DNA of 64,000 bases, from NCBI GenBank assembly GCA_038040485.1, contig JBBPIE010000033.1, positions 15,633-79,632 on the forward strand. The letters are read 5' to 3'. The notes under the pieces were generated by a model that saw only the letters and a list, made by a program, of their open reading frames with translations, made no database searches and was not told where the DNA came from. The position numbers and the translations under genes are program-made. Source of the DNA: Candidatus Onstottus arcticum. GTDB lineage: Bacteria > Acidobacteriota > Blastocatellia > UBA7656. Numbering within the stretch: position 1 is the first letter of the stretch; every line of letters begins with the position of its first letter. Below, piece after piece: positions 1 to 64,000 of the stretch.

Positions 1-1961
1 CGCCGGCGTTCGCTCAGGACCAACCACAGCCGCCCAATCCCTTCGCTGGTTTTGAGACGATCATCCTGGCGAACGGCTTGAAAGTCTGGTACAAACGCCT
101 TCCCAACGATCCTAACGTGTCGATCAGCGTCACTGTGCCTTACGGGTCGGATCAGGACCCCGACGGCAAGGAACAGCTCGCCCACTTCACCGAACACATG
201 CTGTTCAGCGATCACCTCGGCCGCACTGAAGAGCAAATCAAGCGCGAGATCGACGATCGCGGAGGCGTGCGCAACGGCATTACGTTTTGGGATCACACCT
301 CCTACTTCGTCGACATCGGAAAGCAACATGGGCTATTCGCGCTGGATTGGTTGTACCGGATCTTGTCTCCGCACGAGATGGATGCCGCGGTGGTCGAGCG
401 CCAACGCGAGCCGGTAGCTATCGAGATCTGGGCCAAGCCTCGCGAGTTGTTCGACTGGGTTGAGGCCTCTTACGTGAACCCGTCGTGGCTGCGGCCGCCG
501 GACTTCTGGCAGAAAGAGTTTGGCCTCGGCGCCCGGCGCGACGTCTACCTGTACCGGAGTCTTCACAAAATCACCCCGGACGATCTTCGCTGGTTCTACG
601 AAACGTACTACTCGCCGTCGAGAATGACGCTCACGGTGATCGGCGACCTCGACCGCGACGCGGTCTTGAAGAAGGTCGGCGAGACGTTCGCTAATTTGCA
701 ACAGCGAGAGGCGCCAACGCCTCCCGACACGCTTCGAGACCCCGGCCGCTACAGTCAGACGTTCTACTGGGCCTTCCTGCCGAACGTCATGTACACCAAT
801 CGATTCAAGCTCTATCGTCCCGGGGCCGAGCAGGAGTTGTCACTGATCTTTCTCACCCGCTTCTTGAGAAAGCGGCTCAATGACCAGCTTCGCTTTGGGG
901 ATCGAAAGGCGGTGTACGGAGTCCAGGTAGACATTGCGCGGCGAGGGAAGGCAGAGGTCCTAAGCATTTCTGGTCCAATAAAGGAGAGCGAGTTCGGATT
1001 CGCTCGCGAGGTGATCCAGCGTGAGATCGAGATGCTGCGCGCCGGATCGCTGTCTGACGCCGAGTTTGAAGCCGACCGTTCGACGCTTGCTCAACAGCTT
1101 CGCGTGGAAAACAGCGCCTCAAAGGATCTGAAGCTATGGGTGATGACCGTCTTCTACGACCCCGCGATTCATCGCGACTTTCCGGATCTCGCAACCGCGT
1201 TTGAGAAGATCAGCAAGGCCGAAGTCGAAACCTTCGCGCGCGACACGCTTGTGCGAGATCGCCAGGTAGTCCAGATCCTGTACGTCTTTCCGTTAACACA
1301 AGGAGTGCTTGTTGCTTTGAGTCTTGTGCTTCTGTGGCTGACGATTCGAGTTGCGCGCAGGGTGCTGATTTCGCCAGTCGATATGGCACGAATTTGCTAC
1401 GTCGCCCGGTTTCAGATCGCGCTGCCGTTCAAAATCATCGCGGTCACGCTGCTGGTCGCGCTTATCGCGATCGTTGGACGGCTCCTCGTCTTTGGGTATG
1501 TGTGGCTGGGTGATCGTTTCATTGTTGGGATCGAAAGCTTCTGGTTGCAGTGGCCGTTGTATGCTCTGATGGGCGCGTTGACGATCTTCCTGCTGGTGCT
1601 GGTTCTCGCCCATCTGCCTCGGAAGCTCCTGCTGTTTGACGATCGCCTCGTGGTCAAGTATCTCTCTTATCGCTCGGTCGCGGTAGCGCGCACTGACATC
1701 GCCGAGACTTCACTCAGGCGTTTCCGCGCGGTGTGGTTTTCGCGCAGACTGTGGAAGTGCGTGCCCTTGACGTTAGGTCTCTTCTCGCCTGGCGTTTATC
1801 TGCGGCGCAGAAACGGCTGGTCCTATTTCTTTCGAGTACGAAATCATGAGGAGTTCCTAAGGACGTTGCAGCTTCAATCAACCGGCGGCGCCGTTATTGA
1901 CCAGCAGATTCCTGAAACGCGAACGTCCGGCCAAACGGGAGACTCAAATGAAAATGAGTAG
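1..1961 (+). CDS. M16 (pitrilysin/insulinase) family zinc peptidase, 5' end cut by the window edge, with a C-terminal multi-TM plus bPH-like extension
   Basis: The frame is open from nt 3 (..[33 protein letters not shown]), so the true start and signal peptide lie upstream. Inverted zinc motif HxxEH is present ([10 protein letters not shown]). The C-terminal ~200 aa contain 3-4 hydrophobic helices followed by [21 protein letters not shown], resembling a bacterial PH (DUF304-type) domain. Confidence 0.8.
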
Positions 1962-3834
1962 AATGCTCGTTGGGACCTTGGCTTTCGTGGTTCTTTTCTC
2001 CGCCTACATTTTTCCTGCCGCCTCCTTCTCGTCCGGTGCTTCCATCAACGCTACCTCGCCGTATCAGCAGCCGCAGCCCCTCACGTCTCCTGAAGGTGAA
2101 GCGCTTTACAAGCAACGCTGCGCAGTCTGCCACGACAACCCGCAGGATCGTATACCGCCGTTGTTCCTGATCAGAAGGCGGTCTGCGGAAGATGTCATGC
2201 AGACACTGACCGATGGTTCAATGAAGCAGCAAGCATCCGGCCTCAACGGTGATCAGATTCGCGCGCTCGCGATTCATCTCACAGGGAAACAGCCAGGCGC
2301 GCCGATCCAGGGAAACCTCGAAGCAAACCACTGTAAAGCCACCGGCAAGCCGATCAGCCTCACTGGTCCGCAGTGGAACGGATGGGGCCGCGACCTGGAC
2401 AACTCGCGCTTTCAGCCCAAACCCGGGATCAAGCCCGAAGATGTTCCGAAGCTCAAGGTCAAGTGGGCTTTCGCACATCCGGGTCCGATGGCAACAGGCC
2501 AGCCGGCGATTATCGGCGATCGCATCTACCTCACCATCGAAGCGGGATTGATTTACTGCTTGAACGCGCAAACCGGTTGCACTTATTGGACGATGAACGC
2601 CGGGGCCGCGGTGCGCGCTGCCGTCAGCGTCGGGCCGCTTCCGCCGGGATCGCCGGCAAAGTTCGCCGTTTACTTCGGCGATGAAAAATCGAACGTCCAG
2701 GCAGTTGATGCCGCAACCGGCAAGCGGATCTGGAGAACAAAGATCGAAGACCATCTGTTGTCTCGTGTCACGGGCGCTCCAGTGCTGTATCGGAATCGCA
2801 TCTACGTGCCGGTTTCCTCGTTTGAAGAAACCGCCGGCCGCGATACCAGGTACGAGTGCTGCAAGTTCCGTGGGAGTGTTGTCGCACTCGATGCTTACAC
2901 TGGAAAAATCATTTGGAAGAGCTTCACGGTTCAAAGCGAGCCGAAGCCTTTCAAGAAGAACTCCTCCGGGACTCAGATGTACGGGCCTGCAGGCGGCGCG
3001 ATCTGGTCGGCGCCCACGCTTGATCTGAAGCGCAAGTTGATCTACGTCGGAACCGGGAACTCATACACGGACGTCGCGACGCTTCACTCGGACGCGATCA
3101 TGGCGTTCGATATGGAAACCGGCAAACTCAAGTGGACGAATCAAGTCACTCCAAAAGACAACTTCCTTGTGGGCTGCCGCCAGCCGGGAGTGGGCAACTG
3201 TCCTGAAGAGGCGGGACCAGACTACGACTTCGGCAGCTCGCCCGTCCTGCGCACTCTGCCAAACGGCAAGCAGGTGATTCTCGCGGGACAGAAGTCGGGC
3301 GTCATCTACGCTCTTGATCCTGACAACAACGGCAAAGTGCTGTGGCAGGTCAAAGTCGGGAACGGCGGCGCGCTTGGCGGAATCGAGTGGGGCTTCGCAG
3401 CGGATCAGGAAAACGTGTACGTTCCGGTTGCCGACGTGAGCGGCGCAGCTCGCAAGCCGGGCTTGACCGCGCTGAAGATCGCTACGGGAGAGCAGCTCTG
3501 GCACGTGCCTGCGCCTCCGGCGAATTGCAGTTGGGGAACGACGCGGTGCAACAACTCTCAGTCAGCGGCCGCGTCGGTTATTCCCGGAGTAGTCTTTTCC
3601 GGAACGGCAGACGGGCACTTGCGAGCTTACTCGACAAAAGACGGTTCGATCATCTGGGACTTTGATACGGCCAGGCCGGTTGAAACAATCAACGCCGGAG
3701 TGACGAAGGGCGGCGCGTTGGACGGCGGCGGGCCGGTGATTGTGAATAGCGTGGTCTACACGAATTCCGGCTACGGCAGGTTGATCGGGCAGCCCGGCAA
3801 CCTGCTGCTGGCCTTCACGGTGGATGGAAAATGA
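1948..3834 (+). CDS. PQQ-like beta-propeller repeat protein with N-terminal c-type haem-binding domain (putative quinohaemoprotein dehydrogenase)
   Basis: Start chosen at [17 protein letters not shown] (signal peptide); it overlaps the upstream stop by 14 nt. CxxCH haem motif (CAVCHDNP). Recurrent PQQ-repeat signature tGk.iW ([43 protein letters not shown]). Confidence 0.7.
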
Positions 3835-4835
3835 AGATGAAACAGGTAACTTCTCTTCTGGCGCGCCTGGCCCTGGGAGCGCGGGCATCCTGCCCGCATG
3901 CCCTCGCGCTTACCGCAGCTTTCCTCACAGCTACCCTCGCACTCGCCGTCCCTTCTCAATCTGCGCGCGCAAGCGCCGCCGAAGATGTTTTTGATCGCGT
4001 CAAGCATGGCTATGCCGATTCAGGCGGTGTAAAAATTCATTACGCGACGCTCGGATCCGGCAATGCGCCTCTTATCGTGATGATCCACGGCTTTCCGGAC
4101 TTCTGGTACTCGTGGCGTCATCAGATGACCGTTCTCTCCAAGGACTATCAGGTAGTCGCGATCGATCAGCGCGGCTACAACCTGAGCGACAAACCCAAAG
4201 GCAAAGAGAACTACGATATGACCCTGCTTGTTGACGACGTCCGCGCTGTAGTCAAACATCTCGGGCGCGACAAAGCCATCATTGTTGGGCACGATTGGGG
4301 CGGCCGCGTGGCGTGGGGCTTTGCGATGAAGTATCCGGAGATGACGCACCGGCTGATCGTTTGCAATCTGCCTCATCCGCGTGGCATCGCTTACGAGCGC
4401 GCCCACAACAAAGAGCAGCAGGCCAATACGGCTTATGCGCAGCGCTTCAAACAGGAGGACGCAGCTAAGAATCTAACGGCTGAAGGGTTGGCAATGAGAG
4501 TCAGAGACCCGAAGGAGCGCGCACACTACGTCGAAGCATTCCGCCGTTCTGACTTCGAAGCGATGCTGAATTACTACAAGCAGAACTATCCGGCGCCGCC
4601 TTATCTGGAAGACACGTCGCCGGTGGTGAAAGTAAAACCACCGGTGCTTCTGATTCACGGTCTGGACGACAAAGCGTTGATGCACGGCGCGTTGAATCAC
4701 ACGTGGGAATGGCTTGAGAAGGATCTTACGCTGGTGACGATCCCGGGTGTCGGGCACTTTGTGCAAAACGACGCAGCCGAGTTTGTTTCCGCGATGATGA
4801 AGTCTTGGCTCGAGGTTCAAGCGGCGAAACCGTAG
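3831..4835 (+). CDS. alpha/beta hydrolase, epoxide-hydrolase / haloalkane-dehalogenase-like, secreted
   Basis: ATGA overlap with the upstream stop. Signal peptide present. [13 protein letters not shown] oxyanion motif, GHDWGG nucleophile elbow (Asp nucleophile type), C-terminal GVGHFVQ histidine. Confidence 0.8.
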
Positions 4836-4932
4836 CGACAGGCATTCGGCTTTACGCTAACTCTTTTGGCGAGCTTGTCGGGTAGCAAACTAACGCCGCT
4901 AGAGTTTGCAGATGCAAACCAGGACGGGCGAG

Positions 4933-5103
4933 GAACTCCAGCGGAGTTCAATGTTTGTAGAAGACGTTGAGGACGAGCGGCCAACTCCAGCAGGAGTTGT
5001 ATGTGCCCGTTGAACGACTTGGAACTCGATGAACATATCACCCCGCTGGGGTGAGAACTTCTTCGTGCCGAACTACTATAAACATTCAACCACTACGTGG
5101 TTG
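4933..5103. repeat. cluster of REP-like short hairpins (7-3/4-7) with an adjacent (C)TAYAAACATT box
   Basis: GAACTCCagcGGAGTTC followed by aatgtttgtag (4933-4960). CAACTCCagcaGGAGTTG (4982-4999). CACCCCgctGGGGTG (5039-5053). ctataaacatt followed by CAACCACtacGTGGTTG (5076-5103). The same architecture recurs at 57179-57372. Confidence 0.7.
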
Positions 5104-5149
5104 TGAGCTCAGGCGTGAACATAAACCTAGCTGCCCAGGAGAATCGATC

Positions 5150-5590
5150 ATGATGAAACGCATTTGGTTGTCCTTATTCGGTTTCGTATTAGCCATCAGC
5201 GTTGGCATCGCCTCAGCCCAAAGCACTGAGACGAAGCCGCCAGCCCCAGACATCGCCGGCGACTGGACAGGCACGTGGGCGACTTACAGTCCCGCTCAGG
5301 GAGCCGTTCCCCCGAAGGACATTTGCAAGAGTCTAGTTTGCAAAGTCACTTACAAAGACGGCGTCTGGGAAGCGACGTTTGAAGGCGATTGCGGCCGGCC
5401 CTACAAGTACACGATCAAGATGGAAGGCCGCCAGGTAGGCAAGGTCGTGATGTTCAAAGGCACTACCGACCTTGGAGCAAAAGACGGCGGAGTTTTTGAC
5501 TGGATCGGCCGGGCTAACGAGAAGGAGTTCGTCGGGTTCTTCACGAGCGGTTACTACACAGGCGTATTCAATCTCTCTCGAGCGAAATGA
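5150..5590 (+). CDS. secreted hypothetical protein
   Basis: Start moved to MMKRIWLSLFGFVLAISVGIASAQ (clear signal peptide). No recognisable catalytic motif. The AGDWTGTW motif is reminiscent of the small secreted beta-barrel protein at 44399-44899. Confidence 0.5.
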   Translation: MMKRIWLSLFGFVLAISVGIASAQSTETKPPAPDIAGDWTGTWATYSPAQGAVPPKDICKSLVCKVTYKDGVWEATFEGDCGRPYKYTIKMEGRQVGKVVMFKGTTDLGAKDGGVFDWIGRANEKEFVGFFTSGYYTGVFNLSRAK

Positions 5591-5915
5591 ACCGGCGCTT
5601 TCGTCGTCTGCGGGATTCAGAATAACCGTGTCGGCCCCAAGCACGTGTAGCGAAGCGCAGCTTTGAAGACAGCTACGCGGCCGCTGCTATGTTCGTTTTC
5701 ACGCGGCCATCGTAGCAACGACGTGGTGGCGAAACACTATCTCTTACCTTGAAACCGGGGCAGCACCGTTGCTCCGTCGCGGAAAGTATGGGGACTGGAA
5801 ACTCACAGGGCAATGGAGGTAATTTGGTCCTGCGTGAAGACGTCGAGAGTCGGAGGAGCCGTTTGTCGTTGGCCCATTCCGCGAGATGATACCTTGAGGA
5901 TTCCGTCACTTGTCT

Positions 5916-5945
5916 TTGGTAGGTCCAGACCACCGAGAGTAGAAT
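5916..5945 (+). promoter_or_regulatory. candidate sigma-70-type promoter for the metallophosphoesterase/HAD pair
   Basis: TTGGTA (5916-5921), 18-nt spacer, TAGAAT (5940-5945). It lies about 30 nt upstream of the ATG at 5978, which is preceded by GAAGAGGAG. Confidence 0.3.
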
Positions 5946-5977
5946 CACCTAAACAACCTGAAGAGGAGCTTGGGGCG

Positions 5978-7642
5978 ATGTCACTAACTACCGGCAGTTC
6001 AGCACCAGCGGATATCCGTTACTTATTCCGGTTCCGCGACCTCATAGCAAAGACTATCCAAGAACACCAGCAGATCATCGACAAATACCAGGCATCTTGG
6101 TGGGGATGGTGGAAGCGCCCCACCGAGGGATCGCGGCCGGACGTCTGGGAACCGCTCGAAGCTGAAACGCTGACGGGTCGCGAAGTCACGATAGGGCTAT
6201 TTGACTCCGGCGATGGCAGTGTACATCAGGCTCGGGTTAGTCGTGTAATCAAACCGCAACCGGATACGGGACTCCCCCCGCTGCCTAAGGGAGAGGAGAC
6301 GCTTGTGCCGGAGTATTATCGCAAGAGTCCTTTTAGCAGAGCCTGGATGAAGATCGTCAAGATCGATCCGCAGCCGTTTCCGTTCTTCGGTCGGTATTCT
6401 TTTGGTCCGCTTCCCCCGTTGCCCTATTACTCTCAGTCCGTACTGAACCGGCTCCGAGACAAAGTGATCATAAGCCCCGACGAACTTCGTGGCATGGACA
6501 CGACGATCTGGGAGGTCCGTCCGAAGGCATCGGGCGATCATGAGACAGAAATACTGCTAAGTACGCGGTCGCTCTCAACACCGGTCTCCTTCGACTCTGT
6601 GGACGCTCAGAGTAATACTATACTTCACATTACGGATCCGCACTTCACGATAGGGAAGCACCGCTCCCAACACGTGTGGCGCCTTGAGAGTGAGGTTTCG
6701 CAAGGAAAGGCTACTCTAGCCGAGGCGATCAAGGACGCACTCAATGAAACAAAGGTCGGCTTGATCATCGTTACCGGTGATCTGACTTTTACAGGCGAGA
6801 CCGTAGAATTCGACGAAGCAAGGACATCCCTCATTCGTTTGCTCGGGCTGCTGGATCTTGATCTCGACCGTCTGGTCGTTGTCCCGGGTAATCATGACAT
6901 CCGGTGGACCCAGCAAAAACCTTATAATGAGAATGCGAGCGTACTAGAAGCTCCAGACGAGGCCAGAAAGAACTACCGCAAGTTCTACTTTGACCTCTAC
7001 CGGCACGACCCCAACCCAACCCTTTCTATGGGCCGACGGTTTCAGTTGCCGTGCGGTGTTGCCCTGGAGGTGTGCGCTCTGAACTCAAGCTCTCTCGAAC
7101 AAGGCAAAAAGTTCCTCGCCGGAATGGGGCGAATAGAGGAGAGTGCCCTGAATAAGGTCGCAAATGAACTTCGGTGGGATCAACCGAGCTTGGCGCTTCG
7201 AATGTTGGCTCTTCATCACCATTTGGTGGCAACCGAGAACGTCGAGCCGGCTTCCGGCTACAACCGCGGCTTCGGAATTGCCGTCGACGCCCCTAAGATA
7301 ATGCGTAGAGCGGCGAAGTACGGAGTTCATCTTGCACTACATGGTCACAAACACCGCGTCTTTATCTGGCGCTCTGGAGTATATGAACTACCCGAGCACA
7401 CTCAGACAGCCTGGCAACTGGGGAACGTGTCGATTGTTGGGGGCGGAAGCGCCGGGTCGACTGATACAGAAGCGCGAAAGAACTATTTCAATCTTGTCGA
7501 TGTAAGCAACAGCGGCGTTAGCGTGAGAATGTATCGCGCCGAAGACGGAGGTGCCTTCTCCGAAATGGCGCGGTGGACGGCCGCCCTTGAGTTGAAGGGC
7601 TCTCCCCCTAGCCTTACACTTCAGGACTGGATCATTCCTTAA
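5978..7642 (+). CDS. calcineurin-like metallophosphoesterase with an unrecognised ~250-aa N-terminal domain
   Basis: Start at MSLTTGSS with an upstream GAGGAG. All MPE motifs are in order: ITDPHF (DxH), TGDLTF (GD), VPGNHD (GNHD), LHHHL, HGHKH (GHxH). The N-terminal region (IRYLFRFRDL..ASWWGWWKRP..AWMKIVKI) matches nothing I recognise. Confidence 0.75.
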   Translation: MSLTTGSSAPADIRYLFRFRDLIAKTIQEHQQIIDKYQASWWGWWKRPTEGSRPDVWEPLEAETLTGREVTIGLFDSGDGSVHQARVSRVIKPQPDTGLPPLPKGEETLVPEYYRKSPFSRAWMKIVKIDPQPFPFFGRYSFGPLPPLPYYSQSVLNRLRDKVIISPDELRGMDTTIWEVRPKASGDHETEILLSTRSLSTPVSFDSVDAQSNTILHITDPHFTIGKHRSQHVWRLESEVSQGKATLAEAIKDALNETKVGLIIVTGDLTFTGETVEFDEARTSLIRLLGLLDLDLDRLVVVPGNHDIRWTQQKPYNENASVLEAPDEARKNYRKFYFDLYRHDPNPTLSMGRRFQLPCGVALEVCALNSSSLEQGKKFLAGMGRIEESALNKVANELRWDQPSLALRMLALHHHLVATENVEPASGYNRGFGIAVDAPKIMRRAAKYGVHLALHGHKHRVFIWRSGVYELPEHTQTAWQLGNVSIVGGGSAGSTDTEARKNYFNLVDVSNSGVSVRMYRAEDGGAFSEMARWTAALELKGSPPSLTLQDWIIP

Positions 7643-7653
7643 AGGAACTACAA

Positions 7654-8613
7654 ATGAAGCGCGTTCGGATTCAGCTATTGGTTACTGACTTAGACAACAC
7701 TCTCTACGATTGGGTGTCTTCCTTTGTCCCCGCCTTTTACGGGATGGTGGACGTCGCCGCCCAAATCCTACGCGTGGACCGAGAAGAATTGTTGGATGAT
7801 CTAAAGGCGGTTCATCAACGGTACCACAACTCAGAGCAGCCTTTCGCGTTGCTCGAAACTCACATTGTGGAGCGCCGATATCCTCGTGCCACTCGCCTCG
7901 AGCGAAAGCGTCTTCTGGCGCCCGCATTTGATGCGTTCAATGAACTCCGTCGACAGAACCTGCGCCTATATCCCGAGGTCCGCGAAACTCTGCACACAAT
8001 CCGTGACCGCGGCTGCGGCGTGATAGGGTACACCGAGGCTGTTGTTGAGAACAGTCTATACAGGCTGTGTCTGCTTGGTCTCCTGGAAGAGATTCAACTC
8101 CTTTATGTGCCGAAGAGTCGCGCAGACGAAGGTCACCCCGACCCGGCGCGCCAACGAATTCTCGAACAGCATCGTGAGAAGGTGCGCCTATTACCTGATG
8201 GTCATCGAAAGCCTGATCCTCACGTTTTAAAACAAATATGTGAGGATCGCGGGGTACCGGTGGAGGAAGCCCTTTACGTTGGCGACAGCATGACCAGAGA
8301 CGTTGCCATGGCCAAAGCCGCCGGCGTACACGCTGCCTGGGCACGATATGGATCCGCACTCAACCCGAACGATTGGAACAAACTAGTGCGAGTTACCCAT
8401 TGGACTGCTGAAGACGTCGCCCGTGAGATGCGACTCAAAGAAGAGTATCGCGATGTTCGACCTGATGTAGAAATCGACTCGTTCGCTGAATTGCTGGCGC
8501 CCGATGAGCGAAGGGCAAGGCAGGTGTTTGACTATGGTTCGAAGAACGAGTCCCTGATCACCGCAAGCGAACCCGTCTTGCGCGGAACGCTTCCTAGTTC
8601 ACATCTTCCCTAG
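7654..8613 (+). CDS. HAD-superfamily hydrolase (phosphatase-like)
   Basis: Motif I is LVTDLDNTLYDW (DxDxT). The late motif is YVGDSMTRDV. It starts 12 nt after the metallophosphoesterase stop, so co-transcription is likely. Confidence 0.75.
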   Translation: MKRVRIQLLVTDLDNTLYDWVSSFVPAFYGMVDVAAQILRVDREELLDDLKAVHQRYHNSEQPFALLETHIVERRYPRATRLERKRLLAPAFDAFNELRRQNLRLYPEVRETLHTIRDRGCGVIGYTEAVVENSLYRLCLLGLLEEIQLLYVPKSRADEGHPDPARQRILEQHREKVRLLPDGHRKPDPHVLKQICEDRGVPVEEALYVGDSMTRDVAMAKAAGVHAAWARYGSALNPNDWNKLVRVTHWTAEDVAREMRLKEEYRDVRPDVEIDSFAELLAPDERRARQVFDYGSKNESLITASEPVLRGTLPSSHLP

Positions 8614-8693
8614 AACGCCTCGCGTTCCAGCCCGGTCTGTCCGGGTGATCGCCGGCATCGGCGACTCACTTTCATGATGCCGACGGCTAACAG

Positions 8694-9152
8694 ATGACTG
8701 AATCCCGACCACCAACCGAAGAGTTGATTCGGATGCTCTCACGCTACGATTTGAGCGTGGGTGAGCTCGCGCTCGGGCTGCGTGAGATGGTGCTCAAAGA
8801 AGCGCCGGCCGCGGTCGAGAGGCTCGTTCAAGTGTACGCGCTAGTGTTCTGGTACTCGCTCACCGGCAAGATGAGCGACGCCTTTTGTCAGGTCGTGATT
8901 TATCCCAAAGGCGTCAATCTCATGTTCAATCGCGGCGCGGAGCTTGAAGACCCCAGTGGAGTGCTCGTGGGCGATGGCAAGATCATTCGGCACATCAAGG
9001 TCCGCCGATCCGAAGACTTGAAGAACCCTCATCTGCGAAAGTTCATTCGAGCAGCGCTAAAGCACGCGAAGGTGAGAGCGAAAGAGAAGAAGCTCGCAGC
9101 CCGACCTACGAAGCAAATCGCGCAAGTTTCGGCGAAGAGGCGTCCGGGGTAG
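8694..9152 (+). CDS. DUF1801 (YdhG-like) domain protein with a basic C-terminal tail
   Basis: Length and pattern (..LGLREMVLKEAP.. / ..KIIRHIKV.. / LRKFIRAAL) resemble DUF1801 family proteins. This is recognition only. Confidence 0.45.
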   Translation: MTESRPPTEELIRMLSRYDLSVGELALGLREMVLKEAPAAVERLVQVYALVFWYSLTGKMSDAFCQVVIYPKGVNLMFNRGAELEDPSGVLVGDGKIIRHIKVRRSEDLKNPHLRKFIRAALKHAKVRAKEKKLAARPTKQIAQVSAKRRPG

Positions 9153-9223
9153 GATCTGGACTCTCCTGGTTTTTTGAACGATCCCAATTTTGATCTGACA
9201 GGAAGTGTGTTAGGGTAAACGTC

Positions 9224-9307
9224 ATGAGCACAACGACACTAATAATCATTATCCTCGTGCTGATCCTCCTCTTTGGCGGCGGGTACGGCTACAGCCGCCG
9301 GCGATAA
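9224..9307 (+). CDS. candidate 27-aa single-TM micro-protein
   Basis: ATG at 9224 encodes MSTTTLIIIILVLILLFGGGYGYSRRR followed by a stop. It is too short for the ORF track. It has a hydrophobic helix plus a basic tail, and a weak hairpin with T7 run follows at 9387-9420. Confidence 0.3.
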   Translation: MSTTTLIIIILVLILLFGGGYGYSRRR

Positions 9308-9590
9308 GGACGGCTGCGCGAGCGCCACGCCGCATTCGGATTGCAGACGCGTTGCTACGGGACCACCTCTCCGAGTATGAGTTCTGGGGCGGCGACATAG
9401 GATCGCCCTACACTTTTTTTGCACCCATTCAAGTCACCGGTGCGTATCTCGTGTGAAGACCCAGGAACATGACCTAACATGAGGACGTACGCCCTTATGC
9501 GAGCGACGCAAGGGGAGACTCTGCGACGCAGGTAAAAGGTTCGCGACACCCACATTCCGGTCAAATCGATTTTTTCATTGCGGGAGGATT

Positions 9591-11282
9591 ATGAACAAGA
9601 TTCGTGTTGTAGCTATCGCGCTGATCTCGCTTGCGGCGACAGCTCTGTACGTGCTGCCTGGCTGCTTTTCGTTGCGTACCGTTGGGGCAAACGGACCGGG
9701 GCCATCATCTAAGAACGTCTCATTCAATAAAGAAGTCGCGCCCATCTTCTACAAGAGCTGCGCCGAGTGCCATCGCCCCGGCGAAGCCGCGCCGTTCTCG
9801 GTGCTCAGCTACAAAGATGTCCGCCCCTGGGCGAAATCGATTAAAGAGAAAGTCGTCAGTCGCCAAATGCCTCCCTGGCACGCCGATCCGCACGTCGGCA
9901 AGTGGGCAAATGATCCGCGGCTGACGCAGGCCCAAGTCGATACCATCGCCGCCTGGGTAGATGGCGGAGCGAAGGAAGGCGATCCGAAAGACCTGCCCGC
10001 GGCGCCCCAATTCGTCGAAGGTTGGGGTATCGGCAAACCCGATGTGATTATCCAGATGCCCGAAGAGTACACCGTCGAAGCCAGCGGTCCCGACGAGTAC
10101 CAATACTTCGACGTGCCGACCAACTTCAAAGAGGACAAGTACGTGCAGATGGCTGAAGCGCGGCCCGGCAATCGGAAGGTCGTTCATCACGTCATTGCCT
10201 TCGTCGTTCCACCCGGCCAGCCGAGCCTCAACATGGTTCCCAAGGAGCAGCGGTCCGCCGCTCTTGAAGGTTCGTTGAAGAACACGCCGTTTTATCGCGA
10301 CGGTCTGTTGATTCGCATGAGGGAGGGCCAGCCGGTCTACGACGACGCGAGCGAAATCCCGGCCAATCTCAAGGGCTACAACCAGGTCGACGATTTTCTT
10401 ACCGCTTATGCGCCGGGGAGCGACTACGGTGGGTGGCAGCCCGGAACGGCAAAGAAAATCCCAGCCGGCGCAACTATCCGTTTTCAGATTCACTACTCCA
10501 AGATCGCCGGAAGCGTTCAGACGGACCGTTCAATGGTCGGTTTGATTTTCGCGAAACAACCGCCGGAGCGGCTTATGAAGACGCGCGCGGTTGCGAACGT
10601 TTTCTTCCAGATCCCGGCGAATGCCGATCATCACAAGGTCACGGGCGTATGGAAGCCGAGCCTGGACATCACCCTCTACTCTCTGATGCCGCACATGCAC
10701 TATCGCGGAGCGGCGATGGAGTACAAGGTCTTCTATCCCGACGGAAAAACCGAGGTGCTGCTGAACGTGCCTGCCTACAGCTTCAACTGGCAGATGGCCT
10801 ATCGCCCACAGGTGCCGATTCGTATTCCAGCGGGGAGCAAGATTCAGGTGACGGGGTACTTTGACAATTCGGTGAAGAACAAGTTCAATCCTGATCCCAC
10901 CAAAAATGTGCGTCAGGGTGAGCCGACATACGACGAGATGATGATGGGTTTCATGGATTACACGGCGGAGAAGCCGAAGAACCTGGCGAAGGTCGATCCG
11001 AAGGTCTTCGATACCTACGTCGGCAAGTATGATTTCGGCAACCCCAATAATCTGTACTCGGTGACTAGAGAAGGCGACCGCTACTTTGGTCAGGCGCCAA
11101 ACAATCCGAAGCGGGAGCTGTTCCCGGCATCCGCGACCAGCTTCTTCGTCCCCGAAGTCGAATCTCAGATCACGTTTGTGAAAGATGAAAAAGGCGAAGT
11201 GTTCGAATTGATCTACGATCAGAACGAACGAGTGAGGCATTGCAAACGAGTCAGGGAAGCGACCGCAAGCAGCAAGCAATAG
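9591..11282 (+). CDS. secreted cytochrome-c / copper type II ascorbate-dependent monooxygenase-like fusion protein
   Basis: Signal peptide present. CxxCH motif (CAECHRPGEAAPFSV, planctomycete-cytochrome-like). DBH/PHM-like His clusters: VVHHVIAF (HH), PHMHYRG (HxH), DEMMMGF (Met). The C-terminal ~90 aa (YVGKYDFG..VTREGDRYFGQ..ITFVKDEKGEV) form a small beta domain. Confidence 0.65.
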   Translation: MNKIRVVAIALISLAATALYVLPGCFSLRTVGANGPGPSSKNVSFNKEVAPIFYKSCAECHRPGEAAPFSVLSYKDVRPWAKSIKEKVVSRQMPPWHADPHVGKWANDPRLTQAQVDTIAAWVDGGAKEGDPKDLPAAPQFVEGWGIGKPDVIIQMPEEYTVEASGPDEYQYFDVPTNFKEDKYVQMAEARPGNRKVVHHVIAFVVPPGQPSLNMVPKEQRSAALEGSLKNTPFYRDGLLIRMREGQPVYDDASEIPANLKGYNQVDDFLTAYAPGSDYGGWQPGTAKKIPAGATIRFQIHYSKIAGSVQTDRSMVGLIFAKQPPERLMKTRAVANVFFQIPANADHHKVTGVWKPSLDITLYSLMPHMHYRGAAMEYKVFYPDGKTEVLLNVPAYSFNWQMAYRPQVPIRIPAGSKIQVTGYFDNSVKNKFNPDPTKNVRQGEPTYDEMMMGFMDYTAEKPKNLAKVDPKVFDTYVGKYDFGNPNNLYSVTREGDRYFGQAPNNPKRELFPASATSFFVPEVESQITFVKDEKGEVFELIYDQNERVRHCKRVREATASSKQ

Positions 11283-11308
11283 TTGATCGCTCTGCGATGA
11301 GACTCGAG

Positions 11309-11343
11309 GAGGTGGGTGTTTCGACATCCACCTCTTTTCTTTT
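11309..11343 (+). terminator. rho-independent terminator
   Basis: GAGGTGGGTG tttcga CATCCACCTC stem-loop followed by TTTTCTTTT, 27 nt after the stop at 11282. Confidence 0.6.
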
Positions 11344-11378
11344 GTGCTTCACGCACCGGTGCCCATAACGAAGTTTCT

Positions 11379-12755
11379 TCACTTCTTTTCTTCACGAGCC
11401 CCGGTCGCGGCGCGGCTCTGGTCATCAACCGAGTAGGTGATCCCCGAGTACTGCATCTCTTCCCAGGTCTGTGGACCCCAGCGCACTGCCACCTTCGGAT
11501 CGGGGTTCCATTTGTTTGCAGTCGAGTTGTCGTAATGAGCCGTGGCCTCGAGTCGCGATCCCTTCGGCACTGCCAACGGCTTAGTGAACACGTAATAAGT
11601 CTGCCAGTTGAAATTGTACTTCGGGACCGACAACACGCTTTCGGAGCGGCCGTCCGGGTACACAAGTCGATACTCCCAGCTCTTGCCTCGGAGATGGGTG
11701 TGCGGGAAAAGCGCCCAGATGTGCGCGTCCTCACTAAACTGAATTGCCGAATCGACTGCCTGATTGTCCGCGCCGGGAGGAATGACAAACATCGGATTGA
11801 CGAACGCGCTGTTGCGCATCTCCTGTTGCGGGGGCTGTTTTGCGAAGATCATACCTACGCTGGTTCGATCCTTAGTGGCCGTGCCGTTCGACGTGTAATG
11901 AACTTGAAAGGCGAGCGATGCGCCGGCTTTGATGCGAAGCGCAGTGCCTGGCTTGAAGATCATGGCGTTCGTGCCTGGCGCTGTTGTGGCTATCAGTGAG
12001 CCCGGCAGCGCGTGCTCTCGTGAGGACGCGTTGCCATGCCCTTGCCCGAAGCCTCCAAAGTTCGGCACGACCTGGACAAACCCCTGTGACCGTCGCGCGC
12101 CGGGCTCGCGACAGAAGACCAGCACGTGATGGACGACGCTGCGCGAGCCGGGCCTTACTTCGATGGCCTGCACCCATTTGTCTTCGGTGAAGTTGGTCGG
12201 CACTTCGAAGAACTGATACGCAATCGTGCCGGACTCCGGGACTTCAAATTCTTTCGACATGCTGATAACGGCGTCGGGTGTACCGATCTCCCAACCGTCG
12301 GCGAACTTTGGCGCCGGCGGCAGGTCTTTCGGGTCGCCCTTCGGTGCGCCGCCATCGGCCCAACGGATCAAGGTGTCTTTCTCTTTCGCGCTCAATCGCC
12401 TGTCGTTTGAGAAAGTGCCGTGTGGCTGCGTAGCGTGCCAAGGCGGCATGTTGCCGGCGGCGACTTGCTCGCGAATCGCTTTCGCCCAAGGCCGCGCGTT
12501 CTCATAAGTGAGCAGCGACATAGGCGCGATGTCGCCAGGTCGGTGGCAGCTTGCGCAGTTCTTAAAGAGAATCGGCGCCACGTCTTTTGAGAAAGTCGGC
12601 GTTGCCTCCGAGTTCGGCCTGGCCGATGGAATCGCTGTCAATGCGAGCACCGTCACGGCTAGCGCCGCCGTATACTTTAGTCGGGTGTTGATCATGGAAG
12701 TGAGCTTCCTTCTTCGAGCCTGGATTCGGTTTATGCCGATGCGCGAGGCCGGCAC
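11379..12755 (-). CDS. paralogous cytochrome-c / copper monooxygenase-like protein (lacks the C-terminal extra domain)
   Basis: Same architecture as 9591-11282: CASCHRPGDIAPMSLLTYENARPWAKAIREQVAAGNMPPWHA, VVHHVLVF, PHTHLRG, EEMQYSG. It is convergent with its paralog. Confidence 0.65.
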   Translation of the reverse strand: MPASRIGINRIQARRRKLTSMINTRLKYTAALAVTVLALTAIPSARPNSEATPTFSKDVAPILFKNCASCHRPGDIAPMSLLTYENARPWAKAIREQVAAGNMPPWHATQPHGTFSNDRRLSAKEKDTLIRWADGGAPKGDPKDLPPAPKFADGWEIGTPDAVISMSKEFEVPESGTIAYQFFEVPTNFTEDKWVQAIEVRPGSRSVVHHVLVFCREPGARRSQGFVQVVPNFGGFGQGHGNASSREHALPGSLIATTAPGTNAMIFKPGTALRIKAGASLAFQVHYTSNGTATKDRTSVGMIFAKQPPQQEMRNSAFVNPMFVIPPGADNQAVDSAIQFSEDAHIWALFPHTHLRGKSWEYRLVYPDGRSESVLSVPKYNFNWQTYYVFTKPLAVPKGSRLEATAHYDNSTANKWNPDPKVAVRWGPQTWEEMQYSGITYSVDDQSRAATGAREEKK

Positions 12756-12841
12756 TGCGTGACTATATCACACGAATCGCAACCCGGCACACTGAGTGGG
12801 GCAGGTGACAACATCCACTGAAACGCCGCAGAAGATTAGTG

Positions 12842-12870
12842 TTGACTTGCTTAGGAGTGGATGTTAGAAA
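12842..12870 (+). promoter_or_regulatory. candidate promoter upstream of pilM, flanked by a 9-bp inverted repeat
   Basis: TTGACT (12842-12847), 17-nt spacer, TAGAAA (12865-12870). ACATCCACT (12811-12819) and AGTGGATGT (12856-12864) are perfectly complementary and bracket the -35 box. Confidence 0.25.
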
Positions 12871-13142
12871 TGGCTCCGTCGCAAGAAATTTCGTTTAGAT
12901 GATTGAATGAATAAGTGAAGAGCAACAAGACTCTTTGCCATTCGACATCGCGCCCCTCGGAACTCGCCCCTTACGAAGTTCCCGCACCCCACTTCTGAAA
13001 GTCTCCAGTTTCGAGTCTGCCCCTGCTGCCGATTCTCGATAGCGGATTGTGCTTTCGCGGCAGTTTTTCAAATCAGCCCGCTAACACACCGGCAATCCGA
13101 AAATCGAAGATCAAGAGTCGCAATCTTCCCAGGGGAGACACC

Positions 13143-14204
13143 ATGTTTGGGAAAAAAACCAGGAGCGTCGTCGGCCTGGACATCGGTTCGAGCGCGCTCA
13201 AAGCCATTGAACTCAGGCCCACGCGCAGCGGGTTCGAGCTGGTGCACATCGCTCATCAGAACCTTCAGTCCGACACCATAGTCGACGGCCACATCATAGA
13301 CCTTAATCACGTGAGCGATTCGATCAACCGGGTCTGGACCGATCAGAACATAAAGACCAACCAGGTTGCCACATCGCTTTCGGGTCACGCAGTCATTGTC
13401 AAAAAGATATTGCTTCCCACCATGACCGAGGAAGAACTCGACGAGCAGATCCACTGGGAAGCTGAACAGTACATCCCGTTCGACATCAACGACGTCAACC
13501 TGTATCACGAGATCACGGGTCACGATGCGACCGGACAGAACATGGACGTCCTGCTTGTCGCCTGCAAGCGCGACAAGATCGCTCAGTTCACGCAGGTTAT
13601 CTCGCAAGCCGGCAAGCAGCCGGTGATCGTTGACGTTGACGCCTTTGCGCTTCAGAACGCATACGAAGCCAACTATCACCCGGCTCCGAATCAGACCGTT
13701 GCGCTTCTGGATATCGGCGCTTCGGTACTGACTATCAACATCGTGCGGGGCGCGAGTTCGATCTTTACTCGCGACATCTCGGCCGGCGGAAATCAATACA
13801 CCGACCTCCTTCAAAAAGAACTCAACCTCACCTTCGAACAGGCAGAAGCGCTCAAGCGCGGCGCGGACGTGGACCAGCACTCAGCCGACCAGGCCCACGC
13901 AGCGATCCAATCGGTGTCTGAGATGCTGGCGCTCGAGATCCAGCGCACCCTCGACTTCTTCCGCTCGACTTCCGGTGACGCGCCCACAATCGACCGAATG
14001 CTGATCGCGGGCGGCTCGTCCAAAGTCGCGGAGCTGACCGAGTATCTCTCGGACAAATTCCAGATGCCCGTCGAGCGATTCGACTCGTTCCGATCGATCA
14101 AGGTCGATGGAAGGAAATTCGACGACGAGTACCTGAGAGAGCTTTCACCCAACATGGCAGTGGCGGTCGGTCTGGCCGTCCGAGTAGCGGAGGTGGCCCG
14201 ATGA
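13143..14204 (+). CDS. pilM: type IV pilus assembly ATPase-like protein PilM
   Basis: Start at MFGKKTRSVVGLDIGSSALKAIEL (actin-like fold N-terminus typical of PilM). First gene of the pilMNOPQ order. Confidence 0.9.
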   Translation: MFGKKTRSVVGLDIGSSALKAIELRPTRSGFELVHIAHQNLQSDTIVDGHIIDLNHVSDSINRVWTDQNIKTNQVATSLSGHAVIVKKILLPTMTEEELDEQIHWEAEQYIPFDINDVNLYHEITGHDATGQNMDVLLVACKRDKIAQFTQVISQAGKQPVIVDVDAFALQNAYEANYHPAPNQTVALLDIGASVLTINIVRGASSIFTRDISAGGNQYTDLLQKELNLTFEQAEALKRGADVDQHSADQAHAAIQSVSEMLALEIQRTLDFFRSTSGDAPTIDRMLIAGGSSKVAELTEYLSDKFQMPVERFDSFRSIKVDGRKFDDEYLRELSPNMAVAVGLAVRVAEVAR

Positions 14205-14926
14205 TCCGCGTAAATCTACTTGAAGGAACCGCCGAACACCGCGTGTCGGTGCAGAAGACCAAGGTCGCGGCTCGCCGAGGCCAGCAGTTGTTCATGGTAG
14301 CGGCGGCGCTTGGACTGTTCGTGATCGCGACCGGCGTCGACCATTTGAGGACTAACAGCGCTCACGTCGAAGCCAAGACCGACCTTGACCTCGAAGAGGC
14401 GGAGGCCAAGAAACTCGAAGGCGACATTCAACGGAAGAATGAACTCGAAGCCGAATTAAAAGAGGTCGAGGAACGAATCAAGATCATCAAGCAGTTACGC
14501 GCCGAGCAAAAGGGCCCGGTGGCTATGATGTCCGCCATCAACGAGCGCATGCCCGGCGGCCAGGCCGACTTCCGTCTCGAGACCATCGTGCAAAAAGGCG
14601 CGCACCTGCAGATCGTCGGCAGCTCGGTCAGCCAGCAGGTGATCGCGGACTTCTCGCGGCAGCTCGAGTTCTCGAACGGGTTGTTCACTAACGTCATGCT
14701 CTCGGTCGAGGGCAAAGAGGTGAAGGCAGAAGACGTGGTCGACAGGAAAGAGAGCGACAAGACCGACAAGCCGGACAAAAAGCCTGCCGACAAGTTAGAA
14801 AAGAAAGAAGCCGAAGAAGTCACCGCGCGGGTGTTTCAGTTCACAATAGACCTCGATTACAACAAGCCGCGCGCCGAAGGGGACAAAGAAAAAGACAAGG
14901 TAGCGCCGCCCGCGCCGGGCAAGTGA
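14201..14926 (+). CDS. pilN: type IV pilus inner-membrane component PilN, with a charged low-complexity C-terminal tail
   Basis: MIRVNLLEG N-terminus, one TM segment and a coiled coil. 4-nt overlap with pilM. Confidence 0.8.
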   Translation: MIRVNLLEGTAEHRVSVQKTKVAARRGQQLFMVAAALGLFVIATGVDHLRTNSAHVEAKTDLDLEEAEAKKLEGDIQRKNELEAELKEVEERIKIIKQLRAEQKGPVAMMSAINERMPGGQADFRLETIVQKGAHLQIVGSSVSQQVIADFSRQLEFSNGLFTNVMLSVEGKEVKAEDVVDRKESDKTDKPDKKPADKLEKKEAEEVTARVFQFTIDLDYNKPRAEGDKEKDKVAPPAPGK

Positions 14927-14939
14927 AGGAGACCAATCT

Positions 14940-15629
14940 ATGTCAGCAACGATGACAACTGTTGTTAAGGGCGCCGAAGAGGGTGGAAGCTTCTTCACCC
15001 GGCTGGCCTGGTACTACCAGATGGGCGCTCTGCTGGTTTTGGCCGCCTTGTTGTTCTGGGGCGCCGACCTGATGCTTTACAGCGACAAGCGCGCCGAGAC
15101 CACAAAGCTCCTCGCACAAATTCAGACGCTCAAGGCCAAGAACGCGCAGGGCAGCATCATCCGGCAGAACCTTGCCGCGACCGAACAGACGCTGAAAGAG
15201 AAGCGCGAGGAGATGGACCGGCTCCGCGATCTTCTGCCCGATTCGGTCGAGATCTCGCGCGTGTATGACAACATCAAAGACTTTCTACGGGAGCAGCGCC
15301 TCGAGCTGAGGCGCTTTATCCATCAGAAGTCGACGCCGGCTGATTTCTACACCGCGCAGCCGATTCAGGTTGAAGTCACAGGCTCGTACGACAACCTGGG
15401 CCAGTTCTTCTCGAGACTCGGTTTCTATTCGCGAATAGTGAGCGTGACCGATGTCCAGGTGAAGAGCGCGGAAGCTGGAGCGCAAGAAGTTGGCCGCTCG
15501 ATCAACGCGCAGTTCGTTGTCACCGCCTACTACATCTCGCCGGCGAACCTCGAGAAGCTAACGTCGAAGCAACTAGCGCCGCCGCCCGCACCGGGTCAGG
15601 CGCCACCTGCAGGCCAGGGGAAGAAATAG
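14940..15629 (+). CDS. pilO: type IV pilus inner-membrane component PilO
   Basis: Operon position, one TM segment, a coiled coil, then a ferredoxin-like C-terminal region (VEVTGSYDNLGQFFSRL). Confidence 0.8.
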   Translation: MSATMTTVVKGAEEGGSFFTRLAWYYQMGALLVLAALLFWGADLMLYSDKRAETTKLLAQIQTLKAKNAQGSIIRQNLAATEQTLKEKREEMDRLRDLLPDSVEISRVYDNIKDFLREQRLELRRFIHQKSTPADFYTAQPIQVEVTGSYDNLGQFFSRLGFYSRIVSVTDVQVKSAEAGAQEVGRSINAQFVVTAYYISPANLEKLTSKQLAPPPAPGQAPPAGQGKK

Positions 15630-15641
15630 CGGAGTCGTTCT

Positions 15642-16277
15642 ATGAAAGCCAGAACAATACTCGCAGTCTCATTCGTGTTTGTCCTTGCCATCGCCGTCAA
15701 CGGCGCGGCTCAAGACAAGCAGGCGACCGAGAAGGCGGTTCAGCAGGCGGAGGGCTCTTCGCAGGCTCAACCGGCCAAGACCGGCAAAGAGTATCTGGGA
15801 CCTACGGCTGATTCGATTCGGCCTTACCGGCCCAGCAATCGCGACCCGTTCAGAAAGACGCCCACCAAGGCAAAACAGGCCAAGAGCGCCAAAGCAGTCG
15901 CGCGGCTCCAGGGCTTCGCGACCCTTGAGGTCCGGCGCGCCGAGTTCAAGCAAAAGGTGGATCAAGCTCGCTCGCGTGATCTAGCCGAGCCCGATCCGGT
16001 CTCGCAGTACCTGGTCACCGAGTTGGACGTGACCGGCGTGTTCCGCGACGACCGCGGCTTCGGCGCATTCGTTAGAGCGTCGCCCACCGGGTCGATGTTC
16101 TTTGTTCGAAACGGGGTCCGCGTCTACAACGGCGAAGTGCTTCGGATCGAAGGAGACGGAGCGGAGACCGGCGGCGCGAGAGTCCTGTTTCGCGAGGTCT
16201 CGTATACAGAAGCCAACGGTAAACAGACCCCGCAAGAGCGGACCGTGGTCAAGACGCCCGCCGGCCGTAAGAATTGA
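15642..16277 (+). CDS. pilP: PilP-like pilus assembly protein
   Basis: Signal peptide and a disordered linker. C-terminal beta-sandwich pattern LVTELDVTGVFRDDRGFGAFVR..FFVRNGVRVYNGEVLRIEG. Located between pilO and pilQ. Confidence 0.65.
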   Translation: MKARTILAVSFVFVLAIAVNGAAQDKQATEKAVQQAEGSSQAQPAKTGKEYLGPTADSIRPYRPSNRDPFRKTPTKAKQAKSAKAVARLQGFATLEVRRAEFKQKVDQARSRDLAEPDPVSQYLVTELDVTGVFRDDRGFGAFVRASPTGSMFFVRNGVRVYNGEVLRIEGDGAETGGARVLFREVSYTEANGKQTPQERTVVKTPAGRKN

Positions 16278-16508
16278 AGTGTTCGAGAGCCGGGAGCCAT
16301 GTGCCGCGGCGGATGCAGAGGCAGCTTGTGTTAGCTGGGGCGGTCACTATAATCACTGCACCCTGCACAACAAGCATTGAACTGATCCTCTGAGGTTTTG
16401 GTGAAAGATGTACTCAGCGCGATGTGGAGCGGACGTTCTGACTATTGATGAGGAGCCCTCCGGTTGCGTCCGTTTCAGTTTCAAATAGAGAGAGGGGAGA
16501 CAAAAGCT

Positions 16509-19460
16509 ATGATCGCTAGGAGGCTTGTCGTATCACTGGTGGTGCTCGCGCTCGTGAGCAATGTAAGCGCATTCGCAGGAACGAGCGCTAGAGCAAAGGC
16601 CACAACTCCGGCCCAGGCGTACACTCTGGTGTCGCTCAAGCACGAGACCGTAGGAGCGCTGACGCGCATCTCGATCGAATCGAGCGCGCCTCCCCTCTAC
16701 ACCGTCTACCGGCCATCGGACCGGCTGATCATCGTTGATCTGCCGGGCGGCGAAGCGTCGGGGCTCGCGCCTCAGTACAAGGTCGGAAGCGACCTGGTCG
16801 ACTCGATCGAGGTGCGCCAATCCAAGCTCGGCGCCCGCCCTGCTGGAAACAAGGCGCTGCGCAGGATGACTCGAATCGAGGTCAGCGTGAAGGCGAGCGC
16901 ACGGGACCGTTCAACGGTTGCCGGCAACACTCTCGTTCTTGAAGTCTCGCCCAGCCCGCAAGCCTCGCCCGCAGAGGCGAAGCTTCAGAAGGAATCCAAC
17001 GCCGCGCCGGACTCCGCCCGCGAGCTCAAACGCGTCGCCGAGAATAGACCCGAGCCGGCTGGCGTTAACCTCTATCCCGCTCCGGTGAGTTCGCCGACTG
17101 CGGTAAAGGCCAGTTCCGCGCCCGAGAAAGTTGCGCCGAAACCCGAAGCGCTAAGGCCCGCACGCCTTATCAAAGAGGTCCGCTCCGAAGCGGCTGACGG
17201 CGTCGTGCGTATCATCGTACAAGCGGATGGCGCGGCTCAGTTCAAAGACTTCGTTCTTCCAGATCCGTGGCGCGTGGTCGTCGACATCACCGGCGTGCGA
17301 AGCGCCTTTGGGAACAGGACCACGACGGTTGGCGGCTCGCTTGTAGATCGAATGCGCGTGGGCCAGCCTGGCCCCAACGTCGTTCGCATTGTGCTCGACA
17401 CAAAATCGAAAGTCCCATACCGCGTTGAACGCTCAGGCGAAACACTCGTTATCACAGTCGGCAGCGGCGGCACCTCCAAGAATGAAACCCTGAAGCCGGC
17501 AGTTGATGCGAAAGCTCAAGCCAGCTCCGCTAAGGATGCCGCAACAGTCAAGCCGGAGGTCAAAGTCGCAGGCGAGCGAATCGAGAACAAGATCGAGCCC
17601 AAGCCTGCCGACTCGACAAAGGAAACGATCACCACTTCCACTTTGATCGCTCAGAACCGGCCCGTGACGGGAGGTCAGCCTCAAGTGGGCGCTCAGCCAA
17701 ACAGAAATCTGCCGCTCCCGGTTCAGCAAAACACTTCAACGGGCGTCAAAGAGACCGTGACGCACTCAGGGCCGGCCGCGGTTAACCGCAGCGCCATGGA
17801 CCTGCAGCGCCCGGGCGCCGGCGGTCAGGCTTCCGGCAAGCCTCGACCTGAGATGGCCTTCTGCGATTCGACCTACGTTGGCGGATTGATCAGCTTCGAC
17901 CTGCGTGCCGGGGTTGATCTGCGAGACATGCTACGGTTCATTTCACAGCAGTACGGCGTGAACTTCATCCTCGACAAATCAGTCGGCGCCGTGCCGGTCG
18001 ACATAAGAATGACCGACGTGCCCTGGAATCAAGTAATGGAGTCGGTGCTGAGAGCTAACCGGCTGGGCGCAGTCTGCGAGAGCAACGGCCGAATGATTCG
18101 AATAGCCACGCTGGCTGCGGTCAAGGAAGAGGAAGAACAGCGCCGCGCGATCGCCGAAGAGCAGGCGAAACAAATTCCGCTGGTCACCAAGATCATTCAC
18201 CTGAAGTACGCGCGCGCGGTGGGAAGCCTGGGAAGCGCTGGGTCGGGCGCTTCCGGCCGGGGCGGCGGCGGTGGTGGAGCGGGTGGCGGAGGCGGCGTGG
18301 GCGGCCAGGGCTCGCTGCTTTCGATCATCAACAGCCGATTGAGCACTCGCGGCCGTATCGAAATGGACGCGCGAACCAACAGCCTGGTCATCACCGACTT
18401 GCCCGAGTACACGGCTGTCATCGAAGACATGATCAGCAAGTTGGACCGGCCCGAGCCGCAAGTCGAAATCGAAGCCCGAATCGTACTCGCAAATCGGAAC
18501 TTCCTTCGCGATATCGGTACAGAGCTGGCAGGCGGGGCAACCTCGAGAGCGGGACAAGCCGGACTCTTCTCAACAACACCCAACCTGCCATCTAACTTCG
18601 GTAGTGGGACGACGGGCGGCACAACCGGCGGTACAACCGGAGGAACGGCAGGCGGCACTGCTGCTCCACTCGGGCCGAATCTGCCTGGCCCACTTCCTAA
18701 CGCCGCACTAAGGGCCGGAGTTGCGAATTCCGTGCTAAGTTTGACAACCGGTCTTCTGGGAACGGGGATTCTGAACCTTGCTCTCAGCGCGTCCGAAACC
18801 AAAGGCCAGATCCGCACGATCGCCAGTCCGCGCGTGACGGCTACCGACAACAAGACCGCCGAGATCGTCAACGGCATACAGATACCTGTGCAGACCGTTT
18901 CCAACAACACTGTGACGACGACCTTCGTAACCGCGGCTCTGCGGCTCGAGATCACGCCGCAAATAATCGAGGAAACCGGCGAGGTGCTGATGCACGTGAT
19001 CGCCGAGAATAACAATGTGAACTTCTCGCTGGCGGGTCAGTTCAACAACGGAACGCCCGGCATAGACACCCAGTCGGCTGAATCGATAGTTCGCGTTGCC
19101 GATGGCGGCACGACAGTGATGGGCGGCATCAACATAGACAGCGAAGGTCACACGCTTAACCGCACGCCCGGTATGTCGAGAATTCCGCTGATCGGTGAGT
19201 TGTTCAAGCGCCGGCAGACACGTCGCGACACGAGCGAGATTCTGTTCTTCATTACTCCTCGCATAGTCAGATCCGAGGGCTCGATGGGACCTACAGCTCC
19301 TCAGCGAAGCTCGGTCGAGGGAGTGCCGAATCCGGTTTCCGCACAGCGAGCTGCGAACGTGCCAGCTAATTCTCCTGTAAAAAAGGACAACAATGCTGTT
19401 CAGAATACTGTAGCTCCGGTTCAGCCGGTTGCAGCCGCCTCGGGCAAGAGCGGACAGTAG
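16509..19460 (+). CDS. pilQ: type IV pilus secretin PilQ with two AMIN domains and long low-complexity inserts
   Basis: Start at MIARRLVVSLVVLALV. AMIN-like repeats (TRISIESSAPPLYTVYRPSDRLIIVDLPG / VRIIVQADGAAQFKDFVLPDPWRVVVDITG). Secretin core (..IASPRVTATDNKTAEI..PGMSRIPLIGELFKRR). Confidence 0.9.
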   Translation: MIARRLVVSLVVLALVSNVSAFAGTSARAKATTPAQAYTLVSLKHETVGALTRISIESSAPPLYTVYRPSDRLIIVDLPGGEASGLAPQYKVGSDLVDSIEVRQSKLGARPAGNKALRRMTRIEVSVKASARDRSTVAGNTLVLEVSPSPQASPAEAKLQKESNAAPDSARELKRVAENRPEPAGVNLYPAPVSSPTAVKASSAPEKVAPKPEALRPARLIKEVRSEAADGVVRIIVQADGAAQFKDFVLPDPWRVVVDITGVRSAFGNRTTTVGGSLVDRMRVGQPGPNVVRIVLDTKSKVPYRVERSGETLVITVGSGGTSKNETLKPAVDAKAQASSAKDAATVKPEVKVAGERIENKIEPKPADSTKETITTSTLIAQNRPVTGGQPQVGAQPNRNLPLPVQQNTSTGVKETVTHSGPAAVNRSAMDLQRPGAGGQASGKPRPEMAFCDSTYVGGLISFDLRAGVDLRDMLRFISQQYGVNFILDKSVGAVPVDIRMTDVPWNQVMESVLRANRLGAVCESNGRMIRIATLAAVKEEEEQRRAIAEEQAKQIPLVTKIIHLKYARAVGSLGSAGSGASGRGGGGGGAGGGGGVGGQGSLLSIINSRLSTRGRIEMDARTNSLVITDLPEYTAVIEDMISKLDRPEPQVEIEARIVLANRNFLRDIGTELAGGATSRAGQAGLFSTTPNLPSNFGSGTTGGTTGGTTGGTAGGTAAPLGPNLPGPLPNAALRAGVANSVLSLTTGLLGTGILNLALSASETKGQIRTIASPRVTATDNKTAEIVNGIQIPVQTVSNNTVTTTFVTAALRLEITPQIIEETGEVLMHVIAENNNVNFSLAGQFNNGTPGIDTQSAESIVRVADGGTTVMGGINIDSEGHTLNRTPGMSRIPLIGELFKRRQTRRDTSEILFFITPRIVRSEGSMGPTAPQRSSVEGVPNPVSAQRAANVPANSPVKKDNNAVQNTVAPVQPVAAASGKSGQ

Positions 19461-19591
19461 GCAGCGACTATGGACAGCGGTCAGCCGTTTCGCGACAATG
19501 TTCGAGAACGGCTGGCCACTGCCGCTTATCAGCTAACGGCCGGCAGTTCATGCCAGCCGCCGTCAACATCAGCGGACCTCGGGACAGAACG

Positions 19592-19960
19592 ATGGGATTT
19601 CTAGACTCGCTCACCGCAATGACAGATCGCATCGACGGTTGCGCCGCTGTAGTCATCCTCGGAATTGACGGGATACCGATCGAGCGTAAGGTTCGAGACC
19701 TTCATCCTTCGTTCGACATCGACGTGATCGCTACCGAGTTCACATCTCTAGTGCGCCGAAGCATGCGCACGGCCGAAGACACGGGGCTTGGAAGCCTTCG
19801 CGAGATGGTATTCGTCACCGAAGCGTTGACGTTTCTTTTGAGACCGATCACACCTGAGTACTTCCTGCTACTGGCGCTCAATGCAGGCACAAGCGTTGGC
19901 CGCGCCCGCTTCGAGCTACGCCGAGCCCAGCTCGCCCTGGAATCCGAATTCGCGATTTGA
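19592..19960 (+). CDS. roadblock/LC7 (MglB-like) domain protein
   Basis: Start at MGFLDSLTAMTDRIDGCAAVVILGIDGIPIE. Size and pattern are typical of the Robl/LC7 fold. The start is ambiguous (alternative at 19550). Confidence 0.55.
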   Translation: MGFLDSLTAMTDRIDGCAAVVILGIDGIPIERKVRDLHPSFDIDVIATEFTSLVRRSMRTAEDTGLGSLREMVFVTEALTFLLRPITPEYFLLLALNAGTSVGRARFELRRAQLALESEFAI

Positions 19961-20047
19961 AGCTTGCCTTGACGCGGCTGCCAGAGGAATGCCGACCATC
20001 CCAGGCCACATCGACGGTGTGTACCAGGAACTGCTAAACGCCTTTCC

Positions 20048-20141
20048 AGCCGCGTTCACGCGGCTTTCCGTATCAATAGGCCAGCCGTTTACGGCTGGTT
20101 CGCCGCTCGACCAGGTCGCCGCGAGCCCGTTTCAACGGGCT
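20048..20141 (+). repeat. three 7-4-7 GC-rich hairpins with a TTYA tetraloop (REP-like or tandem terminators)
   Basis: AGCCGCGttcaCGCGGCT (20048-20065), CCAGCCGtttaCGGCTGG (20081-20098), AGCCCGTttcaACGGGCT (20124-20141). Each is followed by a TT-rich tract. Confidence 0.6.
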
Positions 20142-20505
20142 TTCAATCGGTCTTTAGCACAACGCCTTCAAGGCTAAGGCCCATTCTGGAAGCACGCTAA
20201 AGCGATTTGTCGTGGTTCCTCGCGGCGCATCACCAGCCCGGCCTATGAGAACTTGGGACAAGCCCGATGAATCGAGCTTGTCGCCTCCGCGCGCACCCAA
20301 GCCGGCACGCAGCCTTGCCTCGCTTATCCTCGGTACTCTATCTTCTCTAGTTGGTTCCGGGATGAAATCGGCTACAGACTAGACCAGCGAGCGAGCCGAC
20401 ATCGACGATCATACGGAGGAGTTGGTGATTTGCAGTTGCCTGCCTCCGTAAGTGATACGGTGCACAAGCTTCGCAACTCAGCCCGGAGAAACGGAATCGG
20501 CATAA

Positions 20506-21687
20506 ATGGAAACGATACCAGCACACGGCGGCAGACTGATAAATCGCGAGCTTGCAGGCGTCGAGCGAGAGACTCTGCTCGAGCGCGTCCCGGCTATGCC
20601 GCGAATCACACTGCGGGCACGCGAGGTCTCAGACCTGGAGATGATTGCTAACGGCGCGTTCTCCCCGCTCGAAGGTTTCATGTGCGAAGACGACTATGTT
20701 GCCGTTCGCGGGAACATGCATTTGGCGTCGGGCTTGCCGTGGACGATCCCGGTCACGCTTTCGACAAGCGAGGAAATCGGGGGCGGGCTGCAACAGGGTT
20801 CGGACATTGCGCTCTTTGCCGGCGACGACCGTCTGCCTAGCGGCGATGATCATCTGCTGGGCGTGCTTCACCTGCGCCAAAAGTTTCGCTATGACAAGCA
20901 GCGCGAAGCCGAGAGGGTTTATCTGACGACCGACACCGCGCATCCGGGAGTTGCGGCGCTTTACGAGCAAGGCGAATGGCTGTTGGGCGGACCGATCAGC
21001 TTGTTGAACCGGCCAAAGAACCCGGCGTTCCCGGTTTATCGGCTGGACCCGGCGGGAACCCGCGCGGCGTTCAACAAGAAGGGCTGGCACCGGGTTGTTG
21101 CGTTCCAGACTCGCAATCCGATCCACAGGGCTCACGAGTACATAATCAAGTGCGCGCTCGAGACGGTTGACGGGTTGCTGCTGCACCCTCTGGTGGGCGA
21201 GACAAAATCTGATGACATTCCCGCCGAAGTGCGAATGGAATGCTACCAAGCGATGTTGGAGCACTACTTTCCCCGCACTCGCACGATGCTGGCGGTAAAC
21301 CCGGCGGCGATGAGGTACGCGGGCCCGCGCGAAGCGGTGTTTCATGCGATCATTCGAAAAAACTATGGCTGCACTCATTTCATAGTCGGGCGCGATCACG
21401 CGGGAGTCGGCAATTACTACGGGACTTACGACGCGCACTACATCTTCAACGAGTTTGACTCCGAAGAGCTGGCCATCACGCCGATGTTCTTCGATCACTC
21501 GTTTTATTGCCGCCGCTGCGACGCGATGGCTTCGAACAAGACGTGTCCACACGACTCATCGGAACACGTCACGCTGTCTGGGACGAAGGTGCGCGAGCTG
21601 CTTGCGAAGGGTGAATTGCCGCCCGGCGAGTTCTCGCGCCCCGAAGTCGCCCAGATCCTGATTCGAGCCATGAGCGGAGCAGGCTAG
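20506..21687 (+). CDS. sat: sulfate adenylyltransferase (ATP sulfurylase)
   Basis: [12 protein letters not shown] and VGRDHAGVG signature motifs. The PUA-like N-terminal domain contains [10 protein letters not shown]. Confidence 0.9.
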
Positions 21688-21841
21688 CAATTAGTCATAT
21701 TGTCTCCTCGTGAGACATCATCAAACCCGCTTTTTTTCGCTAGGTCATTTGAGGGCGCGCGTGCTAAACTCGACGCCCGTTAGAGAAACGAGCCAAGGCG
21801 GCCGACTTCTCAACGGAACTTGTTTTCTGAGGGACCTTCGA

Positions 21842-23335
21842 ATGAAAGCCGCGCCCCTGTTTCTGCGGACCACTACGCTTGCGATATTCGCGCTGCTGCT
21901 CGCCAGTCAGTCAATTCCTGCCTACGGCTTCTTCCACCCTGCGGATGGCCCGGATTCGATTTCGGACGATGATCGCTGGGACAACTCTATGCGGCTTGCG
22001 GACGCGAATGCCGCGCCCTTCACTTCTGTTCGCTCGATCGCGGTCATGGGCAAAGATGTTTACGTCGGCGGGAGGTTGGCTTCGGCGGGCGGAGTCCCAG
22101 TCAGCGGCATAGCACGGTGGGATGGGGTAACCTGGTCCAACGTCGGCGGAGGAATCGATTTTTGCCGGGGCATCTTTTGCTTTCCAACTGCCTACGCGCT
22201 GGAGGTAAAAGGTGACGAGTTGATCGTTGGGGGGAACTTTGGTTCGATAGGTGGCGTCCTTGCCAACAAGGTAGCGAAGTGGGACGGCAGCAAATGGTCC
22301 ACTATCGGTGATGGGATAAACATCTGCGACGGGCCTGATTGCGTGACGGTTCAATCAATCGCGTTGAGCGGGGACAATATCTACGCTATAGGCAACGTCC
22401 TCACTGACGTGAAGGACATCGGGGGCACTGTCAGGGTTCAAGGCTTCGTTATCTGGGACGGCGCCAACTGGTCACCGCTAGGAGGCGGAGTCATCGGTGA
22501 CAGCGTGACCGCCTCGATCAACGCGATCGCGGTGAGCGGAACCGACGTCTACGTTGGCGGCAACTTCTGGTCGGCGGGCGGAATCGCTGCGAAAAACATC
22601 GTTCGATGGACCGGCAGCGCCTGGGCAGCGCTTGGCAGCGGTGTCGAAGGGTGCGTGAGCGCGAACCCCAATTTCGCTTGCTCGCCGTACGTTGCGACGA
22701 TCGCGGCAAAAGGGAAAGACGTTTACGCCGGAGGCCGCTTCGCGGCCGCGGGTGGAACGAGCGCCAACAACATAGCGCGGTGGGACGGCGAGAGATGGCA
22801 CGCGCTGGGAAGCGGCGCAAACGGTTTGGTCATGAAGCTCGCGGTCCACGGAGACTGGATTTATGCCGGCGGCACTTTTACTGAGATCGACGGTGTAAAG
22901 GCAAACGGGATCGCTCGGTTCGACGGCTCCAAGTGGTCGCCCGTCGGCAGCGGAGTGGACGGGTTTGTGGACGTGATCGCATTCAGCGATAACCATATGT
23001 ACATCGCGGGCGGCTTCAGCACCGCGGGCGGCAAACCAGCTTTTAACATTGTTCGCTGGGCGCTGCCGCAAGCGGAGACTGACCCGCTGGCCTTATTGCC
23101 GAGAATCGCTAGCATCTCGATCTCGCATAAGAAGCTGACGGTTGTGGGCGAGCGGTTCGATGAAGGCGCGGTCGTACTGCTAAACGGATTCTCTCAGAAA
23201 ACCGAGAATGTCCGGAAAAAACCGACGACCCATCTAATAGCGCGGCGGTCGGGACGGATCGCAAAGACCGGAGACACACTTCAAGTGCAAAACCGCGACG
23301 GCAAGCTGTCGCCCGAGTTTCTGGTCGCACGGTAG
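21842..23335 (+). CDS. secreted repeat (beta-propeller-like) protein
   Basis: Start at MKAAPLFLRTTTLAIFALLLASQ. About 9 repeats of the W(D/T)G..W(S).(V/L)G.G..... pattern, each followed by (V/I)Y(V/A)GG.F. C-terminal Ig-like tail. Confidence 0.55.
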   Translation: MKAAPLFLRTTTLAIFALLLASQSIPAYGFFHPADGPDSISDDDRWDNSMRLADANAAPFTSVRSIAVMGKDVYVGGRLASAGGVPVSGIARWDGVTWSNVGGGIDFCRGIFCFPTAYALEVKGDELIVGGNFGSIGGVLANKVAKWDGSKWSTIGDGINICDGPDCVTVQSIALSGDNIYAIGNVLTDVKDIGGTVRVQGFVIWDGANWSPLGGGVIGDSVTASINAIAVSGTDVYVGGNFWSAGGIAAKNIVRWTGSAWAALGSGVEGCVSANPNFACSPYVATIAAKGKDVYAGGRFAAAGGTSANNIARWDGERWHALGSGANGLVMKLAVHGDWIYAGGTFTEIDGVKANGIARFDGSKWSPVGSGVDGFVDVIAFSDNHMYIAGGFSTAGGKPAFNIVRWALPQAETDPLALLPRIASISISHKKLTVVGERFDEGAVVLLNGFSQKTENVRKKPTTHLIARRSGRIAKTGDTLQVQNRDGKLSPEFLVAR

Positions 23336-23512
23336 TCACCGCGCGGGACTTCGCAAGCCTCCCGGCTTCCAGCCCCTCACTGCTGAGTTCAGCGTGCTTG
23401 CCGCGCGAGCTAATATCTGCTTTTATTGCTCCGCTTGAGACGTGTAGAGTATAATCCGCTTGCCGTTAAGTAGGCCCTCGCGTGACTGATGGCAGTTGGA
23501 GACCCAACCTCT

Positions 23513-24322
23513 ATGATCAGGTGCGACAACTGTGGGACAAACAATATTGACGGTAGTGAGTACTGCGACGAGTGCGGCATGAGGTTGGACCTGGCGCCTC
23601 CGCCACGTGTTCGCCGAAGCGAGCCACGAATCTACCAGCCACCGAGCGCCGTCGAAAGCGAGCCGGTGCAACCGACGACCCTGGATGGCGCGTTGCCCTC
23701 TCCGCCTTCGTTTACAACTTCCACAAGCGTTCCAAGGGCTGCGAAGCCGGCACGGTCGCAGCGGAGAAACGACTCCAGCGGAGCCAATGCCATCAGCCAG
23801 GCGGGGAACTCCAAGCGCCGCAGCGAAACGATGGAGCGCGGCGCACCGAGCTTTGACTCAGAAGGCAAAATAGCCGAAGCGGTGCGATCAGGCGCGCGCT
23901 CGCCTCAAACGTTTGCGCTCTCGTCGCCGGCTAGAAGGGAAGCGCTGGACGCCGATCGTTCCGCGCCGCCGCTTGCAGGCGACTCACGACTAAAGGCGCG
24001 GCTTGTGGTCGAGCGCGGCGGGCGGGTCGGACGAGAGTTCGCCATCACCGGCATCGAAACAAATATCGGTCGGTGGGATGCCGACAGCGGCATATTTCCA
24101 GACGTCGATTTGGATGAGGACGATCCCGAAGCTAAGATCTCGCGCCGGCATGCCCGCATCGTCAATCACGACAGCCAGTACTTCATCGAAGATCTGGGCT
24201 CGACCAACGGCACGTTTGTGAATCGCGGCAGAAGACTTCTTCCAGGCAAGCGGCAAATGCTTCAGAACGGAGACGAGATCATCGTCGGGAAAACGTTTCT
24301 GAAGTTTCAGGTTCTCAGGTGA
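23513..24322 (+). CDS. zinc-ribbon / FHA domain protein
   Basis: MIRCDNCGTNNIDGSEYCDECG (start preferred because GGAGA lies 13 nt upstream; alternative ATG at 23489). Disordered linker. C-terminal FHA domain (NIGR..SRRHARI..IEDLGSTNGTFVN). Confidence 0.75.
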   Translation: MIRCDNCGTNNIDGSEYCDECGMRLDLAPPPRVRRSEPRIYQPPSAVESEPVQPTTLDGALPSPPSFTTSTSVPRAAKPARSQRRNDSSGANAISQAGNSKRRSETMERGAPSFDSEGKIAEAVRSGARSPQTFALSSPARREALDADRSAPPLAGDSRLKARLVVERGGRVGREFAITGIETNIGRWDADSGIFPDVDLDEDDPEAKISRRHARIVNHDSQYFIEDLGSTNGTFVNRGRRLLPGKRQMLQNGDEIIVGKTFLKFQVLR

Positions 24323-24323
24323 T

Positions 24324-24357
24324 GGTTTCTGGTTTATGGTTTTTGGTTTCCGGTTCG
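24324..24357. repeat. tandem heptamer array (GGTTTNT x5), half-element without a clear partner arm
   Basis: ggtttct ggtttat ggttttt ggtttcc ggttcgc, immediately after the stop at 24322. The repeat unit is the same as at 38509-38615. Confidence 0.7.
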
Positions 24358-24424
24358 CACCCCCAAAGCAACACAAGGGCCTGGATCTGAGAGACCATAA
24401 GTCAGGAACTCGGAACCGATCGTT

Positions 24425-26062
24425 ATGTTTTGTCCAGAATGCGGACACCCATTAGAGCCAGGAGATTCGGTTTGTGGAAAGTGTGGAGCCCGGCAGCAAC
24501 CGGTGCCGCCTGCACCTCCACCGGTCGTCGTGAGCGCCCGGGTGAGCGCTGAGGAGCCTATGCCCGAGTCCAAAAAGCCAAAGCAGCCGGCGACCCAGCA
24601 ACTCGAGCCGGGGACGCTCTTGCTGGACCGCTACTCGATTGTTCATCGAGTCGGCGGCGGCGGTATGGGCTCGGTGTATCAGGCCCGCGACAAACGGCTG
24701 GCGGAACGCCTTTGCGCGGTCAAAGAGATGATCGAGATGTTCGCCGATCAGGCGCAGCGGGCAAAGGCCGTCGAAGACTTCAAGCGAGAGGCGGAAGTGC
24801 TTGCGCAGCTCGATCATCCGTCCATCCCGACCGTGTTCGACTACTTCATTGAGAGCGGCCGCTACTATCTGGTGATGAGGTGGATTGGCGGCGGCGACCT
24901 CGCCGACCAGATGCGATTGCGGCAAGGTGTCATCGAAGAGTCGATTGTCACCAAGTGGGCCATCCAGATTTGCGATGTGCTGCATTACATACACCAGCAG
25001 CGGCCGCCGATTATCTATCGCGACTTGAAGCCCGCAAACCTGATGCTGGACGACAAGACCGGCCGGGTGATGCTGGTGGACTTTGGGATTGCTCGGATAG
25101 TGCGGCCAACCGAGAAGGGCGTCACCGCGATAGGCACTATGGGCTACGCGCCGCCCGAGTTGTTTGCGGGCAAAGTCGAGCCGCGCTCGGACATCTACTC
25201 GCTTGGAGCGACGATGTTTCACATGCTGACCGGCTCGGACCCGCAGGACAATCCTCTTTTGATCTTCGACTTCAGCAAGAACCCTCGGCCATGCCAGATC
25301 AATCCGGCGATCTCGCCAGAGATGGAGCGGATTCTGATGAAGTCGGTGGCGCACAAGCCCGAGGACCGGCATTCGTCGTCGCTCGAGTTCATGCGCGCGC
25401 TTGAAGAACACAGCGGCCGTCTTGAATCGCGGCCGCGAATTGAGCAGCCGAGACCCTCGCCGGCTCGCCCTCGCACACCGGCGGGCAGTGCTTATCCTCC
25501 GATCAGCTCGGCCCCCCGTGAGCCGCGTTCAGGCACAGCGAGTTCCGCCGCGGCGGGCGGCTCAGCGCTGGCTAGCGGCGCTGCGATCGAATGGGTCTTC
25601 TGCGGGCATTGCGGCGAGAAGATAGGCGGCGACGATGTCTACTGTGCACATTGCGGACAGCGTCAACCAATGGCAGGTGCAGCAGCCGCGGGATACGAGG
25701 GATCCGGCGCCGCCGGACGCATCACCGCGCAACTGCTCATCGTCGGGACCAATGACATGGTCAAGCCGTTCACTATCGACAAGGAGAGCGTGCTGATCGG
25801 GCGCACTGACCCGCACACTGGCATCTTTCCAGAGATCGACCTCACCATGTATGACCCCGAGACCAAGGTCTCGCGCAAACACGCTAGAATCTACCGGCAG
25901 GGCGAACAGTTCCTCGTCGAGGACCTGGGATCGGTGAACGGAACAGTGGTCAACTCGACCACCGGCGGCTCTGTCAGACTCAACGCAAAAGCGCCCCGTG
26001 TGCTCACAGCCGGCGACGAATTGAAGCTCGGCGGAACCATTTTGCAATTCAAGATGGTCTAG
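24425..26062 (+). CDS. Ser/Thr protein kinase with N-terminal zinc ribbon, internal zinc ribbon and C-terminal FHA domain
   Basis: MFCPECG..CGKCG. Hanks motifs: CAVKEM (Lys), YRDLKPANLM, VDFGIAR, GYAPPEL. Second ribbon CGHCGEKIGGDDVYCAHCG. FHA domain (LIGR..SRKHARI..VEDLGSVNGTVVN). Confidence 0.9.
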   Translation: MFCPECGHPLEPGDSVCGKCGARQQPVPPAPPPVVVSARVSAEEPMPESKKPKQPATQQLEPGTLLLDRYSIVHRVGGGGMGSVYQARDKRLAERLCAVKEMIEMFADQAQRAKAVEDFKREAEVLAQLDHPSIPTVFDYFIESGRYYLVMRWIGGGDLADQMRLRQGVIEESIVTKWAIQICDVLHYIHQQRPPIIYRDLKPANLMLDDKTGRVMLVDFGIARIVRPTEKGVTAIGTMGYAPPELFAGKVEPRSDIYSLGATMFHMLTGSDPQDNPLLIFDFSKNPRPCQINPAISPEMERILMKSVAHKPEDRHSSSLEFMRALEEHSGRLESRPRIEQPRPSPARPRTPAGSAYPPISSAPREPRSGTASSAAAGGSALASGAAIEWVFCGHCGEKIGGDDVYCAHCGQRQPMAGAAAAGYEGSGAAGRITAQLLIVGTNDMVKPFTIDKESVLIGRTDPHTGIFPEIDLTMYDPETKVSRKHARIYRQGEQFLVEDLGSVNGTVVNSTTGGSVRLNAKAPRVLTAGDELKLGGTILQFKMV

Positions 26063-26146
26063 GTTAAGTTAGGCCGTGGTCGGAAGTCGCGGCTGTCGCG
26101 TCACGTTCGATCATGACCGCGCCGCCTACTCCCCGGGGCTCTTGCA

Positions 26147-26896
26147 ATGACGAAATACTGTCCATACTGCGGCAAAGAGCTTAACGACCGATCGAAATTC
26201 TGCCCGCAATGCGGCAAGGCCAAGCCTGCAAGGAACCGCCCGGCTGCAGTAGCCGTCGGCGAGCCGCACTCGCAAGACCCGGGCACTCAATCCGCAGTGC
26301 CGGGAACTGCACCGTTCCGAAGCATGGAGCGAGCTTCGGGCGCAGAGCGGGTGTCGCCGGGTGTTGATCCGATCGCCAGGCCGAGGACCACCGTTTCGAG
26401 GCCGGCAAACGGATCGGCGGCGGCGATCCGCAGCGCTCCGCGCCGCTACGCGCCACCGACTCATGCGCTGATCGGCGCGTTTGAACAAGCGGGCTTCGGG
26501 TTACGCTACGGAGCCTGGATGTTTGATTTTCTGATTACGCTGATCGCGATCATGGTCTTCACTTTCATCGTGACCGCGGTCAGTCATCGTTCGGTTGTTG
26601 GCTCGAACCGCGATCTTCTGATCGTAACCGTGCTGACCGCGTTGCTGTTTGTTTTGAATTTCGTCGCGCTTGCCGGCTCGAATGGTCAGAGCGCCGGTAT
26701 GCGCATTCTGGGTATCTACATCGTGCGTGTGGACGGCAGGCCGTTTTCCATGAAGGACGCCGTCCTGCGCCATCTGGTTGGGTATCCGCTCTCGATGTTG
26801 GCGTTCTTCCTCGGGTTTCTCTGGGTATTGTGGGACCCGCGGCAGCAAGGCTGGCACGACAAGATCGCGCGCACAATTGTAGTGATGTCAAAGTGA
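26147..26896 (+). CDS. zinc-ribbon / RDD-family membrane protein
   Basis: MTKYCPYCGKELNDRSKFCPQCG. The C-terminal half has 3 TM segments and the RDD-type ending WHDKIARTIVV. Confidence 0.75.
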   Translation: MTKYCPYCGKELNDRSKFCPQCGKAKPARNRPAAVAVGEPHSQDPGTQSAVPGTAPFRSMERASGAERVSPGVDPIARPRTTVSRPANGSAAAIRSAPRRYAPPTHALIGAFEQAGFGLRYGAWMFDFLITLIAIMVFTFIVTAVSHRSVVGSNRDLLIVTVLTALLFVLNFVALAGSNGQSAGMRILGIYIVRVDGRPFSMKDAVLRHLVGYPLSMLAFFLGFLWVLWDPRQQGWHDKIARTIVVMSK

Positions 26897-26899
26897 ACC

Positions 26900-27077
26900 G
26901 ATTTTGGGTTTTAGATTTTGGATTTGAGGAAACATGAGCGTGATGCGTGATGCGTGATTCGTGATCCGTGAGGCGTGATCCGTGAGCCGGCAGAGTTTCC
27001 GGTCACGAATCACGCATCACGAATCACTCTTGGTTCCCTAATCCAAAATCCAAAATCTAAAATCCAAAATCCAAAAC
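26900..27077. repeat. compound ~180-nt hairpin built from two nested tandem-heptamer arrays (GATTTTG-type outer, CGTGATN-type inner)
   Basis: The outer arm 26900-26929 (gattttgggttttagattttggatttgagg) is complementary to 27039-27077 (taatccaaaatccaaaatctaaaatccaaaatccaaaac). The inner arm 26938-26990 (gcgtgatgcgtgatgcgtgattcgtgatccgtgaggcgtgatccgtgagccgg) is complementary to 26999-27027 (ccggtcacgaatcacgcatcacgaatcac). It fills the whole intergenic gap. Confidence 0.85.
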
Positions 27078-27081
27078 GCCT

Positions 27082-28845
27082 ATGCAAACTTTCATCGTTA
27101 GACCAAAGGATTACGAACCTTCGACTTATAAGCTGGACAAGTCGAAGCTGACCATTGGCCGCTCTTCGCGCAACGATATCTGCATCGGCGATCCGTTCGC
27201 GTCCCGGCTTCACGCGGAGATCCGCCTCGAAAACGATCAGGTGCTTCTGGTCGACAACGGGAGCGCCAACGGAACCTTTCTGAACGGCGTTCGTGTGACC
27301 GGCACGATCGGCCTCGAGCCTGGCGACACGATTCGGATCGGCGAGACTGAAATAGAATACTCATCCGACTCGCAATCGATGTTGTCGGGTGCAACTGTTT
27401 ATTTGTCGGGCCCGATCGCCGATTCGCTGCCTGCTGACACTATCACTTCGCCGATCGCCGGTCGCAATACATCGGATTTGATCTCCTCGATCCGTTCGGG
27501 CTCAATCACCGGCGATGTGAAGCCTGCGTCAGGCGCGCGCGCGCAAATGGCGACCGAAGCTCCGAGCCGCGATCTTCTCAGCATCGTCTCGCAAGTGGGC
27601 ATCGCGCTTCTGCCGCGCACCTCGCTCGAAGACACGTTGAAGATGACCATCGACCTGGTGTTCCAGGCGATCCCAGCCGAACGCGGATTCCTGTTCTTAA
27701 AGGAAGACGGCGACCTGACCTGCAAAATCGCGCGGGGCGCAAACGAAGCGGCGCTGCCGGGCGCGTCACAGGTCCAGCTAAGCCGGTCGATCACGAACAA
27801 GGTCATCAGCGAGGGAACTTCGGTGTTGACCTCGGACGCCATGAGCGACCCGAGATTTCAGTCTCAGAACTCGGTCGTGCTCAGCCAGATAAGATCGGTG
27901 ATGGCCGTCCCGTTGGCTTCCAGCGAAGAAATTTTCGGAATGATCTATGTGGACAATCCGTTCCACAGCCGGTTCAAGGAAGAAGACCTCAATGTTCTGA
28001 AGACAATAGCTTCGGTCGCCTCGATCAAGATCGAGCACGAGAGGCTGCTCGACGAGCGGCTCGAGAAACGGCGAATGGAAGAAGAGCTGAAGGTCGCATC
28101 TGAAATTCAGATGAGGCTCCAGCCTTTCGCGCCCCCGAAGATAGACGGGTGGGACATGACCGGCGTGTCGTTTCCTTGCCGCGAAATCGGAGGCGATTAC
28201 TACGATTTCATCAGACGTAAACGGGACAACCGCCTGATTGTCGCGGTGGGTGACGTTTCGGGCAAGGGGACCGGCGCGGCGCTTCTTATGTCGTCGCTCC
28301 ATGCCGCCGTTCGCGCGCAGTCGCAGACTCGCTCGACAATCAGCGAAGTGATGGGCGAGATCAATGCCTACATCTTCGAGAACTCGCCGCCCAACAAGTT
28401 CCTCACTCTGTTTTACGGCGAACTCGATCCTGAAACCGGAACGCTTCGGTATTCGAACGGCGGGCACAATACCCCGTTTCTTCTCCGCCGGCCGGGCGAG
28501 ATCGTGTACCTGGACCAGGGCGGGCTGCCGATCGGTATGATGGAGAGCGCCGCGGCCTATGAGGAGGGTTCGGTTACGTTCGAGCCTGGCGACGTGCTTG
28601 TAATCTACAGCGACGGCATAACCGAATCGGTCAATGAGAAGGACGAGGAGTTCGGTGAGTGGCGGTTGACCGAAGTGCTCAAGAACAACCTCAAACGGTC
28701 TGCCTCCGGCATCCGTGACCGCGTCGACGAAGCGCTCTCACGGTTCGTGGGCACAACGCCTCCGGTCGATGACATGACGCTGATGATCATCAAGCGAACC
28801 GACGGTGAATTAGTCGACGACAGCGAGAGGACCATGCGTTCCTAG
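27082..28845 (+). CDS. FHA - GAF - PP2C (SpoIIE-type) protein phosphatase
   Basis: N-terminal FHA domain (LTIGRSSRNDICIGDPFASRLHAEI..VDNGSANGTFLNG). Central GAF-like region. PP2C motifs GGDYYDF, VGDVSGKG, IYSDGITE, DDMTLMII. Confidence 0.85.
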   Translation: MQTFIVRPKDYEPSTYKLDKSKLTIGRSSRNDICIGDPFASRLHAEIRLENDQVLLVDNGSANGTFLNGVRVTGTIGLEPGDTIRIGETEIEYSSDSQSMLSGATVYLSGPIADSLPADTITSPIAGRNTSDLISSIRSGSITGDVKPASGARAQMATEAPSRDLLSIVSQVGIALLPRTSLEDTLKMTIDLVFQAIPAERGFLFLKEDGDLTCKIARGANEAALPGASQVQLSRSITNKVISEGTSVLTSDAMSDPRFQSQNSVVLSQIRSVMAVPLASSEEIFGMIYVDNPFHSRFKEEDLNVLKTIASVASIKIEHERLLDERLEKRRMEEELKVASEIQMRLQPFAPPKIDGWDMTGVSFPCREIGGDYYDFIRRKRDNRLIVAVGDVSGKGTGAALLMSSLHAAVRAQSQTRSTISEVMGEINAYIFENSPPNKFLTLFYGELDPETGTLRYSNGGHNTPFLLRRPGEIVYLDQGGLPIGMMESAAAYEEGSVTFEPGDVLVIYSDGITESVNEKDEEFGEWRLTEVLKNNLKRSASGIRDRVDEALSRFVGTTPPVDDMTLMIIKRTDGELVDDSERTMRS

Positions 28846-28874
28846 GATATCTAGCGAGTCTGGAGAGTCCATCC

Positions 28875-28920
28875 TTTTGTTCCTCTTCGTCCCTTTCGTC
28901 TTTTTCGTCCTTTTCGCCCC
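28875..28920. repeat. tandem T/C-rich short repeat (TTCGTCC-type), half-element
   Basis: ttttgttcctcttcgtccctttcgtctttttcgtccttttcgcccc, downstream of the stop at 28845. Confidence 0.55.
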
Positions 28921-29013
28921 ACCAGCAGCTTTTCAAACCTTTCATCGACAACCTCTGTCCAAATCACCGTCAGCGGATTTGCCTCGCAGTTTGAAGTGAC
29001 GAACGGAGAAAGC

Positions 29014-29328
29014 ATGAAGAGGCTAGTTAGTGTGTTTCTATCGGGAGCGTTGTTTCTTGGGCTGAGCGCGGTTTGCTTTGCAGGTGTGAACGGACGTCAG
29101 TACCGGGAACAACGCCGCATCAGGGAGGGAGTCCGCAGCGGCGAACTCACCCGCCGCGAGGCCGGAAGGCTGGGAGCCGAACAAGCAAGGATCAGAGCCT
29201 ACGAACGCTATGCGCGCCGTGACGGCTACATTTCACCGCGCGAGCGGGCAAGGCTCGATCGTGGGTTGGATCGCGACAGCCGCGACATCTATCGCCAGAA
29301 GCACGACGGCCAGGACCGCAATCCGTAG
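29014..29328 (+). CDS. small secreted arginine-rich protein
   Basis: Start at MKRLVSVFLSGALFLGLSAVCFA, preceded by GGAGAA. The mature part is highly basic and helical (RQYREQRRIREGVRSGELTRREAGRLGAEQARIRAYERYARRDGYISPRERARLDR). Confidence 0.5.
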   Translation: MKRLVSVFLSGALFLGLSAVCFAGVNGRQYREQRRIREGVRSGELTRREAGRLGAEQARIRAYERYARRDGYISPRERARLDRGLDRDSRDIYRQKHDGQDRNP

Positions 29329-29346
29329 AACAAACCACAAACCAGG

Positions 29347-29386
29347 ACGGCGAAGCTCAGGAGGTTTCTCTCTTGCGCTTCGCCGT
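29347..29386 (+). terminator. stem-loop downstream of the small secreted protein gene
   Basis: ACGGCGAAGC (29347-29356) pairs with GCTTCGCCGT (29377-29386), giving a 10-bp stem. Only a short TTT follows. Confidence 0.4.
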
Positions 29387-29401
29387 TTCGGCTGTCTGCC
29401 A

Positions 29402-29451
29402 CAAAAAGAAATGGTGAAGCGCGTCGAACGAGTTCGCGTGCTTCACCATTT
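29402..29451 (-). terminator. rho-independent terminator for the hybrid histidine kinase gene
   Basis: AAATGGTGAAGC (29409-29420) pairs with GCTTCACCATTT (29440-29451), giving a 12-bp stem. On the minus strand the stem is followed by CTTTTTGT (29402-29409). Confidence 0.55.
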
Positions 29452-29477
29452 CCCTGCGCTGTTACTTTTCCGCTGGT

Positions 29478-32400
29478 CTAAACTTTGGTCTGTTCCGCCG
29501 TCGCGCCGATCACTCTTCCTAACTCCGCAAGCAACTCGTCGCGGCTGAAGTTCCCTTTCTGAATTATTCGGGCGGTCCCGATGTCGAGCGCGCGCCGCTC
29601 TTCGTGCGACAGATCGCGCGCGGTCAGTAGCACTACCGGTATCGAGCGCCAATCCGGATTCAAACTCAGGCGATGCACCACCTCGAAACCGTCCATCCCC
29701 GGTAGCATCAAGTCCAGAATGATTGCGTCCGGCTTCGCGCGAGCAATCTCTTCAAGCGCTTGCCGTCCGTCAGTCGCGGTCTGTACCTCGTAGCCCCGGT
29801 CGCCGATCATCGCAAGAACGAGATCGAGCGCGTCTGGGTCATCGTCCACAACAAGGACGCGGCCCGGCGAGGCCGACCCCGCGCGTTCGAGCACCGCGAT
29901 TAGCGCCGCGCGTTCGACCGGCTTGCGCAGGAATATGTCCGCTCCGGCGTCCAGCGAAGTCTGTTCCGACTCGGCGTGCCCGGACAATGCGATGATCGCA
30001 CCGTGCTTCTCAGAACTCGCCAGGCGCTCGACAATGCGAATCGCTTCTTCGACCGAGTCAAGATCAACCGTAATGACTGCCGGCCGCGCCAGCCGCGCGA
30101 TCTCCGCGCCGCGCGCCGGATCGTCCGTCGCCGCGACCGAGTAGCCCGCTTCGGTCAAATACTTCTTGGTCAGGTATAGCGACGCATGATCGCCATCGAT
30201 CACCAAGGCGGTCTTGTCGGGGTCTGCGGCCGGGGCTTCAACTTCGTCGGCCGGCGCCGCGTGACCTTCGATCTCGATCGGCAGAGTCACAGCGAATGAA
30301 GAGCCTTCACCAAGCCGGCTCGTTACATCAATCCGGCCGTCCAGCATCTCTACAAGCCGCCGGGTGATCGCAAGACCCAATCCCGTCCCGGTTCTGGCGC
30401 CCCGGCCCGAGCCGCCAACCTGACGGAACTCTTCGAATACTCTCCCGAGGTCCGACTCGGCTATGCCGACGCCGGTGTCGCTTATGGTGATCCGAATTTG
30501 ATCGCCGCCGGCGCGTTCGGCTGCAACACGCACCTCGCCTTCCTGGGTGAACTTGACCGCGTTTGACAGAAGGTTGATCAGTATCTGCTGAAGCTTCGTG
30601 CGGTCGGTTCGCAGGGCAGGCAGCCCGTTCTCGACTCGGCTTACGAGTTGAATCGGCCGGCCCTCTTTCAACGACTCGACAACGCCGAGCGCGCGCTCGA
30701 TCAGGTCGCGAGCGTCCGCAGGCTCGGCATAGACATCCATCCGGCCCGCTTCGATCTTCGACAAGTCGAGTACGTTGTTGATCAGCCCGAGCAAGTCGCG
30801 CGCGTTTCGTGAAACACGTTCGAGGCTTCGGCGGTGCCGGTCGTTCAAACGCAGCGAGCGGTCGTCTACGAGCAACGACGTGAATCCGATGATCGCGTTC
30901 ATCGGCGTCCGAAGCTCGTGTGACATATCGGCAAGGAACCGAGCGCGCGACTGCGCATCAAGCGCAAGCCGCCGGTTCTCCTCGATCAGGACGCGGTTGC
31001 GTTGTTCGAGGTCGGCGCGTGCGCGTTCGCTCGCTTCCGCGCGAGTACCAAGCCTGAGGGCTGTTTCTTCGAGCCTGGCGGACAACGACTCGAACTGCTT
31101 GATCGCTTCTTCGAGTTGCAGATTCACTTCTTCAACCGAACTCTTTTCCTTCTCGAGATCCGCCGAGCGAAGGCTTTGCGCGGCAAGCTCCTCTTCAAGG
31201 CGCGTGGCGGTCTCGCGGAGAGCCGTGTTCTGCACCCCCGAAGCCGCAACCCGTCCCTCGGCTTGCGCTCGCGTCTCGGCAAGCTCTTTGTTGAGCGAGG
31301 CGTTCTCCTGCTCGACAAGGCTTGCGCGTCCGTCCGCAACAGCGAGTGCTTGCATCAACTCGGAGTTAAGCGAAGTCAGCCGCGCAAGTTCTGCATCGCC
31401 GCCGCCGCGCTGGGACTTCGCAAGCTCGCTTCTGAGCCGCTCAACCTCTGCAACCAGTTGCTCGTTCTCGCCGCTCACCCGGCTGTTCTCGACAGTCAGC
31501 CGCTCGCGGTCCTCGGTGGCATCCGCGATGTTCGACTCAAGCTGAACTACGGTTTGCTCGAGCCTCGACCGCGAATCCTCGGCCATCTGCAGCGAGCGTT
31601 CGAGCTCGGTCACGCTGGCCGAGAGAGCCGCTCGCTCACCTTCGAGCGCGGCGGCCGATTCTTCAAAGGTCGAATCGCGTTCACCGATCCGCGCGGACTG
31701 TTCTTCCAGACGAGCGGCGCGCGAGCTGACTTCCTCGAGTTCGCGCGTGCGATCGGCGATCTCGTCGGTGAGCGCGAGACGCGCGCGGCTGAAATCACTG
31801 AGACTCGCTTCGAGCGCGACAAGCCGCCCCTTGAGTTGCTGATTCTCCTCCTCGAGCCTGTGTCTGTCCGCTTCCAGGTGGTAAGCCATCTCGGATGCCT
31901 GGTGTCCGCTCTCTTCCTGCATCTTTGACAGCGCTTCGTTCTCCTCGCGCAGTTGCCGGGTCTGAGTTTCCAGCTCCTGCAGCCGGCGGCCGGCTTCCCC
32001 GGTCGCACCGGCAAGCGCCTCGCGCTCAACCCTCAGAAAGGCCAGCGACTCTTCGAGCTCGCGCTCTCGCGTTGTTGCCTGAACCGGCCTGGCTGGGGAA
32101 CCGTCCCCCCCTAGCCGCTCTCTCAGCGAGTCGCACCGCGACTGAAGCTCGGCGACGCGAATCGCTGCGACTGCCGCTGGTGCAAGCGCGTCTATCGTCT
32201 CCAGTTCGTCTTGTCGAATCGGCCGGCGGTTGAAGACGCCGATCAGCCCGATTGTGCCGGACGCGCTTCTGAGCGGGTAGAGCGCGTAGGAGTCCGAGCT
32301 GTCGGGTTGTTTGCTGTGCTGAAGGCTGAACAGCTTTTCTCCGGTTACGTTCGCTTCGGTGAAATCCGAGATGCCGCCACTGGTGATCAACGGCGCCTTG

Positions 32401-32732
32401 AAAACCGACAGCGGAATGCGCGGATACTCGCGGTCTATCTCTGCGCCGCTCGCTGCGATCAGGTGCATGCACATCTGCCGGTTCGTGCATATCTCGGCGA
32501 GTGCGCAACGCTCACAGATGTCGCCGCGCTTGACGACCCAAATCTTGCACGTCGGAGATCCAATGTCAGTCGCGACCTGCTCGGCGATCAGGTCCAGCGC
32601 GCGTTCCAGGCTCGAGCCGCGGCCGACTTCGTCAAAGATCTGCCGTATTCGCATTTCTCGGGATGTTTGCATTTTTCGAGTGAGCGCGGGAGCTAGCGTT
32701 GTCCGGCTTGACCATCCTGCTTCAATGGCCAC
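29478..32732 (-). CDS. hybrid sensor histidine kinase: GAF - ~400-aa coiled coil - HisKA - HATPase - degenerate REC - REC
   Basis: H-box FLADMSHELRTPMNAIIGF. N/G boxes (LLSNAVKFT, DTGVGI, GTGLGLAI). Terminal receiver VLVVDDDPD..ILDLMLPGMDG. The N-terminal GAF-like domain has a Cys-rich insert, CERCALAEICTNRQMC. The start may be an internal Met (MQTSREM or MRIRQIF). Confidence 0.85.
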   Translation of the reverse strand: MAIEAGWSSRTTLAPALTRKMQTSREMRIRQIFDEVGRGSSLERALDLIAEQVATDIGSPTCKIWVVKRGDICERCALAEICTNRQMCMHLIAASGAEIDREYPRIPLSVFKAPLITSGGISDFTEANVTGEKLFSLQHSKQPDSSDSYALYPLRSASGTIGLIGVFNRRPIRQDELETIDALAPAAVAAIRVAELQSRCDSLRERLGGDGSPARPVQATTRERELEESLAFLRVEREALAGATGEAGRRLQELETQTRQLREENEALSKMQEESGHQASEMAYHLEADRHRLEEENQQLKGRLVALEASLSDFSRARLALTDEIADRTRELEEVSSRAARLEEQSARIGERDSTFEESAAALEGERAALSASVTELERSLQMAEDSRSRLEQTVVQLESNIADATEDRERLTVENSRVSGENEQLVAEVERLRSELAKSQRGGGDAELARLTSLNSELMQALAVADGRASLVEQENASLNKELAETRAQAEGRVAASGVQNTALRETATRLEEELAAQSLRSADLEKEKSSVEEVNLQLEEAIKQFESLSARLEETALRLGTRAEASERARADLEQRNRVLIEENRRLALDAQSRARFLADMSHELRTPMNAIIGFTSLLVDDRSLRLNDRHRRSLERVSRNARDLLGLINNVLDLSKIEAGRMDVYAEPADARDLIERALGVVESLKEGRPIQLVSRVENGLPALRTDRTKLQQILINLLSNAVKFTQEGEVRVAAERAGGDQIRITISDTGVGIAESDLGRVFEEFRQVGGSGRGARTGTGLGLAITRRLVEMLDGRIDVTSRLGEGSSFAVTLPIEIEGHAAPADEVEAPAADPDKTALVIDGDHASLYLTKKYLTEAGYSVAATDDPARGAEIARLARPAVITVDLDSVEEAIRIVERLASSEKHGAIIALSGHAESEQTSLDAGADIFLRKPVERAALIAVLERAGSASPGRVLVVDDDPDALDLVLAMIGDRGYEVQTATDGRQALEEIARAKPDAIILDLMLPGMDGFEVVHRLSLNPDWRSIPVVLLTARDLSHEERRALDIGTARIIQKGNFSRDELLAELGRVIGATAEQTKV

Positions 32733-32922
32733 CCGCTGATTTTAGTACCTCGGCTAGTGACCGTCAATTATAAGCTTTGAGACCGGGACTGGGTCGCCGG
32801 CCGGAAATCAGCCGATTCGCAGGGAAGCTAACCTGATCGAGGATGTTGCGGGCTCCTTGTTCGCTTCGGGCTGGCGATATAAACTTGACGGGCGGCTTGA
32901 TGAACCCAGGATTCGCTTCACT

Positions 32923-33396
32923 ATGTCCGAAGACATCAGACAAAAGATTCAAGACGAACTGAAGCAACTCGAAACCGAGTTGAGGACCGAAATCCCGGCG
33001 GAACTAAAGCGAGCCGTGGCGATGGGCGATCTTTCGGAGAACGCCGAGTATGAATCTGCGCGCAGTCGACAGGACTTCGTGCGGGCACGGATCGCGAACC
33101 TGCGGAAGCGCATGGCCGATGTGTCCCGCTTGGATACCTCACGGCTACCGCACGACCGGGTGGCTTACGGTTCAACGGTCAAGCTTGACGACCTGGACAC
33201 GGGCGAGGAGTTCAACTACAAGCTCGTGATGGCCGAAGACTCGGACGCGTCGCAGAACAAGATATCGACGACCTCACCGATCGGGCGCGGACTGATGGGC
33301 AAGAGCGAGGGCGACGAGGTCGAAATAACCACTCCGTCAGGGAAACGACGCTTTGAGATAGTCAAACTGATGACAGTCCACGATAAGGCGGATTAG
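32923..33396 (+). CDS. greA: transcription elongation factor GreA
   Basis: Start at MSEDIRQKIQDELKQLE. The GDLSENAEYESAR motif and the C-terminal SPIGRGLMGKSEGDEVEI are typical of GreA. Confidence 0.85.
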   Translation: MSEDIRQKIQDELKQLETELRTEIPAELKRAVAMGDLSENAEYESARSRQDFVRARIANLRKRMADVSRLDTSRLPHDRVAYGSTVKLDDLDTGEEFNYKLVMAEDSDASQNKISTTSPIGRGLMGKSEGDEVEITTPSGKRRFEIVKLMTVHDKAD

Positions 33397-33550
33397 CCAA
33401 AACTGGCCTGGCGCTGGCGCGTAAAAAGAGGTGCCTGGCGCGCCTGTAGCGGCTCAAATCTTTCAAACTCCCACTCCTTGACAATGAGGTTGCGGCTTTG
33501 CAATAGTAGCGCTTCGCTGGTGGCGGCGATGGCCTAAGCACGGAGGCCTG

Positions 33551-34264
33551 TTGATGATAAGTGAAGCCATCGGGACCGGTGGTAAGCGGATACTGGGAGC
33601 AATCGTTCGCTGGGTTTCGCGAAGCCGGATAAACCCTAACGTTCTGACCTTCATCGGGCTGCTTATCAACATCGGCTGCGGCGTGCTGTACGGCTACGGG
33701 ATGTTTTTCAAGGCGGGGTTGTTGATGATCCTCGCCAACGTCTTTGATATGCTGGACGGACACGTGGCGCGGCTTCGAGGTCGAGTTACCAGGTTCGGTG
33801 CGTTCTTTGATTCGGTTATCGATCGCTATTCTGACATAATAGTGTATGTCGGAATAATGGTCTTCTATGCGCGCGACACCGAGAAGCATTCGACGCTGCT
33901 CGTGGCATTGACAGGGCTCGCGCTGGTAGGCTCCGTGATGGTCAGCTACTCGCGTGCGCGAGCCGAGTCGCTGGACATTGCGTGCAAAGTCGGTTTCCTC
34001 GAACGGCCGGAGCGAGTGGTTTTGTTGATCATCGGTTCGCTGACCGAAATCGGTCCGGCTTCGAACCCGTTCCTGCACAAGATGCCGCAGGTGCTTTGGG
34101 TGCTGGCCTTGTTGTCGCACTGGACCGTGGTGCACAGGGTTTATCACACGTGGCGCGAACTGCGAGAGCCCGATCGCGCTGCCGTCGAAGCCGAGCGCTT
34201 GAAGCGAGAGGAAGCACCAGGCGAAGAAAAGCTTTTGAGAGCGGAACATTTCGTCCAGAACTGA
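33551..34264 (+). CDS. CDP-alcohol phosphatidyltransferase family protein
   Basis: DMLDGHVARLRGRVTRFGAFFDSVIDRYSD matches D-G-x2-A-R-x8-G-x3-D-x3-D. Multi-TM protein. Confidence 0.8.
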   Translation: MMISEAIGTGGKRILGAIVRWVSRSRINPNVLTFIGLLINIGCGVLYGYGMFFKAGLLMILANVFDMLDGHVARLRGRVTRFGAFFDSVIDRYSDIIVYVGIMVFYARDTEKHSTLLVALTGLALVGSVMVSYSRARAESLDIACKVGFLERPERVVLLIIGSLTEIGPASNPFLHKMPQVLWVLALLSHWTVVHRVYHTWRELREPDRAAVEAERLKREEAPGEEKLLRAEHFVQN

Positions 34265-34338
34265 TTTTGAGTTCTGCAAGGAAGACAACTGTGGACGCGA
34301 CGATTGGAATTCAGAATCAGTTCGGAAGGAAGCAGTCG

Positions 34339-35076
34339 ATGGATTGCCCGTGTTGCGGCGTGAGCATAACGCTTGGCGTGGAGCGGTGCGGGTGCGGAGC
34401 CCGGTTCGTGGGCGAGCCGCTCGACGATGCGCCGCTCAAGATCCAGCGCCTGGGACCCGTCATGACTTCGGTTTTGCTGCTCGCGATTGTTGTCGTGGTG
34501 TCACTCGCCTTCACGAAGTGGCTGGCGTTTGCAGGGGTTGTAGTGTTGTGGTCTTCGTGGCGAGCGGTGAAGCTTGCCCGGCGAAATCCGGAATGGTACG
34601 GCGGTTATCGAACAGCAGCGACGACGCTGACCATGACGATCCTTGCAAGCACGATTCTGGGGGCTTACGGCATTTCTCACATTCCAATCGCTCTCGAAAA
34701 CCGGCGCATCCGCCAGATAGCAGCGACCCAGGCGCTTTGCTATCACGTCCAAATCTTGCTCGAAGAGTACAAGCGTACTTATGGCTCGTACCCAAGGAAC
34801 GCGCAGGAATACGAAAAGGCGATAGGGAAATCGCTCCCGATGGATTATTGGGAACAGAGCATCAAGTACCAAAGCTACACCGATGCAATCGCCGACGGAA
34901 CTAACCCATCGTCACTCGGCCGGACCGGCCTTCCCTTCAACAATTTTGAGCTGCGCTCGGCAGGACCGGACGGCAAGCTCGGCACCGATGACGACGTCAT
35001 CATGCGCGACGGCATATTCTTCCCGAACTCCGAAGTAAGGAAACAGCCAGCAGGCCGAATCTCGGCTGATCGATAG
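34339..35076 (+). CDS. zinc-ribbon / 2-TM protein with a C-terminal type II secretion GspG-like (pseudopilin globular) domain
   Basis: The start is MDCPCCGVSITLGVERCGCGARF, not the long overlapping ORF beginning at 33982. Two TM helices. The C-terminal part (YKRTYGSYPRNAQEY..PMDYWEQSIKYQSY..FELRSAGPDGKLGTDDDVIM) resembles the T2SS-G domain. Confidence 0.5.
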   Translation: MDCPCCGVSITLGVERCGCGARFVGEPLDDAPLKIQRLGPVMTSVLLLAIVVVVSLAFTKWLAFAGVVVLWSSWRAVKLARRNPEWYGGYRTAATTLTMTILASTILGAYGISHIPIALENRRIRQIAATQALCYHVQILLEEYKRTYGSYPRNAQEYEKAIGKSLPMDYWEQSIKYQSYTDAIADGTNPSSLGRTGLPFNNFELRSAGPDGKLGTDDDVIMRDGIFFPNSEVRKQPAGRISADR

Positions 35077-35190
35077 CAGGCGACCGTGCAACGGGCCCAA
35101 GGGCTTTCGGCCGGCGCACCGCTATCGGGAAAGCTTGTGCTGCGCTCTTACTAAGTTCGCGGCCGCGCCGGTCTCAACCCTCCTGCGTTT

Positions 35191-36705
35191 ATGTTTAGCA
35201 AGCTGCTGATCGCCAATCGCGGGGAGATAGCGGTCCGAATCGCGCGGGCCTGCCGTGAGATGGGTATTTCACCCGTCGCGGTTTACTCGGACGCCGACCG
35301 CGCGTCCCTTCACGTTCGCGTCGCAGAAGAAGCCGTTCACATCGGGCCGTCACCCTCCAACGAAAGCTACCTCGTCATCGACAAGATCATCGGCGCCGCG
35401 CGACAAGTCGGCGCGGAAGCGATTCACCCCGGCTATGGATTCCTTTCAGAGAACGCCGGCTTCGCCCAGGCAGTTGAAGACGCCGGCCTTGTGCTGATAG
35501 GCCCGCCGGCTTCTGCGATGCGATTAATGGGGTCCAAGACCAGTGCTCGCATCACAGCGCAAACCGCGGGCGTTCCGCTTGTGCCCGGGACTACAAGCTC
35601 GTTGGCTTCACTCGAGGAAGCCGAGTCAGTCGCTGAAGCCGTCGGCTACCCGATCATGCTCAAAGCCGCATCGGGCGGAGGCGGCAAGGGAATGCGGCTT
35701 GTGCGCTCGCGTGAGGAACTCGCGAGCGCCTACTCGCTCGCGCAGTCCGAAGCCGCTTCGAGTTTCAATGATGCGTCGGTTTACATCGAGAAGTACATCG
35801 ACCGGCCTCGCCACGTTGAGATTCAGTTGATCGGCGACCGTCACGGAAACATTGTTTATCTCGGCGAGCGTGAGTGCTCGCTTCAACGGCGTCATCAGAA
35901 AGTCATCGAGGAGTGTCCCTCTCCCGTGCTCGACGAAGGGCTGCGTCAGCGAATGGGAGAGGCGGCCGTCAAGGTCGCGCGCGCGGCCGGCTACGTGAAC
36001 GCCGGAACTGTTGAGTTCCTTTTGGATGCGCAGCGGAATTTCTACTTCCTTGAGATGAACACCCGGCTTCAGGTCGAGCACCCGGTCACCGAACTGGTCA
36101 CCGGCCGCGACCTGGTTCACGAGCAGATAAGAGTCGCCGCCGGCGAGAAGCTGTCGTTTGCTCAAGAGGACATTGCGATGCGAGGCGCCGCAATCGAGTG
36201 CCGCATCTATGCCGAGGATCCCGACAACGGCTTCCTGCCGAGCCCCGGGCTGATCACAAGGTTGGTGGAGCCCGCGGGGCCGGGCGTTCGGTACGACAGC
36301 GGCAGTTATCAAGGTTGGGAAGTGCCGATCTTCTACGATTCGCTGCTCGCGAAGTTGTGCGTGTGGGCCGAGACTCGCGAGGCGGCAGTGAATCGGCTTA
36401 CGCGAGTCCTCGATGAATACACAATCGAGGGTATCAACACCACGCTCCCTTTCTTTCGCGCGGTAGCGCGCGACCCGGAATTCAGACGCGGCGAGTTTGA
36501 TACAGGATTCATCGATCGGTTCCTCAGTCCCGAGGCCAGAGCAAAGCGCTCAAACGATGGCCCGGCCGACCCGACGCTCGCTGACCTTGCGGCGATCGCG
36601 GCGGTGTTGCACTCAAAGGCTTCCGCGCGCGGAGCCGCATCTTCGCAGGGACGTTCGGATGAAAGCCGCTGGAAGCTTGAGGCGCGGCTTGCTCAACGAC
36701 GGTGA
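35191..36705 (+). CDS. accC: biotin carboxylase (acetyl/acyl-CoA carboxylase subunit)
   Basis: MFSKLLIANRGEIAVRI. ATP-grasp glycine loop KAASGGGGKGMR. EMNTRLQVEHPVTE. About 50 aa C-terminal extension. Confidence 0.9.
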   Translation: MFSKLLIANRGEIAVRIARACREMGISPVAVYSDADRASLHVRVAEEAVHIGPSPSNESYLVIDKIIGAARQVGAEAIHPGYGFLSENAGFAQAVEDAGLVLIGPPASAMRLMGSKTSARITAQTAGVPLVPGTTSSLASLEEAESVAEAVGYPIMLKAASGGGGKGMRLVRSREELASAYSLAQSEAASSFNDASVYIEKYIDRPRHVEIQLIGDRHGNIVYLGERECSLQRRHQKVIEECPSPVLDEGLRQRMGEAAVKVARAAGYVNAGTVEFLLDAQRNFYFLEMNTRLQVEHPVTELVTGRDLVHEQIRVAAGEKLSFAQEDIAMRGAAIECRIYAEDPDNGFLPSPGLITRLVEPAGPGVRYDSGSYQGWEVPIFYDSLLAKLCVWAETREAAVNRLTRVLDEYTIEGINTTLPFFRAVARDPEFRRGEFDTGFIDRFLSPEARAKRSNDGPADPTLADLAAIAAVLHSKASARGAASSQGRSDESRWKLEARLAQRR

Positions 36706-36731
36706 CGCGCAATCCGCAGTTTGGCTCAAAC

Positions 36732-37223
36732 ATGAAATACGAAGCGGAGATAGACGGTCATCAGATAAGCCTCGAAGTCGAGCAACGCAACGGGCGTGTC
36801 GTTGCCGCGGCCGGCCAGCGAAGCTACGACATGGAAGTGACCAGCCCGGAACCCGGTGTGTACCTGATGTTCCTGGGAGACCAGGTTTTCGAAGCGCGTG
36901 TTTGGTCCGCGGATACAAACTCGTTGCGCGTAGCAGTGGGCGGCCGCCTGTTCACCGCAAGCATCATCGACCGCAAGCATCGTCGAACCGTCGAACACCG
37001 TCCGGAAGGCCCCCAGCAGATTACTGCGCCTATGCCGGGGAAAGTAGTTCGAGTTCTGTTAAGGCCTGGCGACGAGGTTGCCGCAGGCCAGGGAGTCATC
37101 GTCGTTGAAGCGATGAAGATGCAGAACGAAATCAAGTCCACCAAAGCCGGCCGCATCCTGGAAATCCGCGTCGCTGAAGGCGAATCCGTCAACAACAAAC
37201 AGGTGCTTGCCATCGTCGAATAA
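36732..37223 (+). CDS. biotin/lipoyl-attachment domain protein (biotin carboxyl carrier)
   Basis: C-terminal VEAMKMQNEI biotinylation motif. The start is ambiguous: the GTG at 36702 overlaps the accC stop, while the ATG at 36732 gives MKYEAEIDG. Confidence 0.75.
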   Translation: MKYEAEIDGHQISLEVEQRNGRVVAAAGQRSYDMEVTSPEPGVYLMFLGDQVFEARVWSADTNSLRVAVGGRLFTASIIDRKHRRTVEHRPEGPQQITAPMPGKVVRVLLRPGDEVAAGQGVIVVEAMKMQNEIKSTKAGRILEIRVAEGESVNNKQVLAIVE

Positions 37224-37231
37224 CCCGCCTG

Positions 37232-37313
37232 GTAGCATAGACTTTAGTCTGTGTGTTCGATGTAAACGAGCTATGAACATCGAGGACGCCACACAGACTA
37301 AAGTCTATGCTAC
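37232..37313. repeat. perfect 24-bp inverted repeat with nested 7-bp hairpin (probable bidirectional terminator)
   Basis: GTAGCATAGACTTTAGTCTGTGTG (37232-37255) is the exact reverse complement of CACACAGACTAAAGTCTATGCTAC (37290-37313). The loop contains TCGATGT...ACATCGA. It lies between convergent genes. Confidence 0.85.
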
Positions 37314-37431
37314 TTCTTCAGGCAAATCCCTATCATGTTGTGGCGATGGTTGGTTTGTGGCGATGGATTGGTTGGGTGTGTTCGTCCGGCGGTCAGTTCT
37401 TTTTTGAGATTCGCGGCGGCTGAGCTGCCTC

Positions 37432-38508
37432 CTAGGCGGCTTCAGCGTCACCCTTGAGCTTCTCGGCTTGATAGTGCGCAACCAGCGCGTCTATCAACTC
37501 CCCGATGTCGCCTTCCATGAAAAGGTTCAACTGGTGGGACGTGTAGCCAATGCGATGATCCGTGACGCGATTGTCTTTGAAGTTGTACGTGCGAATCTTT
37601 TCCGAACGGTCGCCCGAGCCTACCATCGAACGCCGTTCGCTCGCGATAGCCTGGTGCTGTTTGTCCTGCTCCATCTCGAGCAGGCGCGAGCGCAGCACTC
37701 GCATCGCCTTCTCGCGATTCTTGATCTGCGACTTTTCGTCCTGCATCGACACAACGGTGTTTGAAGGAAGGTGAGTTATTCGCACAGCCGAGTAAGTCGT
37801 GTTCACCGACTGGCCGCCGGGACCCGAAGAGCAGAACGTGTCGATGCGTAAGTCCTTCGCATCTATCTTGATGTCGACTTCTTCGGCCTCAGGAAGAACG
37901 GCGACTGTGATAGCCGACGTGTGAATGCGGCCCGATGCTTCGGTCTGAGGAACGCGCTGGACTCGATGAACGCCCGATTCGTGTTTGAGCTTCGAGTAGA
38001 CGCGCGTGCCTTCGATCAGCAGGATCGCTTCCTTGAGACCGCCGATGCCTGACTCGCTTGCTTCCAGGACTTGAACGCGCCACTTCTGCCGCTCGCCGTA
38101 TCGCGTGTACATGCGAACGATCTCTGCAGCGAACAGCGTAGCTTCATCGCCGCCGGTCCCGGCTCGAATCTCGAGTATGACGTTCTTCTCGTCGTTCGGA
38201 TCTTTTGGCAACAGCAAGACTTTCAGCTCGGCTTCAATGGCATCGCGGCGCTCTTGAAGCTCCGCCAGTTCGCCGCGTGCCAGCGCAAGCATCTCGGCGT
38301 CATCTTCGGCGGTCAACATCTCCTCCGTCTCGGCTACGCCGCGGGCAAGCGATTTGTACTCGCGATACTTGCCGACGATTTCTTCGAGTTCGCGGTGTTG
38401 CCGCGCCGTGCGGGTGTACTTCTGCTGGTCCGCCAGCAGCTCCGGATCGCTGAGCTGTTGCGAAACGTCTTCAAGCCTTAGTTCGATTGCATCTAATCTG
38501 CTAAACAT
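37432..38508 (-). CDS. prfA: peptide chain release factor 1
   Basis: GGQ motif ([18 protein letters not shown]). RF1-type tripeptide region [14 protein letters not shown]. Confidence 0.9.
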
Positions 38509-38615
38509 GGGTCTCTGGTCTGTGGTTTCTGGTTTGTGGTTTCTGGTTTGTGGTTTCTGGTTCGTGTCCGCCGGCTTCTTTCGAACCGGAAACCAGAAAC
38601 CAGAAACTAGAAACC
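38509..38615. repeat. hairpin of tandem GGTTTCT-type heptamers abutting the prfA start codon
   Basis: Left arm 38509-38564 (gggtctctggtctgtggtttctggtttgtggtttctggtttgtggtttctggttcg). Loop tgtccgccggcttcttt. Right arm 38582-38615 (cgaaccggaaaccagaaaccagaaactagaaacc). The right arm overlaps the stop of the DUF1385 gene. Confidence 0.85.
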
Positions 38616-39710
38616 AACGTTTGCCGGCTCCAGCTTAAGCGACTCTTTCAGAGCATAGATCGCGACTTCCAACTGAGAATCGTCCGGTTCTTTCGTCGTG
38701 ATGTTCTGAAGCCACAATCCCGGCCGCGTGATCACCGAGAAAAACCATTGAGCCTTGCTGTTCGCCGACGCGCGAATAATCTCGTAAGACACACCGGCTA
38801 CCACCGGGATCAGCATCAGCCTCACAAGGAAGTTCAAAAACAGCGAGTCGAACTTCACCACCGAGAACGCGACTATCGAAACGATCATCACCACCATCAG
38901 AAAGCTCGTGCCGCAACGCGGGTGCTGCCGCCGCTTGGTGCGCGCGTTAGCGACCGTCAGCTCTTCGTCAGCTTCCCAGGTGTAGACGACTTTGTGCTCG
39001 GCGCCGTGATACTCAAAGACCCTTCGGATGTCACGAAGCAACGAGAAACTCGTGATCATTATCAGGAAGAACGTCATTCGTATCAGCCCGTCCACCAGGT
39101 TGAAAGCGACCGAAGGCCTGATCGGATGCAGCGCCGCGCGCAGCCACGCCCACGCGTCCGCGTACCACGTGCCGCTCGCCGACGCCGCGCCCATCGTCCC
39201 GCCTTCGAGATAGACAAAGAGCATATTGGTCAGCAGCAAGGGCAGCACGATAAACAACAGGACGTTGAAAAACAGGGCGAAGATAATCGATCCTGCCGCG
39301 CCTGCCGTTGTTGTCTTCCTGGCTTTTTGGGTTTTCGCCGCGGCGGACGGCCTGGACGCTGTCGCGACGCCTACAGCGGCGGTTGTCCCAAACATCGGCG
39401 TCACTCCGGGCGCCAACGGCTCTACTTTCTTGTCGTCCGCCGCGTCGCTCTCGGCTTCGTGAAAAGCCACATTGGCCGAAAAGTTCAACGCCTTGATCCC
39501 CAGCACCATCGATTGAAGAAGCACAGCCGAGCCGCGCAGCACCGGCAGCTTCAAGATCGGGTACTTCACCGAGAGCGCCGGCAGCAACTCGCTCTTTGAG
39601 ACGATCTCTCCGTTTGGCTTGCGGACCGCGACCGCGTACGAATGCGGTGCGCGCATCATCACGCCTTCGATGACCGCTTGCCCGCCGACGATGATCTGGT
39701 CTTCTCTCAT
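38607..39710 (-). CDS. DUF1385 (YqhQ-like) membrane protein
   Basis: [17 protein letters not shown]-terminus, EYHGAEHK motif, multi-TM. Sits in the conserved position between rpmE and prfA. Confidence 0.8.
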
Positions 39711-39839
39711 AACTAACTGAAATAGAAATTGGTTGCCGGAATCCGCTTGCGCCTCAATCGCTCAAGGCTCTTGGAGAGAGCTTTCAGCGTTTACGAGGCG
39801 GCCGGGCGGTCCGACAACCAATATTCGGTTGTTGATGGC

Positions 39840-40079
39840 TTAAGCTTCGGTAGCTTCTGTAGCTTCGGTGGTACCTTCTGTCTTGCGGCCGTACCTGCGA
39901 TTGAAGCGCTCGACGCGCCCGGCGGTGTCCACAAGCTTCTGCTTGCCGGTGAAGAACGGATGGCAGCTCGAGCAGATCTCCAGCCGGATCTCGGACTTGG
40001 TCGAGCGAGTCTCCCACGTGGTACCGCACGCGCAATGCACGTTCGCGTTTACGTATTTCGGATGAATGTCAGCCTTCAC
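39840..40079 (-). CDS. rpmE: 50S ribosomal protein L31 (zinc-binding type) with an acidic TEATEATEA tail
   Basis: [48 protein letters not shown]. Confidence 0.9.
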
Positions 40080-40238
40080 TTCATTGCTCCTGTCGGGAAA
40101 GTTTCAGTCAAAGCAACAAGTAAAGCTACCCGATGGCGCCAACGAGTGTCAAGCTTGACGCCAAAAACCAAGAACGCCGGGCGGAGGCTCGCGCCCTCGA
40201 CGCCGGCGATCCGGTTGTTATGGAGGAAGGGAATGGGT

Positions 40239-40982
40239 TTAGGGATGGCGCAGACTGAGATCGCCTGAGACTGACGACATCTTCAATCGCGCTGAACCCT
40301 CGCCGATCTTGCCGCGGGCCGAACTGCGCGAGCCGTACTTCTCGGTGCGCACCTCGAGCGGGAAGTCGGTCTTGATATCGCCGCTGAAGCTCGACATATC
40401 GACATCCGCGCCGAGGCTGGCCGGAAGCTTGACGCTCACGTCGCCGCTCACGCTGGAGAACTTCATATCGTCCCCGCCGTCGAGTCGATCTACGAGAACT
40501 TCGACATCGCCGCTGACGGACGACGCGCTCACCGCGCCGGAGATGTTCTTGACCCGCACGTCGCCGCTCACCGCGGAAGCATTCACGCGGCCGCTGACCC
40601 CGCTGACCTCGACGTCGCCGCTGACCGACGAGATTCCATCGAAGACGTAGCTAACCGAACGCGGCACCTGAACTTCAAACTGGATGCTCGCGTCGCAATC
40701 ACAGCGCTTGGGGTAGCGCACTCCGATATCAACCCGGCTGTCGGTGCTCTTGTCTTCGACCTCGACTTTGTCCTGGTCGCGGCCTTTCTTCGTTCCCTTG
40801 ACGACGATCGAGTCTCGGTCATAGGCGATCACTCGGACGTCTCCCGAGATATTGCCGATGTGAATCTGCCCGCCCGAAGCCAGCCGGTATGACTTCTGGA
40901 AGTCCTGGGCGGAAGCCGTCCCTGCCGCCACCAGGACGGCAAGCGACGCGATAATGGATAGGCGAAACTGTTTCTTGGTCAT
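40239..40982 (-). CDS. DUF4097-type beta-helical repeat protein, secreted
   Basis: Signal peptide. The SGDV/SGDI motif recurs about every 18-20 aa (ISGDVRV, VSGDVEV, VSGDVRV, VSGDVEVL, VSGDVSV, FSGDIKT, VSGDLSL). Confidence 0.7.
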   Translation of the reverse strand: MTKKQFRLSIIASLAVLVAAGTASAQDFQKSYRLASGGQIHIGNISGDVRVIAYDRDSIVVKGTKKGRDQDKVEVEDKSTDSRVDIGVRYPKRCDCDASIQFEVQVPRSVSYVFDGISSVSGDVEVSGVSGRVNASAVSGDVRVKNISGAVSASSVSGDVEVLVDRLDGGDDMKFSSVSGDVSVKLPASLGADVDMSSFSGDIKTDFPLEVRTEKYGSRSSARGKIGEGSARLKMSSVSGDLSLRHP

Positions 40983-41050
40983 ATTCAGTAGAACTCCTTA
41001 CGAGACTTTGTGTAAAACGCTAGTTAGTGGCGCTGTTCGCCGAAAGGTTT

Positions 41051-41165
41051 CACTATGGAGTGCATCTGCTCGTCGCAGTGAGGTGCGTGTCAGTAGCTCG
41101 ACCGTCAGAAAGAGCTCTCCCTAACGGTCGAGCTACCGACACGATAAGCAGCACCGCTCCATAGT
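41051..41165. other. ~115-nt nested stem-loop element in a divergent intergenic region
   Basis: Inner 12-bp stem: GTAGCTCGACCG (41093-41104) pairs with CGGTCGAGCTAC (41125-41136). Outer 8-bp stem: CTATGGAG (41053-41060) pairs with CTCCATAG (41157-41164). Confidence 0.5.
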
Positions 41166-41222
41166 CGGGTTGACGCGATAGCAAGCGGGTAACACAATAG
41201 GGCGTCGGGTCGGGGGCGAGCG

Positions 41223-41564
41223 ATGAGCACGATGACTTGTGATTCAACCGCGGTGGTTCTGACGGATGATGAAATCGCCCACAGGTTAGCGGCGCTGACG
41301 GGTTGGTCAAACAACGGGAGGTGGATCGAGAAGACCTACCGGTTCAAGAACTTCCTGCGTGCGATGTCATTCTTGAACGCCGTGGCTTACCTTGCCGAGT
41401 CTGTCAATCATCATCCGGACTTGATGATTCATTACCGCGAACTGACTGTTCGCAACTGGACTCACATAGCTGGCGGCATAACAGAACACGACTTCTCGCT
41501 CGCTGCGAGGATTGACCAGCTAGTCCGCGATCACGAATCCAGACGAGAATCAAACCAGGGGTAG
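41223..41564 (+). CDS. pterin-4-alpha-carbinolamine dehydratase
   Basis: Size (113 aa) plus AESVNHHPDLMIHYRELTVRNWTH (HHPD motif). Confidence 0.85.
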   Translation: MSTMTCDSTAVVLTDDEIAHRLAALTGWSNNGRWIEKTYRFKNFLRAMSFLNAVAYLAESVNHHPDLMIHYRELTVRNWTHIAGGITEHDFSLAARIDQLVRDHESRRESNQG

Positions 41565-41570
41565 TTCGAA

Positions 41571-42266
41571 ATGGCGCTCATACCTGACAAAGACCAGGCG
41601 ACGATCCGAACTCACTTCGTCGAGCACCTCGAAAGCGACGTCGAGATAGTGATGCTTACCGAGCGGCCTTCGCCAATCATCATCCCCGGCAAGCAAGGCT
41701 GCGAGACGTGCGAGGATACAGAGAGCTTGCTCAAGGAAGTCGTGGCGCTTTCAGACAAGCTCAAGCTGACGGTGCACGACGTCAGCGTCTCGAAAGACGA
41801 AGCTCTCAAACTGGAAATCGATCACGTTCCGGCGTTCGTCATCAATGGAGCCGCGCGAGGCAAAGTGCGCTTCTTCGGAATCCCGTCAGGCTATGAGTTC
41901 TCGGCGTTGATCGCCGACCTCGTTGACGTATCGAGAGGGACGACTGATCTCTCGGATGAGACTCGCGAGTATCTCTCGGCGCTCACCGAAGACATGAACA
42001 TCAAAGTATTTACGACCCCTACCTGACCGTATTGCCCGCCTGCGGCCAGGTTGGCCCACCAGATGGCGGTTGAAAGCGAGCGAGTGACGGCCGATGTGAT
42101 CGAAGCGATGGAGTTCCCCGATCTCGCGCGGCGGTACGCGGTGAGGGGCGTTCCTAAGATTGTCATCAACGACCTCGCCGAGTTTGTTGGAGCTTTGCCT
42201 GAAGCGGAGTACCTCGCACAGATTCGGGCGGCAGTCGAAGCGAATGGAAGCAAAGCAAACGAGTAG
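41571..42266 (+). CDS. two-domain glutaredoxin-like protein disulfide oxidoreductase, probable selenoprotein (UGA at 42024-42026 read as Sec, UPYC motif)
   Basis: ORFs 41571-42026 and 42051-42266 share one frame and are separated only by the TGA. Read-through gives ..NIKVFTTPT-U-PYCPPAARLAHQMAVE..EFPDLARRYAVRGVPKIVIND. This is the canonical second thioredoxin-fold unit of archaeal/bacterial PDO-type proteins (TPTCPYCP...VPxIVI). The first unit carries CETC. Confidence 0.6.
42036..42069 (+). promoter_or_regulatory. candidate bacterial SECIS hairpin
   Basis: CCGCC (42036-42040) pairs with GGCGG (42065-42069). The apical stem GGCC (42044-42047) pairs with GGCC (42053-42056), with loop AGGUU. 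The loop G/U nucleotides lie 23-26 nt after the UGA. Confidence 0.4.
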
Positions 42267-42314
42267 AACACAGCGGATTACAAAAACCATCTTATTAGAA
42301 AGGGAACCCAACGC

Positions 42315-43517
42315 ATGGACTTCGAGTTTTCCGACAAGGTGAAACAGCTTCAAAAAAAGGTCACGGCATTCATGGATGAGCACGTCTATCCGAATGAGAA
42401 GACGTACCACAAACAGATCGACGAGGGCGATCGATGGCAGCCGACGGCGATAATCGAAGAGCTCAAGCCGAAGGCGCGCGCCGAAGGGTTGTGGAATCTC
42501 TTTCTGCCTGAGAACCCGTTCGGCGAAGGATTGTCGAACCTCGAGTACGCGCCGCTGTGCGAAATCATGGGGCGCTCGCCGATGGCGCCCGAAGTCTTCA
42601 ACTGCTCGGCGCCCGACACCGGAAACATGGAGGTGTTGGCGCGCTACGGGTCGGATGAGCAAAAAGAGAAATGGCTAAAGCCGCTGCTCGACGGCAAGAT
42701 TCGTTCGTGCTTCTCGATGACCGAGCCGGCGGTCGCCTCGTCGGATGCGACTAACATTCAATCAAGCATAGCGCGTGACGGCGACAGCTACGTCATCAAC
42801 GGCCATAAGTGGTGGAGCTCCGGCGCCGGCGATCCGCGCTGCAAGATCTCGATTTTCATGGGCAAGACCGATCCCACCGCGCCGACTCACAAACAACAGT
42901 CGATGATCCTTGTGCCGATGGATGCGCCGGGCATCAGGATCAAGCGGATGCTTACGGTGTTCGGCTACGATCACGCGCCGCACGGACACGGCGAAGTGAC
43001 CTTCGAGAACGTGCGCGTGCCGGCGTCGAACCTGCTGCTAGGCGAAGGACGCGGCTTCGAGATCGCTCAGGGAAGACTGGGGCCGGGGCGGATACATCAC
43101 TGCATGAGACTGGTCGGGCTTGCGGAGCGGTCGCTGGAAACAATGTGTAAGCGAGTCAGCTCGCGAGTTGCGTTTGGCAAGAAACTCTCGGAGCAGGGGA
43201 CGATTCGAGCCGACATCGCAACGCATCGAATTGAGATCGAGCAGGCGCGACTCTTGACGTTGAAGGCCGCTTACATGATGGACACGGTCGGCAACAAGAC
43301 GGCTCGCGCGGAGATAGCGATGATCAAGGTGATCGTGCCAAACATGGCTTTGCGAGTGATCGACAGTGCGATACAGGCTTGCGGCGGAGGCGGCGTGAGT
43401 CAGGAGTTTGAGCTAGCGGCGGCGTGGGCGGGCGCTCGAACGCTGCGGTTGGCCGACGGCCCTGACGAAGTGCATCGCGAAGCTATAGCCAAGCTCGAGC
43501 TGAAAAAGTACGAGTAG
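42315..43517 (+). CDS. acyl-CoA dehydrogenase family protein (ACAD10/11-like)
   Basis: [29 protein letters not shown]-terminus, [11 protein letters not shown], and a C-terminal DGPDEVH motif typical of this subfamily. Confidence 0.85.
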
Positions 43518-43522
43518 CGAGC

Positions 43523-43606
43523 ATAGACCACGGATAGGACAGATTTAACGGATCATCACGGATCAGAACCGTGCGATCCGTCGAACCCGCGTCATCCGTG
43601 GTCTAT
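43523..43606. repeat. hairpin containing CACGGAT(C)-type heptamer copies
   Basis: ATAGACCACGGAT (43523-43535) is the reverse complement of ATCCGTGGTCTAT (43594-43606). There are internal ACGGATC / GATCCGT pairs. It lies between same-strand genes. Confidence 0.75.
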
Positions 43607-43629
43607 TCCTGAACACCTCAGAGGGGAAG

Positions 43630-44398
<769 letters not shown>

Positions 44399-44412
<14 letters not shown>

Positions 44413-44899
44413 GTGTCAGTTTGCTCTCTTGAGTTCCACGAGGAGTCTCAGTCGTACGGTGAACCTTGAGAGTCTTTCCGCCATCAGCCAGCTCCCAGTG
44501 TTCGACCCGAGTGATCTTGATGTCGTTACCCTGGACATTCGCGTTCTGAACGGAGTTCAGCTCCAGGATCTTGCCATCGCCTTGCCACTTCGCTGAAAGC
44601 GTAGCCTTGCCGGGCATGCGTCCTGTGACTTCGGCTGTTGTCTCACTGCCGTCCAGATTGTAGGTCCTCTTCTGAGCCGGCATTTCCTGCTGGCCGCCTG
44701 AGAACTGCATCTCCAGGTTGACTGTCTTTGCATCCTGAGTGACGACCCAGGTCTGGTCCACGCTGGCCATCGGTCCCTGCAAGCCCTCGCTCTTCGCTTT
44801 GTCGAGCACCCAGGTGCCCGCGAAGTTCGTTCCCGCTGCGCTGACCGATCCAACGACCAGAACGCAGAACAACGCTACTGCTACTGAAATCCGCTTCAT
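44399..44899 (-). CDS. secreted small beta-rich hypothetical protein
   Basis: Signal peptide [23 protein letters not shown] followed by [13 protein letters not shown]. The 3' end overlaps the convergent SDR gene by 14 nt. Confidence 0.5.
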
Positions 44900-45050
44900 A
44901 TCAACTCTCCTTCTTCATCCATGTGTGTATTGAGAATTCACTCGGGCGTTTTCCCTGATGACTGCTGATAGAACTTGGTGAGTGTTTTCGCCGTTGGCTG
45001 AAACGATGCAGGATGGATTGTGGTTACAACCAAATCGCCGCGCTCCCAGG

Positions 45051-45692
45051 CTAGGCGGGCTTCTTCCAAGCCAGCATCATTCCGTCTCGCACGGTGAGGC
45101 AGACATTTTCTACTCGCGGGTCGGACTGAACGAGCTTGTCGAAGGCGACTATGGCGTGATCGTCCGGGCTTTCAGGATGAAGCACGCGCCCGCTCCACAA
45201 GACGTTGTCTGCGACGATCAAACCGCCGGGCCTCACTATTGGAAGAACCGCTTCGTAGTAGTTCGAGTAGTTCCCTTTGTCGGCGTCGATGAACACCATA
45301 TCCAGCGGTCCGCTCAGGGTCTTGATCGTGTCCAGCGCCGGTCCCAATCTAATCTCGATCTTGTGACCATTGGGGCTTTCGGCAAAGTAGCGGCTGGCGA
45401 TTGCTTCAGCCTTGGGGTCGACGTCGCACGTGATTATCTTTCCGTCTTCCGGAAGGCCTTCGGCCATCATCAACGCGCTGTAGCCGGTGAACATGCCGAT
45501 CTCGAGGATTCGGCGCGCGCCGGTCAGCCGCACAAGCATCTTCAGAAAGCGGCCTTCGATGCGGCCCACCTGCATCTGCGGGCAGTTCATGTCTCGATAA
45601 GTTTCGTCACGCAAGCGAAGAAACAAATCCGATTCAGGCTCGGTATGATCGTGAGCGAATTGCTCGACTGCTTCGTTGATGAATGGTTCCAT
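45051..45692 (-). CDS. class I SAM-dependent O-methyltransferase (caffeoyl-CoA OMT-like, family 3)
   Basis: Start at MEPFINEAV, preceded by AAGGGAGAA. ILEIGMFTGYSAL SAM motif and VFIDADK metal-binding motif. Confidence 0.8.
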   Translation of the reverse strand: MEPFINEAVEQFAHDHTEPESDLFLRLRDETYRDMNCPQMQVGRIEGRFLKMLVRLTGARRILEIGMFTGYSALMMAEGLPEDGKIITCDVDPKAEAIASRYFAESPNGHKIEIRLGPALDTIKTLSGPLDMVFIDADKGNYSNYYEAVLPIVRPGGLIVADNVLWSGRVLHPESPDDHAIVAFDKLVQSDPRVENVCLTVRDGMMLAWKKPA

Positions 45693-45709
45693 AATCGTTC
45701 TCCCTTTTT

Positions 45710-45737
45710 GGAGTGCGGCGACTTGTCGCCGCACTCC
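45710..45737. repeat. 13-bp perfect hairpin between the S9 peptidase and O-methyltransferase genes
   Basis: GGAGTGCGGCGAC tt GTCGCCGCACTCC, flanked by TTTTT on one side and AAA on the other. It shares the GGAGTGC/GCACTCC core with the REP-like hairpins at 57.3 kb. Confidence 0.8.
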
Positions 45738-45740
45738 AAA

Positions 45741-48041
45741 CTAGTCGGGTTCCTTCGCCGAATCGGGCGTTTCTTTTTTCTTCTCTTCCGCCTTCTCGTC
45801 TTTCAAAGTCTGTAGCAAGTCTTTCCACTCGAACCAGCCTTGCTTGCCCCGAATCCACTTCTCGAACCAGTTGAACTCCGCGACCATCTTGACCATCTGG
45901 TTGCGAGGATCGGGAATGCCGTGAGTCGCTCCGGGATAAACCAGGAACTCGGTCGGCACGCCAAGTTTCTTCAGCGCCATGTGAAGCTCTTCGCTTTGAG
46001 GGCGTGGCACGCGCGGGTCGCCGTCGACTACGTGGATGAGAGTCGGTGTCTTTGCGTTCTTGATGTACTTGAGCGGTGACACGTTCCAGTACTCCTCAAA
46101 GCGATCGTAAGGCAACCCGCCGTAGTAGAACTCGCGATTGCGTTGGATGTCGCTCTGCGCGTACATCGAAATCCAGTTCACGGCGCCGGCGCCCGACGAG
46201 ATCGCTTTGAAGCGGGTGGTGTGGGTGAGTATCCAGTTAGACCAGTGGCCGCCGGCGCTCCAGCCCATCGAGCCCATCTTGTCGCCATCGACGATGCCCT
46301 GCGCGATCAGATAATCCACGCCGGTCATTATGTCGTCGTAGCCGAGCCGAAAATACTCGCCCCCGACTTCGCCGCCGATTTCCATTCGATGTTTCTCGCC
46401 GTATCTCGACGAGCCGCGATAGTTCGGCATCAGACACGCATAGCCTGCTCCCGCGTACACGTTCGAGTAGTTGACATAGCGGGCGTTGAAGTTCAAAAGG
46501 TCCACCCCCGCCGGGCCTCCATGAATCTGAACGATCAGCGGATAGCGTTTGCCCTTTTCGTAGCCGACTGGTTTGACGAGGATGCCTTCGACCATCCGGC
46601 CATCGCTTGATTTCCACTGAACAACTTCCGTTTCACCCAGCGCGATCTGTTTGATCTGCGGATTCTCGTCGGTCAAGCGCTTCCACGACGAGCGGTTCGC
46701 CACCTTGTCGAGCGAAGCGACTGCGTAGATGTCTCCCGGTGTCACCGGATCGGAGTAGTTGACCGTAATCACACCGGTGTCGTCGTCCTGACTCGCAGCG
46801 ATCACTCCGTTCTCTTGAGTCAGTTGAGTGACTTTTCCTGTCTCGGTCGAAACAGAACAGAGCTGGCTCGTCGCCCGAACACCAGCGTTGAAATAGATCG
46901 TTTTGCCGTCCCTGGACCAGAAGCCCGGAGTCAGGTCGTAGTCATAATCCGCGCCCAGCTTCCTCCAAGTGCCGCCGGTGACCGGCCGCACGTACAGCTT
47001 CCGTCCTCGGAAGTAAGTGAAGTCGTCGGAAGCGGAGAACGCGATCATCGAGCCGTCCGGCGAAAATGAAAGCGCGCTTTCGTTGATGTCCTTGTTGTTG
47101 GTCAGGCGCTCGATCTTGCCCGTGCCGATCTCCATCAGGTAAAGGTCCGCGTAATCGGAAGCTTCGGTGATCGTGCGCAAGTAGCGGTCTTTCGGCTGGC
47201 CCTCAAACCCGATCCACTTCGAGTCGCGCGAGATCGTGACCCCGCTGACGCTGTAGCCTTCCCCCGAAGTAAGCCGCGTTTCCTTCCTGGCTTCCAGATC
47301 AAACGCCCACAGATGGGTCAGCGGAGGCTCTTCGTTGCGAATGCGCACGTCGAACTTTTTGTCTTTGCGTTCCTTGTTCGCTTTGTCGAACGAATCAGGC
47401 GAGAGGAAGCAAATACGCTTGCTGTCCGGTGAGAACTGCCAGGAAGAAACCGGCGTCGCGTGTTTGGTCAATTGAGTGGGCGCTTCGGTTTCGATCTTGT
47501 CTATAGCTATGATCCAGACCTGCTGCTCTTCATCTTTGCCGGCAGAGAGGGCGAGCCACTTTCCGTCGCGGCTGAAGGCGAACGCGCCTGCTCCGTCCTT
47601 CGCGTCTGTGATCTTGCGAGCTTCACCGCCGTCGGGCCTCATCAAGTAGAGCTGGTTTTGAGTCGGCGAGGACGCGGGAGCTTCGCGGTTCGATGCGAAG
47701 ACAAAGAACTTTCCATCACGCGACCATCGCGGCGTGGTTTCGTTCTTGTCTTTTGTAAAGGTCATCTGGCGAGTCGACGCGACACCAGAATCAAGCGAGA
47801 CAAGATAAACATCGGTGAAGCTCTTCGCCGCCTTCCAATCCGGGACCGACAATGTGTAAAGCATCCACTTGCCGTCAGGGCTGAGCGCCGCGCCGGCGGA
47901 CGAGCGCATGCTCATGATGTCCGAGAAAGTCATCGGTCGCTTCGAGGTTGTTTGCGCCGATGCGGAAACCGCGGCAGCGATTGCGGCGATTGACGCGAGC
48001 GCGACGAAACGCGCTTTGTAAGAGATGTACAGGGCTCTCAT
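45741..48041 (-). CDS. S9 family serine peptidase (prolyl oligopeptidase / acylaminoacyl peptidase type) with TolB-like propeller
   Basis: Signal peptide. N-terminal beta-propeller with repeated SPDGK motifs. Catalytic GWSAGG nucleophile. C-terminal D and H region (HVVDGDPRVP..YPGATHG). Confidence 0.85.
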   Translation of the reverse strand: MRALYISYKARFVALASIAAIAAAVSASAQTTSKRPMTFSDIMSMRSSAGAALSPDGKWMLYTLSVPDWKAAKSFTDVYLVSLDSGVASTRQMTFTKDKNETTPRWSRDGKFFVFASNREAPASSPTQNQLYLMRPDGGEARKITDAKDGAGAFAFSRDGKWLALSAGKDEEQQVWIIAIDKIETEAPTQLTKHATPVSSWQFSPDSKRICFLSPDSFDKANKERKDKKFDVRIRNEEPPLTHLWAFDLEARKETRLTSGEGYSVSGVTISRDSKWIGFEGQPKDRYLRTITEASDYADLYLMEIGTGKIERLTNNKDINESALSFSPDGSMIAFSASDDFTYFRGRKLYVRPVTGGTWRKLGADYDYDLTPGFWSRDGKTIYFNAGVRATSQLCSVSTETGKVTQLTQENGVIAASQDDDTGVITVNYSDPVTPGDIYAVASLDKVANRSSWKRLTDENPQIKQIALGETEVVQWKSSDGRMVEGILVKPVGYEKGKRYPLIVQIHGGPAGVDLLNFNARYVNYSNVYAGAGYACLMPNYRGSSRYGEKHRMEIGGEVGGEYFRLGYDDIMTGVDYLIAQGIVDGDKMGSMGWSAGGHWSNWILTHTTRFKAISSGAGAVNWISMYAQSDIQRNREFYYGGLPYDRFEEYWNVSPLKYIKNAKTPTLIHVVDGDPRVPRPQSEELHMALKKLGVPTEFLVYPGATHGIPDPRNQMVKMVAEFNWFEKWIRGKQGWFEWKDLLQTLKDEKAEEKKKETPDSAKEPD

Positions 48042-48423
48042 TCAATCCTCCTGTCACTGCGGTCGGCAGCCCTTTCTCATCCGTGTTTCCGGCTGACACG
48101 CGGGCTTCCAGAATCTGCAAGGACTACTTCGGTGATCAAAAAACGCTCAAGGGTGGAGACTGAACCGGTGAGCCGTCAGCTCCGCTTGACGAGTGTCTAG
48201 CACACTGCGCGGTGAACGATATATCGAAGCAGAGGGCAGGTGCAACAGACATCGTGAGCGAGAGCATGGCGCGAATCTTCTTCCGTCGCCCAAGGCGTTC
48301 GTTGAACTTTTGTCCACTCGCCGGTAAGGCTTCGTGGCGTGGAGCCAAGCGAGAAAGTCGATGATGGCAACGTGTGCCGGGAATGAATAGCACGACGTCA
48401 TTTGGCCGAGCGGATTTCGGTAT

Positions 48424-49515
48424 TTACCTCAGGAGGTCTAATTCCTTACGTAGTCCTCGCTTTTGACCGATCAGATACGTGAAGATGGGGTTATACTCAT
48501 CGGTTCTGTCGGTTCTGCACTTATGATAGAAATCGTAACTGACTTCGTGAAGCATCGTGTGAGTATTTACGGCCTTGCTTCCAAAGGTTGAGACCGGGTC
48601 ATCCTTCTTAACGACAGGCAACTCATGTCCTGCGAGATAAACGGCATGCCGTGGCTCGGTGGCTGCGCAATTCACGTACGCGACCAGTGACCCGGTTGCG
48701 TAACTTAGATCCCTACATGCCTTCGCCTGGGAAAGCCCCTTCTCGACATTGAACGATGGAACAAACACTACGTCCACCTTGTTTTCCTCATTGAACTGAT
48801 AGTTCATCCTCATAAGTCTCAACACTAGCGCGGGATCGTACGCATCGAGACATATCAGTATCGTAAACGAACCGAACTGCGTCTCATAGTATCGAAGGTT
48901 TCTATCGGAGGGGATTCGGATCATTTCCTCCACTCTCACTGCACTCGTAAGCTTTGCATGTGAATAGACTCTAGGACCGCGACCGGCCTCTCCGCGCAGC
49001 GGAACCGGTGAGAATATAGGCGAGATGTTATAGAAATTCGTGGGGTGATGATAGCTTCCCGCGATCAAGAAAAGCTCGGCGGCTGCGACTATCTCCTTTA
49101 TCTGTTCTTGAAACTTCTTGTCCTGCGCGCGGTCAACCGGCGTCGGATACGCAAGTTCATTGAAGCAAACGAGCTTGGCGCCAACCTCCGCGGCCTTTTC
49201 TAATTGTGTTAGGAACTCCTTCCGAAGTTTGGGCCTGTGCTTCTCTTTCACAATGTAAATCTTATAACCGCGCTTAGAGACCTCGTCGAAATCCGACATT
49301 GAAATACTGGTGGAGACCGTTGTGACGTGTAGGCTCGGGGATCCCTTAACGCCAAACGGCATTATTTGGGGCTTGTTGACGACTCCGCTTCCATCGAGGA
49401 TGCGTCGGAGGATATCCAGTTCCTTGAACCAAGCGCGGGGAATGCGCTCTTCGGATGTTTTGTTGACCCTATCACGCGGGGAGTTTTCGGGGCTAGAACT
49501 CTTTCGCGTACTCAT
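48424..49515 (-). CDS. divergent nitrilase-superfamily (carbon-nitrogen hydrolase fold) protein with a basic ~60-aa N-terminal tail
   Basis: Putative catalytic residues in canonical order and spacing: E120 (AKLVCFNELAYP), K188 (VYSHAKLT), E196/E197, C222 (FTILICLDAYDP; TGT codon at 48850-48852). The sequence lines I counted in this gene are 42-48% GC, against about 62% in the neighbouring gene. Confidence 0.6.
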   Translation of the reverse strand: MSTRKSSSPENSPRDRVNKTSEERIPRAWFKELDILRRILDGSGVVNKPQIMPFGVKGSPSLHVTTVSTSISMSDFDEVSKRGYKIYIVKEKHRPKLRKEFLTQLEKAAEVGAKLVCFNELAYPTPVDRAQDKKFQEQIKEIVAAAELFLIAGSYHHPTNFYNISPIFSPVPLRGEAGRGPRVYSHAKLTSAVRVEEMIRIPSDRNLRYYETQFGSFTILICLDAYDPALVLRLMRMNYQFNEENKVDVVFVPSFNVEKGLSQAKACRDLSYATGSLVAYVNCAATEPRHAVYLAGHELPVVKKDDPVSTFGSKAVNTHTMLHEVSYDFYHKCRTDRTDEYNPIFTYLIGQKRGLRKELDLLR

Positions 49516-50362
49516 TCAGGAGGTCCCTCGTACTAGCCTGTGCCAGTAGATTGTTGTCGGCCCGTCGTCCGTCGTCGAATCCGTAGCCGCAAAGGTCAGC
49601 TTCCTTATCGGTCGTTCGGATAGAGAAGAGGGCGGAGTGGTCAGGGGAGCCGTACCCGAAAACGTCAAGCTTACCCTCCCTGATCGCTCGCGTGACTCGC
49701 CTAGGAGTCGCCTCGCCACCGATCGCAATGCTAAAGAAGTCGCGAAGCTCAGAGCGGTACTTCGGGTTCACGAGAGCGTCTTCCAATTTCAACTCTCCAT
49801 CAAGCTCTTCGCACAACTCCGCTGATGACGGCTTCAAGCTATTGAACGCCCGCAACTGAAAGTAATATGGAGCCGATCTAGGAACAACCACTCCTGAATC
49901 TTCGGCGTACTTGAGATATGCGTCTCGCAAGCGTTCGATTATGACGCGCGCCTTGGTCTGTGCAAGAGAAAGGTATTTCTCCACGGTTCGCCTTGATAGG
50001 TTGACCGCCGGTTTTCCCTTGAACGCCGAGCAAGTAAGCATCAGCCATATCTTGCTCTGATGGCCATGCATGCAAACAGTCACCGAGACTCTGGATTGTA
50101 CGGAGAAGTCAGCCATCCTGAACCTCATGCCCGGAAAGTTCAGAATGTAGCTTTCCTTGACGCGCTGCTTGATTTTCTCTTTCTTGTTAGTTCTAAATCC
50201 TGAAGTCTGGTTATTGCTGCGTGCGGCGCGTCGGAAAACTGCTTCCCAATCGTCGGCGTGTCGAACAATCTGATCGGCTATTGCTTTCGCGTCCTCAACC
50301 GACACATTGCCCTTTGCTGTGAACACCATCCCAAGGCGATAGACCGGATAACTATAAGACAT
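49493..50362 (-). CDS. hypothetical protein (289 aa), no recognisable domain, translationally coupled to the nitrilase-like gene
   Basis: Uninterrupted ORF in a low-GC stretch. Its last 23 nt overlap the downstream ATG (..LNEYAKEF-stop over ATGAGT). Predicted soluble, with no TM segment. Confidence 0.5.
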   Translation of the reverse strand: MSYSYPVYRLGMVFTAKGNVSVEDAKAIADQIVRHADDWEAVFRRAARSNNQTSGFRTNKKEKIKQRVKESYILNFPGMRFRMADFSVQSRVSVTVCMHGHQSKIWLMLTCSAFKGKPAVNLSRRTVEKYLSLAQTKARVIIERLRDAYLKYAEDSGVVVPRSAPYYFQLRAFNSLKPSSAELCEELDGELKLEDALVNPKYRSELRDFFSIAIGGEATPRRVTRAIREGKLDVFGYGSPDHSALFSIRTTDKEADLCGYGFDDGRRADNNLLAQASTRDLLNEYAKEF

Positions 50363-50388
50363 AGTTCCTTAGACCTCTACCGTTCTAA

Positions 50389-50418
50389 AGTATAGACACC
50401 GCAATCACTTGTGCGCAA
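50389..50418 (-). promoter_or_regulatory. candidate promoter of the two-gene islet
   Basis: On the minus strand: TTGCGC (50413-50418), 18-nt spacer, TATACT (50389-50394), then AAGGA close to the ATG at 50362. Confidence 0.25.
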
Positions 50419-50795
50419 TGCCCCGAAAAGGGACGTCCAACGCCTGCACGGCATTGACGCACGACGGCTGAAGACTACTACGGACTTCTTTTTCTAAGCT
50501 CGGCTGGCGTGGTTTGGCACTAGCAGTGAAGATACTTTCTTAGATTCCCAATGCATTAGCCGGCCGTCCTCCCGAGACTGTTTTTTTCCTTGCAGTTTGA
50601 TCCTGCAAATCGATTCCGATAGGTCCTCGCGCTCTCGCCCCCGGGAGCTAAATCCTTGGAAACCCTTCAGTTCACCTACGGGGGCGTATTAAAGCACAGA
50701 ACCTCGGGTCAGTGCAATCAGAAAAAGACCAATGTTACCAATGAGCACGAGCCGGGACCGAAATGTCGCGACGAAGATCCGCCGACCGACGCCCC

Positions 50796-51779
50796 TTACA
50801 CGTTGTTCATTATCTCGAGCGCGGTGCCGCTGAAGATTCGTTGCTTCTCGCGCTCGGGAATCTCCATCGCTTCGATCGACGACACCGAACGCTCGATCGA
50901 CCCGAGCATGTGCGGGTAGTCGCTTCCCATCACCATATGATCTGCGCCGACCAGATCGCGAGCCAGCCTCAAATTGTGAGGACTGAATGTCACCGTGTCA
51001 TAGTAGAGCTTCTTCAAATAAGTGCTCGGCGGCTGGTCGATCTTCACGCGGCACTCGGCGAAGTCGCGGTAGCCACTGTCCAGGCGCTCCATCAGGTAAG
51101 GCACCGCGCCTCCCAGATGACCGATGATCCAACGAATGTCCGGGAGCTCCGCAAGCATCCCATCGAAACACATCCTCGCGACAGCCAGCGTCGTGTCAAA
51201 CGGAAACCCGACCAGCGGACCCAACACATACTCCTTGAACGGCTCGGAGTAAACGGGAATCATCGGGTGAAGAAAGATGCAAAGCTTCATGCGGTTCGCT
51301 TCTTCAAAGAACGGCCGATAGATCGGGTCAGTCAGCGCGCGGCCTTTGATGTTGCTGAGCAGAATCACGCCGCTCATCTTCAAGTCGTAGATCGCGCGAT
51401 GAAGCTCGGCCAGCGCTGCGTCGGGCGAGTCCATTGGGATCGAGGCGAATCCCTTGAAGCGCTTCGGATGCTCGGCTATCAGTTCCGCATAAGCGTCGTT
51501 GATGACGCGCGCGACTTCGGGTTGTTGCTTCTCGTCGGCGAAGAAGATGTTGGGAGTCGAAAGCGAGACCACCTCGGCGTCGATGCCTACTCGGTCCATG
51601 TCTTCCAGGCGCTTTTGAGGATCGCTCATCGGCGGCGTGACTCCGAAGAACCGCGCGCCGTGATGAGTGATGATCGTGCGTCCGGTCGGGTCCTTGTCGA
51701 ACGAGAAGTCTGACGGAGTGTCGTGAAGCAGCTTGAAGAAGACTTCGGGGTAGTAGTGGGTATGTAGATCGAGTTTCAA
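50796..51779 (-). CDS. amidohydrolase-2 family protein (ACMSD-like metal-dependent decarboxylase/hydrolase)
   Basis: MKLDLHTHYYP (HxH metal site), GHLGGAVPY, and MGSDYPH near the C-terminus. Confidence 0.8.
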   Translation of the reverse strand: MKLDLHTHYYPEVFFKLLHDTPSDFSFDKDPTGRTIITHHGARFFGVTPPMSDPQKRLEDMDRVGIDAEVVSLSTPNIFFADEKQQPEVARVINDAYAELIAEHPKRFKGFASIPMDSPDAALAELHRAIYDLKMSGVILLSNIKGRALTDPIYRPFFEEANRMKLCIFLHPMIPVYSEPFKEYVLGPLVGFPFDTTLAVARMCFDGMLAELPDIRWIIGHLGGAVPYLMERLDSGYRDFAECRVKIDQPPSTYLKKLYYDTVTFSPHNLRLARDLVGADHMVMGSDYPHMLGSIERSVSSIEAMEIPEREKQRIFSGTALEIMNNV

Positions 51780-51820
51780 TGATTCATCTCCTCGTGGAAC
51801 CGGGAGCCTATTGAAGCATT

Positions 51821-51985
51821 AGACGGCGGGAATTTCCACTCCGAAGATGGTGCTCAGTTGCTTCGCTTCTGGACAGGGAAGTTTCAGTGCTTGCGAAGTA
51901 TCTCGGCTACGACGCGCGATTGTACGATGGGTCGTTTGAAGATTGGAGCAAGCGGACTGAATTGCCTGTTGTGGGTCCTGGCTAA
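51821..51985 (+). pseudogene. remnant of a rhodanese / sulfurtransferase gene (C-terminal fragment, frame-disrupted)
   Basis: 51887-51985 translates to VLAKYLGYDARLYDGSFEDWSKRTELPVVGPG-stop, the typical rhodanese C-terminus (LGY..V.lYDGSw.eW). An upstream piece in another frame reads DGGNFHSEDGAQLLRF. There is no start codon and no active-site loop. Confidence 0.35.
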
Positions 51986-52098
51986 GTAGGGTTTTGACGT
52001 GCCTTGTCGGAGCGCTCCTACTGGGACGCCCTTTGCCGTCGATGTTGGTCGCTAAGAGGCAAGGTCGCCAGAAGGCGTTTACCCTGCACGCCGGGAGA

Positions 52099-52359
52099 TC
52101 AAGTGAGATGTTCCACGTATGTGACGGTGACGCTGGAACAGTTACCAACAGTGTAGGAACCGCTTCCTGCGTAGGCCCAGCTACTGTCCATTACGCCGTC
52201 GCAGTTAGTATAGGTGTACTCGATCCAGGCTCTTGGCGCGCCCGTATTGATTGCGCAAGTGCTACAGCAACCCCAGGCACCCGACAAGGCAGACAGGCAA
52301 ACGGCCAAGGCGAGCAATCTTGGTGCAAGCGATAAGTTCATGATTGTCAGCTTTTTCAT
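52099..52359 (-). CDS. small secreted cysteine-rich protein (86 aa)
   Basis: Signal peptide MKKLTIMNLSLAPRLLALAVCLSALSGA. The mature ~58 aa contain 5 Cys (WGCCSTC..NCDG..GNCS). ATGA overlap with the upstream gene. Confidence 0.45.
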   Translation of the reverse strand: MKKLTIMNLSLAPRLLALAVCLSALSGAWGCCSTCAINTGAPRAWIEYTYTNCDGVMDSSWAYAGSGSYTVGNCSSVTVTYVEHLT

Positions 52360-53267
52360 GGTTGTCCGAATGCCTCCAATCTACCTAAGAGCTTCTTAAC
52401 AGTAGTGTCGTCGAAGAAGGTGCCTACGGGCGAAGAATACAGATAGCCGTTTTCACCGAAGGGGAGACGGCCTGCAGCGCTACGGGCGAGGCCATGCGCG
52501 GTGAACATCCGGTTCTCAATCTTTTGCATCATGTCTAGTTGTTGCTTGAGGCTGAAAACCAGGTCATCATCTGAGACCAAAGAGTAAGCGAGAACGTAAG
52601 CTTGCACTGGAGAAAGATCCGAACCGGACCAAGCGGAGAGCTCAGCGCGCAGTTCGCCGAACCGCTCTTGAAGATTATCGGCGATGATGCCGGGCGCTTT
52701 TGAGCGGTAAACAAGCGCCTCTGCAGTCGACGCGTCTCTGTACTCCTTTGCTTTCTGAATGAACGTAGGCTGGTCCTTCACTCCGGGGGCGCTTTTCCTC
52801 AATAACACCTGTGGCGACCAATAGGAGACGTTCCTCGCGTCCGGTACGGCGCGAAAGGAGTTATATCCCCAATCCGTGATCTGGGCATCAGTAACACTTG
52901 CTAAGCGCTCGTGCAGGGAGTCTGAAACCGCGCTCGAAACCTGGGAAAGCGTCAACCTGTGCAACTGGCCATTCAACGTCCGGGTTTCGAGGTCTTGAAG
53001 CCGGCTTGAGACGTCGCTGGAAACTGTAACGCCGGCCCGAGAACTCACGAACGATGCGACTGAGTTAACCGATCCCGCTACTCCCGAAGCATTCGTTGCG
53101 AAGGCAACGCCACTTCCGACCCCTAACTGCAGCGGTGAAACGTCAGCTCGCACTGCACGCAGGGAAGAGGGGTTATAGAACAGGAACCGGTTTGCAGCGC
53201 AGACCCCAAACAAAATGAATACCGCTACCCCAGCGCAAAGCAGCAGCCTTTTTCGCTTCTTTTCCAT
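52356..53267 (-). CDS. membrane-anchored hypothetical protein (303 aa)
   Basis: AGGAGG lies 5 nt upstream of the ATG. N-terminal TM anchor (LLLCAGVAVFILFGVCAA), then a Ser/Val-rich linker and a globular C-terminal part. No recognisable domain. Confidence 0.5.
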   Translation of the reverse strand: MEKKRKRLLLCAGVAVFILFGVCAANRFLFYNPSSLRAVRADVSPLQLGVGSGVAFATNASGVAGSVNSVASFVSSRAGVTVSSDVSSRLQDLETRTLNGQLHRLTLSQVSSAVSDSLHERLASVTDAQITDWGYNSFRAVPDARNVSYWSPQVLLRKSAPGVKDQPTFIQKAKEYRDASTAEALVYRSKAPGIIADNLQERFGELRAELSAWSGSDLSPVQAYVLAYSLVSDDDLVFSLKQQLDMMQKIENRMFTAHGLARSAAGRLPFGENGYLYSSPVGTFFDDTTVKKLLGRLEAFGQP

Positions 53268-53403
53268 TTTGCCCTCCTAAAGACGCTTTCACTGCGAACG
53301 AATTGGCGTTAGTAATACCACAACTCAGAACCAGAAGAAAACGCTTCATAACTTTCGCCTCCGGGCTAAAGGTGCGTAAAGGTCTACCGCACTGTTTGAA
53401 CCT

Positions 53404-54063
53404 CTAAAACGAACTGTTACTTGACCAGCTGCTTCCGTCCTCAAAATAGACTTCTACTACTTTCAAAGCCAAATCGCTGGCGCTCGCCGGCAACCACATT
53501 TTCCCCGAGTCAAAACTCGCTTTTTTCTTTATGATCTTTGCCTCGCCAGCGCTGCTCGCGGCTTGCACCAGCTTCTCCGGCGCGACCCAGTCGGCGGGCA
53601 CTACAGAGTAACCGCTATGAGGTTCGATGCTTGTTCCCGTCCTCTTCATGAAGTGCGTTCGCCCTGTTGTGTTGTTTTTGAGGAACAATGCAAAACCGGT
53701 CATACGCTTATCTGTTTGGTTGACTAGCGTAACCTTGGGGAAGGCGGCATATTTAGTTGAGTCGGCCACAATGCCGGTAAGCCGGCGAAATTCTGCCTTC
53801 GTTATTTCTTTCACGCCTGCTTGTTCGATGGAGAGGGGCGCAGCTTCCTGAGTTTCAAAGTCTATAGGAAGATCGGGATGCTGCTTGATCTTCTTTACCA
53901 TCTCGGTGTCCGGCTCAGCAGCGCTCAGTTTCGAGGACCGTTCAACTTCTTGGCCGTCGGCCTGACTGTAAGAAAAGATGACCAGCATCACCATCGCAAC
54001 CGCGCTTGCGCAAATAGGCACGCGCCCCATTACGCTAGATCTGGAGTCATTATCGCTTCTCAT
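53404..54063 (-). CDS. secreted/anchored hypothetical protein
   Basis: Start chosen at MRSDNDS (AGGAGG 11 nt upstream). Hydrophobic segment ICASAVAMVMLVIF. No recognisable domain. Confidence 0.5.
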   Translation of the reverse strand: MRSDNDSRSSVMGRVPICASAVAMVMLVIFSYSQADGQEVERSSKLSAAEPDTEMVKKIKQHPDLPIDFETQEAAPLSIEQAGVKEITKAEFRRLTGIVADSTKYAAFPKVTLVNQTDKRMTGFALFLKNNTTGRTHFMKRTGTSIEPHSGYSVVPADWVAPEKLVQAASSAGEAKIIKKKASFDSGKMWLPASASDLALKVVEVYFEDGSSWSSNSSF

Positions 54064-54156
54064 GTTTTTTCGACCTCCTGGGTAATACACCAGCGGTTCA
54101 ACCCGGACTGCTTAATCGACCCGTTGACTTTAGGTGAATTAAGCACAGATATGACT

Positions 54157-54582
54157 TCAAGTCTCGTCAGAAATCCCGAATTGTTCAGCAAGGACCAAAT
54201 GTCTCAAATGAACGGGGGCAACCCCAAGAAGTGTATGGGAATTCCTTTCAAGACCGCCGAGGCTACCGAAGCCGCTAGAGAGCGCCACTTCAAGAAGATT
54301 GTGATTCCTATCCTTCAGGGTTGCGATAGCCCGCAATAGGCGATAACGAATAACCAACTGATGGAAAGTAAAGCCGGTCGTTTGCCGCATCAAAAGATTC
54401 AGATGGTTTTTGCTTGCGCCGCTCTCTCTCGCCGCTTGCTGGAGGTCTAGATCAGGATCAGCATAGTCTCTCTCGATGAGCTGCCACGCACGTCTCAGCC
54501 GCTGATCCTGCTCGAGATTTGCGACGATATCAGCGAGCGGGCGCGAGAATAGTTTCTTCTCGATCTCCTTGATTGTGTCCAT
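54157..54582 (-). CDS. AraC-family HTH-only transcriptional regulator (141 aa)
   Basis: LDLQQAARESGASKNHLNLLMRQTTGFTFHQLVIRYRLLRAIATL..LLEVALSSGFGS matches the double-HTH AraC DNA-binding domain. There is no ligand-binding domain. Confidence 0.65.
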   Translation of the reverse strand: MDTIKEIEKKLFSRPLADIVANLEQDQRLRRAWQLIERDYADPDLDLQQAARESGASKNHLNLLMRQTTGFTFHQLVIRYRLLRAIATLKDRNHNLLEVALSSGFGSLGGLERNSHTLLGVAPVHLRHLVLAEQFGISDET

Positions 54583-54843
54583 TCATGCCCTGCCAGGCTG
54601 GAATAACCCACTCATGGTTAGTAGACGTAAGTTGGCTTGAAAGTAATGCAAAGGCTTCAAACGGGAGGCTGGACATCGCAGCGTCCGCGGGCTCGTAGCG
54701 TACTAGCTGCCCGCTAATCCCTCAGCTCTGGCGAGGGACACGTATGCTAAAAGCGCAAGCGTTTCGTTAAGTCGGGAATGCCTTCGAGCGCTGAGCCGCT
54801 TTTAAACACGCGCGGAAGTGCGGGAAGGAACAGTTCGAGCAGA

Positions 54844-57096
54844 TCACCGAGGCGCTGGAGGAACCTTGTCCCGCAAGTACCGAGTCAACAACTCATACAC
54901 ATGCCGAGTCGTGTTCTTGCCCTCGGAGATCCCGTGACTCCGATTCGGATAAGCCATCATCGTGAACGGTTTGTTCGCGGCCACCAGCGCGTTGATCAAC
55001 GCTTCGGTGTTCTGGTAGTGGACGTTGTCGTCGCCCGTGCCGTGCACCACAAGCAAGTTTCCCTTTAGCTGATTGGCGTACGTGATCGGCGAGCAACGTT
55101 TGTAGTCTTCGGCGTTCTCCGTCGGAAGACCCATGTACCGCTCCTGATAGATCGTGTCGTAGTAGCGCATATCGGTTACCGGCGCGACTGCCATCCCGGT
55201 GCCGTACACATCGGGGTAGCGGAGGATCCCGCTCAGAGTTCCTTCGCCGCCGCCGCTCCAACCCCAGATCGCGACTCGTGAGGCGTCAACGTACGGCCAG
55301 CGTCCGATGGCTCGGGCGGCCGCCGCCTGGTCTTGCGATGATAGCGAGCCGATTTGCCGGTAGGCGCTCTTACGCCACGCGCGGCCTCGCGGCGCAGGCG
55401 TTCCGCGATTGTCCACGCTTGCGACAAGATAACCCTGCTGCGCGAGCATCTGATGCCACAGTCCGCGCGCTCCGCCCCAGCGATCCACAACCGTCTGGCC
55501 CGCCGGTTCGCCGTAGACGTAAAACAAGATCGGATACTTCTTCGACGGATCGAAGTTGGGCGGCTTGATGATCCACCCATCAAGCTGCACTCCGTCGGCG
55601 ATCGCGACCTGGAAGAACTCGACCGGAGGCCGCTTCAACTTGCTGAGCTTTTCTTTTATCGCCGCGTTGTCTACCAGCACGCGCGCGGCGGCGTGTTCCG
55701 GCAGCCGAACAAGCTCGATCCGCTGAGGCGCGGTGAACGTCGAGTAAGTGTGAAAGGCCCAACCCGCGCTTGGTGAAACGTTGTAGGTGTGAGTGCCTGC
55801 TTGATCAGCCGGAGTGAGCCGCTCCGACTTGCCTTGCCCGTCGAGGCGCGTGCGGTAGAGATAACGCTGAGTCGCGTTCTCGGGCGACGCCGAGTAGTAA
55901 AGCCAACCGCCCGCTTCGTCCACGCCTTCGACGGTTATCACATCAAAAGCTCCGTTCGTGATCAGCTTCTGCGAACCGCCGTCCCGGCTGACAAGGTAAA
56001 CGTGACGCCAGCCGTCTTTCTCGCTCACCCAGATGAACTGTTTGCCGCTGTCGATCCAATCGATGTCATCGCCTTGAATATCGAGCCAGGCGTCGTCGCG
56101 GTCGGTCAGAATGTTTTTCACCTGCCCCGAACGAACGTCGCCGATAAAGACGCGGTTGGTGTTCTGCAATCGGTTGAGCTGCTGAAGCACAAGCTCGGTC
56201 GAGCTTGCCGCCCAATTCATCCTCGCAATGTAGTTGTTTCGCGGGTCGCCGGGCACTTCAAGCCATCGAGTCGCGCCGCCTTCCGCGCTCACTACTCCGA
56301 CGCGGCCAGCCGAGTTTGTCGTCCCGGCCTTCGGGTATTGAACCGGAATGATTTTGGGATAAAGATCATCGGTGTCGTTGATCAAATAGAAGTCGCGCAC
56401 GCCTTCAGCGTCGAGCTGCCAGAAAGCGATCGACTTGCTGTCGGGGCTCCAGCGCCAGCCATCGCGCAAATCGAGCTCTTCTTCGTAGACCCAGTCGAAA
56501 GTTCCGTTGATGATCGTGCGCGAACCGTCTGAAGTCAAAGGAGTGACGCGGCCGTCCGCGAGATTTTCGACATACAGGTTGTTCTCGCGCACATAGCCGG
56601 CGCGTGTTCCGTCGGGCGAGAACTTGGCGAACATCAAGGTCGAAGGCTTCGCGTCGCCGCCGAGCTTGGAGAGTTTGCCGCTGGCGAGTTCGAGCGCCCA
56701 GTAGTCGCCTCGGGTGTTTTGCCGCCACACGCGCTGTGAGTTGGTAAAGATAAGCAGCTTCTTGCCGTCTGCCGACCACGAGTAATCTTCGATGTCGAGT
56801 TGAGTCATCTGCCCGGCTGGGACCAAACGATCCGCGCCGACCAGGACCGATCGTTTGCCCGTGCTGGTTTCATATCGAACGATGTCGCGCTTGCCGCCGG
56901 CCGCCGATTTTTCGAGCTTGGTATAACCGGCGCCACCTTCGATCCATCGAGCTTGCCCGAACTGCTCGCCCGTGAACTCCTCTGAGCTGAACAGCCGCTC
57001 GAGCGTGAGCAGCGAGGGGTCAGACTGCTGTGCGAACGCGGGAATCATCGCAAGCGCGACGATCAGGGCGAGTCCGACTAGTCTGCGTTGTATCAT
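54844..57096 (-). CDS. S9B dipeptidyl-peptidase IV family protein
   Basis: Start at MIQRRLVGLALIVALAMIPAFA (GGAGGA 6 nt upstream). DPP-IV N-terminal propeller. GWSGGG nucleophile and VHGTGDDNVH. Confidence 0.85.
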   Translation of the reverse strand: MIQRRLVGLALIVALAMIPAFAQQSDPSLLTLERLFSSEEFTGEQFGQARWIEGGAGYTKLEKSAAGGKRDIVRYETSTGKRSVLVGADRLVPAGQMTQLDIEDYSWSADGKKLLIFTNSQRVWRQNTRGDYWALELASGKLSKLGGDAKPSTLMFAKFSPDGTRAGYVRENNLYVENLADGRVTPLTSDGSRTIINGTFDWVYEEELDLRDGWRWSPDSKSIAFWQLDAEGVRDFYLINDTDDLYPKIIPVQYPKAGTTNSAGRVGVVSAEGGATRWLEVPGDPRNNYIARMNWAASSTELVLQQLNRLQNTNRVFIGDVRSGQVKNILTDRDDAWLDIQGDDIDWIDSGKQFIWVSEKDGWRHVYLVSRDGGSQKLITNGAFDVITVEGVDEAGGWLYYSASPENATQRYLYRTRLDGQGKSERLTPADQAGTHTYNVSPSAGWAFHTYSTFTAPQRIELVRLPEHAAARVLVDNAAIKEKLSKLKRPPVEFFQVAIADGVQLDGWIIKPPNFDPSKKYPILFYVYGEPAGQTVVDRWGGARGLWHQMLAQQGYLVASVDNRGTPAPRGRAWRKSAYRQIGSLSSQDQAAAARAIGRWPYVDASRVAIWGWSGGGEGTLSGILRYPDVYGTGMAVAPVTDMRYYDTIYQERYMGLPTENAEDYKRCSPITYANQLKGNLLVVHGTGDDNVHYQNTEALINALVAANKPFTMMAYPNRSHGISEGKNTTRHVYELLTRYLRDKVPPAPR

Positions 57097-57178
57097 TTTG
57101 TTCCTCCAGGCAACCACTTACTGGTCAGACAAACAGGTCTGTTCAGTCGAAGATTCAAACAAAGAGCAATCCCCTTCT

Positions 57179-57372
57179 CAACTCCGTAGGAGTTGGATGT
57201 TTATAGTATTCAGCGCGCCGAGAATCTCACCCCAGAGGGGTGACATAGGCTTGCGTGCCCGGCACATTGCAACCCGGGGTTGAGGAGCGCGCCGCCCCAT
57301 AAACATTGCACTCCTCTGGAGTGCGGCTCCGTTGACCCGCGATCCTATAAACATTGCACTCCCCTGGAGTGC
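57179..57372. repeat. cluster of REP-like hairpins with a TATAAACAT box
   Basis: CAACTCCgtaGGAGTTG followed by gatgtttatag (57179-57206). CACCCCagaGGGGTG (57228-57242). cataaacatt followed by GCACTCCtctGGAGTGC (57298-57324). ctataaacatt followed by GCACTCCcctGGAGTGC (57345-57372). Confidence 0.75.
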
Positions 57373-57379
57373 GCAGGCC

Positions 57380-58882
57380 TCATCTCACCGGCTTGCCCCA
57401 CTCCGTTTCCTTTCGCAAAAGCGGTTTCAGAATCTTCCCGCCAGGGTTGCGCGGCAACGGCTGAGTCCGCAAGGAGACGTACTGCGGAACCTTGAAGTCC
57501 GCGAGATGTTTTCGCGCAAAGGCGACGATATCAGTGATGTCAGCTTCTTTTCCCGGGTTTGGGACGATCACCGCTCCAACTTTTTCGCCCATCACCTCAT
57601 CGGCCACGCCCATCACAGCAACCTCGAAGACCGCCGGATGAGCCGCAAGCGCGTTCTCGACTTCGACGCAGTACACGTTCTCGCCGCCTCGACAAATCAT
57701 GTCCTTCTTGCGATCGACAATTTGAACGAAGCCTTCGTCGTCGATGAGCGCCATATCGCCGGTGTGAAGCCAGCCATCCACAAACGCCTGCGCGGTCGCT
57801 TCGGGTTTGTTCCAGTAGCCCTTCACGACGTTGGATCCGCGGATCAGCAGTTCGCCGGCGCCGGTGTCTGGATCAACCTCGAACAAGTCGAGGTCGACTA
57901 CCGGAGCCCCGAACCCTACGCTTTCCGGCCGCGAGTGCGCGTACTCGTGAGGCAAAAAGGTCGAGACCGAAGAAGTTTCGGTCAACCCAAACCCGTTGCC
58001 CACTCGCGCGTTTGGAAAGGCTTCCATGATTCGCGCCACAAGCTCGGGAGCTATCGGCGCGCCGCCGTATGTCAGCCACCCGATCGCCTTCGTATCAAAC
58101 TCAGCGAAGTTTGGCTGGTTGATTGCCAGCCAGTACACCGCAGGCACAGAAGTGAGCAGGTTGAGCCGCTCATCGCGAATTGCTTTTAAGAAGGCTTGCA
58201 CCTCGAAAGCGCGCATTATCACAACCGTGTCGCCGTTTTCTACCGTTGGCAGCAACTGGCTGTTGCAGCCGGTCACGTGAAACAGCGGAACCGAGACCAG
58301 GTTGCGAATACTGCCGTCGGTCGGAAGCTTCACGACGCGGCGGCAGCTCTCGGTGTTCGAGAGGAAGTTCTCGTGAGTGGTCATCGCACCTTTGGGAAAG
58401 CCGGTCGTGCCGCTCGTGTAGAAGATCGCAGCGACATCGGACTGTTTCAGGTCTTCGATGGCGAACGGCGCGCCATCCGGCAGACTCTCGCCGGGAAGAA
58501 ACTCAAAACTCGAGCCCGAGTCACTGACGACGTATTCGACTTCCGATTCGCTGAATCGAGTGTTGACCGGAACAGCTATCGCGCCGGCCATCTGCGCGCC
58601 AAAGAAGGCGAGGCACCAGTCCAGCCCGTTGCCAAGCCGAATCGCTACGCGGTCTCCCCGATTTATTCCGAGCGCCTTCAAGCCACCAGCCACACGCGCC
58701 GAGCGGTCCCAAAGCTGGCGATAGTTGACCCGCTCGCCGCCGAGCTCGACGATCGCTTCGTGTTCGGGGCTTGCGTCGGCGGTTGCTCGAAGCGTCGCTA
58801 CCAGCGAATCGGGCCGCCCGGTGTAGTGAGCGACGCCCTGCCCGTCGCGCACGATCTCGCTGTAATCAAACGGTCGAATCAT
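57380..58882 (-). CDS. AMP-dependent acyl-CoA synthetase/ligase
   Basis: YTSGTTGFPKG AMP-binding motif, GYWNKPEAT, TGDMALIDDEGF, GGENVY. Confidence 0.85.
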   Translation of the reverse strand: MIRPFDYSEIVRDGQGVAHYTGRPDSLVATLRATADASPEHEAIVELGGERVNYRQLWDRSARVAGGLKALGINRGDRVAIRLGNGLDWCLAFFGAQMAGAIAVPVNTRFSESEVEYVVSDSGSSFEFLPGESLPDGAPFAIEDLKQSDVAAIFYTSGTTGFPKGAMTTHENFLSNTESCRRVVKLPTDGSIRNLVSVPLFHVTGCNSQLLPTVENGDTVVIMRAFEVQAFLKAIRDERLNLLTSVPAVYWLAINQPNFAEFDTKAIGWLTYGGAPIAPELVARIMEAFPNARVGNGFGLTETSSVSTFLPHEYAHSRPESVGFGAPVVDLDLFEVDPDTGAGELLIRGSNVVKGYWNKPEATAQAFVDGWLHTGDMALIDDEGFVQIVDRKKDMICRGGENVYCVEVENALAAHPAVFEVAVMGVADEVMGEKVGAVIVPNPGKEADITDIVAFARKHLADFKVPQYVSLRTQPLPRNPGGKILKPLLRKETEWGKPVR

Positions 58883-59859
58883 CAGTAAGCTCCTTGCCTT
58901 TCAAAAATCTCTCGCGGGTTGTCCACAAGCATCGTCCGAATCTGCTCGTCAGTCACCCCGCGTTCCTTCAATGCTGGAATCACGTCGTTGTGAATGTGGA
59001 GGAAGTTCCACTTGGGCAGGATCACCGGAATCGCCGCTTCCGGAAGCATGTCGTTGAAGCAGGCGGCGTCCTGCGAGAGCACCATCTTCCCCGCCTGCCC
59101 GCGCTCGCAAAGCTTGGCGACCGTAGCCACCCGGTCTTCGAATGGAAGCAGCACATCGATCCCGAAGCGATCCATCCCTATGTAAGACCCGGCAGCGATC
59201 AGCTCTTCGAGGTAGTCGATGTCCGTCGTATCGCCAGAATGGCCGATGATCACTCGCGAGAGGTCGACGCCCTCTTCGGTGAATATGCGTTGCTGTTCGA
59301 GTCCGCGCCGGGTGTGCGCGTGTGTGTGAGTCGAGATAGGCACGCCGGTGCGGCGATGCGCCTGAGCTACCGCTCGAAGCACTCGCTCGACTCCCGGCGT
59401 GACCCCAGGCTCGTCGGTTGCGCACTTCAGTATTGCTGCTTTGATTCCCGTGCCGGCAATGCCTTCTTCGATGTCCTTGACGAACATGTCAGTCATGAAC
59501 TCGGGTCCTCCAAGCGTCGTGCCTGGTCCTTGATAGTGAAAGTACATAGGCACATCGTTGAACGTGTAGACTCCGGTTGCGACCACGATGTTCAGCCCCG
59601 TTGAGGCGGCCACGCGCTTTATGCGCGGGATGTAGCGGCCCAGACCGGTGACCGTCAGGTCTACGATCGTATCGACTCCGCGCGACTTCAGCTCGTTGAG
59701 CCGCGCGATGGCGTCGGCCACTCGCTTCTCTTCATCGCCCCACGCCGCGGGGTAGTTCTGCATTATCTCGGTTGACAGCACGAACACATGCTCGTGCATC
59801 AGCGTCACGCCGAGCCGAGAACTTTCAACCGGACCCTTTACCGTTTCGACCGTAGCCAT
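58882..59859 (-). CDS. phosphotriesterase-family (PTE-like lactonase / Php-type) amidohydrolase
   Basis: GVTLMHEHVFV (HxH), family-typical length of 325 aa, IGHSGD, LSQD. ATGA overlap with the downstream ligase gene. Confidence 0.8.
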   Translation of the reverse strand: MATVETVKGPVESSRLGVTLMHEHVFVLSTEIMQNYPAAWGDEEKRVADAIARLNELKSRGVDTIVDLTVTGLGRYIPRIKRVAASTGLNIVVATGVYTFNDVPMYFHYQGPGTTLGGPEFMTDMFVKDIEEGIAGTGIKAAILKCATDEPGVTPGVERVLRAVAQAHRRTGVPISTHTHAHTRRGLEQQRIFTEEGVDLSRVIIGHSGDTTDIDYLEELIAAGSYIGMDRFGIDVLLPFEDRVATVAKLCERGQAGKMVLSQDAACFNDMLPEAAIPVILPKWNFLHIHNDVIPALKERGVTDEQIRTMLVDNPREIFERQGAY

Positions 59860-59862
59860 GTC

Positions 59863-60375
59863 TCACTCCTCGCCTATGTCTTCATTCCAAATCTCAGGAT
59901 GCTGTTGGATGAAAGTACCCAACAACTTGATGCACTCCTTGGAGTTGAGATCGATCACTTCGACGCCGCTTTCCCGCAGCCAATCGACGCCGCCTTTGAA
60001 GGTCGCGGATTCGCCGACGACAACTGTGCCGATCCCAAACTGCCTAACCAAACCGCTACAGTACCAGCACGGCGCGAGCGTCGTAACCATGATCGTGTCG
60101 CGGTAGCTGCGCTGGCGCCCTGCTTTTCGAAACGCGTCGGTCTCGCCGTGTATCGACGGATCGTCTTCCTGAACGCGCCGGTTGTGCCCACGCCCCAGGA
60201 GCTGGCCTCGCGAGTCGAACAACGCCGCGCCAACCGGAATGCCGCCTTCGGCCAATCCCTGGCGAGCCTCTTCGATGGCTATGCGCAAGAGGGCGTTGTA
60301 GTCGATTGCCTGTGACACGGCTCGGCTCCACGAAGGCGTCACGAAAGCGATGACGCGCGCTAATGATCTGTTCAA
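59863..60375 (-). CDS. CDA-fold zinc deaminase (yeast-type cytosine deaminase / guanine deaminase-like)
   Basis: HGETDAF (HxE) and TLAPCWYCSG (PCxxC). The start is uncertain; a GTG giving VSQAIDYNALL is possible. Confidence 0.75.
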   Translation of the reverse strand: MNRSLARVIAFVTPSWSRAVSQAIDYNALLRIAIEEARQGLAEGGIPVGAALFDSRGQLLGRGHNRRVQEDDPSIHGETDAFRKAGRQRSYRDTIMVTTLAPCWYCSGLVRQFGIGTVVVGESATFKGGVDWLRESGVEVIDLNSKECIKLLGTFIQQHPEIWNEDIGEE

Positions 60376-60550
60376 TCGCAGGAGTCACACATACTAATAC
60401 CGCGTCGTGTGCGCGGCAAGCGAAGGGCATCCTGAGTAGTAGTGGGTGATAGTTTGTTGCTGGTTATTCTGACGAAGGAATCCAGATGACGCCGCGCCGG
60501 TGGAGTGACCGTGGCGGTGGTATTTTGATGAGTCGGTCTCGCAATAGGAT

Positions 60551-60696
60551 CTTGCCACGTAGTGGCAGCGGAATGTAGCCGGTGGCAAGCGAAGCGCCGC
60601 CACCGGTAAGACGAGCCAGCAAGGTCCCGCACGCCGCCGGGGTGCCGGATCAATCCGCGCCGGTGTCCGGTGGCGGCGCTTTCGCTTGCCAACCGG
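60551..60696. repeat. REP-like 7-3-7 hairpin plus a ~28-30 nt inverted pair of GC-rich units
   Basis: CTTGCCACgtaGTGGCAG (60551-60568). ccggtggcaagcgaagcgccgccaccgg (60579-60606) versus ccggtggcggcgctttcgcttgccaaccgg (60667-60696). The second is the reverse complement of the first apart from two 1-nt indels. Confidence 0.7.
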
Positions 60697-60806
60697 CTAG
60701 ATTCCGGCGACCCTGCGGGGCGCCGTAACCTCTGAAGTATTCCAGTAGTTTTCTTAGTGCAACCGTTTTGGTTTGGATCGGTTCGCCTATATTATTGAAT
60801 CCTTCG

Positions 60807-62138
60807 ATGGAACAACGAGAAAACAACAAACCCGACCTATCGGCTTTGAGAATCAATCGAGACGACGACCACCGGTCGGGCGGCTGGCGCGGTTTACGCG
60901 GAGTGCTGCTCGGGACTCTGTTGATCGTGATGGCTGGAGGCGGACTGGTCGGCTATCGAATGTGGGGCTCGGCGACCACGCCTGAAGTCGAGGTCTCGCG
61001 CGCCGCGATCGAGTCCTCCAGCGCCGGGGTCGAGATACTGACGGCCACCGGCTATGTCGTGGCAGATCGCAAAGCAGCGGTCAGCCCCAAGATTTCAGGC
61101 CGCCTCGAATACCTGGGCGTCGACACCGGCAGCCGTGTACACACCGGCCAGATCATTGCCCGACTCGAACATCGCGACTTCGACGCGCAGCTTGAAGACG
61201 CGCGCGGGAATCTTGCGAACCTTCAAGCATCCGGCGCTCAGGCGGAAGCGGAACTCGCCCAGGCCCGCGCGACTCTTGCCCAGGCTCAGGCGAATCAGCG
61301 CAAGACCGGCCTCGACCTCGCCCGACAGACAAGGCTGTTCGCCGACGGAGTGACGTCGAAGTCCGACCTCGACAACGCGACCGCGCAGGCTAACGTCGAC
61401 GAACAACAGGTCAAAGCTATGGAGGCTTCGATCCGGGCCGCTCAATCGAAGATCGATTCCATGACTGCCCAGATTCGCTCCTCGCGAGCGCGCATTCAGT
61501 GGGGGGAAGCTCAGATCGAATACAGCAACATTCGCAGCCCGTTCGAGGGACTTGTCATCTCGAAAGACGCCGAAGTGGGCGAGACTGTCGCGCCCGCGAT
61601 CTTTGGCGGAGCGAACACGCGCGGCTCGGTTGTCACGATCGTCGATCCAAACACGCTTGAAGTGGAAGCTGACATAAACGAATCAAGCATCGGCAAGATC
61701 ACTCCTGGTTTGCAGGCTGAGATCACACTCGACGCGCTTGGCAACGAAAAGCTGCCGGGCGAGACGCGCAAGATCCTTCCCACCGCCGATCGGCAGAAGG
61801 CTACGGTAAAGGTCAAAGTCAGGTTCCTGAACATCGACCCGCGCATCCTTCCGGACATGAGCGCAAAGGTCACGTTCCTTCAGAAAGCGGAGAGTGCGGC
61901 GACGGACCAGCGTTCGAGAGTGACAGTTCCAAAGTCGGCTGTTTCCCAGCGCGACGGAAAGTCCGTGGTGCTTGTGCTGATCAACGGCACAGTCCAACAA
62001 CAGACGATCACGGTGGGCGGCGACCTCGGCGATAGGGTCGAGGTTAAGCAAGGATTGGCGGGCGGCGAAACCGTGATAGTCAGAGGTGGTGAGAACCTGA
62101 CCGACGGAACCCGCGTAAGAGTGAAGACGGGGAGTTAG
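60807..62138 (+). CDS. efflux transporter periplasmic adaptor (HlyD/MacA-like)
   Basis: Start at MEQRENNKPDLSALRI. One TM segment. Biotinyl-lipoyl-like segment (VSPKISGRLEYLGVDTGSRVHTGQIIARLE), a long coiled coil, and a beta-barrel domain. Confidence 0.8.
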   Translation: MEQRENNKPDLSALRINRDDDHRSGGWRGLRGVLLGTLLIVMAGGGLVGYRMWGSATTPEVEVSRAAIESSSAGVEILTATGYVVADRKAAVSPKISGRLEYLGVDTGSRVHTGQIIARLEHRDFDAQLEDARGNLANLQASGAQAEAELAQARATLAQAQANQRKTGLDLARQTRLFADGVTSKSDLDNATAQANVDEQQVKAMEASIRAAQSKIDSMTAQIRSSRARIQWGEAQIEYSNIRSPFEGLVISKDAEVGETVAPAIFGGANTRGSVVTIVDPNTLEVEADINESSIGKITPGLQAEITLDALGNEKLPGETRKILPTADRQKATVKVKVRFLNIDPRILPDMSAKVTFLQKAESAATDQRSRVTVPKSAVSQRDGKSVVLVLINGTVQQQTITVGGDLGDRVEVKQGLAGGETVIVRGGENLTDGTRVRVKTGS

Positions 62139-62293
62139 ATTCGTGATGCGTGATTCGTGATTCGTGATTCGTGATCTGTGATGTGTGATCCGTGAAGACT
62201 CAGCGAGCCGGCCACGCATCACAGATCACGCATCACAGATCACGAATCACGAATCACGAATCACGGATCACGCATCACGCATCACGAATCGCG
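62139..62293. repeat. ~155-nt hairpin of tandem CGTGATN heptamers between the macA-like and macB-like genes
   Basis: Left arm 62139-62194 (attcgtgatgcgtgattcgtgattcgtgattcgtgatctgtgatgtgtgatccgtg). Right arm 62213-62293 (cacgcatcacagatcacgcatcacagatcacgaatcacgaatcacgaatcacggatcacgcatcacgcatcacgaatcgcg). Confidence 0.85.
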
Positions 62294-62312
62294 TATGTAT
62301 GGAGACTATCGA

Positions 62313-63026
62313 ATGGCAGAACCGCTGATCAACATCGTTCAAGTAACCAAGCACTACCGCCGCGAGGCGATCGACATCCCCGTGCTCGACAATCTCGATC
62401 TCGAGATCGCGCGCGGCGAGTTTCTCGCTCTGATGGGACCGTCAGGTTCGGGCAAGACCACGCTGCTCAACCTGATCGCCGGCATCGACAAGCCCAACTC
62501 CGGCCGCGTCGTGATCGATGGTAAAGACATCTCCAAACTCGACGAGCGGCGACTCGCGAAGTGGCGTGCGCGTCACGTCGGGTTTATCTTCCAGCTCTAC
62601 AACCTGATTCCCGTCTTGAACGCGTTCGAGAACGTCGAGCTGCCACTTCTTCTCACCAACCTCTCGAAAAGCGGCCGCCGTGACCACGTGATGACCGCGC
62701 TTTCAGTCGTCGGTCTCGAAGACCGCGTGAGGCACTATCCGCGGCAGCTTTCGGGCGGACAGGAGCAGCGAGTTGCCATCGCACGGGCGATCGTCACCGA
62801 TCCGTCGCTGCTGGTTGCCGACGAACCGACGGGCGACCTCGACGCCAAGTCAGCCGACGAGATACTCGACCTGATGAAGCGGCTCAACGAAGAGTTTCAC
62901 AAGACGATCATCATGGTGACTCACGACCCGCGCGCTGCCGCCCACGCGCACGCCGTCGTTCATCTGGAGAAGGGCGTGCTCAGCAAGACGGGAGGCGTTT
63001 ATGAAGTTCCTGCGGCTCATAACTAG
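62313..63026 (+). CDS. ABC transporter ATP-binding protein (MacB/LolD type)
   Basis: Start at MAEPLINIV (GGAGAC 7 nt upstream; alternative ATG at 62295). Walker [10 protein letters not shown], signature LSGGQEQR, Walker B LLVADEPT. Confidence 0.9.
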
Positions 63027-64000
63027 AAATGTCACGCGCAACAAACGGCGCACGGCGCTCACTGTCATAAGCGTCTCGGTGTCGGTCTTCCTGCTTGCAA
63101 CGATGCAAGCGGTGATTAGCGCGCTGGGCTCGATCTCTGAGCTGACCGGCGGCGAGTACCGCGTCATCGTCAGACGCAACACCTCGCTTGCCGACGCGAT
63201 GCCTGAGGCGTACCGGCAGAAGATCGAGCAGCTTCCCGGCGTCGTCGCGACTTGTCCTGCGAACTGGTTCGGAGGCATCTACAAGGAAGACAAGCCTCAG
63301 TACATGTTCGCGCAGTTCTACGTCGACCCGAAGACCATCTTCGACGTGCAGTTCGAGTATCAACTCTCGCCCGAAGAGAAAGCGGCATTTCAACGGGAGC
63401 GGACGGCCGCTGTCGTCGGCAAGAAGTTGGCCGACAAGTACGGCTGGAAGCTCGGCGACGTGATCGAGTTGAAGGGCACAATCTACCAGGTTAACCCAAG
63501 CCTCACGATCAGGGGGATCTACACGGGACAGCAAGACTCGGGGTTGTTCTTTCATCGCGAATACATCGAAGAGGCCATCGGAAGACCCGGTTGGGTCGGG
63601 ACATATCGAGTGCGGCTCGATTCGCCCGAGAGCGCGCCCCGCGTTATGGAAGAGATCGACAGGATGTTTGCGAACTCGGCCGCGCCTACCAAAACCGAAA
63701 CCGAAGCGGCGTTTGCGGCGGGTTTTATTTCGATGCTTGGAAACGTGAAAGGCTTGATTACCGGCGTCGGCCTGGTGGTTGTCTTCACGATCACTTTGAT
63801 CGCCGCCAACACGATGGCGATGTCCGCCCGCGAGCGGTTCACCGAGATCGCTGTGATGAAGGCGCTCGGGTTCAGACCGGGTGTTGTTATGGCGCTTGTG
63901 CTGTCCGAGTCGGTATTGATCGCGCTGCTGGGAGGCGCGCTTGCGGTTGTCGCTGCGAAGGTGATCTACCAGTTTGTTGGGATGGGCGAGATGATGGCTA
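63001..64000 (+). CDS. ABC transporter permease (MacB periplasmic domain + FtsX), 3' end cut by the window edge
   Basis: Not in the ORF track because it has no stop in the window. ATG at 63001 gives [38 protein letters not shown], then ..[37 protein letters not shown]. The frame is open to nt 64000 and overlaps the ATPase gene by 26 nt. Confidence 0.8.

Follow-up and report, generated by a model that had tools for sequence, protein, structure and literature searches.

The in-frame TGA at positions 42024-42026 raises the question of whether this locus holds a short thioredoxin-like gene followed by an orphan fragment, or a single gene in which UGA specifies selenocysteine (Sec). We addressed it in the window, i.e. 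the whole 64-kb stretch of DNA analysed, and in related loci. On the forward strand, the upstream open reading frame (ORF; 41571-42026) begins with ATG at 41571 and ends ...NIKVFTTPT before the TGA, and the same frame runs on with PYCPPAARLAHQ... to a TAG at 42264-42266, giving a post-TGA translation of PYCPPAARLAHQMAVES...GVPKIVIND...ANE. The public gene call divides the locus into genes of 151 and 67 aa with a Thioredoxin_3 match in each, the second ORF of gene callers being 67-71 aa long, and GenBank records of metagenome-assembled genomes (MAGs) label the 151-aa product just "thioredoxin family protein". The original prediction was of one gene split by an in-frame TGA with the frame open to 42266, and the translation agrees. 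We consider it very likely that 41571-42266 (+ strand; 231 codons plus TAG) forms one gene, encoding a protein disulfide oxidoreductase (PDO) of two domains, and that this is a complete predicted selenoprotein coding sequence whose UGA is decoded as Sec by means of a hairpin.

A predicted two-domain oxidoreductase encoded across the UGA

Searched with U152 replaced by C, the 231-aa query scored 252.1 bits against the NCBIfam model TIGR02187.2 "PDO_seleno_TRX" (cutoff 185), with residues 6-220 covering profile positions 2-208 of 209, and Pfam Thioredoxin_3 matched two stretches of it. The product is accordingly predicted to have two tandem thioredoxin folds, with a length inside the ~225-240 aa norm of the TIGR02187 family, and these matches place it, as a predicted thiol-disulfide oxidoreductase, in the TIGR02187 PDO/AhpF-N-terminal-domain-like family. 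The PDOs of hyperthermophiles are full-length homologues: Pyrococcus horikoshii 1J08 (E 2e-43, aligned with residues 25-221), P. furiosus 1A8L (E 6e-42, residues 2-221), Aquifex aeolicus 2AYT and Aeropyrum pernix 2HLS, with E-values from 2e-43 to 4e-30 over the four structures.

The N-terminal redox motif, C44-E-T-C47 (41700-41711, + strand), aligns with CQYC of 1J08, and CxxC is kept in relatives P0001-P0006. In the C-terminal domain, the in-frame UGA (42024-42026, + strand) is the predicted Sec codon, U152, and the first residue of a UPYC motif (42024-42035); the query TPT[U]PYCP aligns with TPTCPYCP of solved PDOs, which sets U152-P-Y-C155 opposite CPYC of 1J08. The structure and family alignments therefore concur with the earlier proposal that the TGA falls on the first redox Cys of the second-domain CPYC site. 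Downstream of the UGA, the cis-proline motif of the thioredoxin fold is present as V194-P195-K196 (42150-42158, + strand), GVPKIVIN lying opposite AVPKIVIQ of 1J08, and VPK is kept in 30/30 UGA-bearing relatives. The hyperthermophile PDOs thus share the VPK cis-Pro with this protein and differ in carrying CQYC and CPYC rather than CETC and UPYC; their C-terminal site has Cys at both positions and needs no RNA element, whereas here UGA takes the first.

The N-terminal domain of AhpF (1HYU, 1ZYN) has the same tandem thioredoxin folds (E 1e-8 to 3e-8; TIGR03140, E 9e-18). Unlike AhpF, the 231-aa protein stands alone, with no flavin/NADH reductase module, and AhpF models reach 64 bits against a cutoff of 503; among the Pfam-scanned ORFs of the window, no ahpC adjoins the PDO gene. 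The upstream neighbour (41223-41564, + strand) encodes a pterin-4a-carbinolamine dehydratase (Pfam PF01329, E 8e-31) and stops 6 nt short of the ATG of the PDO gene, and the two genes are therefore probably co-transcribed. The dehydratase gene lies upstream of the PDO gene in 13 of the 23 Blastocatellia-type loci, and it is context, outside the recoding device.

Conservation of the UGA codon and of the downstream frame

The TGA at 42024-42026 is no assembly error, since three independent metagenome runs on permafrost gave contigs that agree there without a discrepant base; the 151-aa product is encoded in both L081 and L082, which come from two different runs. A search for RNA-seq runs holding the PDO gene listed none. 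Aligning the gene with Cys-containing orthologues, a check that the original prediction had proposed, separated two groups cleanly: TGA stands at the U152 codon in all 31 Sec-type sequences (the window and 30 related loci), and TGC or TGT in 49/49 other orthologues. The 30 loci comprise 23 from Blastocatellia/Acidobacteriota together with others from Ktedonobacterales, Chloroflexota, Symbiobacteriaceae and Krumholzibacteriia, and the TGA-bearing sequences (n=31, window included) span 44-100% identity, the relatives about 44-85%. None of the 31 has an additional stop or a frameshift, and the resolving Cys of UPYC is invariant in 31/31. Judged from these alignments, the TGA at the U152 codon is more than chance, and the Sec form seems to be predominant in a large clade of aerobic Blastocatellia from soil and permafrost. 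The non-UGA orthologues are all single fused proteins.

After the TGA the frame stays open for 72-86 codons in 30/30 relatives. Over the 66 codons that follow it, third codon positions account for 68% of nucleotide differences, and 67% of the codons that differ do so synonymously, much as in the 60 codons that precede it (68% and 68%, respectively); beyond the TAG, differences are distributed 33/33/33 by codon position and 5% are synonymous. Because the selection pattern matches that of the pre-TGA codons, the post-TGA part of the gene is, on comparative grounds, taken to be translated and under purifying selection as upstream. The 12-codon stretch that leads from the UGA to the Met at 42063 (PYCPxAARLAHQ) is protein-like throughout the relatives, and an internal start at this Met is not conserved because it is Leu in L024, L026 and L050. 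It had been claimed that the downstream fragment has neither an ATG nor a Shine-Dalgarno sequence of its own ahead of Met 42063. We likewise found no ATG and no recognisable Shine-Dalgarno sequence, but the claim passed over a TTG in frame at 42051. The further point that a separately translated fragment would lack a redox centre holds for both starts, as neither 42051 nor 42063 includes UPYC.

Of the 57 ORFs that the window holds, ~24 have UGA as an ordinary stop, some of them with Pfam domains that reach their ends, and we reject global reassignment of UGA on this ground. A scan for ORFs with a single internal TGA returned ~150 candidates, nearly all of them off-frame noise in this 58% GC DNA, and 42024 was the only one with a protein-like context on both sides. 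Two further candidates of protein-like appearance, at 59865 and 49518, were discarded as adjacent genes that share a frame.

A predicted bacterial SECIS element within the coding sequence

A SECIS-type hairpin is predicted inside the coding sequence at 42031-42070 (+ strand), and RNAalifold finds the structure independently. It consists of a 6-bp lower stem (42031-42036/42065-42070, AUUGCC/GGCGGU), a 4-bp upper stem (42044-42047/42053-42056, GGCC/GGCC) and a 5-nt apical loop (42048-42052, AGGUU), with asymmetric internal loops of 7 and 8 nt between the stems. The apical stem and loop had been named correctly in the original prediction, as had the position of the loop G/U nucleotides 23-26 nt past the A of UGA. 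The lower stem that it gave, CCGCC/GGCGG, is feasible in this sequence but in the wrong register across the 31 relatives, and it was rejected, since it pairs in 58.7% of cells compared with 95.2% for 42031-42036/42065-42070 (31 sequences).

Across the 31 UGA genes, 96.1% of the cells of the whole hairpin are paired, compared with 12-58% when the partners are slid. The pair formed by alignment columns 27 and 39 occurs as GC:23, AU:4, CG:1 and UA:1, and compensatory changes fall in synonymous Ala codons (GCG..GCC to GCA..GCU in four sequences, GCC..GCG in one). The covariation score of 0.189 was exceeded in 0/500 shuffles and by no slid control. In the window the hairpin has an energy of -12.3 kcal/mol, the mean being -12.0 kcal/mol in UGA genes versus +1.1 kcal/mol in Cys genes, and the minimum free energy of the 54 nt past the UGA is -18.1 kcal/mol. 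At 44-53% identity, 5/7 UGA genes still give -8.5 to -10.4 kcal/mol (L067 gives -4.7 kcal/mol, and L079 has a shifted stem), and Cys genes at the same distance give -6.6 to about +5 kcal/mol. On these comparisons, the predicted hairpin tracks the UGA and not relatedness or phylogeny. The four nearest Cys-codon relatives retain much of it in a partly decayed state, so that within the immediate clade the hairpin, as aligned, is not strictly diagnostic of UGA; we read these remnants as a putative fossil SECIS. The original prediction had named as evidence against itself the same TGA in close relatives without a conserved hairpin, or with more disruptions; the relatives keep the hairpin and show no disruptions.

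The bacterial SECIS (bSECIS) criteria are those of the bSECISearch model of Zhang & Gladyshev 2005, as outlined in PMC13188914: a loop of 3-9 nt, an upper stem of 4-16 bp, a UGA-to-loop distance of 16-37 nt, a G in the first two loop positions, usually then G/U, and an energy of at most -7.5 kcal/mol (PMC13188914). Here the upper stem and loop are 4 bp and AGGUU or, alternatively, 5 bp with an A-U closing pair and the loop GGU, the 4 bp being the minimum of the consensus model. The loop reads A-G-G-U-U, i.e. N1-G-(G/U)-N-N2, with G at position 2 (kept in 30/31 UGA genes) followed by a further G; the distance is 21 nt (42027-42047), the same in 31/31 sequences; and the energy of -12.3 kcal/mol is below the limit of -7.5. 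By all four criteria, 29/31 UGA genes have such an element in the same register, and the structure is kept among UGA orthologues and dispensable in Cys orthologues. The published criteria are in line with the claim that the hairpin lies within bacterial SECIS spacing, and we propose a predicted bacterial SECIS at 42031-42070 that SelB would bind. At the protein level the RNA structure has left an imprint, Ala replacing the usual Val six residues past Sec.

Folded alone, 42024-42075 gave z = -0.39, with 65/200 dinucleotide shuffles folding as well; since the single sequence is no more stable than shuffles, the significance of the hairpin comes entirely from the comparative data. Rfam returned no match on the whole window at gathering thresholds or on 41950-42150 at E <= 10, which is no evidence against a SECIS, since models of this kind are ill suited to elements as short and diverse as the bacterial SECIS. 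As in the archetype, E. coli fdhF, the stem-loop lies in the coding sequence directly 3' of the UGA and has a small G-(G/U) loop; it has no sequence similarity to the fdhF SECIS and matches no Rfam model.

Alternative readings of the UGA

Genes for Sec decoding (selA, selB, selC and selD) are absent from the 64-kb window and from the 31 related loci scanned. Pfam scans of 50 window ORFs gave no SelA, SelB, SelD or AIRS match, Rfam gave no selC match on the window, and ARAGORN found no tRNA at all in the window or the 31 related loci, hence no tRNA-Sec or suppressor tRNA. Selenoproteins are on record for Acidobacteria (PMC1794560), a precedent at the phylum level only, and we infer that selA, selB, selC and selD are present in the genome. 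The absence of Sec machinery from the window also counts in favour of the UGA and hairpin being decoded as something other than Sec: as Cys by a system of the selC*/SelB* type, in which a tRNA(Sec)-like opal suppressor, tRNA-Cys(UCA), and a dedicated SelB paralogue, SelB*, read a Sec-type UGA as Cys (PMC5389517), or as Ser or another residue by allo-tRNAs, which occur in Acidobacteria as possible nonsense suppressors (Mukai et al., PMC5389517). That Cys works at this site is clear from the 49 orthologues that have it. However, that study found selC* in Firmicutes, Thermodesulfobacteria, Nitrospirae and Proteobacteria but not in Acidobacteria, and all its selC*-bearing genomes had a complete Sec system (PMC5389517); neither the window nor the related loci hold a suppressor tRNA; and a Cys product would require just a plain change of TGA to TGY without any recoding apparatus. 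The long retention of UGA and SECIS, at 65-85% identity, argues that a residue other than Cys is inserted, and we consider non-Sec decoding very unlikely.

Were the TGA a true stop, the locus would give a thioredoxin-like protein of 151 aa, with a single domain and the CETC site, and a separate fragment of ~67-71 aa initiated at TTG 42051 or ATG 42063. Automatic gene calling gives this form, with genes of 151 and 67 aa that both match Thioredoxin_3, and an independently translated fragment would also show purifying selection. Yet such a fragment would have no redox centre and would be without the opening strand and helix of its fold, with no Shine-Dalgarno sequence ahead of either start and with Leu for Met 42063 in three relatives, while the PYCPxAARLAHQ stretch is protein-like, its resolving Cys is present in 31/31 and the non-UGA orthologues are fused without exception; two polypeptides are a highly improbable outcome. 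Decay of the gene, or a sequencing error, would require a single base change from TGC or TGT to TGA and might be read into the MAG annotation of the 151-aa product as a "thioredoxin family protein". The same TGA in 31 sequences at 44-100% identity without other stops or frameshifts, downstream selection like that of the upstream coding sequence and identical base calls in three independent runs stand against it, and a pseudogene or error, to which we give almost no credence, is effectively refuted.

Proposed decoding of the UGA

The reading of the locus as a Sec-PDO, put forward in the original prediction, is in accord with the conservation of UGA and hairpin, with selection on the 3' part and with family membership: every prediction it makes that can be tested at the sequence level came out as expected, and the interpretation is supported to that extent. 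We further infer that selenium is actually inserted at U152. A ribosome reaching the UGA would have the hairpin at 42031-42070 just 3' in the mRNA, presenting the loop A-G-G-U-U to SelB, the Sec-specific elongation factor, which would compete with release factor 2 to bring in Sec-tRNA(Sec). After Sec insertion, translation would proceed through PYC...GVPK... to the TAG at 42264-42266. The mature product would comprise an N-terminal unit with the CETC site and a C-terminal unit with the UPYC site, in which Sec152, at the N-terminal end of helix 1 in the second thioredoxin fold, would make the nucleophilic attack and Cys155 would be the resolving residue, forming a selenenylsulfide with Sec152 in place of a disulfide.

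There is a slim chance that the UGA and SECIS of Blastocatellia act as a selenium-dependent switch or that the site is decoded otherwise. As a switch, the gene would yield the full two-domain Sec-PDO when selenium is present; in its absence, termination would leave a thioredoxin-like CETC protein of 151 aa that stands alone and has its own function. Decoded otherwise, the UGA would give Cys or Ser via the tRNA(Sec)-like allo-tRNAs known from Acidobacteria. If either were true, this abundant aerobic soil clade would offer a natural system for facultative recoding.

Relation to known selenoproteins and significance

Decoded as Sec, the gene would join the TIGR02187-type UxxC selenoprotein family, represented by ABB15282.1 of Carboxydothermus hydrogenoformans (Kryukov & Gladyshev 2004; PMC1794560, PMC9312934, PMC13188914) and found also in Symbiobacterium thermophilum and Asgard archaea (PMC1794560, PMC9312934, PMC13188914), the Carboxydothermus and Symbiobacterium members having been reported in PMC1794560. 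Like known members, the predicted protein scores above the TIGR02187 cutoff and has two thioredoxin folds and a UxxC motif with Sec first in the C-terminal site, a likeness to ABB15282.1 that is drawn through the family model and motif description. In the Symbiobacteriaceae orthologue L040, the aligned codon is likewise TGA, and the hairpin recurs with a CG pair as a compensatory change. Unlike in the known members, the host belongs to aerobic soil and permafrost Blastocatellia (Acidobacteriota), whose Sec-PDO genes are annotated in public records as truncated 151-aa proteins only; a literature search for Blastocatellia and selenocysteine together found no paper. The PDO gene is almost certainly a soil-acidobacterial addition to a selenoprotein family catalogued since 2004 and no new kind, and it leaves knowledge of the Sec decoding mechanism unchanged.

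Its value lies in part in annotation, as dozens of orthologues from Blastocatellia and soil MAGs are filed as a truncated "thioredoxin family" or "AhpF" protein plus an orphan fragment, and such split entries should be fused into one selenoprotein. The clade also presents a natural series of Sec/Cys interconversion, with live SECIS elements beside UGA and decayed fossil hairpins beside TGC or TGT, and this permafrost and soil acidobacterial lineage is a probable user of selenium, which bears on soil trace-element ecology.

Probable selenocysteine codon in a protein disulfide oxidoreductase gene

Based on comparison with related loci, we propose that the in-frame UGA (42024-42026) in the protein disulfide oxidoreductase (PDO) gene at window 41571-42266 (+ strand) is very probably decoded as selenocysteine (Sec). 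The 5' ORF (41571-42026, +) runs from ATG 41571 over 151 aa to a C-terminal end EDMNIKVFTTPT and the TGA at 42024-42026, past which the frame continues uninterrupted as PYCPPAARLAHQMAVESERVTADVIEAMEFPDLARRYAVRGVPKIVIND...ANE to TAG 42264-42266, reproducing the single PDO frame split into two ORFs of the original prediction. The ORF list has the 3' part as 42051-42266 (+; 71 aa from a TTG start), and a public gene call on an identical contig makes the same two-way split, with the 151-aa piece currently labelled "thioredoxin family protein" in GenBank MAG records and "AhpF" at JGI. Three independent permafrost metagenome runs have contigs over the TGA, none with a discrepant base, and the TGA is therefore not an assembly artefact. 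One run, X2, also yielded a 51-nt contig over the UGA/SECIS stretch (window 42021-42071) with 4 differences, which suggests a co-occurring strain variant.

Taking the TGA as Cys gives a 231-aa product that scores 252 bits (curated cutoff 185) over nearly the whole of NCBIfam profile TIGR02187.2, currently named "PDO_seleno_TRX, protein disulfide oxidoreductase", and contains two Thioredoxin_3 stretches (Pfam). Its best solved-structure matches are the two-domain PDOs of Pyrococcus horikoshii (1J08, E 2e-43) and P. furiosus (1A8L, E 6e-42), followed by those of Aquifex (2AYT, 2YWM) and Aeropyrum (2HLS) and, more remotely, by the N-terminal domain of AhpF. The N-terminal redox motif CETC (C44-C47; 41700-41711, +) aligns with the N-terminal CQYC of 1J08, GVPK with its cis-Pro AVPK, and TPT-[TGA]-PYCP with TPTCPYCP. 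The TGA thus takes the place of the nucleophilic Cys that opens the C-terminal CPYC motif, where it had been predicted to fall and where solved PDOs, unlike the window gene, carry Cys.

Close protein-search matches were either full-length (about 225-240 aa) or, in many cases, exactly 151 aa long (75-100% identity over 65% of the query), a length indicating that they are cut off at the same place as the window 5' ORF. Reading the active-site codon in one genome per species (80 loci, L001-L080) revealed TGA in 30 loci and TGC or TGT in the other 49 scorable orthologs, which provides the alignment with Cys-containing orthologs proposed earlier as a check. The TGA loci comprise L001-L023 (Blastocatellia/Acidobacteriota, including two bins labelled Clostridia with Blastocatellia gene order), L024 and L026 (Ktedonobacterales), L025, L050 and L067 (Chloroflexota), L040 (Symbiobacteriaceae) and L079 (Krumholzibacteriia). 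Sec-type PDO genes occur under the labels uncultured Clostridia (L003, L008) and Sphingomonadaceae (L025); since L003 and L008 share the Blastocatellia order DUF4097 / PCD / PDO / ACAD / SDR at 72-75% identity, these two are probably mislabelled taxonomically or their contigs misbinned. Among close Cys-form homologs, P0004 (260 aa, 45-kb contig) carries an insertion or duplication within the protein, directly ahead of the active site (...VNVKEFTTNPPPADIRQQGGSGRLSPVHIKVFTTPNCPYC...). The strand into CxxC occurs twice, which could reflect chimeric assembly or a genuine duplication.

Translation beyond the UGA

Pairwise substitutions between the window and 23 Blastocatellia-type orthologs fell on codon positions 1/2/3 in proportions of 19%/13%/68% in the 60 codons before the TGA and 20%/12%/68% in the 66 codons after it (68% and 67% of differing codons synonymous), compared with 33%/33%/33% and 5% after the true stop. 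Purifying selection therefore acts equally on the 3' fragment and the 5' part, and a pseudogene is ruled out. Further disruptions in relatives had been named as contrary evidence; the frame stays open for another 72-86 codons of conserved sequence in all 30 TGA loci. Independent initiation of the 3' fragment is unlikely, because neither TTG 42051 nor ATG 42063 is preceded by a Shine-Dalgarno sequence in the window, Met at 42063 is replaced by Leu in three UGA-bearing relatives, the codons from the UGA to this Met are protein-like throughout with an invariant resolving Cys (alignment A1, the window plus 30 UGA-bearing sequences), and the fragment translated alone would be without a redox centre. 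The original prediction was right on the missing Shine-Dalgarno sequence and redox centre and on the absence of an ATG before Met 42063; the ORF list does use an in-frame TTG, at 42051, as start. Among the 57 longest non-overlapping window ORFs about 24 end in TGA, including genes with Pfam domains running to their C-termini, and global reassignment of UGA was rejected on that basis.

A SECIS-type hairpin follows the UGA

Folding of the window sequence alone was uninformative (z = -0.39), and the case for the hairpin is therefore built on alignment A1. RNAalifold returned a two-helix hairpin with a lower stem (42031-36/42065-70, +), an upper stem (42044-47/42053-56, +; A48-U52 pair as optional extension) and an apical loop AGGUU (42048-52, +). 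Pairing is conserved among the 31 UGA sequences, a TGA without hairpin conservation having been the other foreseen objection: pairs form in 96.1% of cells, a share that drops to 12-58% when the 3' partners are slid by 1-3 columns, and the covariation score of 0.189 was reached by 0 of 500 shuffles and by no slid control. The outermost upper-stem pair varies between GC (23), AU (4), CG (1) and UA (1). Both of its sites are third positions of Ala codons, where the changes leave the protein unaltered and compensate each other in the RNA. The bacterial SECIS consensus specifies a 3-9 nt loop on a 4-16 bp stem, G at loop position 1 or 2 (typically N1-G-[G|U]-N-N2), a UGA-to-loop distance of 16-37 nt and an energy <= -7.5 kcal/mol (PMC13188914). 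The window hairpin agrees on all four counts (5-nt loop A-G-G-U-U, 4-bp stem, 21-nt spacing, -12.3 kcal/mol), as do 29 of the 31 UGA sequences in the shared register. Our results confirm the observation and support the interpretation originally put forward, apart from the lower-stem register: with only 58.7% of its cells paired, CCGCC/GGCGG was rejected, the conserved register being 42031-36/42065-70. Rfam gave no match in the window.

The hairpin differs between UGA and Cys genes, with a mean energy of -12.0 kcal/mol in the former versus +1.1 in 49 Cys-codon orthologs, and a complete upper stem in 28/31 versus 9/49. Relatedness alone does not account for this difference, since the gap persists at equal protein identity: in the 44-53% band, five of seven UGA genes reach -8.5 to -10.4 kcal/mol (the exceptions being L067 at -4.7 and L079 with its stem shifted), compared with -6.6 to about +5 in Cys genes. 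In L001-L080 the residues after the active site are P-x-A-A-R in UGA forms versus P-x-A-V-R in almost all Cys forms. RNA structure seems to dictate this amino-acid change, because the upper stem takes its 5' arm from the additional Ala codon GCC (window 42039-42047, Ala157-Ala158). The Krumholzibacteriia UGA gene (L079:3418-3480) keeps Val (A-V-Q) and has its hairpin displaced by about one nucleotide; the common register gives +0.5 kcal/mol and the shifted stem-loop UGUGC-AGUUG-GCACA -5.7, which may be a SECIS that arose independently or has diverged.

Of the relatives with a Cys codon, the nearest four (P0001, P0002, P0003, P0006; 63-76% identity) retain the hairpin in differing states: complete with all 10 pairs at L083:1306-1368, minus one upper-stem pair each at L085:1144-1206 and L086:1948-2010, and without the loop G's at L084:1948-2010. 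The PDO gene of L083 has the same DUF4097 and acyl-CoA dehydrogenase neighbours as the window gene, marking an orthologous locus in which TGA changed to TGC. These hairpins look like fossil SECIS elements left by a recent conversion of Sec to Cys, a phenomenon described for other families (PMC1794560).

Decoding machinery and gene neighbourhood

No tRNA was found in the window or in 31 related loci, SelA, SelB and SelD had no Pfam match among the 50 window ORFs scanned, and no RNA runs containing the PDO gene were found. The window does encode an uninterrupted class-I peptide chain release factor (358 aa, PCRF and RF-1 domains), with a DUF1385 gene directly upstream on the same strand (37432-39710, -). 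The factor may be RF1 or RF2, and RF2 would be SelB's competitor at UGA. An ATP sulfurylase gene (20506-21687; PUA_2 and ATP-sulfurylase domains), of an enzyme class that also activates selenate, may bear on selenium assimilation; it lies 20 kb from the PDO gene and nothing links the two. The same hairpin could instead direct some other amino acid than Sec into the protein, since tRNA(Sec)-like suppressors are on record, including allo-tRNAs in Acidobacteria and, in other phyla, selC* tRNA-Cys with SelB* (Mukai et al., PMC5389517). We assign this a small probability and favour Sec.

A pterin-4a-carbinolamine dehydratase gene precedes the PDO gene by 6 nt, acyl-CoA dehydrogenase and short-chain dehydrogenase genes follow, and a DUF4097 gene is encoded upstream on the opposite strand. 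This order is preserved in most Blastocatellia loci, which supports orthology and says little on substrate. Across these loci, identities of the PDO (65-82%) and pterin dehydratase (49-71%) are far below those of the acyl-CoA dehydrogenase (42315-43517; 86-92%). Elsewhere, the window holds a type IV pilus assembly cluster (13047-19460) of PilM, a 241-aa ORF (likely PilN), PilO, a 211-aa ORF (likely PilP) and PilQ, a 998-aa secretin with an AMIN domain. A signalling run with FHA and zinc-ribbon domains in common (23489-28845) comprises an FHA protein, a Zn-ribbon Ser/Thr kinase with FHA, a Zn-ribbon RDD protein and an FHA-GAF-SpoIIE (PP2C) phosphatase; on the opposite strand it is followed by a 1084-aa hybrid histidine kinase (29478-32732).

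Sec-containing PDOs form an established selenoprotein family: two reviews list it (PMC9312934, PMC13188914), it has been reported in Carboxydothermus hydrogenoformans and Symbiobacterium thermophilum, and selenoproteins are on record for Acidobacteria (PMC1794560). A literature search found no paper mentioning both Blastocatellia and selenocysteine, and the commonness of the Sec form across Blastocatellia appears previously unrecorded. Judged from sequence, the window PDO belongs to a new clade of members in this known family and is very probably decoded by way of a typical bacterial SECIS. No surprise to a specialist, the finding has its value in annotation and in the selenium ecology of soils.
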